Of a DNA stretch of 64,000 nucleotides, positions 1-64,000 are shown in pieces. The stretch lies in contig CBFHFQ010000202.1 in the NCBI GenBank assembly GCA_965655095.1, forward strand, positions 1 through 64,000. Direction: 5' to 3'. The stretch is from Haplodiscus bocki. Taxonomy: Eukaryota. Each line of letters starts with the position of its first letter. The stretch's first letter is position 1. The translations under genes were made by a program, and so were the position numbers. The notes below the pieces were generated by a model. It did not search any database and had not been told where the DNA came from. It worked only from the letters and a program-made list of their open reading frames with translations.

Positions 1-1076
1 ATAACTTTTATGTCGCTCTAAATCGAAATAAGGGTGTACAAATGGAAAAATTGTAGCAATAGTTCTAGCTGGCCTGTTCCACATTTTACTGTGTCTGTAT
101 TACAACAAAGTTTACCAACTAGTCAAAGTGGAACCAAAATTTCAACTGATAAATTTTATTTTAGAAGATCTCTTTTTTCGAAACTTGTACAGCAACAAAT
201 TGAATAGTTTTTTGAAATAAGAGTTGGAAGTGGAATTGGTATAACAACTTTTGTTATAATAAGATTTCAAGAAAGAGATAGATTGAATAACCAAGAATCA
301 CATAATGATGCCTTCTATAGACGTAATGTTACTTGCGCACAATATAATTTTGGAACAGGAAAGTATCCAGAAGTTGGTATCAATAAGAGTTATGATGAAA
401 AAAATATTCTCAAAGATTTGCTCAGTTTTTACCTTGTTTCGAGAATTCAAAAAAAGATGATTTTCTTCAACCGTTTGAAACACAAAGAGTGTTTAAAACA
501 AACAATATGAGAACTTCCAATGAAAAAAAACTATTGAGAATTGATATAATTGATTTGTTTTCGATATACGAAATCGAAAGATTTTTTCAACAGCTCAACC
601 AAAAAAGTTAATTTTCAATTTTACAAACAACGTTCCTGTTAAGACGGTTCGAATAAGCTCTTGTTTTGACATACAAATTATTATGAACTAATTGTGACGG
701 TCAACGACATTTTGATCTCATATAAATACAAATTACAATTACAAAGATAAGAAGAACTTTGTTTTTCTATTTCCCAAGGAATTGATTACGAAATGTTTAT
801 GTACTTTTGCAGGTCATCACATGAGTTTAAAGCTGCTTTTCTAACTTTTACTGAGCATATTTCATGGTCTCCATTTATAAGAAGACAGTTATCTACATGT
901 TTCCTATAATCCACTTCTCCCATGAAACAAATATAAAAGTTTTAAAATCAATTTCATCTCTGGTGGCTTTGCAAACTCATTTTACATTTGTTTTGTTTAT
1001 TAAACTCTGAACATACAAACGAAAACGATTTTGTCGCCAATATACATTAAGTAGCAATCCAAAGACTTTTCGGAGT

Positions 1077-1276
1077 NNNNNNNNNNNNNNNNNNNNNNNN
1101 NNNNNNNNNNNNNNNNNNNNNNNNNNNNNNNNNNNNNNNNNNNNNNNNNNNNNNNNNNNNNNNNNNNNNNNNNNNNNNNNNNNNNNNNNNNNNNNNNNNN
1201 NNNNNNNNNNNNNNNNNNNNNNNNNNNNNNNNNNNNNNNNNNNNNNNNNNNNNNNNNNNNNNNNNNNNNNNNNNNN
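1077..1276. other. Assembly gap (200 N)
   Basis: Run of N. Confidence 1.
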
Positions 1277-1874
1277 GTACCTACACATGAACAAAATACA
1301 AGGAATGGAATGGGGAGGTGGCTTCTGTGTAGGTACACAAGAATGAATACATATTTTGCTACTCTCTGTAATCTGGTCGAACATGTCTCCACAATATCGT
1401 TCCCAGAATGATCCCACCCTAAAGTGGAGTCCTCAGTTTATCAGTCTGGCGGTTCAATTGATTCAGACCCAGTCGAAGCCTCTCACAAATGGTTTTGCTT
1501 AAAAACAATTTAAAGACTTCAGGCCACAAAAAAACAAAGTTTTCTTCTGGGTAAGGGAAGAACACACAGGAACAAAAACGAAGCAGAACAACTTAACGTG
1601 AACATCGCAACCAAATTGAAGAAAAACTAAAGGAATCTTTCCAAAAACAATCCAATTAGAGCTGTCGCAACTTCTTCAATATTTGAACTAAGAGTTCAAG
1701 TCTTTAAAAGTTCCACCTTTTTATAGACTAGGCGGGTCATAGCCTGCTCACCGCATTTGCAGACCTACCATCTGCAGCTGCAATTCCAAAGCCCCATTAA
1801 AGATCTCCACCATCTCGCGCTTTTACGGTATACATTCCGCTCAAAATGCATTTCATCTTGAAATGTCATTGTAG
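1277..1874 (-). CDS. Candidate host exon pair: exon 1874-1769 and exon 1418-<=1277, joined by a 350-nt GT-AG intron; product unknown
   Basis: On the minus strand there is an acceptor cttttcttttttaatgcag, a 106-nt exon with one open frame, a donor ATG|gtaggt and a second acceptor cactttag|G. The phases join as ...TMTFQDEMHFERNVYRKSARWWRSLMGLWNCSCR-W-VGSFWERYCGDMFDQ..., which runs into the gap. Confidence 0.4.
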
Positions 1875-3483
1875 CTGCATTAAAAAAGAAAAGTCGACCT
1901 CCTGCAACTCAGAATCGTTGTGATGGATCAAATTTACATGGGTTTTTAAGACAAGGTTGTTAGATATATCCTACTACAAAACATTAAAGAAGCTGCAGTA
2001 ATTAGAAATATTATTTTCTGGGGTTAATATAAAGGTTTGGTTTTGTGAAAACCCGCCAATAAACTCCCAGCCAATCTACTGTAAAGATATTTTAACCATA
2101 TAGACGCATACGCTGCCGAAGAACGAGAGAAAAGTGCTCGTTAACCCGTGGCAAAACAGCGACGAATATCGGTGTTTCGTAAAAAATTAGCTGCGATTAC
2201 CGGTGGTTCGTGGAAACATAGCACCAATCGCCGACTTTCTCATGTTGGTTCTGTTTTTGATCAGAACGTGTTTCCTTGATGTGTATTACTTTTCTGGACC
2301 AAACCTAAAAACCTTACCTCTTTATAATTTTGCAAAGTGAAGTAGAGGTTGAATTTGGAAAGTTTTATCCTTTCTTGTAGAAAAGCGCGGGTATAAATTA
2401 CTGTGGCGGCGGCAGGTAATGGCCTCGGCAAACTAACCTACTTGCATTTATAGGTAAAACTTCTCCGCAGGTATTGCAGCCTCTCATTTTTTCTCACCGG
2501 GAGGTTTGCAACGATTTCCTCTCTAAGCACCAGTATGAAATGAACATCTTGACTCTTGTCAAAGACGGGTGTCGCTCGATGCATGGGAAAAAGAAAGAAA
2601 TTGAAACTTTCAACTTTGCCTAGAGCGGCAAGTTACTACTACTTCGTTTGTTGTTTGAGTCAACACAGCGGTGAGAGTGCGAGTTCGTGTGTGTAATGAG
2701 CAACGGGGTCTCAAAAAGCTTACTCCTTTATATTACGAAAATGGGTGCTTTGCTTAACCGCGGAGACAATTGTTGGGGGAATTCAAGTAGCAAGGATCCA
2801 TGAGCCAAGGAGGGGCAATGCAAAAGAACTATTCATCAATTCAGTGTATGGAGGAAATGAAAAACAATCGAGTGAATCAGATTGCAACTGCGTAGTACGA
2901 GGAGACTCAATCAACAAAAATGTAAGAAACAGAAAAAGGAAACAGGGAAAGCAAAAGTCCATTCTTACAACCAGCTTAGTGAATAGTCGTGATTAAAGAA
3001 ACAAATATTCAGTATTTTATTTAAAAAATGTCCCAAGCAATGAACATTCTAACTGATTTTTTACCTCAATTTACCTACAGACACTCCATTTTAAAGATGA
3101 TGTGGGGATTTTTGCCGACAAGAGAACGACAGTGAACTGGTCAAATCAATGACTGCCAACAATTTAAACGAACTGATTAAAACCAAGCACATAAATGTAA
3201 TCCCAAATGCAAGCATAGATGGAACAAAATAGTCCAGAAGAAATTGAGAACAATTCAAGGTTCGACGAGGTTTTTCTTCATACTGTTCCGGTTTTCAAGT
3301 TAGGGCGAAGACTTATTGTTCGTTTTTTCTAGCACCTTCCTTCTTTTGTTTTGTTTCTGTTTGGTTTAACACTTACTTTTAATTCAATGTGATAATTTGT
3401 TAATAAATCTTTTATCTACACTCGGCACCTGAGGGTTCGCCATCAAACTGCTTAGTTCTTAACAATATTTTTGCTTTTTGCAG

Positions 3484-3601
3484 CAATCAAAGTATCAAGA
3501 TCAAGCTTTGAGGTTGAGGAGGACTACATTTTTGTTTTTTCACAACTAATATCGACTCTGATGATATACGATTCAAACTCTACCGAGACATCTACCCAGT
3601 G
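3484..3601 (+). CDS. Candidate isolated internal exon, product unknown
   Basis: Acceptor tttttgctttttgcag, donor GTG|gtaagt, and one frame open across 118 nt (IKVSRSSFEVEEDYIFV...). No partner exons were confidently found. Confidence 0.3.
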
Positions 3602-3699
3602 GTAAGTGGAAATATTTAGATATAGAGATTCCAATTACCCGCTCTGAGTTCGACCAGCGAACGTGCATGAGATTTGGCTTTTTAGATTTATCAAGGTTT

Positions 3700-4870
3700 T
3701 TTACACGCTGCTACCTTGCTAAACACAGGCCACTCGCTTAAATCTATTAGTTTTTGTTTCTTCAGAGAAGACTTTTGTTCAGCGAGATTTGTGGAGAGGA
3801 GACTTTTTGGATGGGAAAAAACTACTGCACCTCGTGACATCACAAGGTTTTTTTCAGTAGATCCAGAAAGAATGATGTTTCAATTGAGTTCTCTTGGTTT
3901 AAGACATTCCGTTGGGAAACGGGCTCTATTTCACGTCTGAATTAACGGAACAACTAGGATTTGACCAGAAGGTTAAACTCAATCTGGGCTAACAAAACTT
4001 GAAATTAACGAATATCATCGCTGCGGTATTGTTATGTGCGAGATGATGTTTCAGCTGAGCTCTTATCTAAGTTACGAGTGTAAGTTTTGAAACTGTGGAT
4101 AAGACAGAGATATGAAAAATAGGAATTGTCGTTGGAAATTCTGGAGGCAAGGAGAAGAAGTTTTAACCGAGACAGGAAGGGGGATTTTCCTAAAACTTTT
4201 TGTGGGATTGGCGAATAAATTGTGGCTAAAAGAGGAAAAAGAGCTGCCTCAGAAAAATGTTTGGGAATGGAGATAAAATTGTGCCTGAGAGAAATGTGGA
4301 AAAAATTTGAGGAAAAAAGATGGTTTTTTGGCTAAGACGCTTAGAAAACTGTCTTAAAAAACTGGAGGGTTTGAGGTTTGGGCTTGGAGTTTATTCAGGA
4401 GGAGCGATAAGAGAAGCAATTTGGACATGCAATACTTTGTCCAGAAAGAGCAAAGGGAAAGGACTTAGAACTTGTACTTAGAATTCGCCCAAAGGAGCAA
4501 AAGGAGAAGTTGAAGTTGAATTAGGAAAAATTGAATAGATAAACAGGGAGGGCAAGAAGAGAGGATTAAGTTAGAAGAAGAACAAGAACTCTCATGAGTA
4601 AAAAGGAAAGAGAACTTGTGATTGATCTGGTTTGGCAGATTGACTCTAAATTGACAACATGCTGAAATATCGTGCATTCAAGACGAGAATAGATCATTCA
4701 AAGCTTTTTAGCAGAAGGAACCAATTCAAGATTGTTACGTTAACAAACAAAATAGCGTTTTTTCATAAAACAAAATTATGCAATCGCAGGACTTCATTTA
4801 TTCCATCAACCTTATGTACTTTAATATTGTTGCCATCAAGATCCACCTCATTCAAAGTCTCGCTGTGAAG
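3700..4870 (-). pseudogene. Possible very decayed LINE ORF1-like remnant
   Basis: Pro/Ser-rich low-complexity minus-strand sequence followed by an NIILSG-type RRM start near 3870; heavily interrupted. Confidence 0.25.
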
Positions 4871-5759
4871 GAGTAATCAAACAATTATTGCTCAAACGTC
4901 ACGTGCAACGCGACGCTAGTTTGCTTATCGTCTACTATATTAAAGTTTTGAAAAACTGAAAAGAAATTACTTTTGGAAAAGAATTGTTTAACGTGTTCCC
5001 CTTTTTTCTGGTGCGAAAAACAAAACAAGGCGGCTGCGACTCAGTCAAGCCTTTAGTTAGTCGCGGGTGAATTATACTTTAACTTTTGACGTCTTATATG
5101 CCCCCCTTTTGTGATTTTGACTGTTTTCAATTGTAAATCATCCGGCGCCGTTGTTACATTATAATGTAAAAGATTGAATCTTCTGTGAAACGTTTTCAGT
5201 TCAGTTTTCAAAAACGTAACATTATACAACGTAAAGGTCATAGTTTCCTAGACAAGATCTGTTTTGTTTGCAGGTTCCTTCCCAAAGTTCATCCACAAAA
5301 ATGTATCAGTTTTTTTAAACATATCAAACCAAACGACGTTTTGTCGCTGAAACTCTGTGGCATCTGGTGCATTCATCCGGGAAAAGATCATCAAAACTGA
5401 CACTCAGCACCGTCATCATAATTTGCGTGCGTCTTTTTTGGAAGGAGTAGATGAAAATACGTTTTTTTTTTCAGCGAAGGGCAGTTCATCTTCTTTTATC
5501 AAAAAAATGCTACAAAGGATGCATCGGCGAGTCTTCGAATGATAGCGGCCATATGTGCAAAGACATGAGTGACCTTAAAGAATATGAGAAATTGTTAGAA
5601 TTCTGCTTTCCATGCCCATCAAAACTTTTCGAATCAATGAAAAAGCATAAACTCCAAGAGACAAGTTGAAAAATTTTCTACTCCTGCAGTTTTCAAAGTG
5701 CTTCTGTATTGTAACATTGAGTCTGGAGATATAACCAAAAACCTCTGAGTTTTTATTTT

Positions 5760-6092
5760 CCGCCTATTTTTAATTTATGAAAGAAAATCATTCACTCAAA
5801 ACTCTCAAATAGGAAACTAATTCTCTAAAGTTGAGTTGCCAATTGATAATGTCGATTTTTGACGCTATATTCCGGTTCTGACCTTGAGAAATTGTTATTT
5901 GCAAAGTCTGAAACTTTTACTGTAGAATGCGATTGAGGCATTAGGGTTTTTCAAAGTATTTAGAAACTCTGGTTTTGATGAAAGAAATGATGAGCTTTCT
6001 ATAAAATACTTTTTCTGAATTCGCCTAAGTTTGCCATTCTGCTGTAGTTATGGTATCACAAAACATTACTTATATTAGCGGATTTGAGGTGA
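5760..6092 (+). repeat. Dispersed non-autonomous repeat family, copy 1 (partial)
   Basis: Aligns by eye (aaaatcattcactcaaaa...ttctgacctt...gtagaatgcga) with 15520-15845 and with the reverse complement of 14400-14895. Confidence 0.65.
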
Positions 6093-6099
6093 TAATCCT

Positions 6100-9000
6100 C
6101 ATAAACAGTTCCTTATTGTATACGGCTAACAAAAACCGTCAAAAGGGATAGGCAGTCATCGAATTGTGTTCTCAATGCAATTCAAACACAGTCGATGACA
6201 CTGGCAATTGGCTCGAGTGTGCCCTGTGTTCCAGTTTGAGCTATCTGATTTGCTATATACTTACCGCAGATAAATTTGATTTACTCACATCTTTTTGCAT
6301 GTAATAAATGTTTGAGTTGAAACAAAAAGTTGACTTTGACGGCAGCTGATGTGCAATGTCTGAAAAAAGATATCGTAAATTGTCATGGAAACTAGCTTAG
6401 TCAATCTAAATTTTTGCAGACAAACTGGGTAAACAAGTTCATGAGCCAAACTCTGATTTCGTTTCAGCTACTTTTTACAACCACAACCTTCAAAGGAAAC
6501 TTGATTGGGTACCCGAACATGAATCTTAAAAACGGACGGAACGAGTTTTGTCTGATGCTATATTAGTTACTGATATACTTTTCTGTCTTGTTTCATCATC
6601 AGCTCACAAAATCACCGACATCAAACTGAAGATATAAAACGTTAGAAAACGGAACCACCGTTGAAGTGAAAAAGGCACCTTTAGGAACCAGAAGACCCCG
6701 ACTTGCAAGTGTCTGCCTTAAAAGTTAATGGGATGTCAGAAATTGCTAATCCAGCTCGAATACTTTAAGATCCAGTAACTTTAACTCCGTCTGTGCCTCA
6801 TTTTCCTTATCTTCATCAGTCAAGCTGAACAACGGAAGCTTCATAAATTACATTTTTAGTTTGCCTCTGCAAAATTTATCCCCGAAATTGAAATGAAGAT
6901 ACACAGCCATTCAATCGAAGACAAAGTACTTTAACATTGTATTTAAAATTATTATCTAATTACTGGCATCCATGCATCTAATTTAGATGCCAGGACATGA
7001 AAAATTGACTGATAATTAACTATTACGGCGAATCTTTCTAATGTACAAAACTTCTTGTCAATCTGCTAAAATACTAAACCATATTCAATGTCAACAGCCA
7101 GATTTAGTTTTCTTATCTGAAACATGGCTCAACTCTGAAGTTGATAACTATGAGGGCTTTCTTTTCATGGATCTGTACGTGTTTATCAGATCGGACACGA
7201 AAATTGGTTCTCATGCTGGTATAATAGTTGCCTACGAATTTATTTTAAACCAGCTTATCACTGACATTTACTTCTGTGATTCTAGTGCCTCCTTTATAAC
7301 GAATGACTATGCGCTAACATCACTCTTTTTCTTCATACTATGTTACAATCCACCAAAAACTCATCCTTTTCCAACAAAGAGAACTTGCTACGCTATTTAG
7401 TAATCTAAAGGTCGAAGTTAGCACTTGTGGAAGGAAAGCAATTTGTCATAGAAATTAAAAAACGCAACGTTTTGTTTGTTGGTCACTTCAATTACCCAGA
7501 TGCCGATTAGGACAATCTAACTATTAATTCGAACCACAAATTATACCTTGTGGTTTTTGATGAGTTAAATCTCTGCCAAGTTCTTTGAACATCTACACAC
7601 ATCAAAGCTATTATGCTGGACATGGTGGCTACGTCTAATAGCAAACTACTGGAAGTCTTTGCTCTTGAATATGAATTTTTTGAAAATTATTCAGTAAACA
7701 TTACAGTTTTTGTCAAGAATTTTCAAAAAAATTCGAAATTCTCAACTCCAGTAAATTCCAAATCATCGTTTGATAATTTTTGTTTTGTTGATTTCTCGTG
7801 GGCCTGTTTATCATTTTCTCAAGTTTTTGGCAGATCTCACAGAACATGCGCTGAATTAATTTATCATAAATTCTCTGAAACACAACTGCTAAAGAAAAGC
7901 AAAACGTGTTGTGAATTTCCTTACTAATTCTTGTCTCCTGTTCTTCATTTGGCCAACAAACTTCGTTCTGCATTGAAAAACAAGTTCACTAAAGTATGCC
8001 TTCACCGAGTTCGTTGAACTTGACAAAGCTGTTTCGTTTAATTCACTCGTTCTGAAAAGTGTTAATCAAATCTACAAGTTCGTCAGACACTTCCAACAAC
8101 ACTCAAATATTCCCTGAGATCCTCCGCTACCAACCAAACCCAATAACTAATGACTTTGATATTGCTGAAGTTCTTAAAAACGTCTTCGCGGCAACATTTA
8201 CCACACCTTGACCATTGGAACAATATAAGAAGTTCTTAGTTTCAGAAGATGTCCTCAATAGTGTCAGGCTTACACATGTTTTTCTTTCAACCAATTCAAT
8301 TGCGAAGTTTTTTGGCCAACAGTAACAGCAACCAGTCAAATGATCTAGTCGCTCCTTCTGCATACCATTGTGCATGTGATGTCTTTTCCCCTCTAGCTTT
8401 AGCAGTGATCTAAAATACTCTAAAATCTTTCGAATTGCCTCGTGAATGAAAATTTTTGATTGTATAGCCCATCAACGGGTCAGATCTTCTGAACAAATTT
8501 GAAAACTGCAAACCAATTCACATCCTGCCGCTTTTATCTCTTGCGCTTGAGCATAAACTCAGTAAATTTTAACGGAGTATATTGATTTTGAGGTTCAATT
8601 AGGCTCAACACGTCTTCGTAGCTCAGTAGTCACTAGATACTCAACTCATTGCCAAGCTTGAAGAAGTCCAGCTGCTGTTGGTAGTGCAAACTCTACAGTT
8701 GCACCTTAATTCGACTTTGTTGAGGCTTTTGACTCTGTTCCATACTCTAGATTGTTCACAAAACTTTTTAAATATAGCCTAGATCATGAGACAAAAAAAT
8801 TCCAACACTATGCCCATTTCAAGCGGAGTTCACCAGGGTAGTACACTCGGTCTTTTTTTCTTTGTCTTCTATGTTAATGAAATATCAAACTACATTGACT
8901 GCCCGGTCCATTTATACGCTGACGATATCAAACTGGTCGATCAAAAGTACGACAACCTTTTCCAACACCTTGCCCCATTTAAAGAGTGGTAATCAGAAAT

Positions 9001-9820
9001 TTGTTTATTAAAACATCAGACTAAAAGCAAAAAATTTGTTTTCAACAGCGGGGCAAAATATGTTCTTTCTGTTCCTTAGTGAAATGCTCCGTCTATCAAA
9101 GTTCTTCGTGTTATATTCTCAAAAGGTTTCAGTTGAATCCAAAATGAACAACTTCTTTCAGTTCATACGCAAAACTGTTTTTTTTTAATGCATCCAGAAG
9201 TCAAAAGTTCATACTTCTTGAGATCTCTGTTTTCTCTAGGACGATTTTCAGCGTACCGGTTTGGTTGCTGCTACTGAAAACCTGAAAAAAAGTTTTGAAA
9301 CGAGAGCTTTAACATGGGCCTTTGAAAATCAGAAACACAAAATTCTCTTTTGTTCATCCTTGCCTATCTACTACTTTATCATCATTAAACAAAATATTCT
9401 CTTCGGGAAAGTTTATCAATTTAGAATCATCAGAAAAGTTTTTATGCTCAATCCGTTCCTTTACCTCTTCGCTCTGAACGCTACCCTTGCTTCAAAACTA
9501 TAGATGATTTCGAACGAAGTGTAAGAAAAATTTCTTTTTCAGGTGTCGCCTACCAAATCGCTAACAAAGTCTCGAAAAGTGGCTGGATATACATGACCAT
9601 ACTTCAACTGTAACATGTAAAGTGTGCTCCAATTAATTAATTCCAACAACGAACTACCTTTTGCTTCAATGAACGTGTACGAACACTTGGAATCTAGATT
9701 GTGACTGTTCTCATTGTAATTTCTTTATACCTAATCACCATTTGAAACTTTCATGAATCGCATTCTTGTAAAACCGCACGAGAAGTAAACTTTCTAGTGA
9801 AAGTAATAAAAGTATTATTA
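6100..9820 (+). mobile_element. Decayed CR1/L2-like non-LTR retrotransposon (LINE A)
   Basis: ORF1 PHD remnant CSQC...WLECALC at ~6165-6250. APE motif PDLVFLSETWL at ~7100. RT motifs SGVHQGSTLG and YADD at 8820-8925. C-terminal TW...CDCSHC at ~9680-9720. AATAAA and a (TAT)n-like end at ~9805-9820. Many stops and frameshifts. Confidence 0.9.
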
Positions 9821-10044
9821 GTTACGTCTTGCCCCGAAAAGACAGGGCTTTTAGTAATTCTCAATCCGAAATCTGACAGTAGGGATTACTTTCGGGGATG
9901 GCCTACTTTGTTATTTCCAAAAAACGAAGTTACCAAGTAAAATTAACGAGGTTTCCGAGTCAACATAAGTTGCAAGAAAACTCTGCATCTTTGTGTTTTT
10001 GTATCGTTTTAATTTTTGTTTGCCAGAAAAATCATTTTTGAAAA

Positions 10045-13000
10045 AGATGGCATATACGGACTTAAAGCAGTTTGAAAAAAATTGAAAAATAGCTTGATTC
10101 TTTTGTAACCTAACTGTTAATTAACCTTATTAAATAACTGAAGGGATGAGCCGGCGAGGCCATGGTGGAAGCCGAAGAAAAAGGCAACCCAAAACGCGTG
10201 GAAAATGCGAAAAGGTGTATTGAAAAAAAAGAAGCTGTTGTTTGTGACAATTGCGAACAATGGATCTATAGAACATGTACTGGTATACCACCTGAGGCGT
10301 AACAATTTCTAACCCAAATAACAAATTGTCTTCGGGTATGTGAAAAGCATAAAGACTCAGCTTTTCAAATCCTCAAAGATGACGCAAAACCAGGTTGTTC
10401 GCCAATTTCTTTTGCTCCAGAAATCCTGATGGAAGTGTAGAAATGGTGTTCAGAGGCCGTGTTAATACTTACAGACAGAAAAAAAAGATTGTCCCAAAAA
10501 TGAAGTCGATCGTTAATTCAGTATTAGAAAAAGGATAATCAATTTATCGGAGCCAGTAGCAGACACAACAAATCAACTTGGACAGAAAGCGATTGACAAT
10601 ATGCGGAAAATGCAGGACATTTTGGGAGAAGCCAAGGCACAAATTGAAAATGCCGTTTGGCTTGGCAAATCCAATGACAAGAAAAAAACCCCACGCTACC
10701 TTATTCTGACACTCAGTATAACTCGGGCATATGAAAATATATTTGTCAAGTGGCATAAACCGATGGAAATCTGCAAAGCAAACGTCATTATTACACAAGC
10801 ATTAGCGGATGAAGGAAATGAAAAGGAGAAACGTCTGTTGAAACGACAATTCGAGCTGATTAATGAAGGAACCAAAAAGATGGACATACGCTTTTACAAC
10901 TTACGCCTGTTTGTTAAATGTGAAAAGAAATTGGCTATTGAGTGTCTAGTAGTCATAGATTGGCTATTAGAAAGAACGTTATGTTATTGAACGTACGTTT
11001 TTTGAAAAAAAAAATATGACGGCGGAAAAATTCCGTTTGATCTTTTGCTTAGAAAATATTATCTGGCATTCATTACAGAAACATGGATATACGAAAATAT
11101 GGATTCAATTTCGATTTCGGTATCAAACTGCAAGGCATATCGCCATGATAAAAAATCGGGGAATTTCGAAGAATATGCGGCTGGACGAGTTCTTGAATAT
11201 GATCACAACCAATAACCTAGAGCAATCAACTATTGAAGGCTCACATGTGTTTGAATTTTTGTGGTTGAAATTGGTGATTGACGGAAAGATAATTGTTTTT
11301 GTTTTGGCATATTACCCATTCTTTTAGCGGAATCTGCATGAACAAGAAAAATTTCAAATTCACAGAATTAGTAAAATTGTAATCACAGCTGCAATGTTTA
11401 GCCAGTTTTACGTTCTCATTGGCAACTTTAAAGGATTTGACAGCCAAGGGTTCTTGGAATTAACAAACTTGGATTTGTTTTAAACAGAAAGAACACATGG
11501 TACTAATTTGCTTGACAAAATTTTCAGCAGTGATCACTTTTTAAATGATCGGGAGCCTGACACAATTATCCCAGTTGTTAACACGGATCATTTAGCTCTT
11601 ACATTTCCAATTCAGTGCAAAAAGTCCCGGCATGTTTTCAGCACATTCAAGAACGACAAGGAACTCAAAAGGTTAGTTATTCAGTACTACTGAGGAGCAA
11701 CAGTTTCGGTTATGTAGTTGAACAGAAAATTACGACGAAATGTGCAATGAGTTATTCAAACTTTATTATTCTGTTTTGGCTGGAACACGTCTCATTAGAA
11801 AAGTGAAGATGTTTACGGATGAACCGCTTTATATGACTCATGCATTGAAAGTTCTGCGCAAGAAGAAGCAAAGATTGCAACAAAATTGGCGCTTTTGCTG
11901 AGTTAAGACTATCGAAATGCAAACTAAGCATAATTTAATGAACTCAGCATCACCAGAAAGAAGTGAAACAAACTCTCGTGGGTGGTGGAAATTTGTCGAT
12001 TCCAAGCGTAAAAAAGAAACCCATATAAAGTGCGAAGTGTCTGAATTGATCATAAAGACGTATTTTGCCACTACTTGCACCAATACTGAAGACTGAAAAC
12101 CATCCCATTCTGATGTGGGTAATTGCGAAGCACCAACTTTTAACGTTTACCTTGACTTCAGAAGTCTTAAATCTTTTGAGAGAATGTCAAAGGGATTTCA
12201 TTAGATTTTTTTGAGTATTTAAAAGAAATGCAGACGTATTAGCTGAAATTGTGACATTTTTTGAATTTCTGTTTGAAGAATGGACGATTACCAAGTTCAA
12301 TGAAAATGGCCAAAGTTGTTTTTTTTACTGAAGATAAAATCTTCTTAAACAACTGGTGACTTCAGACCTGTACCAGTAACACCAAGTTTTGCCAGAGTCT
12401 TCAAAAAATAGTTATTCAGATGCTCCATTCAGCCACATTGTTTCAAGAATTTGAACAAAAACCAGTTCAGGTTCAAAAGAATGTGTTCAACATACGACGC
12501 ACTAATAGGTATACAGAATTACTCAGTGAGAAAAGAAAACCTTGGGTATCATTAGGTACGCAAAATTCTTTTAGATCTATCTAAAGCCTTGGATCGGCTG
12601 AGGCACTGGGACATTATGGAAGCCTTGAGACGAATGAAATCTACCCTTAACTCTTGTCATCAACCTTGGCATTGATCATCTAGAAGGTCGTACACAGAGG
12701 GTTGTTTTCCAAGGTGACATATCAGACATTCTACCATTGAATCAAGGAACGCCCCAAAGAAAATTAATTTTAACGGCATTTTATCATGTGCCTGTTGCAG
12801 ATATTGGTTCCTTTTTTATTACTGAGAGTCCCTTTCCATTTTTTGCAGATGACACCAATGTTTTGTGCGCTGGTTTTATATGTCCAATTTGGGGACAGCC
12901 GACTGATAACGCTCAAACTAAACTTCAATGGTTTGAAGAAACGTTCTCAAAAAGAAGTTTTCTTCTGGCGGCAAAATCGTCTAAGGAATGGAATGTTTGG

Positions 13001-13630
13001 CTCAACATAAAGAGAAAATGCCATATACCGTTTACTCATAACAATACTAGATATAGATAGTTCGAAGTGCTTGAAAATATTTTTGATCAACACCTGAAAA
13101 TCATTGAACACATTTCTAGAGCAACTTCGAGAGCTTCGTCGACATTATTTTTAGTGCTCAGAATGAAACGTCTTGGGTTTGATGTCACGAAGTGAGGAAT
13201 TTTGGACCAAAATTTGGTCTTGCCAAAATTGACATATGGAATTACTGCCTACTCCATGGGCTGGTTGTTCAGCGTCCAATTTGCAAAAACTTGACCAGGT
13301 TTAAAGGCGAGAAGTTCGTAGGGGCGTTTTTTTAATACAAGCGTATTGGATACTGTATTAGGTTACGCGACGGATATTTGATGATGAAATTCAAAAATAA
13401 TGGGACACATCCGCTCAGAAGTTTCATCAAGGGGAGATCAGACTTTGCTCGAAGATCCATGCGAGATCTTCGTGCTGGATGTCAAGGAGCAGAGAACAAC
13501 TGGCACTTCAAAATTTTTCCCTGTAGATTTTTAAAACCTTTCATTATTTAAATATATTGTCATTGAATCAAGATTTTATATCTTCATCTCTAATTCATTC
13601 TATTCCATCTAATCTATTCGATTCTATTCT
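10045..13630 (+). mobile_element. Decayed CR1/L2-like non-LTR retrotransposon (LINE B)
   Basis: ORF1 PHD remnant VCDNCEQWIYRTCTG at ~10240-10290 and an RRM/CTD region at 10601-10940. ORF2 remnants LLNVR, LDKIFS...TDH, DLSKALD, QGTPQ and FADD (~12841). Degenerate (ATTCT)n-like tail at ~13590-13630. Confidence 0.9.
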
Positions 13631-13699
13631 TCCGCTTTTCTGCGCCTCAACTAGGGTTCCTTTTACGGGTAGGGCAGACATTAAAATCATCCTCAAAAG

Positions 13700-13942
13700 T
13701 CACGTCAGGTCTTTTTGTTTGCTGGTGGGTCTTAGTAGTAGTGGTCGTTTTTAGAAAAGTTTTTTTGACCTAAATTGTTAGATTGTGAGGTTTTTCGGCA
13801 ATTTTTTTAAGTTGGAAAATTTGGTAACTAAGATGAAGAACGAGAATACTCTGGAAAAAAACGCTTTCATCCTTCTAAAAGGCATCTTTTCCACAATGTG
13901 GAAGGCCTAAATTTTGGCAGTCGTAGCTTTCCGTCCTGTTTT
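13700..13942 (+). repeat. Dispersed repeat family, copy 2 (terminal part)
   Basis: ctttcatccttctaaaaggcatc...ggaagg...gtagc...ccgtcctgtt matches the reverse complement of 14400-14500. Confidence 0.65.
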
Positions 13943-14397
13943 GCTTTCTGGTTTTCAAATTGAATTGAAAAATTTCACTGTTCCGTTAGAGAAGCATCAG
14001 ATATCGCATGAGGTCGATGTTTTAGCCGGACTTTTTTTGGAAAACCTGATTCCGGACGGATTGGGCTAGAAAACAGTCGGGTCTCAGAATCAAAACACAT
14101 CATAAAAACAGTTATAGATAAAATTTCTAGTCATTCTTCTAAAATATGGTTGGAGCTTCAATCTCTTTTTTGGAATCAAACAATTCCATTTATTTTAGTA
14201 TATGCTTCCAATTTCCGAAGACAGCCTCTGAGTTTAATGTTGTTTACAGAACACTGTGAGCGTGTGCTACTAGGTGCAATTGAGTTTCTGTTGCACCCCT
14301 TCGCAGAATTAACTTGGTTCAGTATCAAATTGAATCCGGTCGGACTGTGACCGGATTTGTCTTGGATTCTTCTCACGTTCCATGTCCGGTCGGAATA

Positions 14398-14895
14398 AAA
14401 ACAAGACGGCCGGCTACCATCGGCATATTTTCCACCTTCCATGTTTTCCATTTTCGGTGAAAATACCTTTTAGAAAGATGAAATCGATTTTCTCAAAAAT
14501 TACTCTTGATTCTTTTCCCAATTTTCAAACTTTTCTGTTTTTTCCTCAAATAACCTCACACTCAAGGTGGAAAAGATTTTTTAAGATGTATTATGGTTTC
14601 ATACGTATTCTACAGCCAATTTGCATACTTTGGCGATTTTGAAAGTAGCCAAGTCAATTAAAGTCGTTTATTTCCAAAAAAATCCCAAAATTTTCTACTT
14701 TTTGAGAAATCTTAATTTTTCCGTTTCATTCTATGGCAAGTTTGATTGAATTTGGTAACGAAAATTTTTTAAGGTCAGAAACGTCCGGACATGGCGTCAG
14801 AACGCAGACATAATCAACTGGCAAGTCAACGAACAAAATGTCGCATTCCAGCGTTTTGAGTGGATGATTTTCGTTCCACAAAATAAATATGTGCT
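14398..14895 (-). repeat. Dispersed repeat family, copy 3 (longest, inverted)
   Basis: Its reverse complement matches copies 1, 2 and 4. The terminus reads aacaagacggccggctacc on the + strand. Confidence 0.7.
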
Positions 14896-15519
14896 GAATA
14901 TAATAAAGTATGCCGAAGCCTCCTAAGTGCTAACTTGAAAACTTTGAAATTAAGAGTTGAAGAGTAACATCTCAAATTCTTTGTGACCGACTTCAACAAA
15001 TGTTCCTGACAAATCATCAACTTTTTTCCCGCAACACAGACTCACTCTGAAAAACCCACAGTTTGAACAGAGCCAGTTATAATGATTTCGTTCTCAAATG
15101 GTATCGGTATCTCCGCGGACGAGAGGTGATGCCCCTAAATATAAGAAACTAAAGGGGTGCTTCAAACAATGGTATGCACCAAACACATTTTTTAGCCCAG
15201 TGCCAAAGTCAAAAATGTTTCGAATCCACAGGCAGCGTGTTCGAATCCCAGTAAACATCTAAATTTTATAGCAAATTAACCAAAATAGTAGATACATTTG
15301 GAAACAGCCGGTAAATTTTTTCTGTGTTTTTTTCTTATACCTACCAATCAACAGTCTAATCCCACTAAAGGGTGGAAGTCGCGGCGGACCGTATAAAATT
15401 TTGAAAAACGATTTTTTGAAATATTGTCTAATTTCGTTAGGGAAATTGTCTGGTTAATACCTGAACTTCTTAAGGGCAACGTCTAACTTTTTCGCGACAG
15501 GTTCAAAATTATTATTTTG

Positions 15520-15845
15520 CGCCATATTTATAATATGGAAGCAAAATCTTCCTGTCAAATGGTGCGTTTTTTTACCCGATGTCTGCCAATTGCGTTCACA
15601 GTAAAAATGATGTTCGTTCGCGTTTCTGACCATGAATTTTTTTACACCAACTTGTAGCAAAATTTCCGTAGAATGCGACTGGAATAGAATTTCTCAAAAA
15701 GGTCAAAATTTGAATTTTTTCTGGGAAAAAACCTTGAAATTTTTCAATATCGCTAAATGTGGCAAATTTTTTGTAGAATGCGTCTTAAAGGGTATTATTT
15801 CAGAAAAAAGGTTTTCCGCTTTGAATGTGAAGTTTTTTTGTCCTG
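15520..15845 (+). repeat. Dispersed repeat family, copy 4 (partial)
   Basis: catattt...ggaa...aaaatc...cgtttctgacc...gaatttctcaaaaag matches the reverse complement of 14560-14895. Confidence 0.7.
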
Positions 15846-16184
15846 CGGCTACAAAAAATAAATATTAAGCCCCGGTGTTGCAGAGAAAAGTATAATAATT
15901 GAAAAACCTTCCAGAAAAATTTTTCAAGACTATTTGACATTTGACAATTTCAGGCAACAAAAAGAACAAAAAAGTCTACCTTTCGATTAGAAAAGCATCC
16001 CACAAGAACAAAAAAACCCAGAGATAAACAAAACTACAGTTAAACAAGGACCTTGTGACACGGAAGAATTGAAACTTAACACTTCATTAGGGAAACATTC
16101 AGATTAGAAATCTAGGGTTTTTGGCACCACGCAAACTAGGAAGTGAAATCTGTACTTGTTAAACTTTCCTTTAGCTTCGCTTGG

Positions 16185-16560
16185 TATCACCTACTTAAAC
16201 ATTCTTTTAGTTGAGGACAGATGAATTTGACATTACAACATCGAATTTCCATGACATTTTAACTTTTAACATCTCAAACATTCAATGATGAAATTCTTGA
16301 CATATTAAGTTTTAACTTTCCAAAAGTTTAAATGATGAACTTCAAACAAATTGAAGAATTTGTTCATCACGTTTATTTAATGTTAAAAAAACTGAAACTT
16401 TAATAGCAAGCTCAGAAGAGTTACGAAATAAAACTTGCATGGTTTGTTTTTTTCACAAACCAGGAAACCACGTTTGTGCCCAAGCCCTGAAGACAAACTT
16501 ATCTGCTCGCCAAAAGAGATCTTCTCAAAATGAAAAAGTCAAAATTTTAAATAACGATTT
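16185..16560 (+). repeat. 5' LTR of Gypsy A (boundaries approximate)
   Basis: Colinear with 30128-30500 (tagttgaggacagatgaa, gatgatgaacttc, aaaaaactgaaactt, ctcagaaga, gaaaccac). Followed by a PBS-like ttggtga at ~16564. Confidence 0.75.
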
Positions 16561-17702
16561 GACTTGGTGATAGTTCGGAAGCAATCCTGACATGCAGTAC
16601 AGAGAAAAACTATCCTCATTCGGCTAAAAATCTTGCCTGTGCTCCCTATCAATCACCCACTGCGATGCCTTCACGTCATCAATCAAACCCAGCCACATCA
16701 TCCATGTCCAGGTCCAGTTCCATGCCGAACTCGAGTTCCAGATACACGGAGCTGCAAAACTCAAACAAAGAACTAACGGCAGTGTCAATGAACCTTTACA
16801 GGTATTGCAAAATCTTCTGACGTGAGTGCTGTGCGTTTTGGTGAAAATTTTCAAAAAAAAACACAAGAAATCAACTCAAAATTCGGACTGCAATCACTTT
16901 TTTGGAGCCAATTTTTGAATTGATTATGGAAAAACAACATTGAATTGCAGAAAACCGCAAATCAGCATCGTTGTTCAGCATTCTGTTCAATGACGTTCAA
17001 TTGATGTTCGGTTTTGGACAAGAGGACGACACGACAATGGAATATCAAATCTCCTTCAGATGCTTGACGTGATGCTTCAATTAAATGGCAAAAAACCAGT
17101 GGTGTTGGTATTCCAAGAGCCAGGTTTGATATGGTCATAAATTTTATGGGGAATCAAACGCTTCATTTCGCTCAGTTGCTTTCATTCGGCCCAAAACGCT
17201 TTTTTCTTTCAATACTTCGCTTTCAAGATTGTTTTTTTTTTGAATCATTTAAACTTTCAATCGTCTTTCAAGCAGTTTTCTTTTTCGGGAAAAGTTCGGA
17301 ATTTTCATTTTCCTTTCAAGAAAAACCGAATTGCAACCAACTCTGAAATTTCGAAGTAATTTTAACAGTTCGATTGGGTAGCACTGTAACTGTTATTTTC
17401 ATTTTTTTTCATCTGTTGGTCTTTCCACGCTTTTCACACAGAAAACTCATTGAAAAACCCTATCTCAAAAGTCTTTGCAGGAGTTTGTGAGGAATTTTTT
17501 TCGAAAAGTGACAATTCTGTTTCACCAAGTAAGCTTTTGTTTTCCAACGATTTTCTTCTTTCCAAGCAGTTTTCAGTTTTCGCCTTTATTCTCGTTTTTT
17601 CCAACCCAAATTAACCTATTTTTTCTAACTTTTCATTTAACTTAAAATAATATAACTTAACCTAAGTTAACTAAACTTTATTGTAATTTTAAATCATTAG
17701 AA

Positions 17703-19000
17703 ATGGTTCAACTTCAACTTACGCTCACTCCTTGTTCTGGCTTGAAGAAAGAGAAATTCAGTGAAATTGAACTCCTACTTCCAAGTATTTTGGCGGTACC
17801 AGCCAATCAGCATGCAAATTTTCTACAATGGCATCTTTAAGATGCTGCCTCACGCTTTTTTTAAACTTTAACTTAAGTTGCACAAGATGACTTAGACATT
17901 TCTGTCATGGCTCTTCTTGTTGGCCACAGTTACAAAAACTCCATATTCCTAGACCTAAAAATCTCAAAACTGACTCGAAAACTGAAATTTCGGAAACTCT
18001 TTTCAGGAACTTTCCAAAAAAATCATGAAAGCCTATCCGGATCCATTTCCTCCGGCAGTTGAACCACTTGATGCACATGCAGTGGATGCGACTGCTGAGC
18101 AAACTCGGCTGGATCAAAACACAGCGCGTCGCTCAGAAATTTTACGCTCTTCCCAAGAAGCACGATCAGTAAAAATTAGGCGTCAACTTTTCAGAAATAT
18201 GCCTGCTTGGCTGCGGGCAAAGTTGCTCGAGTAACTTGAAAGTACTACCGCGGAAGACTTAAGCATTTTTGCGCGAAAATAATTGTCAATTCATCATCTT
18301 CCCCAAACTGACGATTCTGTCATGGACGCATTAAGCAAAATGGGGCCTTTGGTTACAAATACACTTGTTAACGGTCTGCCAAAATTGAGCACGAGCCAAG
18401 AAGCAATGCACAATAGAGTAAATGAAAATCAAAAAAAGTCGAAAAACGAAACACTGCCTTAACGTATCAATTTATCTAATTTCACAAAAATCAAACCCAA
18501 CAGCCCCAGAGGGGAGCCGTTTTGCAAAACCGCGGCTAAAACTCAAAACGTTCAAGAGGTAAAAACCAAAGGAAATTTAGCAATGGAGAGTTTACAAGAA
18601 CTCGAAAGTATTATCAACAACGTTAGTGGCAGAATCAGCACCAAATGCATACACACTACCACAACAGTCTTATCAAATTTTTCCACAGCCAATTTCAAAT
18701 TCTTTTTTTTTTCACCGGCAATCTTCGAGTTTTCAATCCCGGAATGAAAATTTTTACTATCTAAATTTTGAGAAACAAAACTCACGGCCTCAAATTTCCA
18801 TATTTTAACCGAGACAATCGTTTGAAGTCTCTACTGCAGATCCTAATTACATGCCTTAGACACAACAAACTCAGATTACCTGTCATAAATGTGGTCTGTC
18901 TGATCAGTAAGCGACAAAGTGTACAGTGAGAAGAAACCCTCCACGTCGTGGCGCAAAAAATATATTTCCTCAAATTTTGAAAAACTAAGTACTCAGCACG
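17703..19000 (+). pseudogene. gag: gag-like ORF of Gypsy A (decayed)
   Basis: ATG at 17703, MVQLQLTLTPCSG...ANFLQWHL*DAASRFF, RRQLFRNMPAWLRAKLLE, and a zinc-knuckle remnant CHKCG near 18880. Confidence 0.75.
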
Positions 19001-19099
19001 AAGATCAACAGCCCAAACAAGTAAGGAACGTGGCTGAAAAAGCCAGACTCATGTAATGAATTTCCCTACGTAGATCCGCCTGAAAAGTGAGCTGTTCTT

Positions 19100-22000
19100 T
19101 CTTTAGAGAGAGAAAACTTTTCTTGTGTTCGCCTAAAATTTTCCAATCAAAGTAAATGAGAAGCTTTCATTGATGCAGGCTCCTGTCCTATTGCTTCATT
19201 TGAATCTTTTTAGTTGTGCTTAACTTGACTAGTTCTAACTTCTTGATTGTATAGAAACCTTCCTATATTTCTGCCGGAGTGACGTCTGGTCAAAAAGTTC
19301 CTTTTATCAAACAAGCAGAAGTTTCATTTCAGGTCGGATTTCACTATATTCGAGATAGTTTTCTTGTTTTACCGACTATGGATAGTGTTCTTCTTGGAAA
19401 TCTTTTTTTTTCAATAAACAAAAAAATTACAACTGATCCATGCAATAAATTGTTACAATTAACAAACTCGCTTTTACAGTTGAATCAATTTTTGCCCTAA
19501 AAGAGTAAAGAACCTTTTACAAAACAAAAATTGAATCTTTGTTTCACTTTAACGAAAAAAGAACAGATTACGCCCCAGTCGCAAGAACGTTCAGAATGTA
19601 GCTTGTCTAAACTTTCTGAGCAGTATCATTTTTGTACCGGACTGATTCTTGCAAGCAAACCTCAAGAACATACTTTTAGTTTTGCTTTTACTTCGTCTCT
19701 TAGCAAAAGTGATGATGAGTGTATTCTTCATTTTGGCTATAGATCGTTCTGATAATCAAATTACGTTAAATATTCAAACTGAAACAGCGCATTTCCGAAT
19801 TTTAAATGGAACAAATGCTGATATTTTGATTGAAATTGACCCTCAGCCAATTTTTTTATCAAAAATTCGTAACCCGGCTGATTTTGGAGACGAAATGTAT
19901 CAGTTGATTTAAGTTCTTCTTTCTCCAAAAAATGCTACACCAACAAGTCGCACACCTCTGATTACTCGAAACTCTGGTTTCTAACTCCAGAGACCCATAA
20001 TGAACTTTCTTGTTCAACATTCTCCAAAGAGAAATTTTTGATCAAATTTTGCAAATTCAGAAGCAAGAAAATGGATTTTCAAATTACTTACGCCGAGAAA
20101 ATGGATTTTTGGCAAAGACTTTCATGGGACACTTGTTTCCTAAATACTGACAAAAAAATCAACTTGAAGAATTTTTGGTTGAATACCAAGATGTGTTTGC
20201 CAAACAAGGCTTTGATGTAGGTTGGGATACGGAACTCAAAATTAAACTAACTCCTGGACACTCACTTCCAGTGTATGCTCAATGTCCACCAGCTCCAAGT
20301 CATCTGCAAGATGAAAAATTGGTTGAACTTGCATTGTTAAAAAATTTTACCATTGTAAAAACGCTGTCACGTTCCAAATTCAGTGGTGCGATGCTTGCAC
20401 ATCGTTAAGCAGCTGATAAACTGAGAATTCTATCTGTATACATCGTGTAAACGATCTCCTACGCCATGAACAATTAAGTAAAAACTTTACAGATTCAACT
20501 ATGAAAGATGCCACAAATAACTTTGCTTGGAAAAAAAAGTTTTGCAAACTTGTTTGTTCACGAACATATCACTGTGTTCAAATGGTAGATGACCTTTCGG
20601 TCCAAACTCTGGCTTTTAACTTTGCATTTCGAACTTTTGTCCACAAATTCTCAGCTCACGTTTTGATTAAATCTGTCAATGGTTTTACTTCCTTTGTCAA
20701 GCACTACCTTGACACTTACCTAGCACCAAATTTTTGTACGCATTTCGAGGACGATACTGCTGCTTGAGTAAATATTTTCAAGGAAATGATTCTAGCATTA
20801 CGAAGAAATTTTCATTGATTGAGAAAATTGGGTTTGAAACATTCAGCGCCAAATGCAAAGTCTTAACAACACAAATTGACTACTCAGGTAGCACAATTAC
20901 TGGAAAAGGAACAACACCCACATATGCAAAAGCTGAAAAACTCTTTGGACATTTTAGAATGCTTAACAAAGTGAATGAAGTGAAACGCCTAAATGGATAT
21001 GTGCTATTTTTTCGGAATTTTATTCCTAATCTTGGACAAAAATTATTGCAATTTCAAAATTTTTCCCGCAAAGAAAACGCTTCCAGAATAAAAATTGAAC
21101 ACCATTAGTCTTTCAACACTATAAGACTTAGTACGCGCTACTGATTGAACGTAACGCTAAACTAAACCAGGCTTCCAGTATGTCATTCTCTTTGACGCAG
21201 TTTTCATGGCACTGGTTTTGTAATAATGACTTAAAATTACTTGATTGAAGAAAAAGAAAACAAAAAAAAGCTGCACTCCAGTGCGTTTTGGTTCAAGACA
21301 TTTTACAACAACACTATTGAAGTTTCCTGTCTATCATAAGGAACCTCCAGCTCTGTAATTTGACTTAGACCTTTTTGCACACTTCAGTTGGGGCCCAACG
21401 AAACCTTTTCTAGTTTTAATGATAATCGAAACTTAACACAGCTTTTTTCATTCAGAAAGCAACCATCCATCTGTACAATCTTTACGGAATTGCTTAGACA
21501 GAGTTTTGCTTTTAATATTCTACTTGCGCATATTCCTGTAAAAGAAACCTCTGCTGCTGATTTTCTTCCACGCATGCACACAGAACCTAATTTGACCTTA
21601 GAGATAGAATTTAAGGATCATGTTGCTAATCGTGAAACTAAAACAGACACTGAAGAAAAAGCAGCAGATCTTACTTTGTCAAAAATAAGTGACATACGCC
21701 CTTTATTGAAGCAGTCCAACCTTGCAGTGACGAACAATTCATCAGTCAACTGAAGGCACGTGGTCTCTATGATCAATTTTTGCAAGAAATCCTAGTGATG
21801 ACCCAGACATCGCAATTGCGGGCTTTTTCTCCTCTTCATCGGTTTGTGATGTGAATTTGATTAAAACCAACAATTTTGAAGACATTTTGAACAAATTACC
21901 GAATCGTACACAAGCTCTTGACATGGTTCAAGATCAACAAAGTGATGAAGTTATCCGAGAGGTAATTCGATGGAAAAATTGGGGTAACACTGCTAAGTCG

Positions 22001-23990
22001 CCAATTTTACCGACACCATTACGTAAGTACAGAAAAATTTTTACCGCCTAGTTGTCGAAAATTTTTTTTTATTTTATATTTTTTATTTTATGTTGACTGT
22101 GGTAAGGTAGAATAAAACAAATTTGTGCATCAAAAACGCATTGGCATGAGTCTGTTTTGCACCTTCATTTTTCAAAATCTGCCGGACACTTTGGCATTGT
22201 GAAAACGGTTGAGGAATTTGGCAAGAGGTTCCATTTTCAAATCTTTACCGATTGTTTCTTTTCTACAATCAAAAACTGTCCTTTTTGCTTACAACTTAAA
22301 CGCGTACCGTCAAATTTTTTGGAACGACCACCGTTGTCACTGACTTCTTATCCGGATGAAATACTCCCAGTTGATCTGGGTGGGGCCCTAAAAACAACAG
22401 TTCACCAATATATGTTAACAACTATTGGTGTTTTTACGAAATACTTATTCGCTGTCCCTTTGGAAACGTCAGAGGAGAGACTATCCCGCGTAACCGGACG
22501 TCAATCATTTTTCCACATGGTAATTCACCAACAACAATTCTGTTTGACCTGGGAACTTCCCTTGTTTCTGAACTATTGCATGAATTAACAAAAGTGTTTG
22601 AAATTCAACTAAAAAGTGCAGGTCTAAAACACCCTTAAACAGTTGTCTTTGTGCAGCGCTCCCATAGTGCGCTTAAACGTATTCTAGAATTGAATTCTAA
22701 TGAACAATAGAGCGATTGCTTTAAATACATACAATTAGCAACCTAACATCACAACCAGTCTTATCATTCAGCCCTTGACTGTAGTCCTACAATATTTTTT
22801 CAGGGACGTGAACCAATCTAACCATTAGAGCTACAAATCAATGAAACTTTGATACAACGATGATCTCCGAGTTGCGAATATGTTTTTGCATTACAAGACG
22901 CCGTCATCAGGATTTTCTCGTAAACCAAACTTAAAATCATTCAAATGTACAAAAACGATCGCGCCTAATATGATTGTAAAGCGGCAGTCAAACCGTTAGC
23001 TCTGTTCTTCTACTGTCTCTTACTTAATCCAAAGCTCTCGACACAACCTGATTTCGAAAATAAAACGTTGCCGATTTGGCTGGCTCTCTATCATATCAAG
23101 AGATTCTTGACGAAATCCAGTTACATTTTTTCCAAAGTTAGCACGAAATACACACATATTGTCCACAGAATTCGTTTTCGTCCCGTGACCCCGCAAGGTC
23201 GCATTGATGATGTAACGGTCAATCGTTTGACAAATCTTTGAAGAGGCCCATCGTTGTTTATCGGATGTACACCTTCTTTGTTGTAACCTTCCACCACAGA
23301 GGTTACAACTCGTACAGCGACGGAAGACCCGCCAGCTGTACCTGCCAGTTTTCGATTTCTAGTCGCTCCAGTGCACGTACCAGTGAGACAGGCCGCTGCA
23401 CCGTCTCTGTTGCCCCCAAGGCTGAAGCACAATTACCAGAGTGACCTCAACTTACTACTCAGGTTGTATGTCTCACTAACGATGACGGTGTACAAACTGA
23501 GGAACTGCGAAAATTTATTCCAAGTGACAATAGTGACAGTTCCGCTGACACCGCACGTAAAAGTTCAGTTGACTTACCAAATTTTCTCACCACTTTTCTT
23601 TCTGGAAGTCCACAGACCCCATCTTTTAGTTCTAAGTTAACTGAATCGTATGATTTCAGACCAAGATCACCACCTGAGGACTATCATGAGAAAGCCATTC
23701 AAATCAAAAAACCGCCTAATGTGCGCTGTATTCCGGTAAGTGAGCCAGATGTCTCGTCGAATCATTTGGCTCAGAGTCAAAAACGAGAGTTAGTCATTGA
23801 TTTGTGTCCACAAACGCCAACCTTTCGAAGTAGTTCTGATATCCATACAAACCGACATGTACACAATGCTCGCATCACTATTGTACATTCGGAGCAGTCA
23901 ACGCCACCAAGATATTCAGTACGGCAAAGGAGGTGCAAAAACGCTAATTTCTGAAAAATTCACAGAAAAGTCTATCGAAACAAAATGACA
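19100..23990 (+). pseudogene. pol: pol of Gypsy A: protease, RT, RNase H, integrase and a low-complexity tail (decayed)
   Basis: Protease AFIDAGS at ~19165. RT YHCVQM...LAFNF and FEDD at 20744-20755. RNase H at ~21180-21570. Integrase H...GHFG...CPFC and PVDLGG at 22160-22390. The PR-RT-RH-IN order is the Gypsy order. Confidence 0.92.
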
Positions 23991-24001
23991 TCAATGCAGT
24001 C

Positions 24002-24445
24002 ATTGACTCCAGTAAACATCCAAATTTTTGCTTTGCACAACCAATTAGTCTGACAACTGCTACATGCATAGCGCATTGCGTTTCTTGTGATTTTGCTATG
24101 GGCAAAAAATAGCTGCTACGCTCAATTGTTGTTATACCGAACTGCAGGAATTGCGATAAAAATCTTCATATTTTTATCCACCTGGCTCTCTAGTAGCTAA
24201 TCTTGATCAACCAAACATTCGATATCTTTTTAATTTAGTGACGAAAAAACCACTTTCTCAATTGAACAACCTACGGAACACTCGAATTGAGCCTGCAAGC
24301 GTTAAAAACAACACTTGAAACTCCATAAAGCTTTTGCCGTTCCTTAATTTCCTTGTAACTATGGTTAGTTACGGTTCTCGAAGTTTTTTCAATTTTACTC
24401 AAAAATTTACCAGATTCAAACATCACACTAATGATATTTTATCCT
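24002..24445 (+). pseudogene. Macrodomain of the TARG1/OARD1/Poa1p-DarG type, inside Gypsy A after integrase (decayed)
   Basis: Manual translation across frameshifts gives CIAHCVSCDFAMGK/IAATL...PGSLVA...RYLFNLVTKK.../TYGTLELSLQALK.../FAVP*FPCNYG*L.../DSNITLMIF. This is colinear with TARG1 SLAHCISEDCRMGAGIA...RYIYYLITKK...PTYENLQKSLEAMK...LSMPRIGCGLDRL...DIKITVY. Confidence 0.85.
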
Positions 24446-24599
24446 ACATGATAACATAGCATGCCATTATTGAGTAAAAAACTTTCTATTCTCCGAAACT
24501 TGTGTTTTTCTCAAAGTTCGGGCTTATTTGGTCCAAACATATCGAAAGTTCTTATTTGACCTATGAATGCCTTTTTTTGACGTCACAAAGTCAAATTTC

Positions 24600-26200
24600 C
24601 AGAAGCGGGCAGCAACAAAAGCTGCTTTCTCCCGCCTAGCATCCTATTCCACAATCTCATTCTCGTCTATAACCTCTTCAATATAAGCGTGTTTTTGAAA
24701 AAAAATCATTTCTCCCATTTCTAGTGTTTGACATTTCCATTAAATTTTTCAAGGTCAAAAAGTCAATAATCAAAATTCTGCCAGCAACAAAAGTTTTCCC
24801 ATCCTCCTCGCTTCCTAATAACCGTGTTCATTTTCCTTGGCTAGACTCCCATTTGGAACGCAATTTTGCCAAGAAGAAAATGATAGTTTTTTTTCCACCC
24901 TGCACTACTCGGTATTAATTGAATATCCATCGGAAAACTTATCCATATTTTTGCTATCTTCAAGAATGAGATATATTTAATAGTACAGTTAGAAGGAACG
25001 TTGTTCATTTCCCGATTTCATTCACTTCGCAGCAACTGGAAAACGAAAATCGATGAAAAAAGTCGGAAACAAGAACAAAAAACATACTTTTTCACTTTCA
25101 TCCACTTCTCTCGCATTGCTCGCACATTCAAGTTTTCGTTTTCGTTTCGAAACTCAAGATGGAAGACCTTGTTTTCTTTTTTCCTTAAGTCCCACCCACG
25201 CATCTTTTAGATAAACTCGGCTCAATAAATCGCCCACATCGGTCGGCTCCATCTGTCTTCCTTCAAAGTTTGTAACAGTTCTCCTCGTTTTTTTTCAGGA
25301 ACAGTTTTTAGACCTCTTAATGTACCCGTCCCCACCCCAAAACCAGAATCATTTGACACTTCTCGAATTTTTTCTCTCTCTTCACTATTTGATTTGGCCC
25401 TGCCTGTCAGCACAGTCGTTCCTTTGTTTGAGGTCAACACAGACTGCGCGCAAAGGGCATGCTGCACCAGAAAGCTATTAGGATCGGCGAAATAATAAAA
25501 TGTATTTCCGTCAAATTTTACAGGAGGCATAGGACATAGCAAGCTCTTAAACTCTTTCGCAAATCAGATCTGCTAAATTAAACATTTCGAAGCAGCCCCA
25601 CGTTCCGCGATAAGGAAAAAAATTTCCCCCATATGCAACATGGTTTACCGATTCATAACCGGCAATTTCAATATGTCCTCTGTGAACCATCCACCCCAGG
25701 TTATAAAGGCATTCCGCTCTCAACCCACCACATAAGTTGAAGTTTTCATGGTGAATAAATTTGCCATCCCATTGACTAACCCTTAGAAGTTCCTAAAGTT
25801 GCATCAACACACGTCAACAAATTATTGGCCACGGTTTCCCGCTCTCTCTTAACCCAGTCTCGAACCGCTCAAATTCACTTGCAGGGTAACTGCTTTCTGA
25901 TATCGTGCTTAATTTTATTTCTTTTTTGGTTGAATATTAGGTTAGGCGAACCTTTTTTACAATTAAAACTTTTCCCAGTATCGAAATGAGTGGACTCAAT
26001 ATCCTATCAGGACGATAAAATTGCTCCAATCTATTTGCTGAACTGTTTTCCAGTCCACTTGTTCATATTCCACAGCATTGCAAAACTTTTCTCTAAAGAG
26101 ACAATGTTCCGGCAAAGCTGTCTGCGCTTTCTTCGTAGGAGCTCCATCGGTCATCATTTTAAAATCGACTTAAATCTGAAATTCACATGATATACCAAGA
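24600..26200 (-). pseudogene. Decayed antisense accessory ORF of unknown function inside Gypsy A
   Basis: Successive protein-like minus-strand segments: SYPASEFERFETGLRESGKPWPII...VSQWDGKFIHHENFQLMWWVESG, ORF 25222-25542 and ORF 25018-25203. Confidence 0.5.
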
Positions 26201-27407
26201 CCGCCATCTGTTCCATTTAACTTCGAACGCTTGTTTTCGCTTGTTATTTTATGTTGCTTAATGTCAACATCTACTTTAACGTTGAATGTTTTGTATACTG
26301 GTGTGCGCTGTGAAACATTCCTCTTCAATCGTTTCGAATTTTCTTTGGACTCATGTATTTGTTTCTTACCTTTACTGGTGTCATAAGTTACATTATTATA
26401 ACCTCACCCTTCCTAGCTACTTTAGTCTGCTTCTGACTAACTCCTAGCTTTTTCAATCCTTCCTAGCTTTAATAGGAATACTTTTCACCCAATTTCCTAG
26501 TTTTTTTTCTCGCCTGTTTTACCCAGTTCTTTTGATCAGATTTGTTTCTTTTGCACCACTTAATTAAAACTAAAAAAACAAACCGCAAAAGCAAACTCCA
26601 ACAAGCTACTTTAACCTAAAAAAAACACAGAGGAACTACGCTACAAGTAACGTGGAGTGAACAAAACAAATTTTATTTCGTTTCCACTAGTTTCAATTTT
26701 TCTGCTAGCTTGTCCCCTTTTACCACAGGCGTCGTACAACTTGGTAAACTACATAAGCCACCATATAGTAAACAAGTTAAGCCAGGCGGAAGTTTGTCTC
26801 AAAATTGATAAAGACTACCATTGCGTTTGAAGTCGTTTTCATGTAGATACTTTGTTGCTTGATGCCACAAAATAAAGGCCTTTCTTTAATCAACACTTAT
26901 TCCCAATTTGCACCTTAGATGGTGGGCCCAATGTTGCAACAGAGTATTCTCTGACCAAGCCAAATTTTCTTTGACATCATAAATTGCAGATCACCGCTAG
27001 GGTGGGAAGTACCATGAGATTAGTCCACTTTTTCATTTTACAAGCTCGTAGACTCGAAGTTTTTCATTGATCTCCTGCAAAAAACTGTGACCGCTCCAAC
27101 CGAAAACAATTCCTTCCAATGCCATATTCAATGGGCCAACGTTTGCTCGTTTCTTTTGAACGTGCAGGTCGCAATTATCTTAACCAAAAATGAACTTTCC
27201 CGCGATGTGACCATCCGGCTAAAATCTCACGGTTTGTTTGTTCAAATATAAACATCCGCCAACTATGACAACAGCGCAAGAACAAAAATCTGACATTTCG
27301 AAAAATTTGACTGTTCAGAAAAACTCACGCTGACATTTATCATGATACTCTTTTTTTCGATCCGCCTGTTTAATTGCTGATTCAACCAAAGTTAAAATCT
27401 CAGAAAC

Positions 27408-29716
27408 ATGCTTCTGCTTTTCTTCTCCTTAAAATTCATTTCTGCTCCTGTTCGAAGTGGTATCAGCTTCTAACATTGCAGCCACCGCAAATTCCGACTA
27501 AGTTACGAAAAAAAGAGTTTGTTTAACCAGGTTCGTAAAATCTTACCGAGTGGAAAATTTTTTCGCGTCGAAGTTCTTGTTCCGTTTCCGACTTACGCCT
27601 TCACTATGAACCCCGATAATGAACACATTATTCGCCAACTTTCCTTAATGTGGGAAACTCCTTCCTTTTTGAGTCCGTTAAATTTTTCAAGCCAATTTGC
27701 GACAAACACTACTGGCTTCAATGTCAATTGGATGTTACATCAAATTAGTCATGAGATTTTGTTAGCGCAACACAACCCCGCGCTATCCGGAACGAAACAG
27801 CTATATTTTCAACAACAGATAAGCCTCCAAAGTCTACTCGACAACGTCGCGACGCCAGTATGGGATTTGCGTTTGTTGCCGTTCTTGGATTTTTCGGTGG
27901 AGACCCTGCTGTAGGTGGTTCCAATTTTCTTGGTTTACGTAGTGTTTTTGGGATTTCTCAAAATCAATCCGAGCAAACGCAGAAAGTGTACGCCACCTTG
28001 CTGTTTTCCAAAACCGTCTCAGTGAATACGTTACGAAGTTCATGGCCAACACGGATGAAAAAATCTTTCTTGCTGAAATTGAATTGGCAGCTCTCAATAC
28101 AATTCAATCTGAAACTGGCGCGACCCAAGAGAAGAGCTGGGCCATGAACCAAGATAAGTTGGCATTTTATGAACAAAACTTTTGATTTCTACATGGTTGT
28201 GATCAACTTTTGTTTGCAAATCAGCCGCCTTATTTTAGTTTTGATACTGCCTTTTCTCTAATTTCAATGTTTCGTGCTAGCGTGAGAACCTATCGTTTAG
28301 CTTTGTTCACATGACCATTTTTGTTAAAACGAAAATTTCCAAGGCCGCTCGTTCCTAAGAAGTTGCTTCTAATGATAATGGATAGTGTCAGTCTCCGACA
28401 GTCAGAAGCCGAAGATGGCTTAACCTCTGATATACAAGTGAGCGGTTTGTTGTCTTTTTATGATTCTTGCTTGCTCGTTGACGCTACTATGGTATCAGAA
28501 CGACTTTTGTTGACTCTTAACATACCACTTGCTTCACCGCAAACTGTTAATACGCTTTTCGAAGCGAAACTTATTCCGATGTTTTTTCCGGGCAACCCTC
28601 AGACTGCTCTTAAATGGAACATCAAAGCTCCATATTAAGCACTCTCTGAGAATAAACATGAGTCGTGGTCTTATTTCTGGAACAATAGGAGGACTGTCGC
28701 GGTTTGTCGAAGTACCGAATTTACTATGGAACATTCCCAGCATAAATGGGACACCCTTCTTTCATTGCAATTTTGATCTTCTTTTAGTCCTTTTATTGCA
28801 TTAGTTGTTTGTGAAACTACTGCTATCACCTTACCCAGCCTTGAACAAGCTTTGAACCTCGGTTTTGGTATAAGGCCTGTTAAATCTGCCAGAGCTGATA
28901 TCACTTTCCGGCAATCAGAGTCTTTAGCAACATCAACCTCAACAAGATCATTTGCTGGTTGTCGTATTTGCATCACCAACATCGCGTGTGGCATGCAAGT
29001 TCGCACGGGGCAATTCTTCTTAAGATTGGCTCTTGCATCATGTTCAACTATTCCGGCAATTAAAGATTGTTTTTGCTGGATTCGCTGGATTCTATGATCA
29101 TGCAAGCACCCGTTAGACGACATACCATTGTAAACCTCGGAAACAGAAGCAGGAGTAACTATTTTAGAAGCAGTACAAAAGAAGCTGGTAAGCAGCCCCC
29201 AAGTCCACGAAGTCAATCAAACGGTGGAAATAGCAAAACCGTTTGCACAGGACATGAGACTTTTGAAACCCGCACTCACCCTCAAAACTAATCAGTATTT
29301 ACCTTTCAAAGTGCCTTTTACGATGACCTTCATTGTTTTCATCATCGCAACAGTGCTGAATCTTGTTTTCCACTACATGTATCACCGGTTTAATCAAAAA
29401 GATTACATCTTTCTGAAAACATTCACGAAAAAGAACACTACAAAACCGGAGCTGCAAATTCCAAAAGAATTCTCAGGAGAATTTTGAACCAAGCTTTCAA
29501 GTTTTTATCTCTTGCTTGCTCCTGCTGCGATTGAAATATCATAGAAACCTCCGAATCTCCTTGATAGAAACAATAACTCCAACAGTAACCTCGGAGCAGC
29601 CACTTCCATTCACATGCTGCCTTATTACGCACCTATGGAAGCGAACGCGAAAATCTGTGACTGCTATCGCGCCTCAACTGGAAAATTTCTATGCGTCATT
29701 CCCCAAAAATTTTTGA
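27408..29716 (+). pseudogene. env: env-like class I fusion glycoprotein (F-type) of Gypsy A (decayed)
   Basis: Signal-peptide-like start MLLLFFSLKFISA at 27408. Furin site RQRR at 27839-27850. Hydrophobic Gly-rich fusion peptide DASMGFAFVAVLGFFGG. Heptad-repeat region, Cys-rich ectodomain (GCRICITNIACG...ASCS), TM segment FTMTFIVFIIATVLNLVFHYMY at ~29317-29385, then a cytoplasmic tail. Confidence 0.85.
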
Positions 29717-30127
29717 AAATCAAACTTCCACTGCTTGATTGACTCGAAATCTCATTTCAATCAATAAATGTGATTATCAAAACCAAAACATGCCTTTTTC
29801 AAAAAGTTTCTGCAATAATATGTGGAATAAAAATCTAAAAAATTCTGTTTGAATACACCACACGACAGGACGTAACGCAAGCTTGTGACTGGCACAAAAA
29901 TTACGTCAAAAGATGATCACATGACAAAAGTTTGGGCCATTGGCAATCTTGGAACGGCTATCACTTGAAAATACCTTTCTACTTAACGGATATTTTTTTT
30001 GGGTTCATTTTTTGTTTTTACTAACTCAACTTGTGTCTTTCAGTCGTTTCAGTTCATGAATTTCACTGGATTCCTCCACTGGATGATGTGCTCTTTTGAC
30101 AGGCCAGAAGTGTTTGAACGGAGTATT

Positions 30128-30500
30128 TGTCTTATAGTGAAACATTACTATAGTTGAGGACAGATGAACGTGAACTTACAACATCGATTTTCTTTGAGGT
30201 TTCAACTACTAACTTCTGAAACATTCCTTGATGAAGTTCTTGACACTTAGTCCAAAAACGTTTTGAACCTCAGATGATGAACTTCGAATAACTTGGATAA
30301 TTTGTTCATCATGTGTGTACAATGTCGAAAAAACTGAAACTTTTAGTAGCAAACTCAGAAGATTTACAAATTGAAACCTGCAACGTTCGTTTTTAACTAA
30401 CCAAGAAACCACCGTTGTCCGCAAGCACCGAACCGAAACTTCTCCGAACGCCATAAGAAATCTGCTCAAATTCAATCAATCAAGACCTGGAACAACGACA
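30128..30500 (+). repeat. 3' LTR of Gypsy A (373 bp)
   Basis: Starts TGTCTT and ends ACGACA (imperfect inverted termini). Preceded by a purine-rich PPT remnant gaacggagta. Homologous to 16185-16560. Confidence 0.8.
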
Positions 30501-33500
30501 TGAAACCTTTGGTAATTACGTATTCACGCCTGGCAGGGCAACCATGTTCAATCCCAACCTCAACGGTCCTAGATTTTACCCATACTTTCGAGAAAACTTT
30601 TCTCGGAAGACTCGGTAAACCTTTGCCTTTGTTGAAGAAAATTTTGAAAGGCCGTGGCATTTTGATTCGTCAGTCATTGAGAAGTTTGATTGTTCCGGTA
30701 GGCACACTGCGCCAGCGGCGTTCAGGTGGAAAACAAAGGACTTTACTACCTCCTCTTGTTGTAGCAACGGCGTTAAGACAGTTTTTTGGCAAATCCGGAT
30801 TAGTGGCGTCTACATAAAATCGACTGCCAAAGGAGCGGTAAATCCGGTGAAAGGATTCAATTCGGATTGGCATGATTCACAAAACGCGCTCGATACCAGC
30901 TGCCGACACTCTACGACACTTCTCCTACGTAATGAAAGCTGTCAAACGGAGCTGTTTTTATTCCTCGGGAAAGAAGCTGCTATCATGGAACCTAATTGAT
31001 GTGATAAACCTATTGAATAGTTCTGTATGATTTTTGAAATATGTCCACCAGAGCACAAGGAAACTCTCCAACAATGAGAGCTAGAAAAAGGGGTCAATTC
31101 ATATCTTTCAATGCACTGCGACTGGTCAGGACGGCAAAGATTGTGTTGCGTGGACATCTATATCGTTGCCGTTGCCCGTACCGAGAGATTTCATGGATCG
31201 CTTTTTATATGTGGTTTTTGAACTGCATCAGGGTTTGAAGACTATAAAATATCGCTATCGTCAAACAACGCCAACATTACAAGTATATATTTAGTGCAAA
31301 TTCATCTAAACAGTATGGTCGACGTGACAAAATATGCTTTTTTGGGGTTGACGGGACTAATGATGAGGCTGTATCTGAAGGTGTGGTAGAGATTGCCAAC
31401 AACATCGGAGTGACTATATCCAAACATGATGTAAGTGTGTGTCATCGCTTGCCTCTAGGAACGCTGAATCACACCCGAAAATTGCAAGTGTTGTCCGAAG
31501 TGAAATCAAAGTTTGCGTTATGACTCGCAAAAGATTTCTAAAAAACTCATCAACAAAATTCTTATCAATGACGATGTAACACTATTGCGGGCAAAAAAAG
31601 CAAAATCTTTTCGCCAGCACCTTGTAGTGAAATAGGTCAAAATGTTTAACGAAAAAGTAGTTTTAAAAAATCTAATGATAAAAAGCATATTTTCAAGAAT
31701 TTATTTGATTGAACTAAATAGGACATGGAATTTTTTGATTCTGTAGGTAAGGAGTTCTGGTATTTTTGGTAAGGGACCTCTCAATAAAACGACCCCACCC
31801 ATATATTGAACTAAAGTTCAACAAAGTATTAGGAAAGACATTTAGACCAGTCGAGAAAGCAATGAATGCATTTTCAAGTCAAAATTCGCTCGCCTGGTAA
31901 AGATTATGAGAACTCAGAAGCTTTTGGCAATAAATAAGCCATCTGTTGAATGTTCATCAGAAGCATGGTTATCGAAGGTGGATGAAATTCAAAAGTCCAC
32001 TTAAACAAATACTTGCTTCCGGTGTTTCATACTGGCTTCAATAGAAATGGCCATGCAGTCATTGATGTTCACGAGTTCACCAAATTTGAGGTGTTATGCA
32101 CCGAAGCAAGCTTACTGCAATATCGGAACGAGTAAAAACAACCAAAGTTTTGTTGTGGTTTGCTTGTACATCTCTCAATCCTTCAATTATTCTTCAATTG
32201 TGGAAGAGTTTGAATTGTTACTGAACGACATTTCTAACTTAATGGGTTCCACAGGTTTTATTGTAGGCGATATGAATTTTGATCTGCTGAAAAAAGGCTA
32301 TCTGTCTAGTATTTATTCAAGTTTTGTGCAGTTTAACGCAATGACTCAACTGATAGAGACTGCAAACGACTCACCATAGATTCGGCAACTCTGATTGATC
32401 AAATATTTCATAATCATTTCATTATTAATCCTAACTGTGGTATACTTGATGGTGGTTTATCTGACCACTGTGTTAATCTCCAGAAATTGCCGTTTTCTGG
32501 TAAAAAAAATTTTTGCTTCCATTTATGATGAAAATGCAAGACAAGTTTTTTTAGTTTTACTTTCAAATCAATTGAAAATGTCAATCCCAATGATGACCTC
32601 TGCCTAGAAATTCGAAATGTTTTTGGAATCAATACAACACAGTATTGAACTATGCAGCTCTGGAAAACAATCCAAAAACTGCAAACAAACTTGGTTTAAT
32701 TAGAATGTTCAAAATGCTATCAGTAAGAAAATACAGGCAATGAAGCATTTCAGAGAAAAACCAACTGCTTCGAATAAAACAGTACTCCTAACAGTTAGTC
32801 GAAAAACATGTTTGTTTGTTAAAGAAGTCAAATGTAATCAATTTTGAAACATATTTGCAAATTTTGCAAAAAAACATAAAAAAAAACATTATAAAAAGCC
32901 CAATAAAGTGACAATTAAACGAAGAGTGAAAATAATCTGACTCTAAATAGAGAAGAAAAGAAGTAGAAACAGAGGAAATCAATTTCTCCAACAGTTATTT
33001 GTTAAAAAAATGTTACTTTTGCAAAACTTGTTAAATGTTCAACCACAGAGGAGCTGAAAGAATGTATTAAACGTTTTGATAATATTGACGACGTTATGTT
33101 TGCCTTCCCAATTAGTGTGATTGGTTCATGTTTGGTAGGTAACTTGAAAAAAATAAAGCCGTTGGACTTCTTGGTGTCTCATCTGAAATGCCTGAAATTT
33201 CGCAATCGGTGAGTATTTTTGTTTTAATTGAATTTCCTATTCTATCTTTGTCATGCAGTTGGTTCCCGAACTCTCTATAGGTTGCCAAAGTATAACCCTG
33301 ACATACACCGGGTGACCAAAAGGGATATCAAAAACTATACCTCACTTTGGATTCTAACAGCTAGTAGTAAAGTGTTCGAGAAAACTTTGTATGTACGATT
33401 ATACTTATTTTTCGATAAAAAAAAAGAGTTTTTTTTCCGGGAGCAGTTTGGTTTTTTATAGCAAACGAAGTACTATCGACGCTGCTGCTGAAGTTACAGA

Positions 33501-34195
33501 GCAATTTAAGCAAGGAAGCATTGCTACTATTTCGTACGCATTGCTCGATTTGCGTAAAGCAATTGATTCCACTAATCAAAAAATTACATTAGCTAAACTT
33601 GAAAAACAATTTTTCAGAGGAATTTCTTTACAGTGTTTTGAATCAATTTCAAAGGAACTACGTCAGTGTGTTCATGTAGATGATTTATCTTCGGATTTCC
33701 TGTACCTGCTGGTACGAGTACCGCAAAGCTATAGTCTCACAGCCTATATGGGCTTTAATATACAATAATGATCTCCCAGGTGCTTCTGAATTTCTTCACT
33801 CAATTTTATTCGCTGACGACACGAATCTGATTTATTGTAAACGTAAAGATGATTTGTTTTTGCTAATTAACCTTTTAGAAAGTATTCCGAAACACCTTTC
33901 TGTCGAAAAACTCGCTGTAATTATCGATAAAATTGGAGCCATAACTTTTAGCAATCAGGGTGATCAGATTCAAATATCAGACTTCAGCATTGAGGGAAAT
34001 ATTTGTGTGAGAAGTTTTGGCATTTTCTTCGATTATCATTTAATTTTTTTTCATATTGCTGAGGTAGTGGAAAAACTGTCAAAACATTCTTCAGTAAAAT
34101 CACGAGTTAGACACTATGTTGAAAAGCGTAGCCTTCTCCAGTGGTATAATACTTAACCGGGTTTCGCATAGGGTCATTTATGTTTTCGCTGAATA

Positions 34196-34222
34196 TGTTG
34201 TTGTTGTTGTTGTTGTTGTTGT
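34196..34222 (-). repeat. (ACA)9 microsatellite 3' tail of LINE D
   Basis: (TGT)9 on the + strand, directly adjoining the short 3' UTR, which contains the perfect palindrome GCAGCATGCTGC at 34232-34243. Confidence 0.95.
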
Positions 34223-34268
34223 AGGGTCTTCGCAGCATGCTGCAGGGCGTTGCATCCCATTCAGCGTT

Positions 34269-37074
34269 CTAGATTGTTGTCCACAAGTCTCTGCACTGGT
34301 GACAGTCACAGGCTGCCTGCCAAGTACAGACATTTTGGAATGAGAACTTTTCTTCAAATATCGCTTTCATTGTTCTCAGAATCCTACTTTTGAGTCCAGC
34401 CTTTTCGTCAAAGATGATATACAAGTTAAGTCTGTTCGCTAATCGGCTATTTCTGAAGAAGAATTCCGATCTCGCTTTCTCCGTTCGGGCTCCACCTGTT
34501 TCGAAGAGTGTGCGTGTTCGCCTGTTTGGTGGAACTCTAGGGGGTATCATCTCATGTTGTTCATCACACAGGGAGGAGAACAGGAGTAAGTCATTAACTT
34601 GCAAAAACATGGGCAGTGGGAGGAGATTGAGAGTACTGAGTTGACGTTTGTAATCGTCAGACTGATTGCCCATTATCCATTTGATGGCTTTCCGCTGGAA
34701 ACGTTCAAGCCTGTTTAGGTCCGTCCTGTTAGGGCTGTAGCAGTGAAATCCGTAGGTCAGTATCGGGAGAATTAACGATTTATACAGACCAAGTTTGACC
34801 TGGCGGCTGATCTGATAAGCGACATTTCGCCTGACGTAATAAAGGGCGTTTCTGGCTTTCGCCAGTCTGACATCGACATGTCTAGTTGAGCTCAGTTTTT
34901 GGTCTATCATTACACCCAGATCCTTGACTTCGCTTGAAGATTCAAGCACTGATCCCATCAATTTGAAGTTCTTGTTTATGCCTCGAAAAGTGAGTTTGGC
35001 ACATTTGTCCATTGCTAGGCTCATTTTGTTCTCGTTTACCCAACTTTCGATTGCTCTCAAGTCTCTTTGGAGAGAAATAGAGTCAGGCTTTATTGCAAGT
35101 ATTTTGAGATCGTCGGCGAAGATATAGGGCTCACTGAATTTGAGGCGGTCAGGGAGGTCATTGATGAAAATGCAAAAGAGTAAAGGCCCGAGAAGGGACC
35201 CTTGAGGGACGCCACTGTTGACAGGTAAGGTTATGGACCTTTGGTTGTCAACTCTCACATACTGTTTTCGATCTTTCAGGTAGTCAACAAGTACCTCAAG
35301 GAAACATCCTCCAACTCCGGTGTTCGCTACTTTTTGCAGTAGTTCAAAGTGAGGGACTTTGTCGAATGCCTTCGAGAAGTCAGTATAGAAGGCTACTACA
35401 TCATCCTGACTGTTGTTGTCAAGGGCCTTATGTATTTTTGTTCAGGAAGAGTAACATGTTCGTCATGACGGATCTTCCTCTCGTGAATCCATGTTGACTA
35501 TGGGTCAGAAACTGCTCAAAGTGGTTGTAGAGGGGTTCATACATGCACTTCTCAAGCACCTTGCTATCTATATTCAGTAAGGAGATAGGTCGCCAGTTTT
35601 CGACTGACCTTCGGTCTCCTTTCTTGAATATGGGTGAGACGGCAGCAGTTTTCCATGTCGCGGGAAGCTTGCCGAGACGTTTGATATTGCGCAGGAGTTT
35701 GTGTAGGGCTGGAGTTATTTCAAGAGCGGTTTTGTTGAAGAAGATGGGTGGTAGGCCATTTGGTCCTCTTGTTTTTGTGACATCTAAGGACGAAAGAATT
35801 TTCCTGATTTTACTTTTGGAGACATTGAAATTTGTCAGAATGCTTTGTTCGGCCTTGATATCGGCGTGTGTGAACACTTGTTTGGAGGAGAAGACTGATT
35901 GGAAAAAGTTGTTCAGCAAGTTGATTTTGTCAACGGGCGCTGTCACGGTACTTTCCCATCGGTCATTTCGTTGGGGAGGGAAATCGATTTTTTGAGACTC
36001 TTCAAATGCTTGAATATTCCATCTGTGTTTCGCGAACCCATCAGTTCCTCTTGATAGTTTTTTCTATCTGTTTCACATGCGGAGAACACTATATTTTCCA
36101 GATTAGTTACTGCTGTTTTTCGATACGAGGTCGGTTTGCGGCTGAGCAAACGTTTTTGTGTACCAAGTTGCTTGATCAAATGCGAGGTACTGCGAGTAAT
36201 CCAGGGTGGTAGTTGCTGCCTGTGGAAGGTGCGTCTTGGAACGTGTCTTTCGATTATGGAATCAAAGTACTTGTATAGTTCTTCCGTCATTTTGTCAATA
36301 TTGGTGTGACAGATAGAGTCAAAAGGCGCGGAGCGCATTGCTTCGTTCATAGCATCATAGTCACCGCTTCCGAAGCTTCGACATCTTTCCAGGGTCGGTT
36401 TCTTTTCATAGAGTGCACATTCCAACTGTAGCAGGATGGCGTGGTGGTCTGAACAGTCGTATACATTCTCGAAGGAATCATCTCGCTTGGCGTGTATATG
36501 ACAATTTGAATAGAAGGCGACGTCCAGAATGTTTTGGCCACACGTTTTGAAATCAATGGCTTGTAGAAGGCAATGATCCTCGAATTCGTCGAGAACTTGT
36601 TGTTCGTAGTCAGAGAGACTGGTTAAGGAACTCCAGTTCGTTTCTGGGAAGTTTATATCTCCACAGATAACTAATTGGGAGGTTTTGGGAAGAAATTAAG
36701 TAGATTTATGAAGTCGGCTAGTTCATATCGGTATTTACTCGAAGCTGGGGGGTTGTAGAATACACATATAATTATGGTTACATCACAGATTGTGATCTTG
36801 CACGCAATACTGCTGTCGGGCATGTTCGGGTTGTGGACTTCCTCGGCGGCAAGTTGTTTTTGACAGCAATCAATGACCCTCCATGGGGGTTTTGATCATG
36901 AAGTGCTTTACGGTCTGCTCTGAAGATGTCATAGCCGTCAACTAAGAGCTCACTGGAGGCAATGTTGACGTTAAGCCAAGTTTCACAGAGACATATAATG
37001 TTATAGTTATTGGAGGTGATTGCATTTGCTAATTTGGCTCTTCGATCAAAGTTCACTAGGCTTCTGACGTTCAT
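34269..37074 (-). CDS. LINE D ORF2: APE endonuclease plus reverse transcriptase (several single-base frameshifts as assembled)
   Basis: MNVRSL, CLCETWL, YNPP, ICGDINFP and SDH (APE). WRPISLL, HSQHGF, YTDFSKAFDKV, SGVPQGSLLGP, FADD and KDLGV (RT). Terminal CTWQAACDCHQC. Confidence 0.95.
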
Positions 37075-37097
37075 TTGAAGGATGTTGACGAAGTTTT

Positions 37098-38008
37098 CTA
37101 GTCAATCAAGGTAGGAGGTCCACCTGAATCTGTCGAGGAGACTTCTACTTTCTCACCATCTAGAAAAAGCTCGAGATTTCTGACACTCAGTTTTTCTCTT
37201 TCTACTCCATTGTTGATCAACTCCCTTCTCTTCTTGAGAATTTGGTTCTCTCGGATAGCATCCTCACGTGAAAGGGCAGGGAGAAGATAGAGATTGGCTT
37301 TGGACAGTTCATCTCTTTTTCTACGGGCTGTGGCCAGAAGTAAGCTCACTTCATGTTCATTTGAGAGGGTGACAAGCAGTGGTCTAGGTTTAGTTCTCGC
37401 ATTGTCGAATTTTCCCATGCGTTTCATTTCAACAATTTGTGGCTTGGGCTGAAGGCCCAAGAGTGTCCATCATCTTGTTAACTTCATCACATGTCGGGAC
37501 AAGATTTTCAGCTTTGGATTTAGCAGGATCCTCTCGAATTCCTTGAATTCGAAAGCTTTGATGAATGTTGTGACGTGGACTGGGTTTCGTTTGACTTTCG
37601 TCGATTTTTGCTTTTTCGGTTTTTAAGTTTGTCGAGAGAACAGAACTGTAGGTTTTTTTCCACTTTCTCGCACGTGTTTTTCAGTGCTTCATCGATTTTT
37701 CTGTCAACAATTTCAGTAAGTCGCTGGTCCATGTTCAACAGTTTGTCATTTAGATCAAGGCTTTCAATCTTTTCAACCAGGTTGCTCTGGGTGAAACTTC
37801 GTACAAACTTATCGCGCACGTTGTTGTCATGACAGGACTGGCACAACAACATTGCGAGCCCACCAAGATCTTTTATGCCGTTGACTGCCACTGGGGTTAG
37901 TCCAGTGCAACTTGAACTGAGGTGGAAGCATGCATTGCAAGCTACACAGGTGTAGATTGGTTCATTTGCAGTGACATTCCGCTTACATGTTTTGCACGTT
38001 TTAGTCAT
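37098..38008 (-). CDS. LINE D ORF1: PHD finger, coiled coil and RRM/CTD (frameshifted as assembled)
   Basis: CKTC...CVAC...H...C...CQSC PHD finger, coiled coil, then FRIQGIRE...RMGK...PRPLLVTL after frameshift correction. Confidence 0.9.
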
Positions 38009-38076
38009 TTTGTCGAAGAGGCTGGACTATTGGACTCCGAATTAGAAATTCAAGGAATACACAATGAGTTCTAACC

Positions 38077-38679
38077 TTATTGACTATCAGCTGCGTTCTG
38101 TTTTGCTTTCCGTCGACTTTTGGATGGCCTGGGTGTTCTCGTTCTGGTTCGATACAACTTTTTGAGATCAGGGAAGTAGTGGAGTATGACGGATAGGGTT
38201 CTCAACTCTTGATCAGCAGATTGGTGAAGTTTTTGGTACTGTCTCCGAACGCTGAGATTTTCACTTTCAGTTCTGGAAAGAATGTGAGTCGGAACGTCAA
38301 TAATGAAAACGTTTCTTTCTTTTAGGGCCAAAAGTTCAGCGAAGATGTCGGGGGCACCGTCTCGTTTGCAATGAACTACTGCGAACAGATGTGGGATTTT
38401 CTTGAGAATTGACACGAGTTCTTGTGCTGGTAGGGTCTTGTTATCGTTCGAATGGTGAGCTGTCAGAGAATTGTTTATTAGGTCGTGCCACAGTATGACC
38501 TTCTTGTTAGTGACAGCGGGGGAGTTGATGAGCGTCAAAGCTTTCAGCTCGGGGTTCGTCACTCTCGGGTTTAGGCTGTACCTTGACTTGGCGAAGACAG
38601 AGCTACCGAGTGATTCCTTGATCTCAGGATCTGATTGAAGGGCCCTTTCTAGTGAGCTGGCACCGATAACTTGGAACAT
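38077..38679 (-). CDS. LINE D ORF0: intact 200-aa putative SGNH/GDSL-hydrolase-like protein with a basic tail
   Basis: Uninterrupted ATG-to-stop ORF inside the TSD-bounded element. N-terminal VIGASS resembles block I (GDS), VILWHDLINNS resembles block III and QKLHQ resembles block V (DxxH). Arg/Lys-rich C-terminus. Confidence 0.7.
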   Translation of the reverse strand: MFQVIGASSLERALQSDPEIKESLGSSVFAKSRYSLNPRVTNPELKALTLINSPAVTNKKVILWHDLINNSLTAHHSNDNKTLPAQELVSILKKIPHLFAVVHCKRDGAPDIFAELLALKERNVFIIDVPTHILSRTESENLSVRRQYQKLHQSADQELRTLSVILHYFPDLKKLYRTRTRTPRPSKSRRKAKQNAADSQ

Positions 38680-38714
38680 TCGGGGGAAATTGGGATTTGA
38701 GGGGATTTGGGGCT

Positions 38715-38796
38715 TGGACTCGGACTCTGAGAGTCAAGGAGTACACAAGGTTACCCAAGGATCTGGACTCGGATTCTGAGAATCAAGGAGTGCACA
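38715..38796 (-). repeat. Two tandem copies (49-nt period) of a 33-nt motif in the LINE D 5' UTR; a third copy lies at 38031-38063
   Basis: tggactcggactctgagagtcaaggagtacaca / tggactcggattctgagaatcaaggagtgcaca / tggactccgaattagaaattcaaggaatacaca align without gaps. Confidence 0.9.
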
Positions 38797-39229
38797 GATT
38801 TCCAGTTGATGCAAAGTCTTTTCCAATTGATTTACGTCCAAAGATTCAGCAGTCAGAGGCAGAGGCAACCACGGCTACCTCGAAACATTCATTATCTTAA
38901 ATTCTATTTAATAATATTTAAATAGAGCCATATTTAGCAACTGAATATGTAATCTTGTTTTATGAGCGCAAAGCATCTAATGTTCAAACCAGCAAAGCTC
39001 AAATTAAACTTTTTTCTGTGGCAAAAAACCCTGCTCTTAGTCGTATGTCCTTGCGTTACAGAGGTGCAAAGTTGATGAATTGCTTAATAGAAACGGGTTT
39101 TTGTACAGTTGAGTTTTTCGATAAGAATCAAGCGTAAAACATTAAAACACATGGAGCAGGTATTATTAAAAGATCAATTTCCAAATATAATTTTCCATTG
39201 AGTTTGATCATCATGTGCTGTTACATGAT

Positions 39230-39429
39230 NNNNNNNNNNNNNNNNNNNNNNNNNNNNNNNNNNNNNNNNNNNNNNNNNNNNNNNNNNNNNNNNNNNNNNN
39301 NNNNNNNNNNNNNNNNNNNNNNNNNNNNNNNNNNNNNNNNNNNNNNNNNNNNNNNNNNNNNNNNNNNNNNNNNNNNNNNNNNNNNNNNNNNNNNNNNNNN
39401 NNNNNNNNNNNNNNNNNNNNNNNNNNNNN
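39230..39429. other. Assembly gap (200 N)
   Basis: Run of N. Confidence 1.
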
Positions 39430-41929
39430 TTGTTTTGTTTGGACATCGAACTGCTCAATCCGCACCGAATTAAAAAATTTTAGCACCAGCAAAAATAAAA
39501 AAAGTTTCCATAAATGGAGAATAATAAATTCAATAGGTAGGAAAAGATTTATTAAACACAACTCAAAATATCTCGTTTAAAAGGTACATGAGAGCTCTCT
39601 GCATTTCTTTTGGGGAAAAAAGGGATTGGAACTAAGAATTTGTTTGGTTTATTCCCCATTTCAACTGCCATGTTCCTCGTTTCCACTGGGCCGATTCGGA
39701 ACCGCTTTGTAATCGCTTGCATCACGGTAGTAGCAATTCTGCTGAAAGAAGGAAAAGAATGAATACGGATCTGTTGCATTTTTGGCCGAAACCACACAGC
39801 ATAAGAGCACAGCAATCAGAGAAATTTTTTGTGTGAAGTCACCAGATTGGTTGCAACGGAACCCACACGGAATAGATTTTGACTTTTGAAGTTTTTTTGT
39901 ACAGGTTGTGGTTACGTTTTGAATAAGCTTAATTACAACGTGAAATTAAATGAATCACTGCATTTAGCTCTCGATAAGGTGAATTCTTATTTAAAAAACC
40001 TAGAATGTTTTAGTCATGGCACCCTAAAGAATCTTAGTAAACTCGTCTGGAAGAGTTGGATATCCGTTTGTTCTGTAACCGCTCCCAGCCAATCTGGATC
40101 ATTACATGGGAGTGGCACGTATATACATCGTACCGAGTGCTTGAAATGGACCTAATATTTAGATAAAAATCAATTTTGGTGTTTTAATCAGTTTCAAATA
40201 ATCCCGAGACGATCCAGGAAGGTTCTTTCCTTCCGGAAACACTTGCCCGCAAGCTTTGCAGATTTGCTGCGACACACTCCTTCTTTCAAGAGAGGAGAAT
40301 CTTAGGCTCATATTCTAGTTGTGCTTTGTGGATAGTGGTGGTGGGGAGGGATTGATGTCAGCAAGGTTCTTCAGGGCTTGTCTGAAAAGAAACAACCCAT
40401 GTCCGAAGACGTCCCACAAATGTCGACATTACTGATTCCCATCGACAGTGTTGAGATTGATGATAGTTCCGTAGGAACAGTCGATTGGGTGCTCTGCCTG
40501 TCGTTGTGTGGGTTCGCTCTATATGGTACCATTGCCCATTTTGCCGGAATAATGAAAGCGTTGGCCGATAAATTAATATCGTTTAGGCTAGGGTTAATTA
40601 ATGGGTGCTGTATCCCATAGATGTAGGGAAAGGTCGGGTCGTTGGAGTCGGACTCAATTGCCTTTATTTGTGGCTTCGGAGAGGCCACGAACGAGACTGT
40701 GATGATTTCCATGGCATGGGATTGCGACAGTTCCGTTGAAAATAGGATCTCAGGGGTGCTGATCTTTGGCGGGTTCTGCTGATCCGACAATTGTTCCACA
40801 AAAAAAAACGTCTGAATCGGTACCATCGAAAGGGTTAATATTGATCATTTTTGACAAAATGGAAGTTGTATGAAAGTTTCTGATATTTAAAAATTGACTC
40901 GAACAAGAGGCGGAACAAGTACGTGAATTGTCAATAAACATTCATCGCGCGGGGAAAACTTTTGTAGTTCAGGCAGTAAGGTATAGGATTGAAAAAATCA
41001 AGTTTTTTTTTTGGTATGAAATGACGTTGATAACTTGTAAACCCGTTGAAACACGGTGACTTTTCAAGAAAAATAACACTTGCGCATTGTACATTAACAG
41101 GTCCTTGAAATTACCTGCTGAGGTCACTGCTGGAAGACAAAATATTCAGACTTGAAATAAAGAAATAGGAGTTTTGAATGAATAAAGTTTTAAATCCACC
41201 ATGTAACCGTAACATCTCGCTTTGATCAATCGTCAACAAGCAGTTTGTCAATGGAATTAGGGCTCACGTTCCCATTTGCAGAAACTCTTGTTGATGTGGA
41301 AGAGAGTCAATCGTCCATGAAGAAGTTACAGCGAGCATTTAATACCTTAATCCCTTTGTTGTCCCCTCTTTCCTGTGGTGGAGCATAAAAAGAAGATATC
41401 AAGAGGTGTGCGTTAGAGCAGTATAATGGCAAGGCAGGCTTGGCAGTCATGTTGATTGTGCAGCTGAATGAGACGATGAGGACTAAGCGACCTTTGTTGA
41501 CATCATGAGTAATGTGAATGTGGAAACTGGAGAACTGGAGGTGAATCAGAGGGGTTCAAATTAGCCAATGCGCTAAAACTGGCAAATTTGTTGACAGAAG
41601 CATTTGTGGGGGGTGTAGTTGATGCACCAAATTGACAAGATGTTAGTCTTCAATCTTCATTATCATTAGATTTGGTTTTGTCCGAATAAAATAGTGGACA
41701 TCCATATTTTCCCTAAGCTAGCAGCGCGCGCTTGTACGTGAAGATGGCATTATGGGGCTATTGAATTTCAGTATTCGACTCATCGGAGGAGCCTGTTGAT
41801 TGTCCTAGAGATTTTGTTAGTGATGGTGTGCGTGGTTCCGGAACGGAAATAGAGGTTGGGCGCGCCACATCGGATGGTTAGGTTTCAGGTGCCACAAGGG
41901 GTGCTCCCATGGAATTACAAACAAATTTA

Positions 41930-43100
41930 TAGTAATATTGTGAATAAATGAAGCAGAAGCAGGGACAGTCTAACTTTTTGGTTGTTTTGACAGGTCCAGT
42001 TGTGGCAGTCCAAGTTTGATGCAGAGCTGGCGCAATATCGACGGAGGAAGAATTGAGAAGCCAGGTCAGAAGGAAGCGCCGTGATCACTCGACGTTTGGC
42101 ACCGTTTTCTGGTAGTGTTCCAGCACATGTTGAAAATGAGGGCAACCACTGCAGTCGGGATTTACTTGAGCTGGCAGTTGACGATGGTTTTAATGGGTTC
42201 AAAGCAGCATATTGCCAGTTTCGTTTCACGCGGTTCATCATTTTGACAATTCATGAGTTTTGTTTCAGACCAATTCATCTTTCAACCTGCCATCACATCA
42301 AATATTGCCACTGGACGTCAGCCAGTGACACCGTGCTGTTCAGTTAGTGCTGAGGAGTGGGCACAAATCCTTCAACCAGTTATGGGCAGGAAGTCTTGTT
42401 GCTTTATGTTCTAATTATTTGCATCCTTGCACTCCTCCTTGTAACAATTGTTGTTTGCAGAATTAGATTACATGCTGACTCATGTGGGACAAGGAACTTT
42501 GCTTTTCGGTCCTCTACTTATGGAGACAAGTGACACAAGTGGATATGAAACGGTTGGCAGTCAGCAGTGACAACGAGTCCGGCCAAAGTAAACGTAACAA
42601 ATCAAGACAGTGTTGGGGGCAGAGGAAATGGGCCACTTTTTCGTAACAGGGGCGACAGTTGCAGTTGGCAAACACAGCCATTTCTACAACCGAATCTGCA
42701 ACAAGGATGGGTTTGTTTTGATGCAGGTGCCCCATGAGATTTTGAGGCGTTTTCAGGGTACCAAGTTTTTCCTCGTGACCAACTGCTTAGACTGGAGACG
42801 CCTGGTTGGTGCGATTTTGTGTTCCAGGGAACCGTCGCGGCAATGATGAACTTGAGCGATAGTTTGAGCGCATCCTTTGAGCTCCCCTGATAAATCGTGA
42901 CAGAGAGTGCCCTTTCGCCGAGGGTCTCATGATAGACAGCTCCGGGACCCCGCACGCGAAGCTGTGAGTGCTTGCCAAAGTGTTCTGCTGATTGAAAATT
43001 TGAGAATAAGCGGCAGCTATGAATTTGTGCACCCACTGTGATGTCACTTTGACTGCTGGGCAGGTGAATGTTGAAGTGACGTGATCATGCGATGCGGATC
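41930..43100 (-). pseudogene. Gypsy B accessory ORF downstream of pol; Cys/His-rich, not env-like, function unknown
   Basis: Overlapping minus-strand ORF pieces 42602-43036, 42514-42735 and 41927-42241 read as one decayed protein (CNCRPC...HFLC..HC). No signal peptide or TM segment was seen. Confidence 0.5.
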
Positions 43101-43157
43101 TGTTTGGTGTTTTACTTTTTCCGTGTTTCTACGTATCATTGCAGTTAGAGTTTTTGT

Positions 43158-45693
43158 CGTTATGTTTTACGCAGTCATTTTGAACGGAAAGTAACCCTGT
43201 ATCCTCTCTCGTGTCTTCGGATGGGCCAAAACCCTCTATCTCTCAGTATGGAAGTTGTTGAACTTCGGCCGAATACTGGGTGTTTGTGCGGATGTGGGAG
43301 AATCCCACGCACTTTTGTAAATGTGTTGCCGTAGTGAGCCACTACAGCAGCAGCACAATGCTGGAATTTTTTTTGAGCGCATTGTGGCCCTCATGTTGCT
43401 ATTATATTGATGCAGAGTTGACCGGACGTGCCAGTGAAAGCCTTCACAAGTCATCTGGGTAGTGGATACCGCCAGAAACAGACAAAGTATCTTATGTAGG
43501 ACGTTCATCTCTTCAAGCGGTGCCTTCAGTGAACTGCTGAGAGTCCGATTGGCAGCCTCGACCCCTATTGGGTCACAAAACTCTTCATCAACCACCTCAT
43601 GGGAGCCGAGCCGGGACTGGATATTGGATTGTCACTCGCCCTTCCCCCAGAAGATTCAATATTATAAGTGATCTGTCCAGGCGTCATCTCGTGGAGGTTG
43701 TGGCAAAAGTAACAGTGGTGGGGCCACTACTGGTATCGTACCTTTGAGAGACTGGACGGCAAAATGATGGCGACAGTCTCGTGGTTGGGGATTTTTTATG
43801 TTAATGTTAGTGGGGTTAATGATAGTGTACTTATTGTATTCTGCAGTTTAAAAGAGGGTTACGGAACTCATTTGGCACGAATGCGGTTCCCTTTATTTCG
43901 TCTGCTGCTTGAAATTTGTAAGTCTAATATTTGTATTTGTCATGTTGTATAACTTCCGGTTATGTAGCACTCCGGATTGGTTCCACAAAACTTTCTAGGA
44001 ACAGACTAGTATATTTCCGCATTTGTTCCACGTTTTGTACCGATTGGGCCATAGGCAATTTTGTCACTTCATTTGAAGTATCCACGTTCAGTTCATGTCT
44101 GTGACTCAATCTTTTGTTTCAGACGGCGAAAATTTTGTCGACGCTTCATCCACAGCGGACTATGGCTATCAAGCGTTCATTGAATGGGCTCGGCTTGTGT
44201 ACAGCCTGCTGCGAGAAAAAAAAACAGTTCGCCGTTGCTTCTTGTTGAATACCAGGTCAATTGTACAGTTTCCAATCACTCTAAATTTCCCGCAAAAGAT
44301 GAAAAATAGTTTTTGTCGGGAACCTGTGTGTTGGTAGCTCTCAACAAAGTTGGGAGTTACTACTTGAAAAATGAAATTCGTCGCGAGGCTCAAGAGTTCT
44401 TAGAAGGATTTGTGAACTCCGGGCTCTCCACTGTTGCCACGAGGTCGATTGTTAGACTGGTGATGAGTTGTTTCTGCCCTGCCATTTTGATTGATGGAGA
44501 TGATCAAGCACCCCTCAGCTGTTCTGTTTGCTACCCGACAGGCTTCTTGAGAAGGGGTGGTTGAAAGGTTTTGAGGTGGAGGCGTGCCAGGCTGAGTGTC
44601 AGCCATTCATGCAAGAGCAGCGGCAGCTGGAACAAACTTCAGCGGGGAGCCGCCCTGACGTTTTGCTCTTTGAGGGTTGGTTTCTGTGATCAACGCCATT
44701 TGTTCAAAGTATGTATCGTGACCAATATTGTGAGGCATTGTCTTAACATGCACTTGGTAAACTTCTGATATCTTGTTGGAGGTGTTCCATCTGACAGCAC
44801 TTGTGAATCGTGAGCCGGTGTCGTCGATCGAGACATTCATATTTACTTTGGAACGGGTGGACATTGACAAGGAGATAGTGCGTGGTGTCCTACTTTGAGT
44901 GCAGGATTTTGTCAGAAGCGTGCACTTTACAAAGTTTCTTTTCAGATTCCAGCGTTGCGTTATTAGCTGAACCCGCCACCGTTCGTGACAACGTTACTAT
45001 CACTGTTGCGCCTTTGCCTTGGAGTCACGTGGGAAAACGTCACCTGTTCTAGTTATATCTGATTTGTATGCCTGCTTCGAGAAGTCAATTGATTGTCGTT
45101 GAGCCGTAAAAGACACCAGTGAGCAAGTACTTGCGGCCGGTGGTGTGACTCCATTGTCCATTGTCTGAGGAGTCACCGTCTCGGGCCGGTGTACAAATCT
45201 CGACGGTGGCAGAACTCAGGCAAGTGGAATACGTGCCCTTTGGTGCGGTTTTTGTCAGTTTTCCAGGGCCCAAATACCTACGTGACTCCCCGGGCAAGGT
45301 GAAAACGAAGCATGTGACTCGCAGTCACGTGAAGTTGCCCCAGAGATTCAAATTGCAAGCCCTCCTCAGACAACTCGCAAGAAGTCTGCGATTGAATATC
45401 CTAGTTTTGGTTTCACGCTGGAGCATCAGCAGTCCCGTGGCAAATAAAGACGGAACGGACTGGACTGGCATGCCACTCTTGTTTTGTAAATGGGATTGCC
45501 CTGAAATTTCCTCTTTCCTCTATAAACTGCTCTTGCTGTATATAATAAAAATGTTGGTCGATTATGAATTTGTAGAGTAGTCTGGATTCGTCCTCGTAGA
45601 TATTCTGTACTGAGTAGTACCTGTCGGGTTATCGAAGGAAACGCGACTGAGTAACAAAGTGAATTAGTTGTCCGGGAGTATCAACAAATAACA
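43158..45693 (+). mobile_element. 2.5-kb LTR-like unit nested in Gypsy B, carrying a decayed spliced gene
   Basis: Termini (C)GTTAT...ATAACA are inverted. TATAAA at 45521 and AATAAA at 45544 lie ~150 nt before the end. Internal + strand exons are separated by short GT-AG introns. The unit interrupts the Gypsy B 3' region. Confidence 0.6.
43240..45440 (+). pseudogene. Multi-exon gene of unknown function inside the 2.5-kb unit
   Basis: Introns at ~43784-43846, 43918-43967 (GTAAGT...TATGTAG) and 44709-44781 (GTATGT...GAG). Splicing gives in-phase joins LFRLLLEI-S-LRIGSTK and HLFK-VFHLTALV. Confidence 0.6.
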
Positions 45694-45802
45694 TGGCAGA
45701 GATTTGCAATTGCAACGTGTCGGTGAGTAGAAAGTTCCTAGGAATTATTGAAAGATGTACGTGTTTTTTCCGTGGAACATAGTCAACAAAACGGGAAGTT
45801 TA

Positions 45803-48800
45803 TCATCCGTACTCATCGTCACAGTCAGATTTCGGATTATGACGTAGATCACATTTAGTTCTGCGGGCGTTGACAAGATTAGGATTAGGTCATTCTGAAC
45901 TCATTTCTGCATCAAGTTCCTTGTAAAGATCCGTATCGGTTCCATCACATAATTCGTCTAATGGGCTAAAATTTCTGTAGAACTTTCTCGTGTTGTTCGG
46001 CGTATGCCTCAAGTTTTGGCATTCGTGCGGTCGGATTGTACTGTCATTTCACGTGGGTTAAGTGGACGCCGTTATTCTTGACCGTTGTCAAAAATGAGTT
46101 TTCGAAAAACAAACGCCCATCCTCTGGCGTGTAACTTATCATGTTCAATGATAAATTCAAGATCAAGTTTATATTCTTGTGACCTGGTTTGTACGTCGGG
46201 TATGGGTCTTCCAGGCGTAAGAAGTCTTAGGCGCATGCAATGAAGGACTCGCGTTTTATCTGTTCCGATCTTGCATACCACGCAGTTGTTTATTAGTAAA
46301 GCGTTCTTCAATATAGAAGCCCAATCCAATGGAAGTCTCTGAAAGGTGTTTTTCTGTCTGGATGATATGTTTCTTTGGCACACGGACGTAAGCACGTTCG
46401 TTAAATTTAGAAGCATTTGCTTTTTGTCATTCAAGGCTTTGTACTCAAGGTAGGCTTGCCTTGAGTTTTTCCGTAGAGCTTGGAGAATCATTTCGGTTTG
46501 TTTAAGAACTTTTTGGGCAACCTGTCTTTTGGTTTTAAATGGTTTTCAAGGACGAATCTCATTTTCAAACCAGGAACATTGTACGGAACACGTCAGTGGA
46601 ACACCCGAATATGTTTGCACTCAGCGCTCGTTTGGTACGACGTGTGGTTATTTTGGACAGCAAGGTAGACATACTTGTGCCACATTGATGTTAGTTCACC
46701 TGTTTCTTTTTAACAGTGTTTTTTTGATTGAATCAAGTGTTCGTTCGGACTTTCGAGTTGTCTGCGCGTGCTTGGTTGTGGCATGTTCTAGGGTGACACA
46801 GAAGACTTCTGCTACCTCTTTGATTGCTTGGAATACAAAGAGTGATCCTTTTCTTCCTATATAAACGTCGTTGGAAGGTAAGCATGTTTAGTCATGATGT
46901 TGATTGAAACTGTGGCATTTATTTGAGCACCTTGGCTCGCTGTATGCAAATAAGTAAATAAGTATCCAGAGAACACGTACGTGGCTGTCATTGCGTTCTC
47001 GTAGCCACCTGATGGATGCAGTTCCAATCAATTTGCATGGCATCTTTTGGACCTGTTACGTGTTCAGTAGGGTTTTCTAGGGGTGGGTAGGTGAGTCTGT
47101 TTTTGATTCATGATTCGTTGATAAATTGCTTACACGAGAAGACCCATTTCTTGATTAATAGTTCCATGCTTGGGAAACAGTACTTCTGTTTGTATGCGAT
47201 TATTGTCTTGGTGATTCTAGGGTGCTTTCCAAGTTCTCCTTGCAGCCGCCAGAGTACTTCATCAACAAGATCCTTCGGTATGAAAACTTGGTAGTAATTA
47301 ACGCTACCAGTTTCTACGTAGTACTTCCGGAACAAAAGGCTGTCTTTGAGGATTATGCGATCCTCGTTCGCTTTGTAATGCTTCTTTTGTCCATCTGTCA
47401 TCAGTACCATTTTAACTTAGAGTTGGCCTAATACCTTCAATTTTGAGTTTTTTAGTGCTAAGTTCACGTCTTCCTTGACTTGCTGAGTTTTTATTCTTGG
47501 ATTTCGATGTATTGTTTCCGTCGATCTGAAAGAATTTTTCGACGCTAGTTCTTCTACGCGATTTTTAGACGGAACTTTTCTATGACTTTGAGTTCTAGTT
47601 TTAGTCTCAAAAAAAAGTCAACTGCTGCGGTGACTGAGCCGGCAAAGTGTGCCAATTTGACGTTAAATTGCAACATATAGTCACAAGCGTTCAACAACGT
47701 TGGTGGAATTGATTTCGTCTGCAAGAACCGGGTGATTGACTTGGTACCTGTCTAGACGATTGTTGGCTTGGTTGTTTCCAACGCAATGCGTGCAAACTCA
47801 AGAAAGTCCATGTTATATGCTGAACATTGTTTTGAGTAGAATGATATTTTGAATTCTGAAGGCGAGAAAACTTTTGATCCAAACGCGATGGGGGCGTACA
47901 GTTTCAGCTTTGATTGGTCTTGAGGTAATAATCAGCGCTTATTAGGCTTGCATCAGTCATCAAGACCAGTTGTCTTTCTCAAAACGATTGTTTTAAAGCT
48001 AGTTCACGAGCATCACTCACTGCTTTGTTTTTTGAATCAAAGGTGTCTGTAGATTCTGATGTGCTGTTGATTGATGTATCTGCTTTAAGTAGTTTGTAGA
48101 CTGGGTTACGCTTCTCAGTCATCCTGGGAGTATAATTTCTGTACAAATTCACATATCCCAGGTAGCGTTGGAACTCTTTTTTCAATTTGGTGAATCTGAT
48201 TTCACTGGGAAATTTTCGAAATTTCCGAGCTTGCTGTGAAATTCCCTCTGGTGAGATGGTTCTGCCATGAAATTCAACTTGTCTGTTTGCAGAATAGCAG
48301 TTTTGTACTGTTAGTTTCAATCCTGCTTGGCGAAAGCACTTGAAGACTGGTTGAATGTTCCGGGTAAGATCCGTGGCAATGTTGGCTGCAATGACGAAAT
48401 CATCCAGGTAATGAGCACATTGGTCAGTTTTGACAATTGGGTCCAAGTATTCGCGCATGATGTTTGAAAACGCAAATACAGATGTGCTGAGACCTCGTGC
48501 AAGACTTTTACAGGCAAAATTTCTGCCAGCAGAATTGAGTGGAAGCATTTCCACTGACCGTTGATCCGCCATTTGCGAACAGTGATAGGCTTGGGAAAAT
48601 TCAAGCTTGCAGAAGAGAGACTTTTTGCCATATGTTTTGCTGCATCTGACAAAAAACTCATTGAGTGAATACTGTTGGTGTAGTCATCTGCAGTCAGAAC
48701 GTTGATTTTTTCTGAGATCCATAAGCAGACGTAGTTTTCCATTGGGTTTTCTCTGTGAAAAAATGGGACTTGCGTAATTAAAAAAAGCGGTACTGTAATG

Positions 48801-49430
48801 ATTCCATATTAACGCACCAGAACCAATCCAAACGCTCCAGTTTTCTTTCAGGTAGTTTGGCGTTGGCAGGTTTTGATTGTAAACAGTTTTTACCATGTTT
48901 GGGTGTTAGTTTCGCCTCGAACTCCGTGTTCATCCCAATTTCCATTTATTTTTCAAAAACATATCATGATAATCAACCATAAGACTTTCAATTGCTTGTT
49001 TTCCAGCTTTCTTAATTAGTGTGTTGGTCCATTCAAACCCTTCAAGTAGTTTTGTTTGGGATTTTTGATGACCCTGTGGGTTTAGTTTCCATTACTTCTT
49101 CAATTCACGCAATTCTGAGCATTTGTGGCTGTTATGGGGTATAATCGTCAGTTTTGCCAGGGTTTTTGGGCTTCAGGAACCAGATTATGTTGCTCTGCTG
49201 TTCAGTTTTGTTCGTTCTAAGTAGCTCACTCAATTAGGTAGTCAGATCAGGATCACCTTCCGGAATCATTTTGAGGATTGCCATGTACACTGATTTGATG
49301 AAGTTAAATTGCTGCAGAGTGACTACGGAGAAGTCGGCCTTCTGCGTATTCTTTTTGAACATTTAAAGCGATTCCGTTGTGTTAGTAACTCTGAATGCTA
49401 CCTTCGAGTGGGAAATCAGCTAATTGACTG
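45803..49430 (-). pseudogene. pol: pol of Gypsy B (RT, RNase H, integrase; decayed)
   Basis: YASPIFSQRKPNGKLRLLMDLRK, YLDD, QVEFHG, FQRYLGYVN, integrase GKHP...CKQ, HATTKHAQT, and a terminal LRHNPK motif. Confidence 0.93.
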
Positions 49431-52400
49431 CTTTCTCCTATTGTTCCTCCACAAGAGTTCTCGTTTTTCTTTCAGCATTTCTTCAGACTGTGCAGCTCCT
49501 TTATTTGCTTTCAATATTCTTACTTCTTGGTTGCGAAATCAAAGTTTTTCTCCTGAATTCAATTTTTTCTTCGAATAAGTCTGATCAAAACTGAGATTTT
49601 CAACTGTTCTTCCATGTTTTTACTCTCTGATCCTCTCTTGAGCCTTCTATGGAGCAGTTTTGTCTGATTTTCGTTGCGTTCTTTTCCGAACTGTCTTGGT
49701 CTTGACTTGGTTTTCCTATCGAGCCGTTTTCACAAGTTCTGGTTTTTCTTTTGTTTTCCTTTGCTCGTAGTTACTCTACGATTTTGGTCGAAGATTGAAC
49801 CATTGTCTTCATCGTTTTTGCTTGTCTCATTTCTGCTACAACTTTTTTCCGTTATCCACTCTTCTTAACATTCATATTGCCCAATTCCAAAATCGAAAAA
49901 ATCAATTTCACACTTGCTATTTCAAGCAAACTTTTCTGAGCCAATGTTTTTCAGCTTCTACACTTTCACCAGGAAAAAGTGAGATCTTGTTATCAGCCAC
50001 TCTTGTTTGTTATCGCTTTCAGTAAAAAACAAACTTCAGCATGAGGTAGTTTGCTTTGGCGTAGCGTCCAGAAAAAGCTTACAGTTGTTTAAAGATATTG
50101 ATTTGACGACTCTCAAACATCACTTCACATCTCCTTGAATTGTTCTTTCATGTTCGAGCGTTCATCCTTCTCTGCTCCTGTAACACGTGAAAACACTGTT
50201 GTTCCCTCATTTTCCCTGAAACTTTGTTCGCGGAAATTGCTTTTTCAAAGTTAAGCGACCGTTGCTTTAAGACTATATCGAGCCATTGTTTTGAAACCTC
50301 ACTTAGGTTGAAATTTAGTTTACTTTCAATAGTTTTTAGAGTTGAAAGTTGTCGTGAATCTTCATTGGAAGTCCTTTCTTGCGATTTCCTTCAATTCATC
50401 TGATCTAGATCTTTACATCCCTTCAGCTGGTTTTTTCTTGCTCACGTTCATTTTCACTTTCATATTTTCCTTCCAAAGGATTCCAAAAACACTTCTCCGT
50501 AATTATTTCTGTTTCACTTAGCTTTGAATTTTAGTAAACTCGTTTCTTGGAAAAAGAATGAAGGAGAGCAAAAACAATTCTTTTTTGATTTACCAGGGTA
50601 ACAGAGACACATTGAATAGCCACATCTTTATATGTAACACGTTTTCTACATAACACAAATCTCAACACCTCCAAAGTTCTTTCACTTGAAATTGAATACA
50701 TCATACTATTTATTCATTCCCGCTATTTCGTCGACGTCATAATGCCGTTTTTGGTTTTTTGGGAAATCACATATTTCAATGAAAGCAGAACCACATTTGA
50801 GTTACATCTGAATTCAAACTTGTAAAAAAATTGTGAGGACAATTTTTTTTGAAAAAACAAACCGAACTAGTTTTTCACAAGTTTTGCTATTTTTTTGAAT
50901 CATTTATATGATTTTCAATTTCTATTTTCATTCTCTTTTTTCATTTCCGACCTTTAATGAAATGAAATAGAAAAAAAATTGCGTTTGCTAGCAGCTCCAA
51001 CAACTTAAACTATAGTTACCCTTGACGCTAACCTCTTCACTGGTTACAATAAATTTTGCTTCGAGTCCATCATTTCTGATATGATATTTCTCTATATGTC
51101 ACTTTTTCGTCCGTCAAAAAGTTTTCTCGAAATTGCGACAGTACTACCGTCACAATTGCTACAAATGAACCACTATAACAATGTTCTACAAAAAAAAAAA
51201 ACAAATCAGCAGCTCTAATTGTATATGCCATAACAATTGAAGTTCAAACCTAAATTTCAGCTGCCACCCATTTTTAATAAAGCTCTTAATCATGTTTTCC
51301 ATTCAGACCTCATCTTACAACAATTTCCTCAACTGCTGCTTTACAAGATCTTACGTTTAATACTTTGGAAAAAAATAAGGAAGTTTGTTCACTAACACAA
51401 CTCCAAAATACATGTTACAATAAACATTTTCCTGAATTTCAGAAAATGTTTCTACACCTCCTTCTAAAAGTTAAGCCCAATCCGTAAACCAACAATTGAC
51501 GCAACTTTTTACATCAATTTTCATACTATGTCGAACACATTTCTTATAAAACCAAACTTTCAGTTTATGCCAATCTGATCGACCTATTGCGTATATTACT
51601 CACTTAAAAATTCCCTCAAACTTTTAAAAAGTTCTTAAAAATTCTCACTAGCAACGCAAAATAGCCTCCACACAAAACTCTAAAACTACCTCTAAATTTC
51701 GAACTAGCCTCAGCTGTAATATTTTCCCCTCTACGTTTCAAACCTACCTTTGCTCAGTTAACACAAACCCAAATTGTCAAGCAACTTCTTTTACAAACAT
51801 TCCCATATGTCAAACAAAATCATTGATTAAATGTAAGCCGCCTAAAGTACCAACAAACTCTGCATGCCCAAATCACTCAACACAAAACACAAAAAAAATT
51901 CCCTCTGTAAATCAAACGCTGATATCTAATCAGTTTGACTAAAGTGCAAGAAGTTCAAATGCATACCCAAAATTTTGCCGATCTAATCCGTCTATAACAA
52001 CCCACTATCAACTCTTCAACTCATTTTTTCAATTAATTTTGCTCCCGAAAATCAAAACCCGGCTCCATTCAAAACTTCGTGACCGAATTCAAATATTGAA
52101 ATTACAGAATCTGCAGCCACATTTTTTTCGGCCGCGATATCTTTTTCTGGTTCATGCTCTATAGCATAAGGATCTACGTCGGATACGTTTTAATGTCTTG
52201 ATGATTCACCGGAAAAAAAACCAGTGAAGTGTGTGAACTTCATATCGCTTATCAATTTGGCCCACAGCCAAGTGATTCCGACACCTACTTTTTTGCATAC
52301 ACAAAATGTAGTTTTTCTTCATTATTCCTCGTAACGTACAAAAACAAGTTTTTGCGTGTCATCACGAAATGCACCGTGGTTAGTTTTCCTTCGCTGAATA

Positions 52401-54700
52401 TTTTGAACAACAGCTTTTACTAATTTTACTCTCATCACAGAAAGCTTACACTTACCAAAATACGACGAAAAACCTTTCCCGATTCTGTTTTCGAGTCCAT
52501 GCGCTCGCTGAAGAAGTTCGGTGTTTTCAGCACCCACAAGGAGACAAGACCGTAACGAAAACTTTGCGGAAGGGTTACCCATAACGCACCAACAACCCAC
52601 AAATCAACTTTTTCTCCGCCACTCTTGAACCGTTCAATTTGTTTCAGTCTCCTGTAGAAGTAAAAAAGTTTACTGATTACTAAGATATATCCAATAAAAG
52701 GACAGAACTCTTCATTAAAGTTTAGAAAAAGTCAATTCCATGGAAAAATTTATTATAGTCGATGGTTCCACTGAATCCTATCAAAAATCACTCAGGTTAA
52801 GTTTATCCCTTTATACAAATCCAATCTCCACAAAAACAAACATTTTACTGATTGCTAAATTTCCAAAAATTTCTTTATTTTGCGTTTTCTTAGAACAGAA
52901 CAAAAAATTGAAACCAACGTGCAACTAGAAAATCGCCCAAACCCATGTTTAATCAGTTTATTCCAAACTCTAATCTCAGAAACAACCAAATTGAAAACCG
53001 TGCGAATACATCAGCAGAACGTAGTCATTACATTGCCCTGAGTTTTGACAGATCTAGAGGTAATTCAACCAACAGACGAAAATATTCATCAAGAGGAACC
53101 TCTCGCAACTCCATGTAAATCGATCGTTCCTTCAAATGAATGTTTTATTCAACCCGTTTCCTCTGAGAAATGACCAACATGAGTCCGTTTGAGGTACGAC
53201 AATTTTCAAACAGACCAAAAAACAAAACAAGTTCCAACTTAGAAAATATTGGCGTTCTCTTTCACGTTCAGATTGGATTCATGGAAATAATTCATTCAAA
53301 AGTTATAATATTCTTCGTCGTCACTGTCAGAAACAAAATCGAATAACTATCAACATCGTTCTAGTGCTCAAGACTTTTCAAAAATTCGCGACACATACGC
53401 TAATTTTTTTTATGAGAGAAACTAAATGTTCAAACACCACCTTTGGAAAGTTTAATATTTTTAAACGTCTTCCCACTCTCTTGAAATGTTTGGAATTCAA
53501 CTCAACATATTGTTAACTGGTGTTTCATTCTTTTATGCTAATAACACAAGAGAAGGTTCTTCGTCTTCAGACTCGGGAAATTAAATGTCAAATTTTTCAT
53601 ATGGCAGCACAAACATCTACGCTTTAAAAATACTCAAATCCAGAGCGATTGCTTATTGATAATCACATCAATGGTTGATCATCAATCGCAGAAAAATTTA
53701 TTCGGGAACCTTTTTGATGAGTTGTTCCGTACTGTAGGATACTAAATTGTCAAACAGATTATAAACAAATAATTGAATTTTTCAGAATCCCTTCTGAAGT
53801 AACTGATAATAAGCACAACACTCTAAGTACTCACTTTTTCAGTATTAAAGATCCTTTCAATCAAGTTTGAAAATAAACTACATTCGTATTAGAAATCACA
53901 GAGCCAGCAAAACTTACGCTAACAAACTTAATTGATTTAAAATCTGTTTTTGACAAACAAGCTTTGTTTTGTTCTATCCTACACCAAATCATTCGAAAAG
54001 TGCGTTGAAACTTCACTCAATTACGGGAAAAGTTATCTTTTTCCCTGTACATAATCTAACTTGAATTTCAAGTCACACGTGTGCGATAACCAAGTTTTTC
54101 TCTCTGTACTTCATGACTTCGTTGAAAACAAGCTTAACCTATCCCGCAACTTCATTGACGTTTTGCCTGGAAACCCAGACAATCTTTATGCTGTCATAAA
54201 GTGAAATTCTACTAACACTCCCACAAAAAATTCATAGATGTTTAGTTGGACATAATGAAATTTAGCAATTTAAGCAAATTCACCCCAATAGAAAAATAAA
54301 GGTGTCAATACCATTGCTCCTAAATTGTTTATTGATCATCTGACGGGTACCGAACATATTCTTCAAGCTATGTTTCCTACGGTGAAAGACTTTACATGAA
54401 ATACCCACTGTTTACCACAATATCTTGACAAAAAAGAATTAAAACCGAATTGGGGCTACTTCTTAACCAAAACTGATTTTTACGCACAACCCGCGTACTC
54501 AACTGAAGAATTTTAATTTATTCATAGTTTAAAATAGGTATCTTCAATTTTCGGATGTTGACTTTTTTCCCTCAAGTAATTTTCCCGGAAACTTCCACAA
54601 TTGTTATGCAATATACGACAACGATGTTGGAAATATTTTCCGGCCAAGTAGAGTTCGCCTTGAAATGGGAAACAGCAGTAAAAACACAAAACTTATCTGA
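49430..54700. mobile_element. Highly decayed retroelement-like debris, unassigned
   Basis: Strand-biased, once-coding-looking sequence (K/E-rich on the minus strand at 49.5-50.4 kb, A/C-rich on the plus strand at 51-54.5 kb). No diagnostic motif was recovered. Confidence 0.25.
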
Positions 54701-57700
54701 AGTTCTTTTTCTTTATCATGAAAAAATAAACTCTCAAAAAGGCAGGCACCCAGGTGTTTAGCACAAGACTCGCGAACGTAGTTAAGTTCTTGAATCGATC
54801 ACTGACCACGTGGTTAAGCAATGCTAGAGAGCATATGTCAAAACACCGAGAGGTTTGTCACAAAACCCAAAAAAGAAAAAAAATAACAGCTGGGATTCAA
54901 CAAAAAGATCAAGATCATTTTCGGTCTCAAATCAGCAAAATCAGTCGAAGTTTCATAAAAGCGTCCTGAGACCAGCACGATCCCAAAAAAGGACAAATAG
55001 GACAATATGTAACGTTTTACAATCAGTTAACCAGGAGATCCTTCCGAAAACCCGTGTTTTTTCGCAGAAATTTTCCGAAGTAGACTTAATTGTTTACATA
55101 CTGTGGAACCCGAAAATCATTTGACCACTAAGGTAACGCCGGAAAGATTAAAGGGGCTCACATTGGAGGCTGTTTTGTCCATGTGATGAGAGTGGCAACA
55201 AATTACCGGGAGAAGCAGAAAATTTTGCAAAAAAAAAATTGCTCTGCCCTTGAAAATCACATCAGCCACACCAACATACTATAACCAAGCGGACCATTGA
55301 AAACTCTCGAGTGTTTCTCTTGGAATTCCAAAGGGAGTTGAGAAACCCCGTCTGATTTTATGCTTGCACAACGGGATGAAATGTCCTCAAAAATATCAAA
55401 AGGTCTTGAGGAAACCTAATCTTTTTGGCAAATTTTGGCAGAACTTATTGAGAAAATTTCATTCAAAGTCAACATTGGCATCGGGAACTCACAACTGTCC
55501 ACCTTGTTCAGTTCATTCCCCACATTAGAAGATATGCATCAATTTGAAGCACGCTGAACGCGGAAGAGTTTAAGGAATGCACGATTTTGCTTGAAAACCT
55601 ACTCTCATCCAAAAAAGAGAGATAACCAAAAGAAGTCGACAAGAAATTGAGTGCAAGCAGCGCTTCAGTTCATTGTTTAGACAGCATTGAAAAGCCACAA
55701 AAACGATATCCGACTATTTCTATTTGGCTCCGCTGGAATTTCGCCGGCAAAAAAGTTTCGGCTCCGGACAAAAATCCGGCCCGGTCAATTACGGGCTTCT
55801 CAATGCAACTAAAGATTAGGCTAACGGGTCTCAGTGAAACTCTAACAGAAAAAAGTTGTCAAATTAACAGAGCCCGTGGGCAAGCTGTACATCACCAATT
55901 GGTTTTCATATTTTAATTTTTTTCTGCTCCTCGCAGGCAAAAACAGGCCGAGAAATCATTTCTGACAAAAATTTTCACAACAAGCTACTCATCGGAATTG
56001 TTTTTTATCGATTAGTGCAAAAACAGTAGCATTCTTAGGCTCACTCTAAAGACAGGACTCTAAAAGATGGATTTTAATGTCTGAAAAATCCACAGATAGA
56101 AACATTCACCAAAACAGTCGCCGAAAATTATTTAAAGGCCGCCTAATTGCTGCGATATGATAGATCATGAACTTGTGGTAGTGTTTATCGAAAACTCAGA
56201 TACTCGAGACCATTCGGTGATAGAAGTTTTGATTGCAATAGTTTACATGCAGAGATATGTACTGGACGGGTAACGAACGAAAACAATTTGGCGTGGCCTT
56301 GTGTGGATAGGTTTTGCTCCACCCGCCAAAATGTAAGGACTTTTGACACTTTGGCTTGACACATGATGATCCCAACTACTGTCGTTCATCATGTGGTGTG
56401 TAAAACTGACAAAATTGAGTCAAGCTGCTATATTTTCAAACCTTTCTCCTGTTGTCCAGGGAAACCACAATCAACTCTGCTTCAAAAGATTCTCCTTTCA
56501 AAACAAAAACTGAAAAATCTATCGAGCCCTCCCCAAATGAATTTTTCCGAATGAGTTCGTGTGGATAAAAATAGTAAGTCAGCCGTTCGATTAAAGCGTG
56601 AACATGCAGATGTTCCGATTTTACAAATATCTACTTCATCAGGATTCTCTTCTTCTGAACTAATTTCTGCTTTAATTCGTTGATTTTAAGGTCGGAAGTG
56701 ACAAGTATACTCGTTCACAGAAAAGTCACCTCGCTTCAAACACTCAATTGATGCAGATTCTTCATTGTTGAGTACTATCGACATTGTATTTTTATTTCAC
56801 CTTGAAAACCATATCTCCTATTTAAGTATTGAGACGCAAGATGAAATTGAAAAAAAAACATCCTAGATATTGCTTCTTTTCCTGAAGAAGAAGACGAAAT
56901 TCTGTTTCAAGCAAATGTCTGTCGAAAATCGAGCAAAAAGCAACATAAAATTAAACTTGTTCATTCCAAACTATCTGCAAGACCCAACTTATAACACTCG
57001 AAAATTAAAAATGTTTTTACAAAATGACGGTATGATGAAAACTTACTCATCTTCTTTTAGGGACATACAGTTTTTGCTGAAACGTGTTTCGAAATCACAT
57101 CACGATGATGTTCCTTTTGTTTTGTTGAATTGGAGAAACAACGGTCAGAAAAGGTTTTTCTTTGCAATATTGAATTAACAACAGCAAACTTTGCAATCAA
57201 TCTATACCACTGTGTTTGCGTCACTTACTTGTTTTGGATGTGTTTTTACTAAAATAGAATCGATCGACAAAAAACAAACCAAAAATGAAAGTTGACATCT
57301 TGAATTCTCGAGTCTAGCCACCTAGAAACAAAAATTACCGATTTGTAATCTTAGGTTGAGAAGACTTGAAAGCTTTCTCAAAGTCCATGAAAAGTTTATG
57401 ACAGGCCTCAACTTCTTTATCACAATGTTGAGTGATCAGCGATCAACCTTTTTTGCCTGTGTTTATGAAGGTGATCCTCATCCTAGATCTTATCGAAATC
57501 AATTGTCATTTATTGTTTTCAGTCATTTGAATAATGTATGGACACGCAAATAGATATGGAAGGTGGGGGCCTGTAAAAGTTGCGTTTTCACGAAAAACTA
57601 TCTGGTCATTCATCGCCTAAACCGTAAACATTTGCCACACCAAGTTTGATTCGCCCTTACATATTTCACAAACGAACAAACAACAACCATACATAGTATA

Positions 57701-58299
57701 GGACCATAAAGTATGAAGAAGTCACTTCATGGAAAGAATCAATCAGTTGCAATCATGGCCGTTGTTGAACATGACCCTTTTTCGATTAGCTTGATTGAGA
57801 ATAGAAAAGAGACTATCGCTACACTTTTTGGCTCATATATTGGAATCTGAAGTCCTTTATCAACCCTGCTGTAGGAGCCCACTGAAAAGAAAAGACACTG
57901 CTTCAACAATTCAAGTTTTTAAAAGGAGCTGATGTTTGAAGTTACAAAAATGACCAAACTTCGGAACGAGCTCCTAAAACTCTAATAAAACTGGAAATAA
58001 CGAACAAAGTTGACAAAACCAAGTTTTAAGTTGGTGCTGCTCCTTACCACTGCGTTACCAATACATGGGTTATGTAAGCAAACGTACCCTGGAAACTTCA
58101 ACTTAAACTAACAAAATCAAAAACTATTCAATAGCAACCTTCAAATCACACTTTCGGCAGACACTTATCTTGACAAAATCTCCTTTTCAGCTCCAACCTT
58201 TTCGATTATAAAGAGTACTTAGAAAACCGTTCTTACTCATCAAAACAGAAACAACTGTTTTATCACTGCCTCATTGTGAAAAGATTGACCCTTTTAGGA

Positions 58300-61200
58300 A
58301 AACTCTTTTCTTTGTTTAACCATTTAGCCAACTTTGACAGATTAAACGCTGGCATTTGTGCCAACTCGTTTCAATCTGAATCTTTTCTACAAAGCATCCT
58401 CCCAAAAAATATCGACTAATTATTAGAAAGGTTGTTCAGCCATTAAGTACAACCGAAAAAATCCTCAAGAAGAAACTCGATGTTTAGCTAACATATAGTT
58501 TTTGACATCAGCCATTTTTTTCAACTGTTAAAGATATATTATGTTATTTTCCGCACATCCGTTAAACAAAATGACTGCAATAAAGAAAAGGAACTAGAAA
58601 AAAAGCTTTATCTCATTTTAAAAAAAAACATCTAATCAACCGAATCCATTTCTACTATCATCCACAAATGCCTCGATTATCAAAGGTAAAACACAATTTT
58701 ATGTACAAAGGCAAATTTCTTAAACACGATTTCTCTTTCCTGAAGCACCTTTTTTGATTTCGAATCGACAATATTACTGGAGGTCCTTTTTTTCCATCAT
58801 CAAATGATTACATCTACATTCATGACATTTTTGACGCCTTCAGTACTTTTATAGATGTTGTTCCCACCATTGACAGCAATGGGAAGACCAACGCGGTAAA
58901 ACCTTTTAACCTTTGGATTTTGCTTTTAGGGTCCATTAAACTTTTGGTCTCTGAGGGTTTTGCCGAAATTAGTAACACAAATGTATTGCTAAATATTGCA
59001 ATTAGTTTGACATTTACCACGCACAAAGTAATCCATATATTTTAGAAGCCAAGCAGGTGCACGAAATTCAAAACTAAACCAGTGTAACTCAAAGTAGTTT
59101 TTTCCGAAACGAATTAAGTGAAATAGAATTTTTCGAGTCCAAATGTTTGATCACGTTCGAACTACACAACCAATTGCGAAATTGTTTCTTTCAAACTGTG
59201 GCGGTAAGTTCTTTCTGGACGGCTGAGGTAGTTCAGTTTTTTTTCTAAACCTAAAAGGCATTATTAGAAGCACATAAACGTCTCAATCTTTGTCTGATTA
59301 AAAAAATCACTCAGTATCGAAAATCAAAAATGAAGCCTTTCATTCTCCATTCTGTTGAAACCTATTCCAGATTGGTTTTCAGCTGAAGGGATGAAATCTA
59401 TTCTGTAAAATTATAGGAGGAAAAACTCAAAATCTTTCCAGCTTACTTCCAAAGACATTATGAAGATACCGTTTCCTGCGGGAAAATAGAAACAAAATCT
59501 TTGAGTTTCTTAAAAACTTTAAAACCGGCCCATCTTTCGAAAAATTGATACTTCCCAGTAAATTACTGTCCAAAAAAGGAGAAATGTAGCTTGTTAACCA
59601 TTTTTTGAACTCTCTTCAGGGTTCCACTTTTCAGCTCCAAACGAGCTTCCTAATACGGTCCGCAAAAAAGTAACTTTTTTCCATTGTATCAAGTGTTACG
59701 ATTCTACTCTCCCATTTCAGTGGTTGCTCACAATTTATAATTGATCAGAACGCCCCATCTTAACCTGATACCAATCAGAGTCTTCGATCATCAATCTTAA
59801 ATGATGACCCCCGTACACGTGAGACTCTACTGACTGAGTTTCTATGACTTGCAAGTCCTTCAAGATCCATTAATAATTTTTTTCTATTGTGATATTTCAA
59901 TTCGAAGCTGGGAATAATAGCGTTAACAATTATATCACAAATTGCTGAATTCAACATAAGTGACAATCACCATCAAAAAAACTCATATCCTTCCAACATA
60001 TTGAAACAACCTACTTCCTACAATCAAAACTTGGTAAAGTTCAAGGAGTTTTCCTTCCAACCACTGAGACTTCTGATATTTGATGATACCTCTGTCATTT
60101 GACAAATTTCTGTGGAGTGAAAAAACGTTGCGTTACAACTTCGATTCTTCTGAGAGAACTGCTTTTGATCAATAACAAAACTTACATCAATGTAATTCGG
60201 AAATTGTTTTCAGAATTTTCCTCGAACCATTCTTCTCGCAGTTGCCATCTTAGCCATAAACCAGTCAACTCGCATACCAACTTTTTTTTGTCTCTGATAC
60301 CGACATCTTGGTTACTTCCACAACACATAAAAACACCCTATTACCATCTGCTACTCCCAAAACCCACCTTTCACAGGTTATTAGACCAATGGCAACCAGG
60401 CTAATAACTAGTACAACTCCAAGTATTTCAACAAAAAATTCACAAATTACCATTCACTTTCATTATGGTTCTTCTGTAAACACATTTTCGATCACCTTCT
60501 TTATACCTAATCAAATTTTTGCAATCAAACCCAGTACTTCTTTTTCTGATCTTCAAAGCGCTCACCTTGTTTCGACTGCTTCTTCATATTTACTTCCTCT
60601 CCTGCGCTATCGATTTCGTTTCACAATCTGAGGCCAGATTCCCTTTAACCATCTCCTATTCAAACTGTTAAAACACATAAAAACTGGCTGTACTAACACA
60701 TGAACAAACCAATTGAAAATTTTTACCCAAATGAAGAAGAGACTCAGAATTCATCAACATCTTTAGATGAGAATAGTTTTTCCGTCAATGCATTTCTAAG
60801 TTTGTTCCGCAGTACACATTGCTTCCCGTTCTCCTCGTTATCTTGACCTACAATCTGGAACTTCTCCATGACAACGTGTATCGGGTTTTCTTAATAAATT
60901 ACAGTGTAAACACTGTTTTCTGTTTTCTCCTCAAACTTAACATTTTATAGCGAGCTCAAGTGTACAACTTTTTCGTTGACCATTTCTCTCAGAACCTTAG
61001 GTTTCTGTCGTTTGCCTTCTTTGCGTTGGACGAAACTTCCCTCGCAACTACAACAAATTCCGTCCTTCTGCACCCTTTTCACGTTTCAGAGAGCCTCCCA
61101 CAATATTCAACTTTTTATCTTCTCACCCCAAATCTCACTCCTATTCAACCTTCTTTTTCACGCTCAGATTTGCCTCAAAATAGCTTTCCTAAAGTCTCTG

Positions 61201-62860
61201 AACGCCTTATTGCTAATTGTCACTGATACTTTTTAGTGTTTCAAACTAGAAACTTTCACCACGCTGAACAAGAGCCCTGACTTTACCATTTAGCTCAACT
61301 TGAACGAATTACTAGCCCTGAACCTTCCACACACCTTTGACAAAAAATATTCCTTCGTCTACAAGCTTGATTTTGTTTATTTGAAATCAAAGACTTGTTG
61401 GTGTCGGTCCTACCTCAAATTACACATCACACCAAACATCATATAGAACAACAGCCAACATTTCAACTTTAACCATTCTCCAATTCACAGATTCTGAAAA
61501 CGCTCCATTTTCGTGAAGTGGGAAATCTGAAACTTTCAAACAAAATCTAAAGCGCCAAAATATCAAAAGGAAAAGTTAGTTTCTACGTTGCAACATCCCA
61601 TACTGCAAAGTTTAATGTTTCTATTCCAAGTGCCACGTACCCGTTACCAGCAATAACTAACAATCATCATTTATCACATTTCACATTTTCGATGTATTGA
61701 GGGAATTTTTTGCCCACAGTTACGACAGTTCCTTTTTTGGACTCAAACATCTATTTGAGTTCGTTCCAAAGGTTGCTTGTCTCTGGCTGCCGAAAATTCT
61801 TACTTTTGTGAAAAACATGAAATTGTGAGACTTCACATGGCATGATTCACTCAATTATGATTGCACTCGCCAAAATTGAAAAAACAAATTTTATTCTATT
61901 TCTTATCTAGAGATAAATACAAGCACCTGCGACATCAAACATCCTCGCGCATTCACCAAGGTCTATGCTCTCACTGAAATCAATCAATTCATTACTTGAA
62001 TTGCGAAACTATAAGGAACACGTTTTTGATGCCACTCTTCATCAGTTTTTTTACAAAAATGAACTGTAAAATGTTTCAAATTAAGATTTCGATTTTAATT
62101 GGCAATTACAACACCCAATTTATCCAGTACAAACTTTCAAAAAAGCGGCGATTTTCACAACCACCTCTTCGGACGTACTATTGGAATTGGGCAAAGTCCT
62201 TTTTGTGTTTCCTCCTTTTTTCTTATGTTTTTGGGATACCTTCCTGTAACATCTAAAAGTTATTCCAGATACGGCAATAGTTTTGGAGGCCGTGTGAATT
62301 GTGAAAGCTAGAAAGTAAAGTTTTTCAAGAAGGTTCGAAATGTAAAAAAGTCTGTACACTATCATGGGAATAATTTTGCACGCCTCTATGAAAATGAGTT
62401 TTCTAAATCAAATAATAAATGTTGTTGACGCTTCTTTGGTTCTGTGAAGACCTATGTTTGATGTTTCAAACGCAAAACTTTTTTGCGGAGTGAATAAACT
62501 CCACTGCGTCTATTGGTTAGAAGCACATCGTTTCTTTTTTGACACACAATGGAACCCGATTTCCACTCAAAGTTCTCAATATAGTCATAACACCAAATCT
62601 TACCTAATAAAATTAAAAAACAGGAATTATTTCACCGCACTGAAGTCAAAACGAAATGTTGAAAGTTATGTCAAGGCTCATTATCCCTACCTGCTCGTCA
62701 CATATTGGGGAAAAAATAAAGTTTCGACTGGTTACAAAAAGTTCTCCATGTTACCACAAGGCAAAACATTGGAACATCGTACTGACCAACCACTTAATCG
62801 ACCACTCATTCGTTTTTTGGTAATTGATCAAACTTTACAATTTACAGCTAATTAAAAGAA
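58300..62860 (+). mobile_element. Very decayed Gypsy-like remnant: integrase core at ~58700-59090 plus a long downstream ORF remnant
   Basis: GPFFPSSNDYIYIHDIFDAFSTFIDVVPT...LWILLLGSIKLLVSEG matches the retroviral integrase core pattern (GP..PSS.G..YI.V..DAFS.F......W...FG.P..LV.D.G). Confidence 0.6.
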
Positions 62861-64000
62861 ACTTTTTGCCAGTGTTGTGTTTGACACGCATATCTTAACC
62901 AATTTTGAATATGCTTCCACCCTCATTTCGAAAATCACGTGTGGAACCTGGTGTGGGATTTGTAGTACCCATTTTTTTTGTTTTAATATTATTGTAACCT
63001 TGATCTGTATTATGCACCTTCCATTTGCGATTTAACGTTACGTATTTAATAGCTGAAAATAGGTTGATGGTCAGAAATGAGGATATAAGTCAATCATATT
63101 TGCCATTTTTGCAATGCTGAAATTTGCTGTGTCAGTGCACGTGAATTGAGTGAAATTTATCAGTAAGAATGATACGTGAAAAGTGAATATTGAACTGAAT
63201 AAGCACTACGTTGGAATGTGAACAAGCCGCGGAGCAAGTATTAGTTATTTTGGAACGACCTTGTCACGTGTATTAACATAGCAAAGCAACAGCAGCATAA
63301 ATTTTAAAAGTTGGTCTAATTCGAACCCCAACTTTGACGCCCATTTTCTCGAAGACTATTATAGATAGAGCAAAACGGTTTTCACCAATGAAAACTACAT
63401 TCCGAGACGAACAAGTTGGGTGATTTTCACCGCATTCTGAAAATTAAAAGTTGTCGAAAAATTAAAACGAAAATTATTACGGTCCGGAAAATGGTAAAAT
63501 CGTGATTTCGCAGTTCAGTTGCACCTTTAGAAGCGTATAAAAGTGAAAGCGGAGTGGACACAAATTGTTATGAATACAATAGGAATACAATAGGAGTGAT
63601 TTTGGAATGAATTTTGGCCACGCGCACGGCCGCCACCACCCCACGTATTAGCATATTTACGCTCTCGCTGCTCAAAATTAGACCTGTTTTTTTAATGTTC
63701 CCCAATGTTTGCAGGCTTAATTCTCAAAGATGAAAAAAGATATCGACAAACGGTTTTCACCATTGTAAAATACATCCATAGGAAAGCTTAAGTTTGGAAT
63801 ATGAGCAAAATCGGACGAATTTAAGATATTGAAAAATTGAAGTAACCGGAAAGTGCACTCCGGAAATTACCAAATTGAGTTCAGTTAAAAATTTATTCTG
63901 AGCAAACCACGCATCAAAAAAGGCTCGTATTAGTCTTAAACGGAAGATATTTGAATGGACTAATGTCCCTGAAAAAGTGAATTGATTATATTCGGCCATT

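Follow-up and report, generated by a model that had tools for sequence, protein, structure and literature searches.

A decayed env-bearing Ty3/Gypsy element of Haplodiscus bocki, its Pol-terminal macrodomain and the exchangeable antisense block of its family

The first 64,000 nucleotides of contig CBFHFQ010000202.1 of Haplodiscus bocki (referred to here as the window) raise the question of whether the macrodomain and antisense coding regions found among gag, pol and env are parts of one retrovirus-like element and what they may do for it. A sequence-only reading had proposed a single LTR pair, ending at 30500, around five coding modules. The element is real: positions 16185 to 30507 contain a dead copy of an env-bearing Ty3/Gypsy retrovirus-like element. 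Both the LTRs and the modules stand, but the macrodomain belongs to Pol, there are two antisense genes, and the end lies near 30507 instead.

The window copy and its intact relatives

The two LTRs (16185-16564 and 30128-30507, both on the forward strand and each 380 nt) were identified as direct repeats spaced 13.94 kb apart and with blastn. Their ends were read from the window sequence and checked against the termini of young copies. They are about 76% identical (75% over 349 nt with blastn; 298 of 386 aligned bases in a pairwise alignment), and the termini of the element read TG..CT or TG..GA, versus TG..CA. The flanking pentamers, CTTGG on the left (16180-16184, forward strand) and TTTGG on the right (30508-30512), form a 5-bp target-site duplication with one mismatch; young copies of the family are also flanked by 5-bp duplications. 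A primer-binding-site-like motif common to the family follows the 5' LTR (16565-16579, forward strand; matched by none of 100 shuffles), and a polypurine tract, decayed when compared with young copies, precedes the 3' LTR (30101-30127, forward strand). LTRs, primer-binding site, polypurine tract and target duplication are all Ty3/Gypsy (Metaviridae) features.

Every gene in the window is broken by stops and frameshifts, which bears out the earlier description of this copy as dead. A six-frame Pfam analysis of the window copy detects only the integrase zinc finger and RNase H, and intact relatives are therefore needed for annotation. Using proteins from single natural copies as tblastn queries, we obtained the order gag, protease, dUTPase-like domain, reverse transcriptase, RNase H, integrase, linker, macrodomain, two antisense ORFs and env. 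All remnants from gag to the macrodomain lie on the forward strand. Those of gag (17685-18985; with a CCHC knuckle in intact copies) and protease (19091-19479) are supported by Pfam matches of an intact copy, and Pfam also supports the reverse transcriptase and RNase H (20250-21567) and the integrase (22109-23256). The Pol order is thus PR-RT-RH-IN with Gypsy-type RT, RH and IN domains; the nearest solved structure to the reverse transcriptase is that of Ty3 (E 5e-24), with foamy virus second (2e-19). The dUTPase-like domain (19549-19831) is weakly identified: its Pfam match (E 0.013) is under the cut-off, the PDB dUTPase match has an E of 0.027 and its motifs look degenerate. Its median dN/dS is 0.10.

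Integrase is followed by a low-complexity linker (23248-24022; about 375 amino acids in an intact copy; dN/dS 0.40) and by a TARG1/OARD1-type macrodomain (24026-24445). In the intact copy the latter scores above the Pfam Macro cut-off and matches TARG1 with an E of 4e-29 (other macrodomains 4e-5 or worse). It retains a lysine which, with a presumed offset in numbering, aligns to K84, the catalytic residue of TARG1 (PMC8501950). Although it had been listed as a separate module, intact copies show that it continues the pol reading frame and is the C-terminal domain of Pol: ORFs of 1957 and 1923 amino acids, from two lineages with 56% Pol identity, both end in it. A candidate USP cysteine box at 24090-24120 was rejected, being the macrodomain in another reading frame.

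The env remnant (27507-29523, forward strand; tblastn) is classed as an F-type class I fusion protein. Its alignment contains a basic site, a hydrophobic fusion-peptide-like stretch and a transmembrane segment. Baculo_F is matched by 3 of 37 relatives, one of them above the cut-off, and neither Pfam nor PDB gives a match for the env of the element itself. Judged from these matches in relatives, the third ORF is a homologue of F glycoproteins, as in errantivirus-like elements, and the fusion glycoprotein proposed earlier is upheld.

Copies of the family are numerous; in some of them gag, pol and env are all open and the LTRs are 99-100% identical. The lineage is consequently not extinct. As previously supposed, the modules co-occur in one order: all five full-length old copies share it, and env is present in each of 40 stretches picked by their macrodomain. 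This bears on the alternative that this copy alone acquired its modules as separate nested insertions. Such insertions are seen in other copies (C2a and C6a), but the same order recurs in dozens of independent insertions, each with its own target duplication, and in two lineages. The alternative is refuted, with practically nothing left in its favour, and the modules have been inherited together as parts of a single element. The per-module dN/dS suggested with the sequence-only reading is below 1 throughout, calculated from pairs that are not independent and from stop-free stretches only (the N-terminal half in the case of env). By this measure all modules are shown to be under purifying selection.

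A block exchanged between the pol stop and env

The region from the pol stop to the env leader (24446-27100 in the window, as defined by copy comparison) is an exchangeable block, here of the JmjC type. In the family it measures 3-3.7 kb and is swapped as a unit. Sister copies are 94-96% identical up to the pol stop; similarity is then lost or reduced to short patches of 72-93%, and returns before env. The break points of the block are the pol stop and a position just upstream of env. Among 40 copies, 10 carry a JmjC gene, 24 a four-exon antisense OTU-like gene, 6 neither and none both; the two types are mutually exclusive, and near-identical backbones (about 95% in pol and env) carry unrelated blocks. 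In the integrase tree, well-supported branches force at least five changes of block label. In four regions the block has no terminal (inverted) repeats at its edges. Three of the six blockless copies have open pol frames of more than 1500 amino acids, and the block is therefore dispensable in cis.

Template switching within the conserved flanks, between genomes packaged together, would account for the exchange of the blocks. In antisense orientation neither the introns of the cargo nor a poly(A) signal of its own is read on the genomic RNA, which would allow the cargo to keep both.

Three smaller features accompany the enzyme genes. A 79-nt non-coding element (24717-24795) is found only in copies of this JmjC subtype (75-87% identity in five other copies). 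A small sense ORF, found in 26 of the 40 copies, may have left a remnant at 26638-26757 (forward strand), although the match is weak (best E 0.008). A small membrane-protein gene, antisense and present in 33 of 40 copies, survives as a remnant at 26723-26971 (reverse strand; tblastn E 7e-13); in intact copies its product has a signal peptide, a Cys-rich part and a transmembrane helix. The single antisense ORF reported earlier is thus present but is one of two genes, and both its JmjC identity and its setting in a swappable block had been missed.

Predicted products of the block and competing readings of their role

The JmjC remnant (25066-26169, reverse strand; tblastn E 2e-43) owes its fold assignment to a relative, for which the AlphaFold model has a pLDDT of 71. 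JmjC proteins account for all 40 Foldseek matches listed (best: PHF2, KDM2A, TYW5, KDM7A and PHF8) and for the top 13 in VIA (JMJD5: Z 13.2, rmsd 3.4, 189 aligned), and the Atlas gives 0.96 to JmjC clusters. The iron ligands and 2-oxoglutarate lysine (H-x-E, K, H) are invariant in all 16 aligned element members; in remote rows H, E, K and H are kept in 89/103, 97/106, 102/109 and 86/96, respectively. We predict from the model that the ORF encodes a JmjC-fold Fe(II)/2-oxoglutarate dioxygenase with an intact active site, of KDM2/KDM7 type. Pfam JmjC models match none of eight element proteins and, weakly, 2 of 33 remote relatives, and a PDB profile search with the JmjC alignment gave nothing meaningful. 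Since the family is missed by Pfam, similar cargo may be overlooked elsewhere. A word-index search retrieved 23 related proteins and a full profile search 331 (clusters at 50% identity); viral contigs yielded no JmjC relative.

An unlikely reading, but one to be taken seriously, leaves the architecture unchanged and has the enzyme hydroxylate RNA or a protein other than a histone (compare JMJD5, JMJD6, FIH and TYW5), with translation, splicing, primer tRNA or stress signalling as its target instead of chromatin. The best VIA scores are tied between hydroxylases (JMJD5, TYW5, JMJD6, FIH) and demethylases (KDM7A, PHF2, KDM2A): JMJD5 and TYW5 come top, within one Z unit of KDM7A, JMJD6, FIH and PHF2. 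The JmjC ORFs, moreover, encode single-domain proteins of 350-425 amino acids in which PHD or CXXC chromatin readers are absent, and JMJD4-like clusters figure among the Atlas neighbours. PHF2 and KDM2A nevertheless rank first in Foldseek, and a Thr lies four residues past the distal His (HxxxT) in 16/16 members and 82/94 remote rows. The accessible part of PMC2938197 gives Thr at this site as the JHDM1/KDM2/PHF2 pattern (HxxT against HxxxN); in the JMJD4-like gene of the host the residue is Asn.

The four-exon gene probably encodes an OTU protease. This is a weak call because the fold was modelled with the introns left in (pLDDT 40, best Foldseek E 0.027, VIA Z 2.5); 30 of the 33 Foldseek matches listed are OTU-family or related viral deubiquitinases. 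In the alignment a Cys in exon 2 and a His in exon 4 are conserved, and the three predicted introns are of GT-AG type. Neither Pfam nor PDB gave a sequence match to the gene; a match to ribosomal L31 (E 0.004) in the PDB profile search was rejected as it covers translated intron. In contigs from four runs of unknown kind belonging to one study, predicted-intron joints are absent among the best 15 of 29 joints, which is evidence neither way.

Viral OTUs, the nearest folds of this model, are compatible with an improbable reading in which the cassettes, like accessory genes of complex viruses, would aid the particle, cell-to-cell spread or manipulation of the host cell (immune signalling, cell survival) in particle-making somatic cells, transcriptional silencing not being the target. 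The signal-peptide/transmembrane protein in the block of 33 of 40 copies also fits, and small transmembrane proteins mediate spread of retrotransposons in insects, according to the accessible part of PMC11952523. This protein has, however, no convincing relative (Atlas leads all under 0.9), and the interchangeability of JmjC and OTU suggests a common target pathway, without naming which.

Finally, the antisense genes could be passengers, host or DNA-transposon genes captured and useless to the element, hitch-hiking or benefiting the host. OTU domains and introns in Ginger1 and Helitron DNA transposons (PMC2836005) offer a possible donor, and blockless copies exist. Long-lasting purifying selection on sequences that are mobile and present in many copies already largely refutes this reading, which we consider very improbable: motifs stay invariant even though the cassette subtypes have diverged to saturation at synonymous sites (dN/dS is 0.86 in one close JmjC pair), and in four regions no terminal inverted repeats flank the block. 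All JmjC loci checked (10/10 and 20/20, in the two lineages with 56% Pol identity) lie antisense beside pol and/or env, in the same slot, and the layout is repeated in two metagenome contigs. Recent capture from four host JmjC ORFs, which we take to be KDM5-, KDM6-, KDM4- and JMJD4-like, was rejected as none scores against the element profile.

Proposed role and comparison with known systems

Chromatin marks are the main means by which animal hosts silence retroelements, and to our knowledge element-encoded erasers of such marks are hardly known. Our preferred reading, to which we give an even chance, is that the window holds a dead copy from an env-Gypsy family with a Pol macrodomain and a swapped JmjC/OTU antisense block, whose enzymes would clear marks that the host uses for silencing or defence. 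The JmjC protein, which has a basic tail, would work in the nucleus, where it would free proviral chromatin of repressive histone methylation. Ubiquitin would be taken off by the OTU protein, and ADP-ribose, on protein or DNA of the element, by the macrodomain. Infectivity and the counter-defence role are what we infer. A bolder version, for which we put the chances somewhat short of even, is that a histone demethylase rotated with an intron-containing deubiquitinase and joined to a Pol-fused ADP-ribose eraser would form a modular counter-silencing arsenal under balancing turnover, its JmjC part belonging to an unrecognised mobile family (the 331 clusters).

Such an arsenal might be likened to the variable effector loci of large viruses.

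One element family would thus bring together three candidate erasers (of methyl, ubiquitin and ADP-ribose). Many copies within one genome share a near-identical backbone but differ in their cassette (JmjC, OTU-like or none), which provides a natural experiment. The family also shows a gene predicted to be spliced being retained by a retroelement through reverse transcription, held in antisense.

Several known systems share part of this design. Bdelloid LTR retrotransposons, in the portion of PMC5408684 available, have a variable accessory ORF, a dUTPase and a paramyxovirus-like env; in them ORF3 encodes either an env or an enzyme (GDSL esterase, DEDDy exonuclease), while in the present family the cargo comes on top of env, lies antisense and is in part spliced. 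Plant aORFs (Grande, RIRE2, Retand; PMC7264820) are likewise conserved antisense ORFs between pol and the 3' LTR, and have a promoter of their own. They encode no recognised enzyme and have no env beyond them, and the available part of that paper describes no swap of unrelated enzymes. Ginger1 and Helitron (PMC2836005, PMC6431247) also combine an OTU protease with GT-AG introns and an integrase-type zinc finger, but are DNA transposons with OTU fused to the transposase, whereas here it is a separate antisense gene of a retroelement. The planarian giant Gypsy Burro (PMC6431247) is env-bearing and has accessory domains directed against the ubiquitin or apoptosis systems of its host; these are fused in one polyprotein, and JmjC and macrodomain are not mentioned.

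In the literature searched, we found no retroelement carrying JmjC. The nearest precedent is the AlkB of an orchid Gypsy element (PMC9289625), also a 2-oxoglutarate/Fe(II) dioxygenase in an extra ORF and proposed to act against host surveillance. That enzyme is an RNA (m6A) demethylase from plants, close to host enzymes; the one described here is JmjC-type, far diverged from host genes, antisense, exchangeable and accompanied by env.

The suggestion that the locus is an undescribed system does not hold for its framework, since env-bearing Gypsy elements outside insects are already known (PMC13524379). Those F-type env 'ancient errantiviruses' of Chary and Hayashi share gag-pol-env between LTRs, the PR-RT-RH-IN order, an F-type env and multiple intact copies in an invertebrate genome. 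The terms macro, antisense and dUTPase are absent from the main text of that paper, and JmjC, OTU, dUTPase and antisense from seven supplements. Where the ancient errantiviruses have chromodomains after integrase, the element described here has a TARG1-type macrodomain; unlike them, it also has pol and env separated by an antisense block of 3-3.7 kb.

The window copy and its family

In the window, taken from a genome of 1.5 Gb, two direct repeats separated by 13.94 kb align at 75% over 349 nt. Comparison with the termini of young copies sets the bounds of this LTR pair at 16185-16564 and 30128-30507. A PBS-like motif directly follows the first LTR, and the flanks (CTTGG/TTTGG) are a 5-bp duplication that differs at one position. 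No frame inside the element exceeds 181 aa; the copy is old and, as the sequence-only reading held, dead. Across the family, LTRs end in CT or GA rather than the usual CA and target duplications are 5-bp. The window also includes a second, unrelated decayed Gypsy pol (46072-48900, minus strand; RT about 36% identical to that of the element's family). At 34269-38733 (minus strand), endonuclease and RT frames lie in fragments together with two upstream ORFs, one of them Cys-rich; we take these to be a non-LTR element of the L2/CR1 kind.

An LTR search of the genome returned at least 46 matches from the 40 of 126 candidates scored. Eight matched loci were fetched: five are full-length, with gag, pol and env colinear with those of the window, while the stretches obtained for two include just a 5' end and that for one a single LTR. 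This bears out the proposal that the modules between one LTR pair, in that order, belong to one inherited element. Intact ORFs were also found: among ten younger relatives, reached by searching with the element's middle region, three combine LTRs 99-100% identical with open frames for gag (449 aa), for pol (1957-1979 aa) and for env (about 806 aa). Among the copies in stretches L007-L009 and L012-L015, one carries an 8.8-kb insertion with helicase-like ORFs inside its 5' LTR and another a Gypsy element nested in env.

In Pol, protease, a weak dUTPase-like domain, RT, RNase H and integrase are followed in the same frame by a low-complexity linker and a macrodomain. The latter, previously read as a module of its own, is thus the terminal part of Pol. 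It matches human TARG1 (E 4e-29), with other macrodomains far weaker, and Ty3 is the closest solved structure to the RT. Env combines a basic site with a hydrophobic peptide and a TM segment; Baculo_F matches 3 of 37 relatives, one above the cut-off. A second lineage (56% Pol identity, different LTRs) has an identical layout and likewise includes LTR pairs that are 99.8-100% identical. Its copies in L044/L045, L054/L055, L042/L043 and L052/L053 have up to three sense ORFs of 90-130 aa in the pol-JmjC interval, which look paralogous and share similar Trp/Asp-rich ends.

A fixed slot with exchanged content

Forty stretches were chosen, with preference for long frames, among 150 listed macrodomain matches (6027 candidates), and all 40 include env. 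The interval between the pol stop and env holds an antisense JmjC gene in 10, another antisense gene in 24 (one partial), neither in 6 and both in none. An antisense gene for a Cys-rich TM protein with a signal peptide (the TM gene) is present in 33/40 and a small sense ORF in 26/40. Up to the pol stop, sister copies share 94-96% identity, and from just upstream of env identity resumes at 92-95%; within the block, either nothing aligns or similarity is limited to short patches of 72-93%.

An integrase tree was built from 61 copies (five without a usable stretch were omitted). It requires 10 changes of the JmjC label and 14 of the label for the other antisense gene (OTU); well-supported branches force at least five and at least six changes, respectively. 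The labels nevertheless cluster more than shuffled labels. In one copy of the second lineage, the JmjC gene is of the subtype found in the window's lineage. This is one inherited element: its slot is fixed, and what fills the slot is exchanged. Since synonymous sites are saturated between cassette subtypes but the backbones that carry them differ by a dS of about 0.2, the cargo is far older than these backbones.

The block is wholly or mostly deleted in L065, L068, L071, L078, L081, L082 and L084 (pol-env gap 186-1322 nt), and some such copies keep long open pol frames. In one JmjC subtype, the pol stop is directly followed by a repeat of about 185 nt in three diverged units (L063:3585-4048), and a 79-nt element of the window is a three-fold repeat in family copy C5e.

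The predicted antisense enzymes

In other copies, the counterpart of the window's antisense gene (26169-25066, minus strand) is an intronless ORF of 350-425 aa. Pfam JmjC matched none of eight element antisense proteins. An AlphaFold model built from eight copies (pLDDT 71) retrieved only JmjC proteins among the 40 best Foldseek rows (top E 7e-7). It gave VIA Z 12.3-13.2 against JMJD5, TYW5, KDM7A, JMJD6, FIH and PHF2, and an rmsd of 3.4 over 189 on JMJD5; Atlas also gives JmjC (0.96). All 16 of 16 aligned proteins share H-x-E, a lysine 15 residues further and a distal His, which about nine-tenths of remote rows also keep. The architecture of the element and the JmjC fold are firm. A Thr sits four residues past the distal His, a pattern listed for JHDM1/KDM2/PHF2 in PMC2938197.

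Four host JmjC ORFs give no score against the element profile, and recent capture from these four is therefore rejected. In a genome JmjC search (150 of 726 candidates scored), 30 loci were selected by rank and open frame, and in all 30 the gene is antisense to a neighbouring pol and/or env; of these, the second 20 have the macrodomain in 18 and env in 20. A profile search retrieved 331 clusters with E of 0.001 or lower. Pfam JmjC weakly matches 2 of 33 relatives scanned, and none of ten looked up is named. Seven remote relatives (P0210, P0224, P0237, P0254, P0261, P0277, P0283) are single-domain proteins with basic tails in their own clade. Among seven metagenome contigs with JmjC relatives, the strand opposite the JmjC gene carries env in one and the small sense ORF in another; a third, from another metagenome (L105:1-1214, GC 0.51), has a distant relative, about 30% identical, that is split over two frames and has no genomic context on its contig. 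In stretches L040/L041, identical 651-nt terminal repeats enclose the JmjC block and env, and the fetched stretch matches neither gag nor pol; this is possibly a non-autonomous cassette carrier.

The alternative gene is in four pieces with conserved borders. Among 24 copies, counted only where anchor motifs were found, GT and AG stand at the usual places in 15/17 and 16/17 (gap 1), 12/13 and 9/9 (gap 2) and 15/15 and 14/15 (gap 3). The gaps, of about 60-100 nt and variable frame, are predicted from these borders to be introns. Exon 2 has a conserved Cys and exon 4 a conserved His. A weak model with introns left in (pLDDT 40; VIA Z 2.5) retrieved OTU-family or related viral DUBs in 30 of 33 best Foldseek rows (top E 0.027). 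Together, these residues and the model suggest that the product is probably an OTU protease. By eye, exon 1 and the start of exon 2 resemble an integrase-type zinc finger.

Selection, possible role and known elements

Computed module by module, as the sequence-only reading had proposed, dN/dS is below 1 throughout, on stop-free stretches only and with pairs that are not independent. Median pairwise values (pairs with dS 0.15-1.2) span 0.06-0.49: RT 0.06, dUTPase-like domain 0.10, integrase 0.14, gag and macrodomain 0.24, Pol linker 0.40, OTU exons in order 0.26, 0.14, 0.49 and 0.19, small sense ORF 0.21 and TM gene 0.49 (three pairs). The env value is 0.11. Six of seven close JmjC pairs with synonymous changes give 0.11-0.40 and one 0.86; the 120 pairs among 16 copies have pS 0.68 and pN 0.41, and antisense-frame third positions vary most.

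Template switching in the conserved flanks could exchange the block, and antisense orientation would keep the genomic RNA free of introns and poly(A) signals. Copies that lack the block could get help in trans. Each of three enzyme types would remove one modification (ADP-ribose, a methyl or other oxidisable group, or ubiquitin), and most simply they would counter host control. KDM7/PHF8 enzymes strip repressive H3K9/H3K27 methylation. We infer a role of the JmjC protein in chromatin de-repression, which we give an even chance.

The literature listings retrieved show no retroelement with JmjC, a TARG1 macrodomain or an exchanged antisense enzyme block; the macrodomain in particular may already have been noted in Repbase, Dfam or subscription journals. 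F-type env Gypsy elements are widespread among invertebrates (PMC13524379), and precedents for parts of the element are provided by orchid Gypsy AlkB (PMC9289625), bdelloid ORF3 enzymes (PMC5408684), plant antisense ORFs (PMC7264820), Ginger1 OTU (PMC2836005), Burro (PMC6431247), insect sORF2 (PMC11952523), accessory domains (PMC6338049) and TARG1 (PMC8501950).

Follow-up and report, generated by a model that had tools for sequence, protein, structure and literature searches.

A probable dead class I F-type envelope gene in a Gypsy-type element of Haplodiscus bocki and its intact relatives

Introduction

The trimer of viral F proteins is primed by furin cleavage; the spring-like extension of heptad repeat A into a coiled coil then inserts the fusion peptide, and the subsequent fold-back merges the two membranes. 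Drosophila errantiviruses pass from the ovarian soma to the germline. A recent survey collected 1,512 intact env-carrying Ty3/gypsy elements from most metazoan phyla, many of them F-type, and its accessible text argues for an ancient acquisition of env (Chary and Hayashi, eLife 2026, PMC13524379). According to the same portions of that article, elements were filtered by a POL-ENV distance of 1,000 nt, with a 3,000-nt manual extension for most non-insect groups, and the accessible genome list names no Xenacoelomorpha (PMC13524379). Acoel genomes are described, in the available part of one report, as rich in LTR elements (PMC9911081); among the literature matches listed, none concerned env-bearing Gypsy elements of acoels or Xenacoelomorpha.

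The presence of F-type env genes in Gypsy elements is relevant to the origin of viral class I fusogens and to the way in which retrotransposons gained infectivity. That such genes are widespread and ancient in animals is already published, and one further dead copy adds little. The value of the locus described here lies in its family, which is mostly invisible to Pfam, deeply branched and rich in intact members, and which offers an extra branch for F-protein trees.

The stretch analysed, hereafter the window, comprises 64,000 nucleotides of a Haplodiscus bocki contig (CBFHFQ010000202.1). It contains a decayed gag-pol-env element of 14.3 kb with env as the last open reading frame (ORF) before the 3' repeat (Table 1). 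As far as the accessible text of the survey describes them, the “ancient errantiviruses” of non-insect metazoans share its LTR-gag-pol-env-LTR organisation at a 12-15 kb scale, and their ENV shares the F-type ectodomain with furin site, fusion peptide, head and stalk and a TM anchor; in contrast, the window copy is dead, and its 3.45 kb pol-env interval with an antisense reading frame exceeds the 1,000 and 3,000 nt limits given there (PMC13524379). Env-F of the Drosophila errantiviruses gypsy, ZAM and Idefix, in the part of the literature available, likewise has a signal peptide, furin site, fusion peptide, conserved cysteines, TM segment and tail, and its env also frequently decays (PMC12992720). 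The nearest proteins in structure and in transitive sequence matches are baculovirus F (PF12259) and the chu-like virus glycoproteins, which differ in that their identity is at most 15% and the env described here sits in a retroelement. Paramyxovirus and pneumovirus F (PF00523) has the same predicted fold class and F2/F1 layout, whereas identity to it is 6-12%, the relatives of the window env are longer (about 750-830 aa) with several helices before the TM segment, and no attachment-protein partner was recognised.

Results and discussion

Env pseudogene and its anatomy

We conclude, at a probability of roughly 0.87, that the plus strand from 27408 to about 29520 carries a dead env gene of the class I F-type in a Gypsy-type element. 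Within 27408-29716 the longest open pieces measure 80-146 codons, lie in three frames and include no long ORF; the region reads as one gene because alignment to relatives joins the pieces. An intact natural relative, P0003 (748 aa, uninterrupted), is 64% identical (436 of 683 aligned residues in a frameshift-aware alignment to its residues 1-700), and tblastn covered its residues 1-715 in three blocks (27408-27785, 27785-27973 and 27970-29517). The family profile matched the window at this place only (E 6e-109, 1e-19 and 6e-10). The first-pass annotation had placed the gene at 27408..29716. Its start holds, as the ATG at 27408 aligns with that of P0003, but homology is lost near 29520. Position 29716 closes a frame that has no alignment with P0003, which leaves the tail end uncertain at about 29600-29740.

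The succession that was read from the letters by eye, namely a signal peptide, RQRR, a Gly-rich peptide, a heptad region, a Cys-rich domain and a TM segment with a tail, was recovered complete and in order, spread over three frames (Table 1). The signal peptide was called from hydropathy and likeness to relatives. In the 24 residues following RQRR, 42% are Gly or Ala and the best 19-mer has a KD of 1.46. As a chance control, the six frames of the window were scanned for R-x-K/R-R; of 76 such motifs only one precedes a peptide of this kind, namely the RQRR at 27839-27850, with thresholds chosen post hoc.

Upstream of the ATG lies a pyrimidine-rich stretch ending in AG, and in the relative L001 the corresponding stretch is 68% pyrimidine with a TAG one base before the env ATG. 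Env of Drosophila errantiviruses is made from spliced RNA, according to the available text (PMC12992720), and by analogy the AG-ending tract is a plausible env splice acceptor.

Table 1. Positions of the retroelement features within the 64,000-nucleotide window
Feature	Position	Strand	Basis and remarks
5' LTR-like direct repeat	16191..16561	+	74% identical over 372 nt to 30134-30502; no clear TG...CA
Primer-binding-site-like stretch (putative function)	16565..16576	+	TGG-led, just past 5' repeat; absent past 3' repeat
Decayed gag-like region	17704..19000	+	Suggested by position and a degenerate zinc-knuckle pattern near 18881-18922
Decayed pol	19100..23954	+	Protease-like motif, RT, RNase H, integrase, low-complexity tail, in that order
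Decayed antisense reading frame, about 390 codons	25222..26400	-	7 breaks to read through versus 12.9 in shuffles (2/300)
Pyrimidine-rich stretch, possible splice acceptor	27348..27407	+	62% pyrimidine; CAG ends four bases ahead of env ATG
F-type env pseudogene	27408..29520; tail may reach about 29600-29740	+	P0003 alignment, tblastn, family profile
Signal-peptide-like leader	27408..27455	+	Best 8-mer KD 2.74; aligns to P0003 residues 1-16
Env frameshifts	near 27462, 27499, 27783, 27971, 28666, 28782, 29062, 29109	+	P0003 alignment
Furin-type site RQRR, F2/F1 junction	27839..27850	+	Motif; common in relatives
Fusion-peptide-like segment	27851..27916	+	Hydrophobic peak, same place in relatives
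Heptad repeat A	27965..28213	+	Equals P0003 residues 188-271; mapped via frameshift-aware alignment
Env stops	28183, 28312, 28636, 28686, 28743, 29131; in tail also 29485	+	P0003 alignment
Beta-rich, Cys-rich head domains	28500..29060	+	P0003 model strands 366-564; invariant Cys columns among long relatives
Transmembrane segment, then cytoplasmic tail	29305..29385	+	Best 19-mer KD 2.25 at 29311-29367; P0003 645-671
3' LTR-like direct repeat	30134..30502	+	Pairs with 16191-16561

A family with intact members

Uninterrupted relatives of the env exist, P0003 being an example that stands for 102 member sequences. Searching with one frame read through its stops gave 17 proteins of 48-64% identity among 1,085 candidates. 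The profile of these 17 close relatives reached 1,007 representatives at E<=0.001 (the best 150 of the 1,007 were listed), and a wider profile 347 representatives, with 28 proteins of >=700 aa among the 120 matches listed. Near full-length relatives (>=700 aa) made up 40 of the 266 fetched and hence number at least 40. Among these 40, an R-x-K/R-R motif is found in the N-terminal third of 32, and seven of the other eight have R-x-x-R ahead of a hydrophobic peptide. By hydropathy, 36/40 possess a C-terminal TM stretch and 24/40 a hydrophobic leader, the other starts being variable. Pairwise identity of 23 long rows (alignment A2) ranges from 20 to 91% with a median of 29%, and 11 Cys columns show no variation in 20-23 long relatives. 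Several intact clusters have 102, 82, 66, 36 and 32 members; clusters of this size fit recent copying, and the counts may include repeated assemblies. No loci of the relatives were found in viral contigs, prokaryote genomes or phages, nor in metagenomes searched with A1, and a search with A3 gave two short contigs.

Pfam sees little of this family. Baculo_F (PF12259) matched neither the window frames nor P0003, and at E<=0.01 it recognised 4 of 60 family members and missed 56. Its curated cut-off was passed by one of 20 long relatives, P0055 (28.1 versus 24.1 bits), which aligns with P0003 over 623 columns at 29% identity (E 7e-87). Fusion_gly (PF00523) and the Gypsy env family (PF07253) matched none of the 60 members at E<=0.01, nor the window frames or P0003. 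Sequence-profile searches of PDB gave no match with alignment A1 and, with alignment A2, metapneumovirus F as the best match at E 0.011. Several other matches were set aside: haemagglutinin HA2 rows from the A2 search (E>=0.047) were taken as coiled-coil noise, a DUF4199 match of the window env frames is driven by the TM segment and lies below cut-off, and three weak PHROGs matches (E>=0.014) were disregarded. The env may represent a new, mostly Pfam-blank branch with at least 40 near full-length relatives; it is possibly unsurveyed as well, because the survey's accessible genome list lacks Xenacoelomorpha and its filter was set at 1,000 nt between POL and ENV (PMC13524379).

Predicted fold and trimer

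The fold was predicted for the natural relative P0003 with a 60-row alignment, rather than for the window copy, and reached a pLDDT of 79.7 and a pTM of 0.66. In the model, two strands and helices (F2) form the N-terminal part and are followed by a disordered cleavage and fusion-peptide zone (145-184), helices at 185-256 and 260-316, a beta-rich head (366-564), three membrane-proximal helices and a TM helix. Foldseek against PDB listed 35 rows, all 35 of them paramyxovirus or pneumovirus F proteins (RSV, henipavirus, parainfluenza, mumps and Newcastle disease virus), with a best E of 1.8e-5; whole-chain TM-scores were low (TMq <=0.28). Similarly, all 50 of the 50 VIA rows were paramyxo- or pneumovirus F, the best with Z 8.1 and an rmsd of 5.3-6.1 over 317-319 residues; this Z is middling and near the level of common helical arrangements, but the list is uniform. 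The first Atlas matches (0.95) were Baculo_F clusters (23% and 12% of members) and a Fusion_gly cluster (82%), at a recognition of 1646, which is under the range where the score counts as strong evidence. The model thus matches F proteins, and the first-pass assignment to class I fusion proteins stands.

In BFVD, Foldseek placed the glycoprotein of Hubei myriapoda virus 8 on top (E 3.5e-21, 15% identity), followed by the uncharacterised 801 aa abalone herpesvirus protein A0A145VUZ2 (E 1.4e-19, 14% identity), with baculovirus F at E 3.8e-16. Overall the chu-like virus and baculovirus glycoproteins match the P0003 fold at E 3.5e-21 to 4e-16, and the best BFVD matches have 12-15% identity and TMq <=0.40. 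Ranid herpesvirus proteins also occur among the fold matches. Judged from the model, the fold of the family sits closer to the chu-like virus, baculovirus and abalone herpesvirus proteins than to paramyxovirus F. Moreover, the fold matches suggest that aquatic herpesviruses may encode F-like class I proteins; among the literature matches listed, none dealt with an F-like protein of malacoherpesviruses.

A trimer predicted from three copies of P0003 residues 30-360 scored 0.62, compared to 0.00 for the best of three controls. Such a mark was reached by 21/30 solved homo-pairs and 0/23 single chains (animals 7/16). The predicted contacts between chains involve residues 188-271 with the 3-4 spacing of heptads, that is, a three-chain coiled coil; contact agreement between runs was at least 33% and pLDDT was 42-47. 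The trimer model is to be read as likeness only, because similar complexes have already been solved.

Origin of the env

The first-pass annotation regarded the env as captured independently by a Gypsy lineage. The F-type env of a Ty3/gypsy-type element is borne out by the fold, the trimer, the transitive Baculo_F matches and the context, but the independence of the capture is not, since no close donor was found, the family is deep and a published alternative exists. Capture from a free virus of chu-like, baculovirus-like or mollusc herpesvirus-like kind, apart from the other errantivirus F genes, would agree with the nearest structural matches being free-virus proteins (Hubei myriapoda virus 8, abalone herpesvirus and baculovirus F) and with the position of the family largely outside Pfam's Baculo_F. 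Furthermore, bdelloid TelKA elements are described, in the accessible part of one report, as having acquired a paramyxovirus-type env (PMC5408684). However, BFVD contains viral proteins, hence only viruses could come back from that search. Identity to them is at most 15% and the family itself spans 20-91%, so any capture must be old. In addition, the available text of the survey reports broadly congruent env-F and pol trees, with viral F families nested within the diversity of element F genes (PMC13524379). We therefore consider a separate capture by this lineage unlikely. The first-pass annotation was right to leave the donor virus family unnamed. Viral proteins in the structure libraries reach at most 15% identity.

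Carrier element and pol-env interval

The two repeats of about 370 nt that bound the element are spaced by 13.94 kb and have diverged to a K2P of 0.299 over 366 sites. The gag-like region gave no Pfam match in its three frames. In pol, Pfam recognised RT_RNaseH (E 0.0014) and Integrase_H2C2 (E 2.3e-5 to 4.4e-4), both under curated cut-offs, and the protease was assigned by motif alone. These matches are weak owing to decay, and the pol of the 16191-30502 element has decayed too far for a direct RT match: searches against PDB gave none or, in one case, E 0.26. By tblastx, 20513-20863 resembles the RT of a second element in the window (E 3.8e-17), which is recognised by RVT_1 (1.2e-9) and also matches foamy-virus and Ty3 RT. 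A probable affinity to Ty3/gypsy is indicated by the domain order, by the RT_RNaseH and Integrase_H2C2 models and, indirectly, by the likeness to the second element. In the operational sense of an env-carrying Ty3/gypsy element it is probably an errantivirus: LTR-like repeats and a TGG stretch flank gag-pol-env, and the pol order is PR-RT-RH-IN.

Between pol and env, the minus strand of 25222-26400 can be read through with fewer breaks than shuffled sequence (Table 1). The boundaries of this frame were picked after viewing ORFs, and ten such read-through tests were run. Known genes on their own strand scored 1/300 (env) and 0/300 (pol), and read-through was at chance for the plus strand of 25222-26400 and for both strands of 24000-25200 and 26400-27400. 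The frame is purine-rich on its coding strand. With moderate confidence, 25222-26400 is a decayed gene; the element may have owned it as an accessory gene, or it may have arrived by insertion at a later time. No relatives were found in Pfam, among 13 candidates or in Atlas (best 0.78). One of the loci considered, L003, gave a 25-residue match that was judged to be chance. In L001, 818 bases ahead of env bear no likeness to the window interval, a stretch too short to test the layout. Antisense ORFs after pol are described in plant Retand elements, in the accessible part of the report (PMC11963269). These Gypsy elements likewise have a long post-pol region with an antisense reading frame, but they belong to a plant lineage and carry a TRP28 domain and no F-type env.

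The env might instead be a separate insertion (an endogenous viral element or part of another element) within an env-less Gypsy copy, so that the interval would mark the join. The wide gap holding an antisense frame without relatives would suit this reading, and no intact element joining a pol and an env of the window type was retrieved. On the other hand, env lies on the gag-pol strand as the last gene before the 3' repeat and has decayed like pol, and neither the interval nor env is bordered by a repeat of >=40 nt. Moreover, the locus L002 (1-1460) ties the same pol type to the same env type: RNase H and integrase fragments like those of the window's pol run almost directly into a mid-env relative, and this locus is an internally deleted copy. 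A separate insertion is thus very unlikely.

Somewhat less probable still is that the carrier is a BEL/Pao rather than a Ty3/gypsy element. BEL/Pao elements have the same RT-RNase H-integrase order, and one of them, Drosophila roo, carries an F-like env. However, the Pfam matches obtained, RT_RNaseH and Integrase_H2C2, are models typical of Ty3/gypsy, neither Peptidase_A17 nor DUF1759 was found in nine gag-pol frames, and the RT of the second element, to which this pol is related, resembles those of Ty3 and foamy viruses.

Decay of the env copy

Gag, pol and env are all broken in the element at 16191-30502. In the frameshift-aware alignment to P0003, the env copy contains 8 frameshifts and 6 stops. 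It keeps 51 of 80 columns that are invariant in the family (64%, defined from 27 long relatives), the same proportion as its overall identity (64%), and 6/10 of the invariant cysteines. Invariant columns have therefore been lost at the background rate, a pattern of decay without selection. Read-derived contigs from runs X1 and X2 are identical to the letter over 23192-28829, which spans 11 of the 14 breaks, and a second sample (run X3) covers 27069-28204 with two substitutions and no gap; all four runs behind this comparison belong to a single study, and the assembled sample may be among them. The breaks are genuine, and the env copy at 27408 yields no working protein. No sign of domestication was seen at the locus, with its frameshifts, stops and loss of invariant residues. 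That it is a domesticated host fusogen, syncytin-like or Iris-like, can practically be dismissed: some of the at least 40 near full-length relatives, known from protein sequence alone, could be co-opted, but this copy has 8 frameshifts and 6 stops, its breaks recur in read-derived contigs and its invariant residues are lost at the background rate.

Proposed function of intact members

By analogy with known F proteins, from which cleavage, triggering, fusion and infectivity are drawn, the intact members very probably encode a type I membrane glycoprotein of the F class. Such an env, expressed from a spliced RNA, would enter the ER via its short signal peptide and then trimerise. A furin-type protease would cut after R-x-R-R to give F2 and F1, and this cut would release the fusion peptide with its many Gly and Ala residues. 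After triggering, heptad repeat A would form the trimeric coiled coil and drive the fusion peptide into the target membrane, the membrane-proximal helices would fold back and the target membrane would fuse with the envelope of the particle. Gag-Pol particles might thereby pass between cells, as Drosophila errantiviruses do in ovaries.

A broader reading is that the window copy represents a large, recently active lineage of “complex” F-env Gypsy retroviruses in an unsurveyed animal group. Its pol and env would be separated by an antisense accessory gene from a new family, an arrangement that would escape the distance filter of the published survey. We offer this as a tentative possibility. If true, the host group would be among the richest reservoirs of F-type retroelement fusogens, with dozens of intact env types, some of 30-100 members. 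Conservation of the antisense frame as an accessory gene would make the lineage a “complex” retroelement of invertebrates.

Other elements in the window

The second decayed Gypsy-type pol, whose RT is mentioned above, lies on the minus strand at about 44400-49000 (RVT_1 1.2e-9) with about 3 kb between its RNase H and integrase matches; no env of the F-type family was detected beside it. A fairly well kept LINE occupies the minus strand at 34269-38733, where endonuclease and RT lie in three frameshifted blocks (RVT_1 2.3e-21, Exo_endo_phos_2 1.7e-6), and upstream of it are a Cys-rich zinc-finger ORF and a 218-aa ORF without Pfam match. ORF fragments resembling decayed LINE pieces are found on the plus strand at 31248-34156 and 12638-13060, with no Pfam match at E<=0.01. 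Two 200-N assembly gaps (1077-1276 and 39230-39429) are located outside the element. Finally, an inverted repeat pair (14548-14783 and 15621-15838, 68% alike) is present beside the 5' LTR, very many read-derived contigs align to 15500-16016, and the inverted-repeat region is probably a high-copy MITE-like element.
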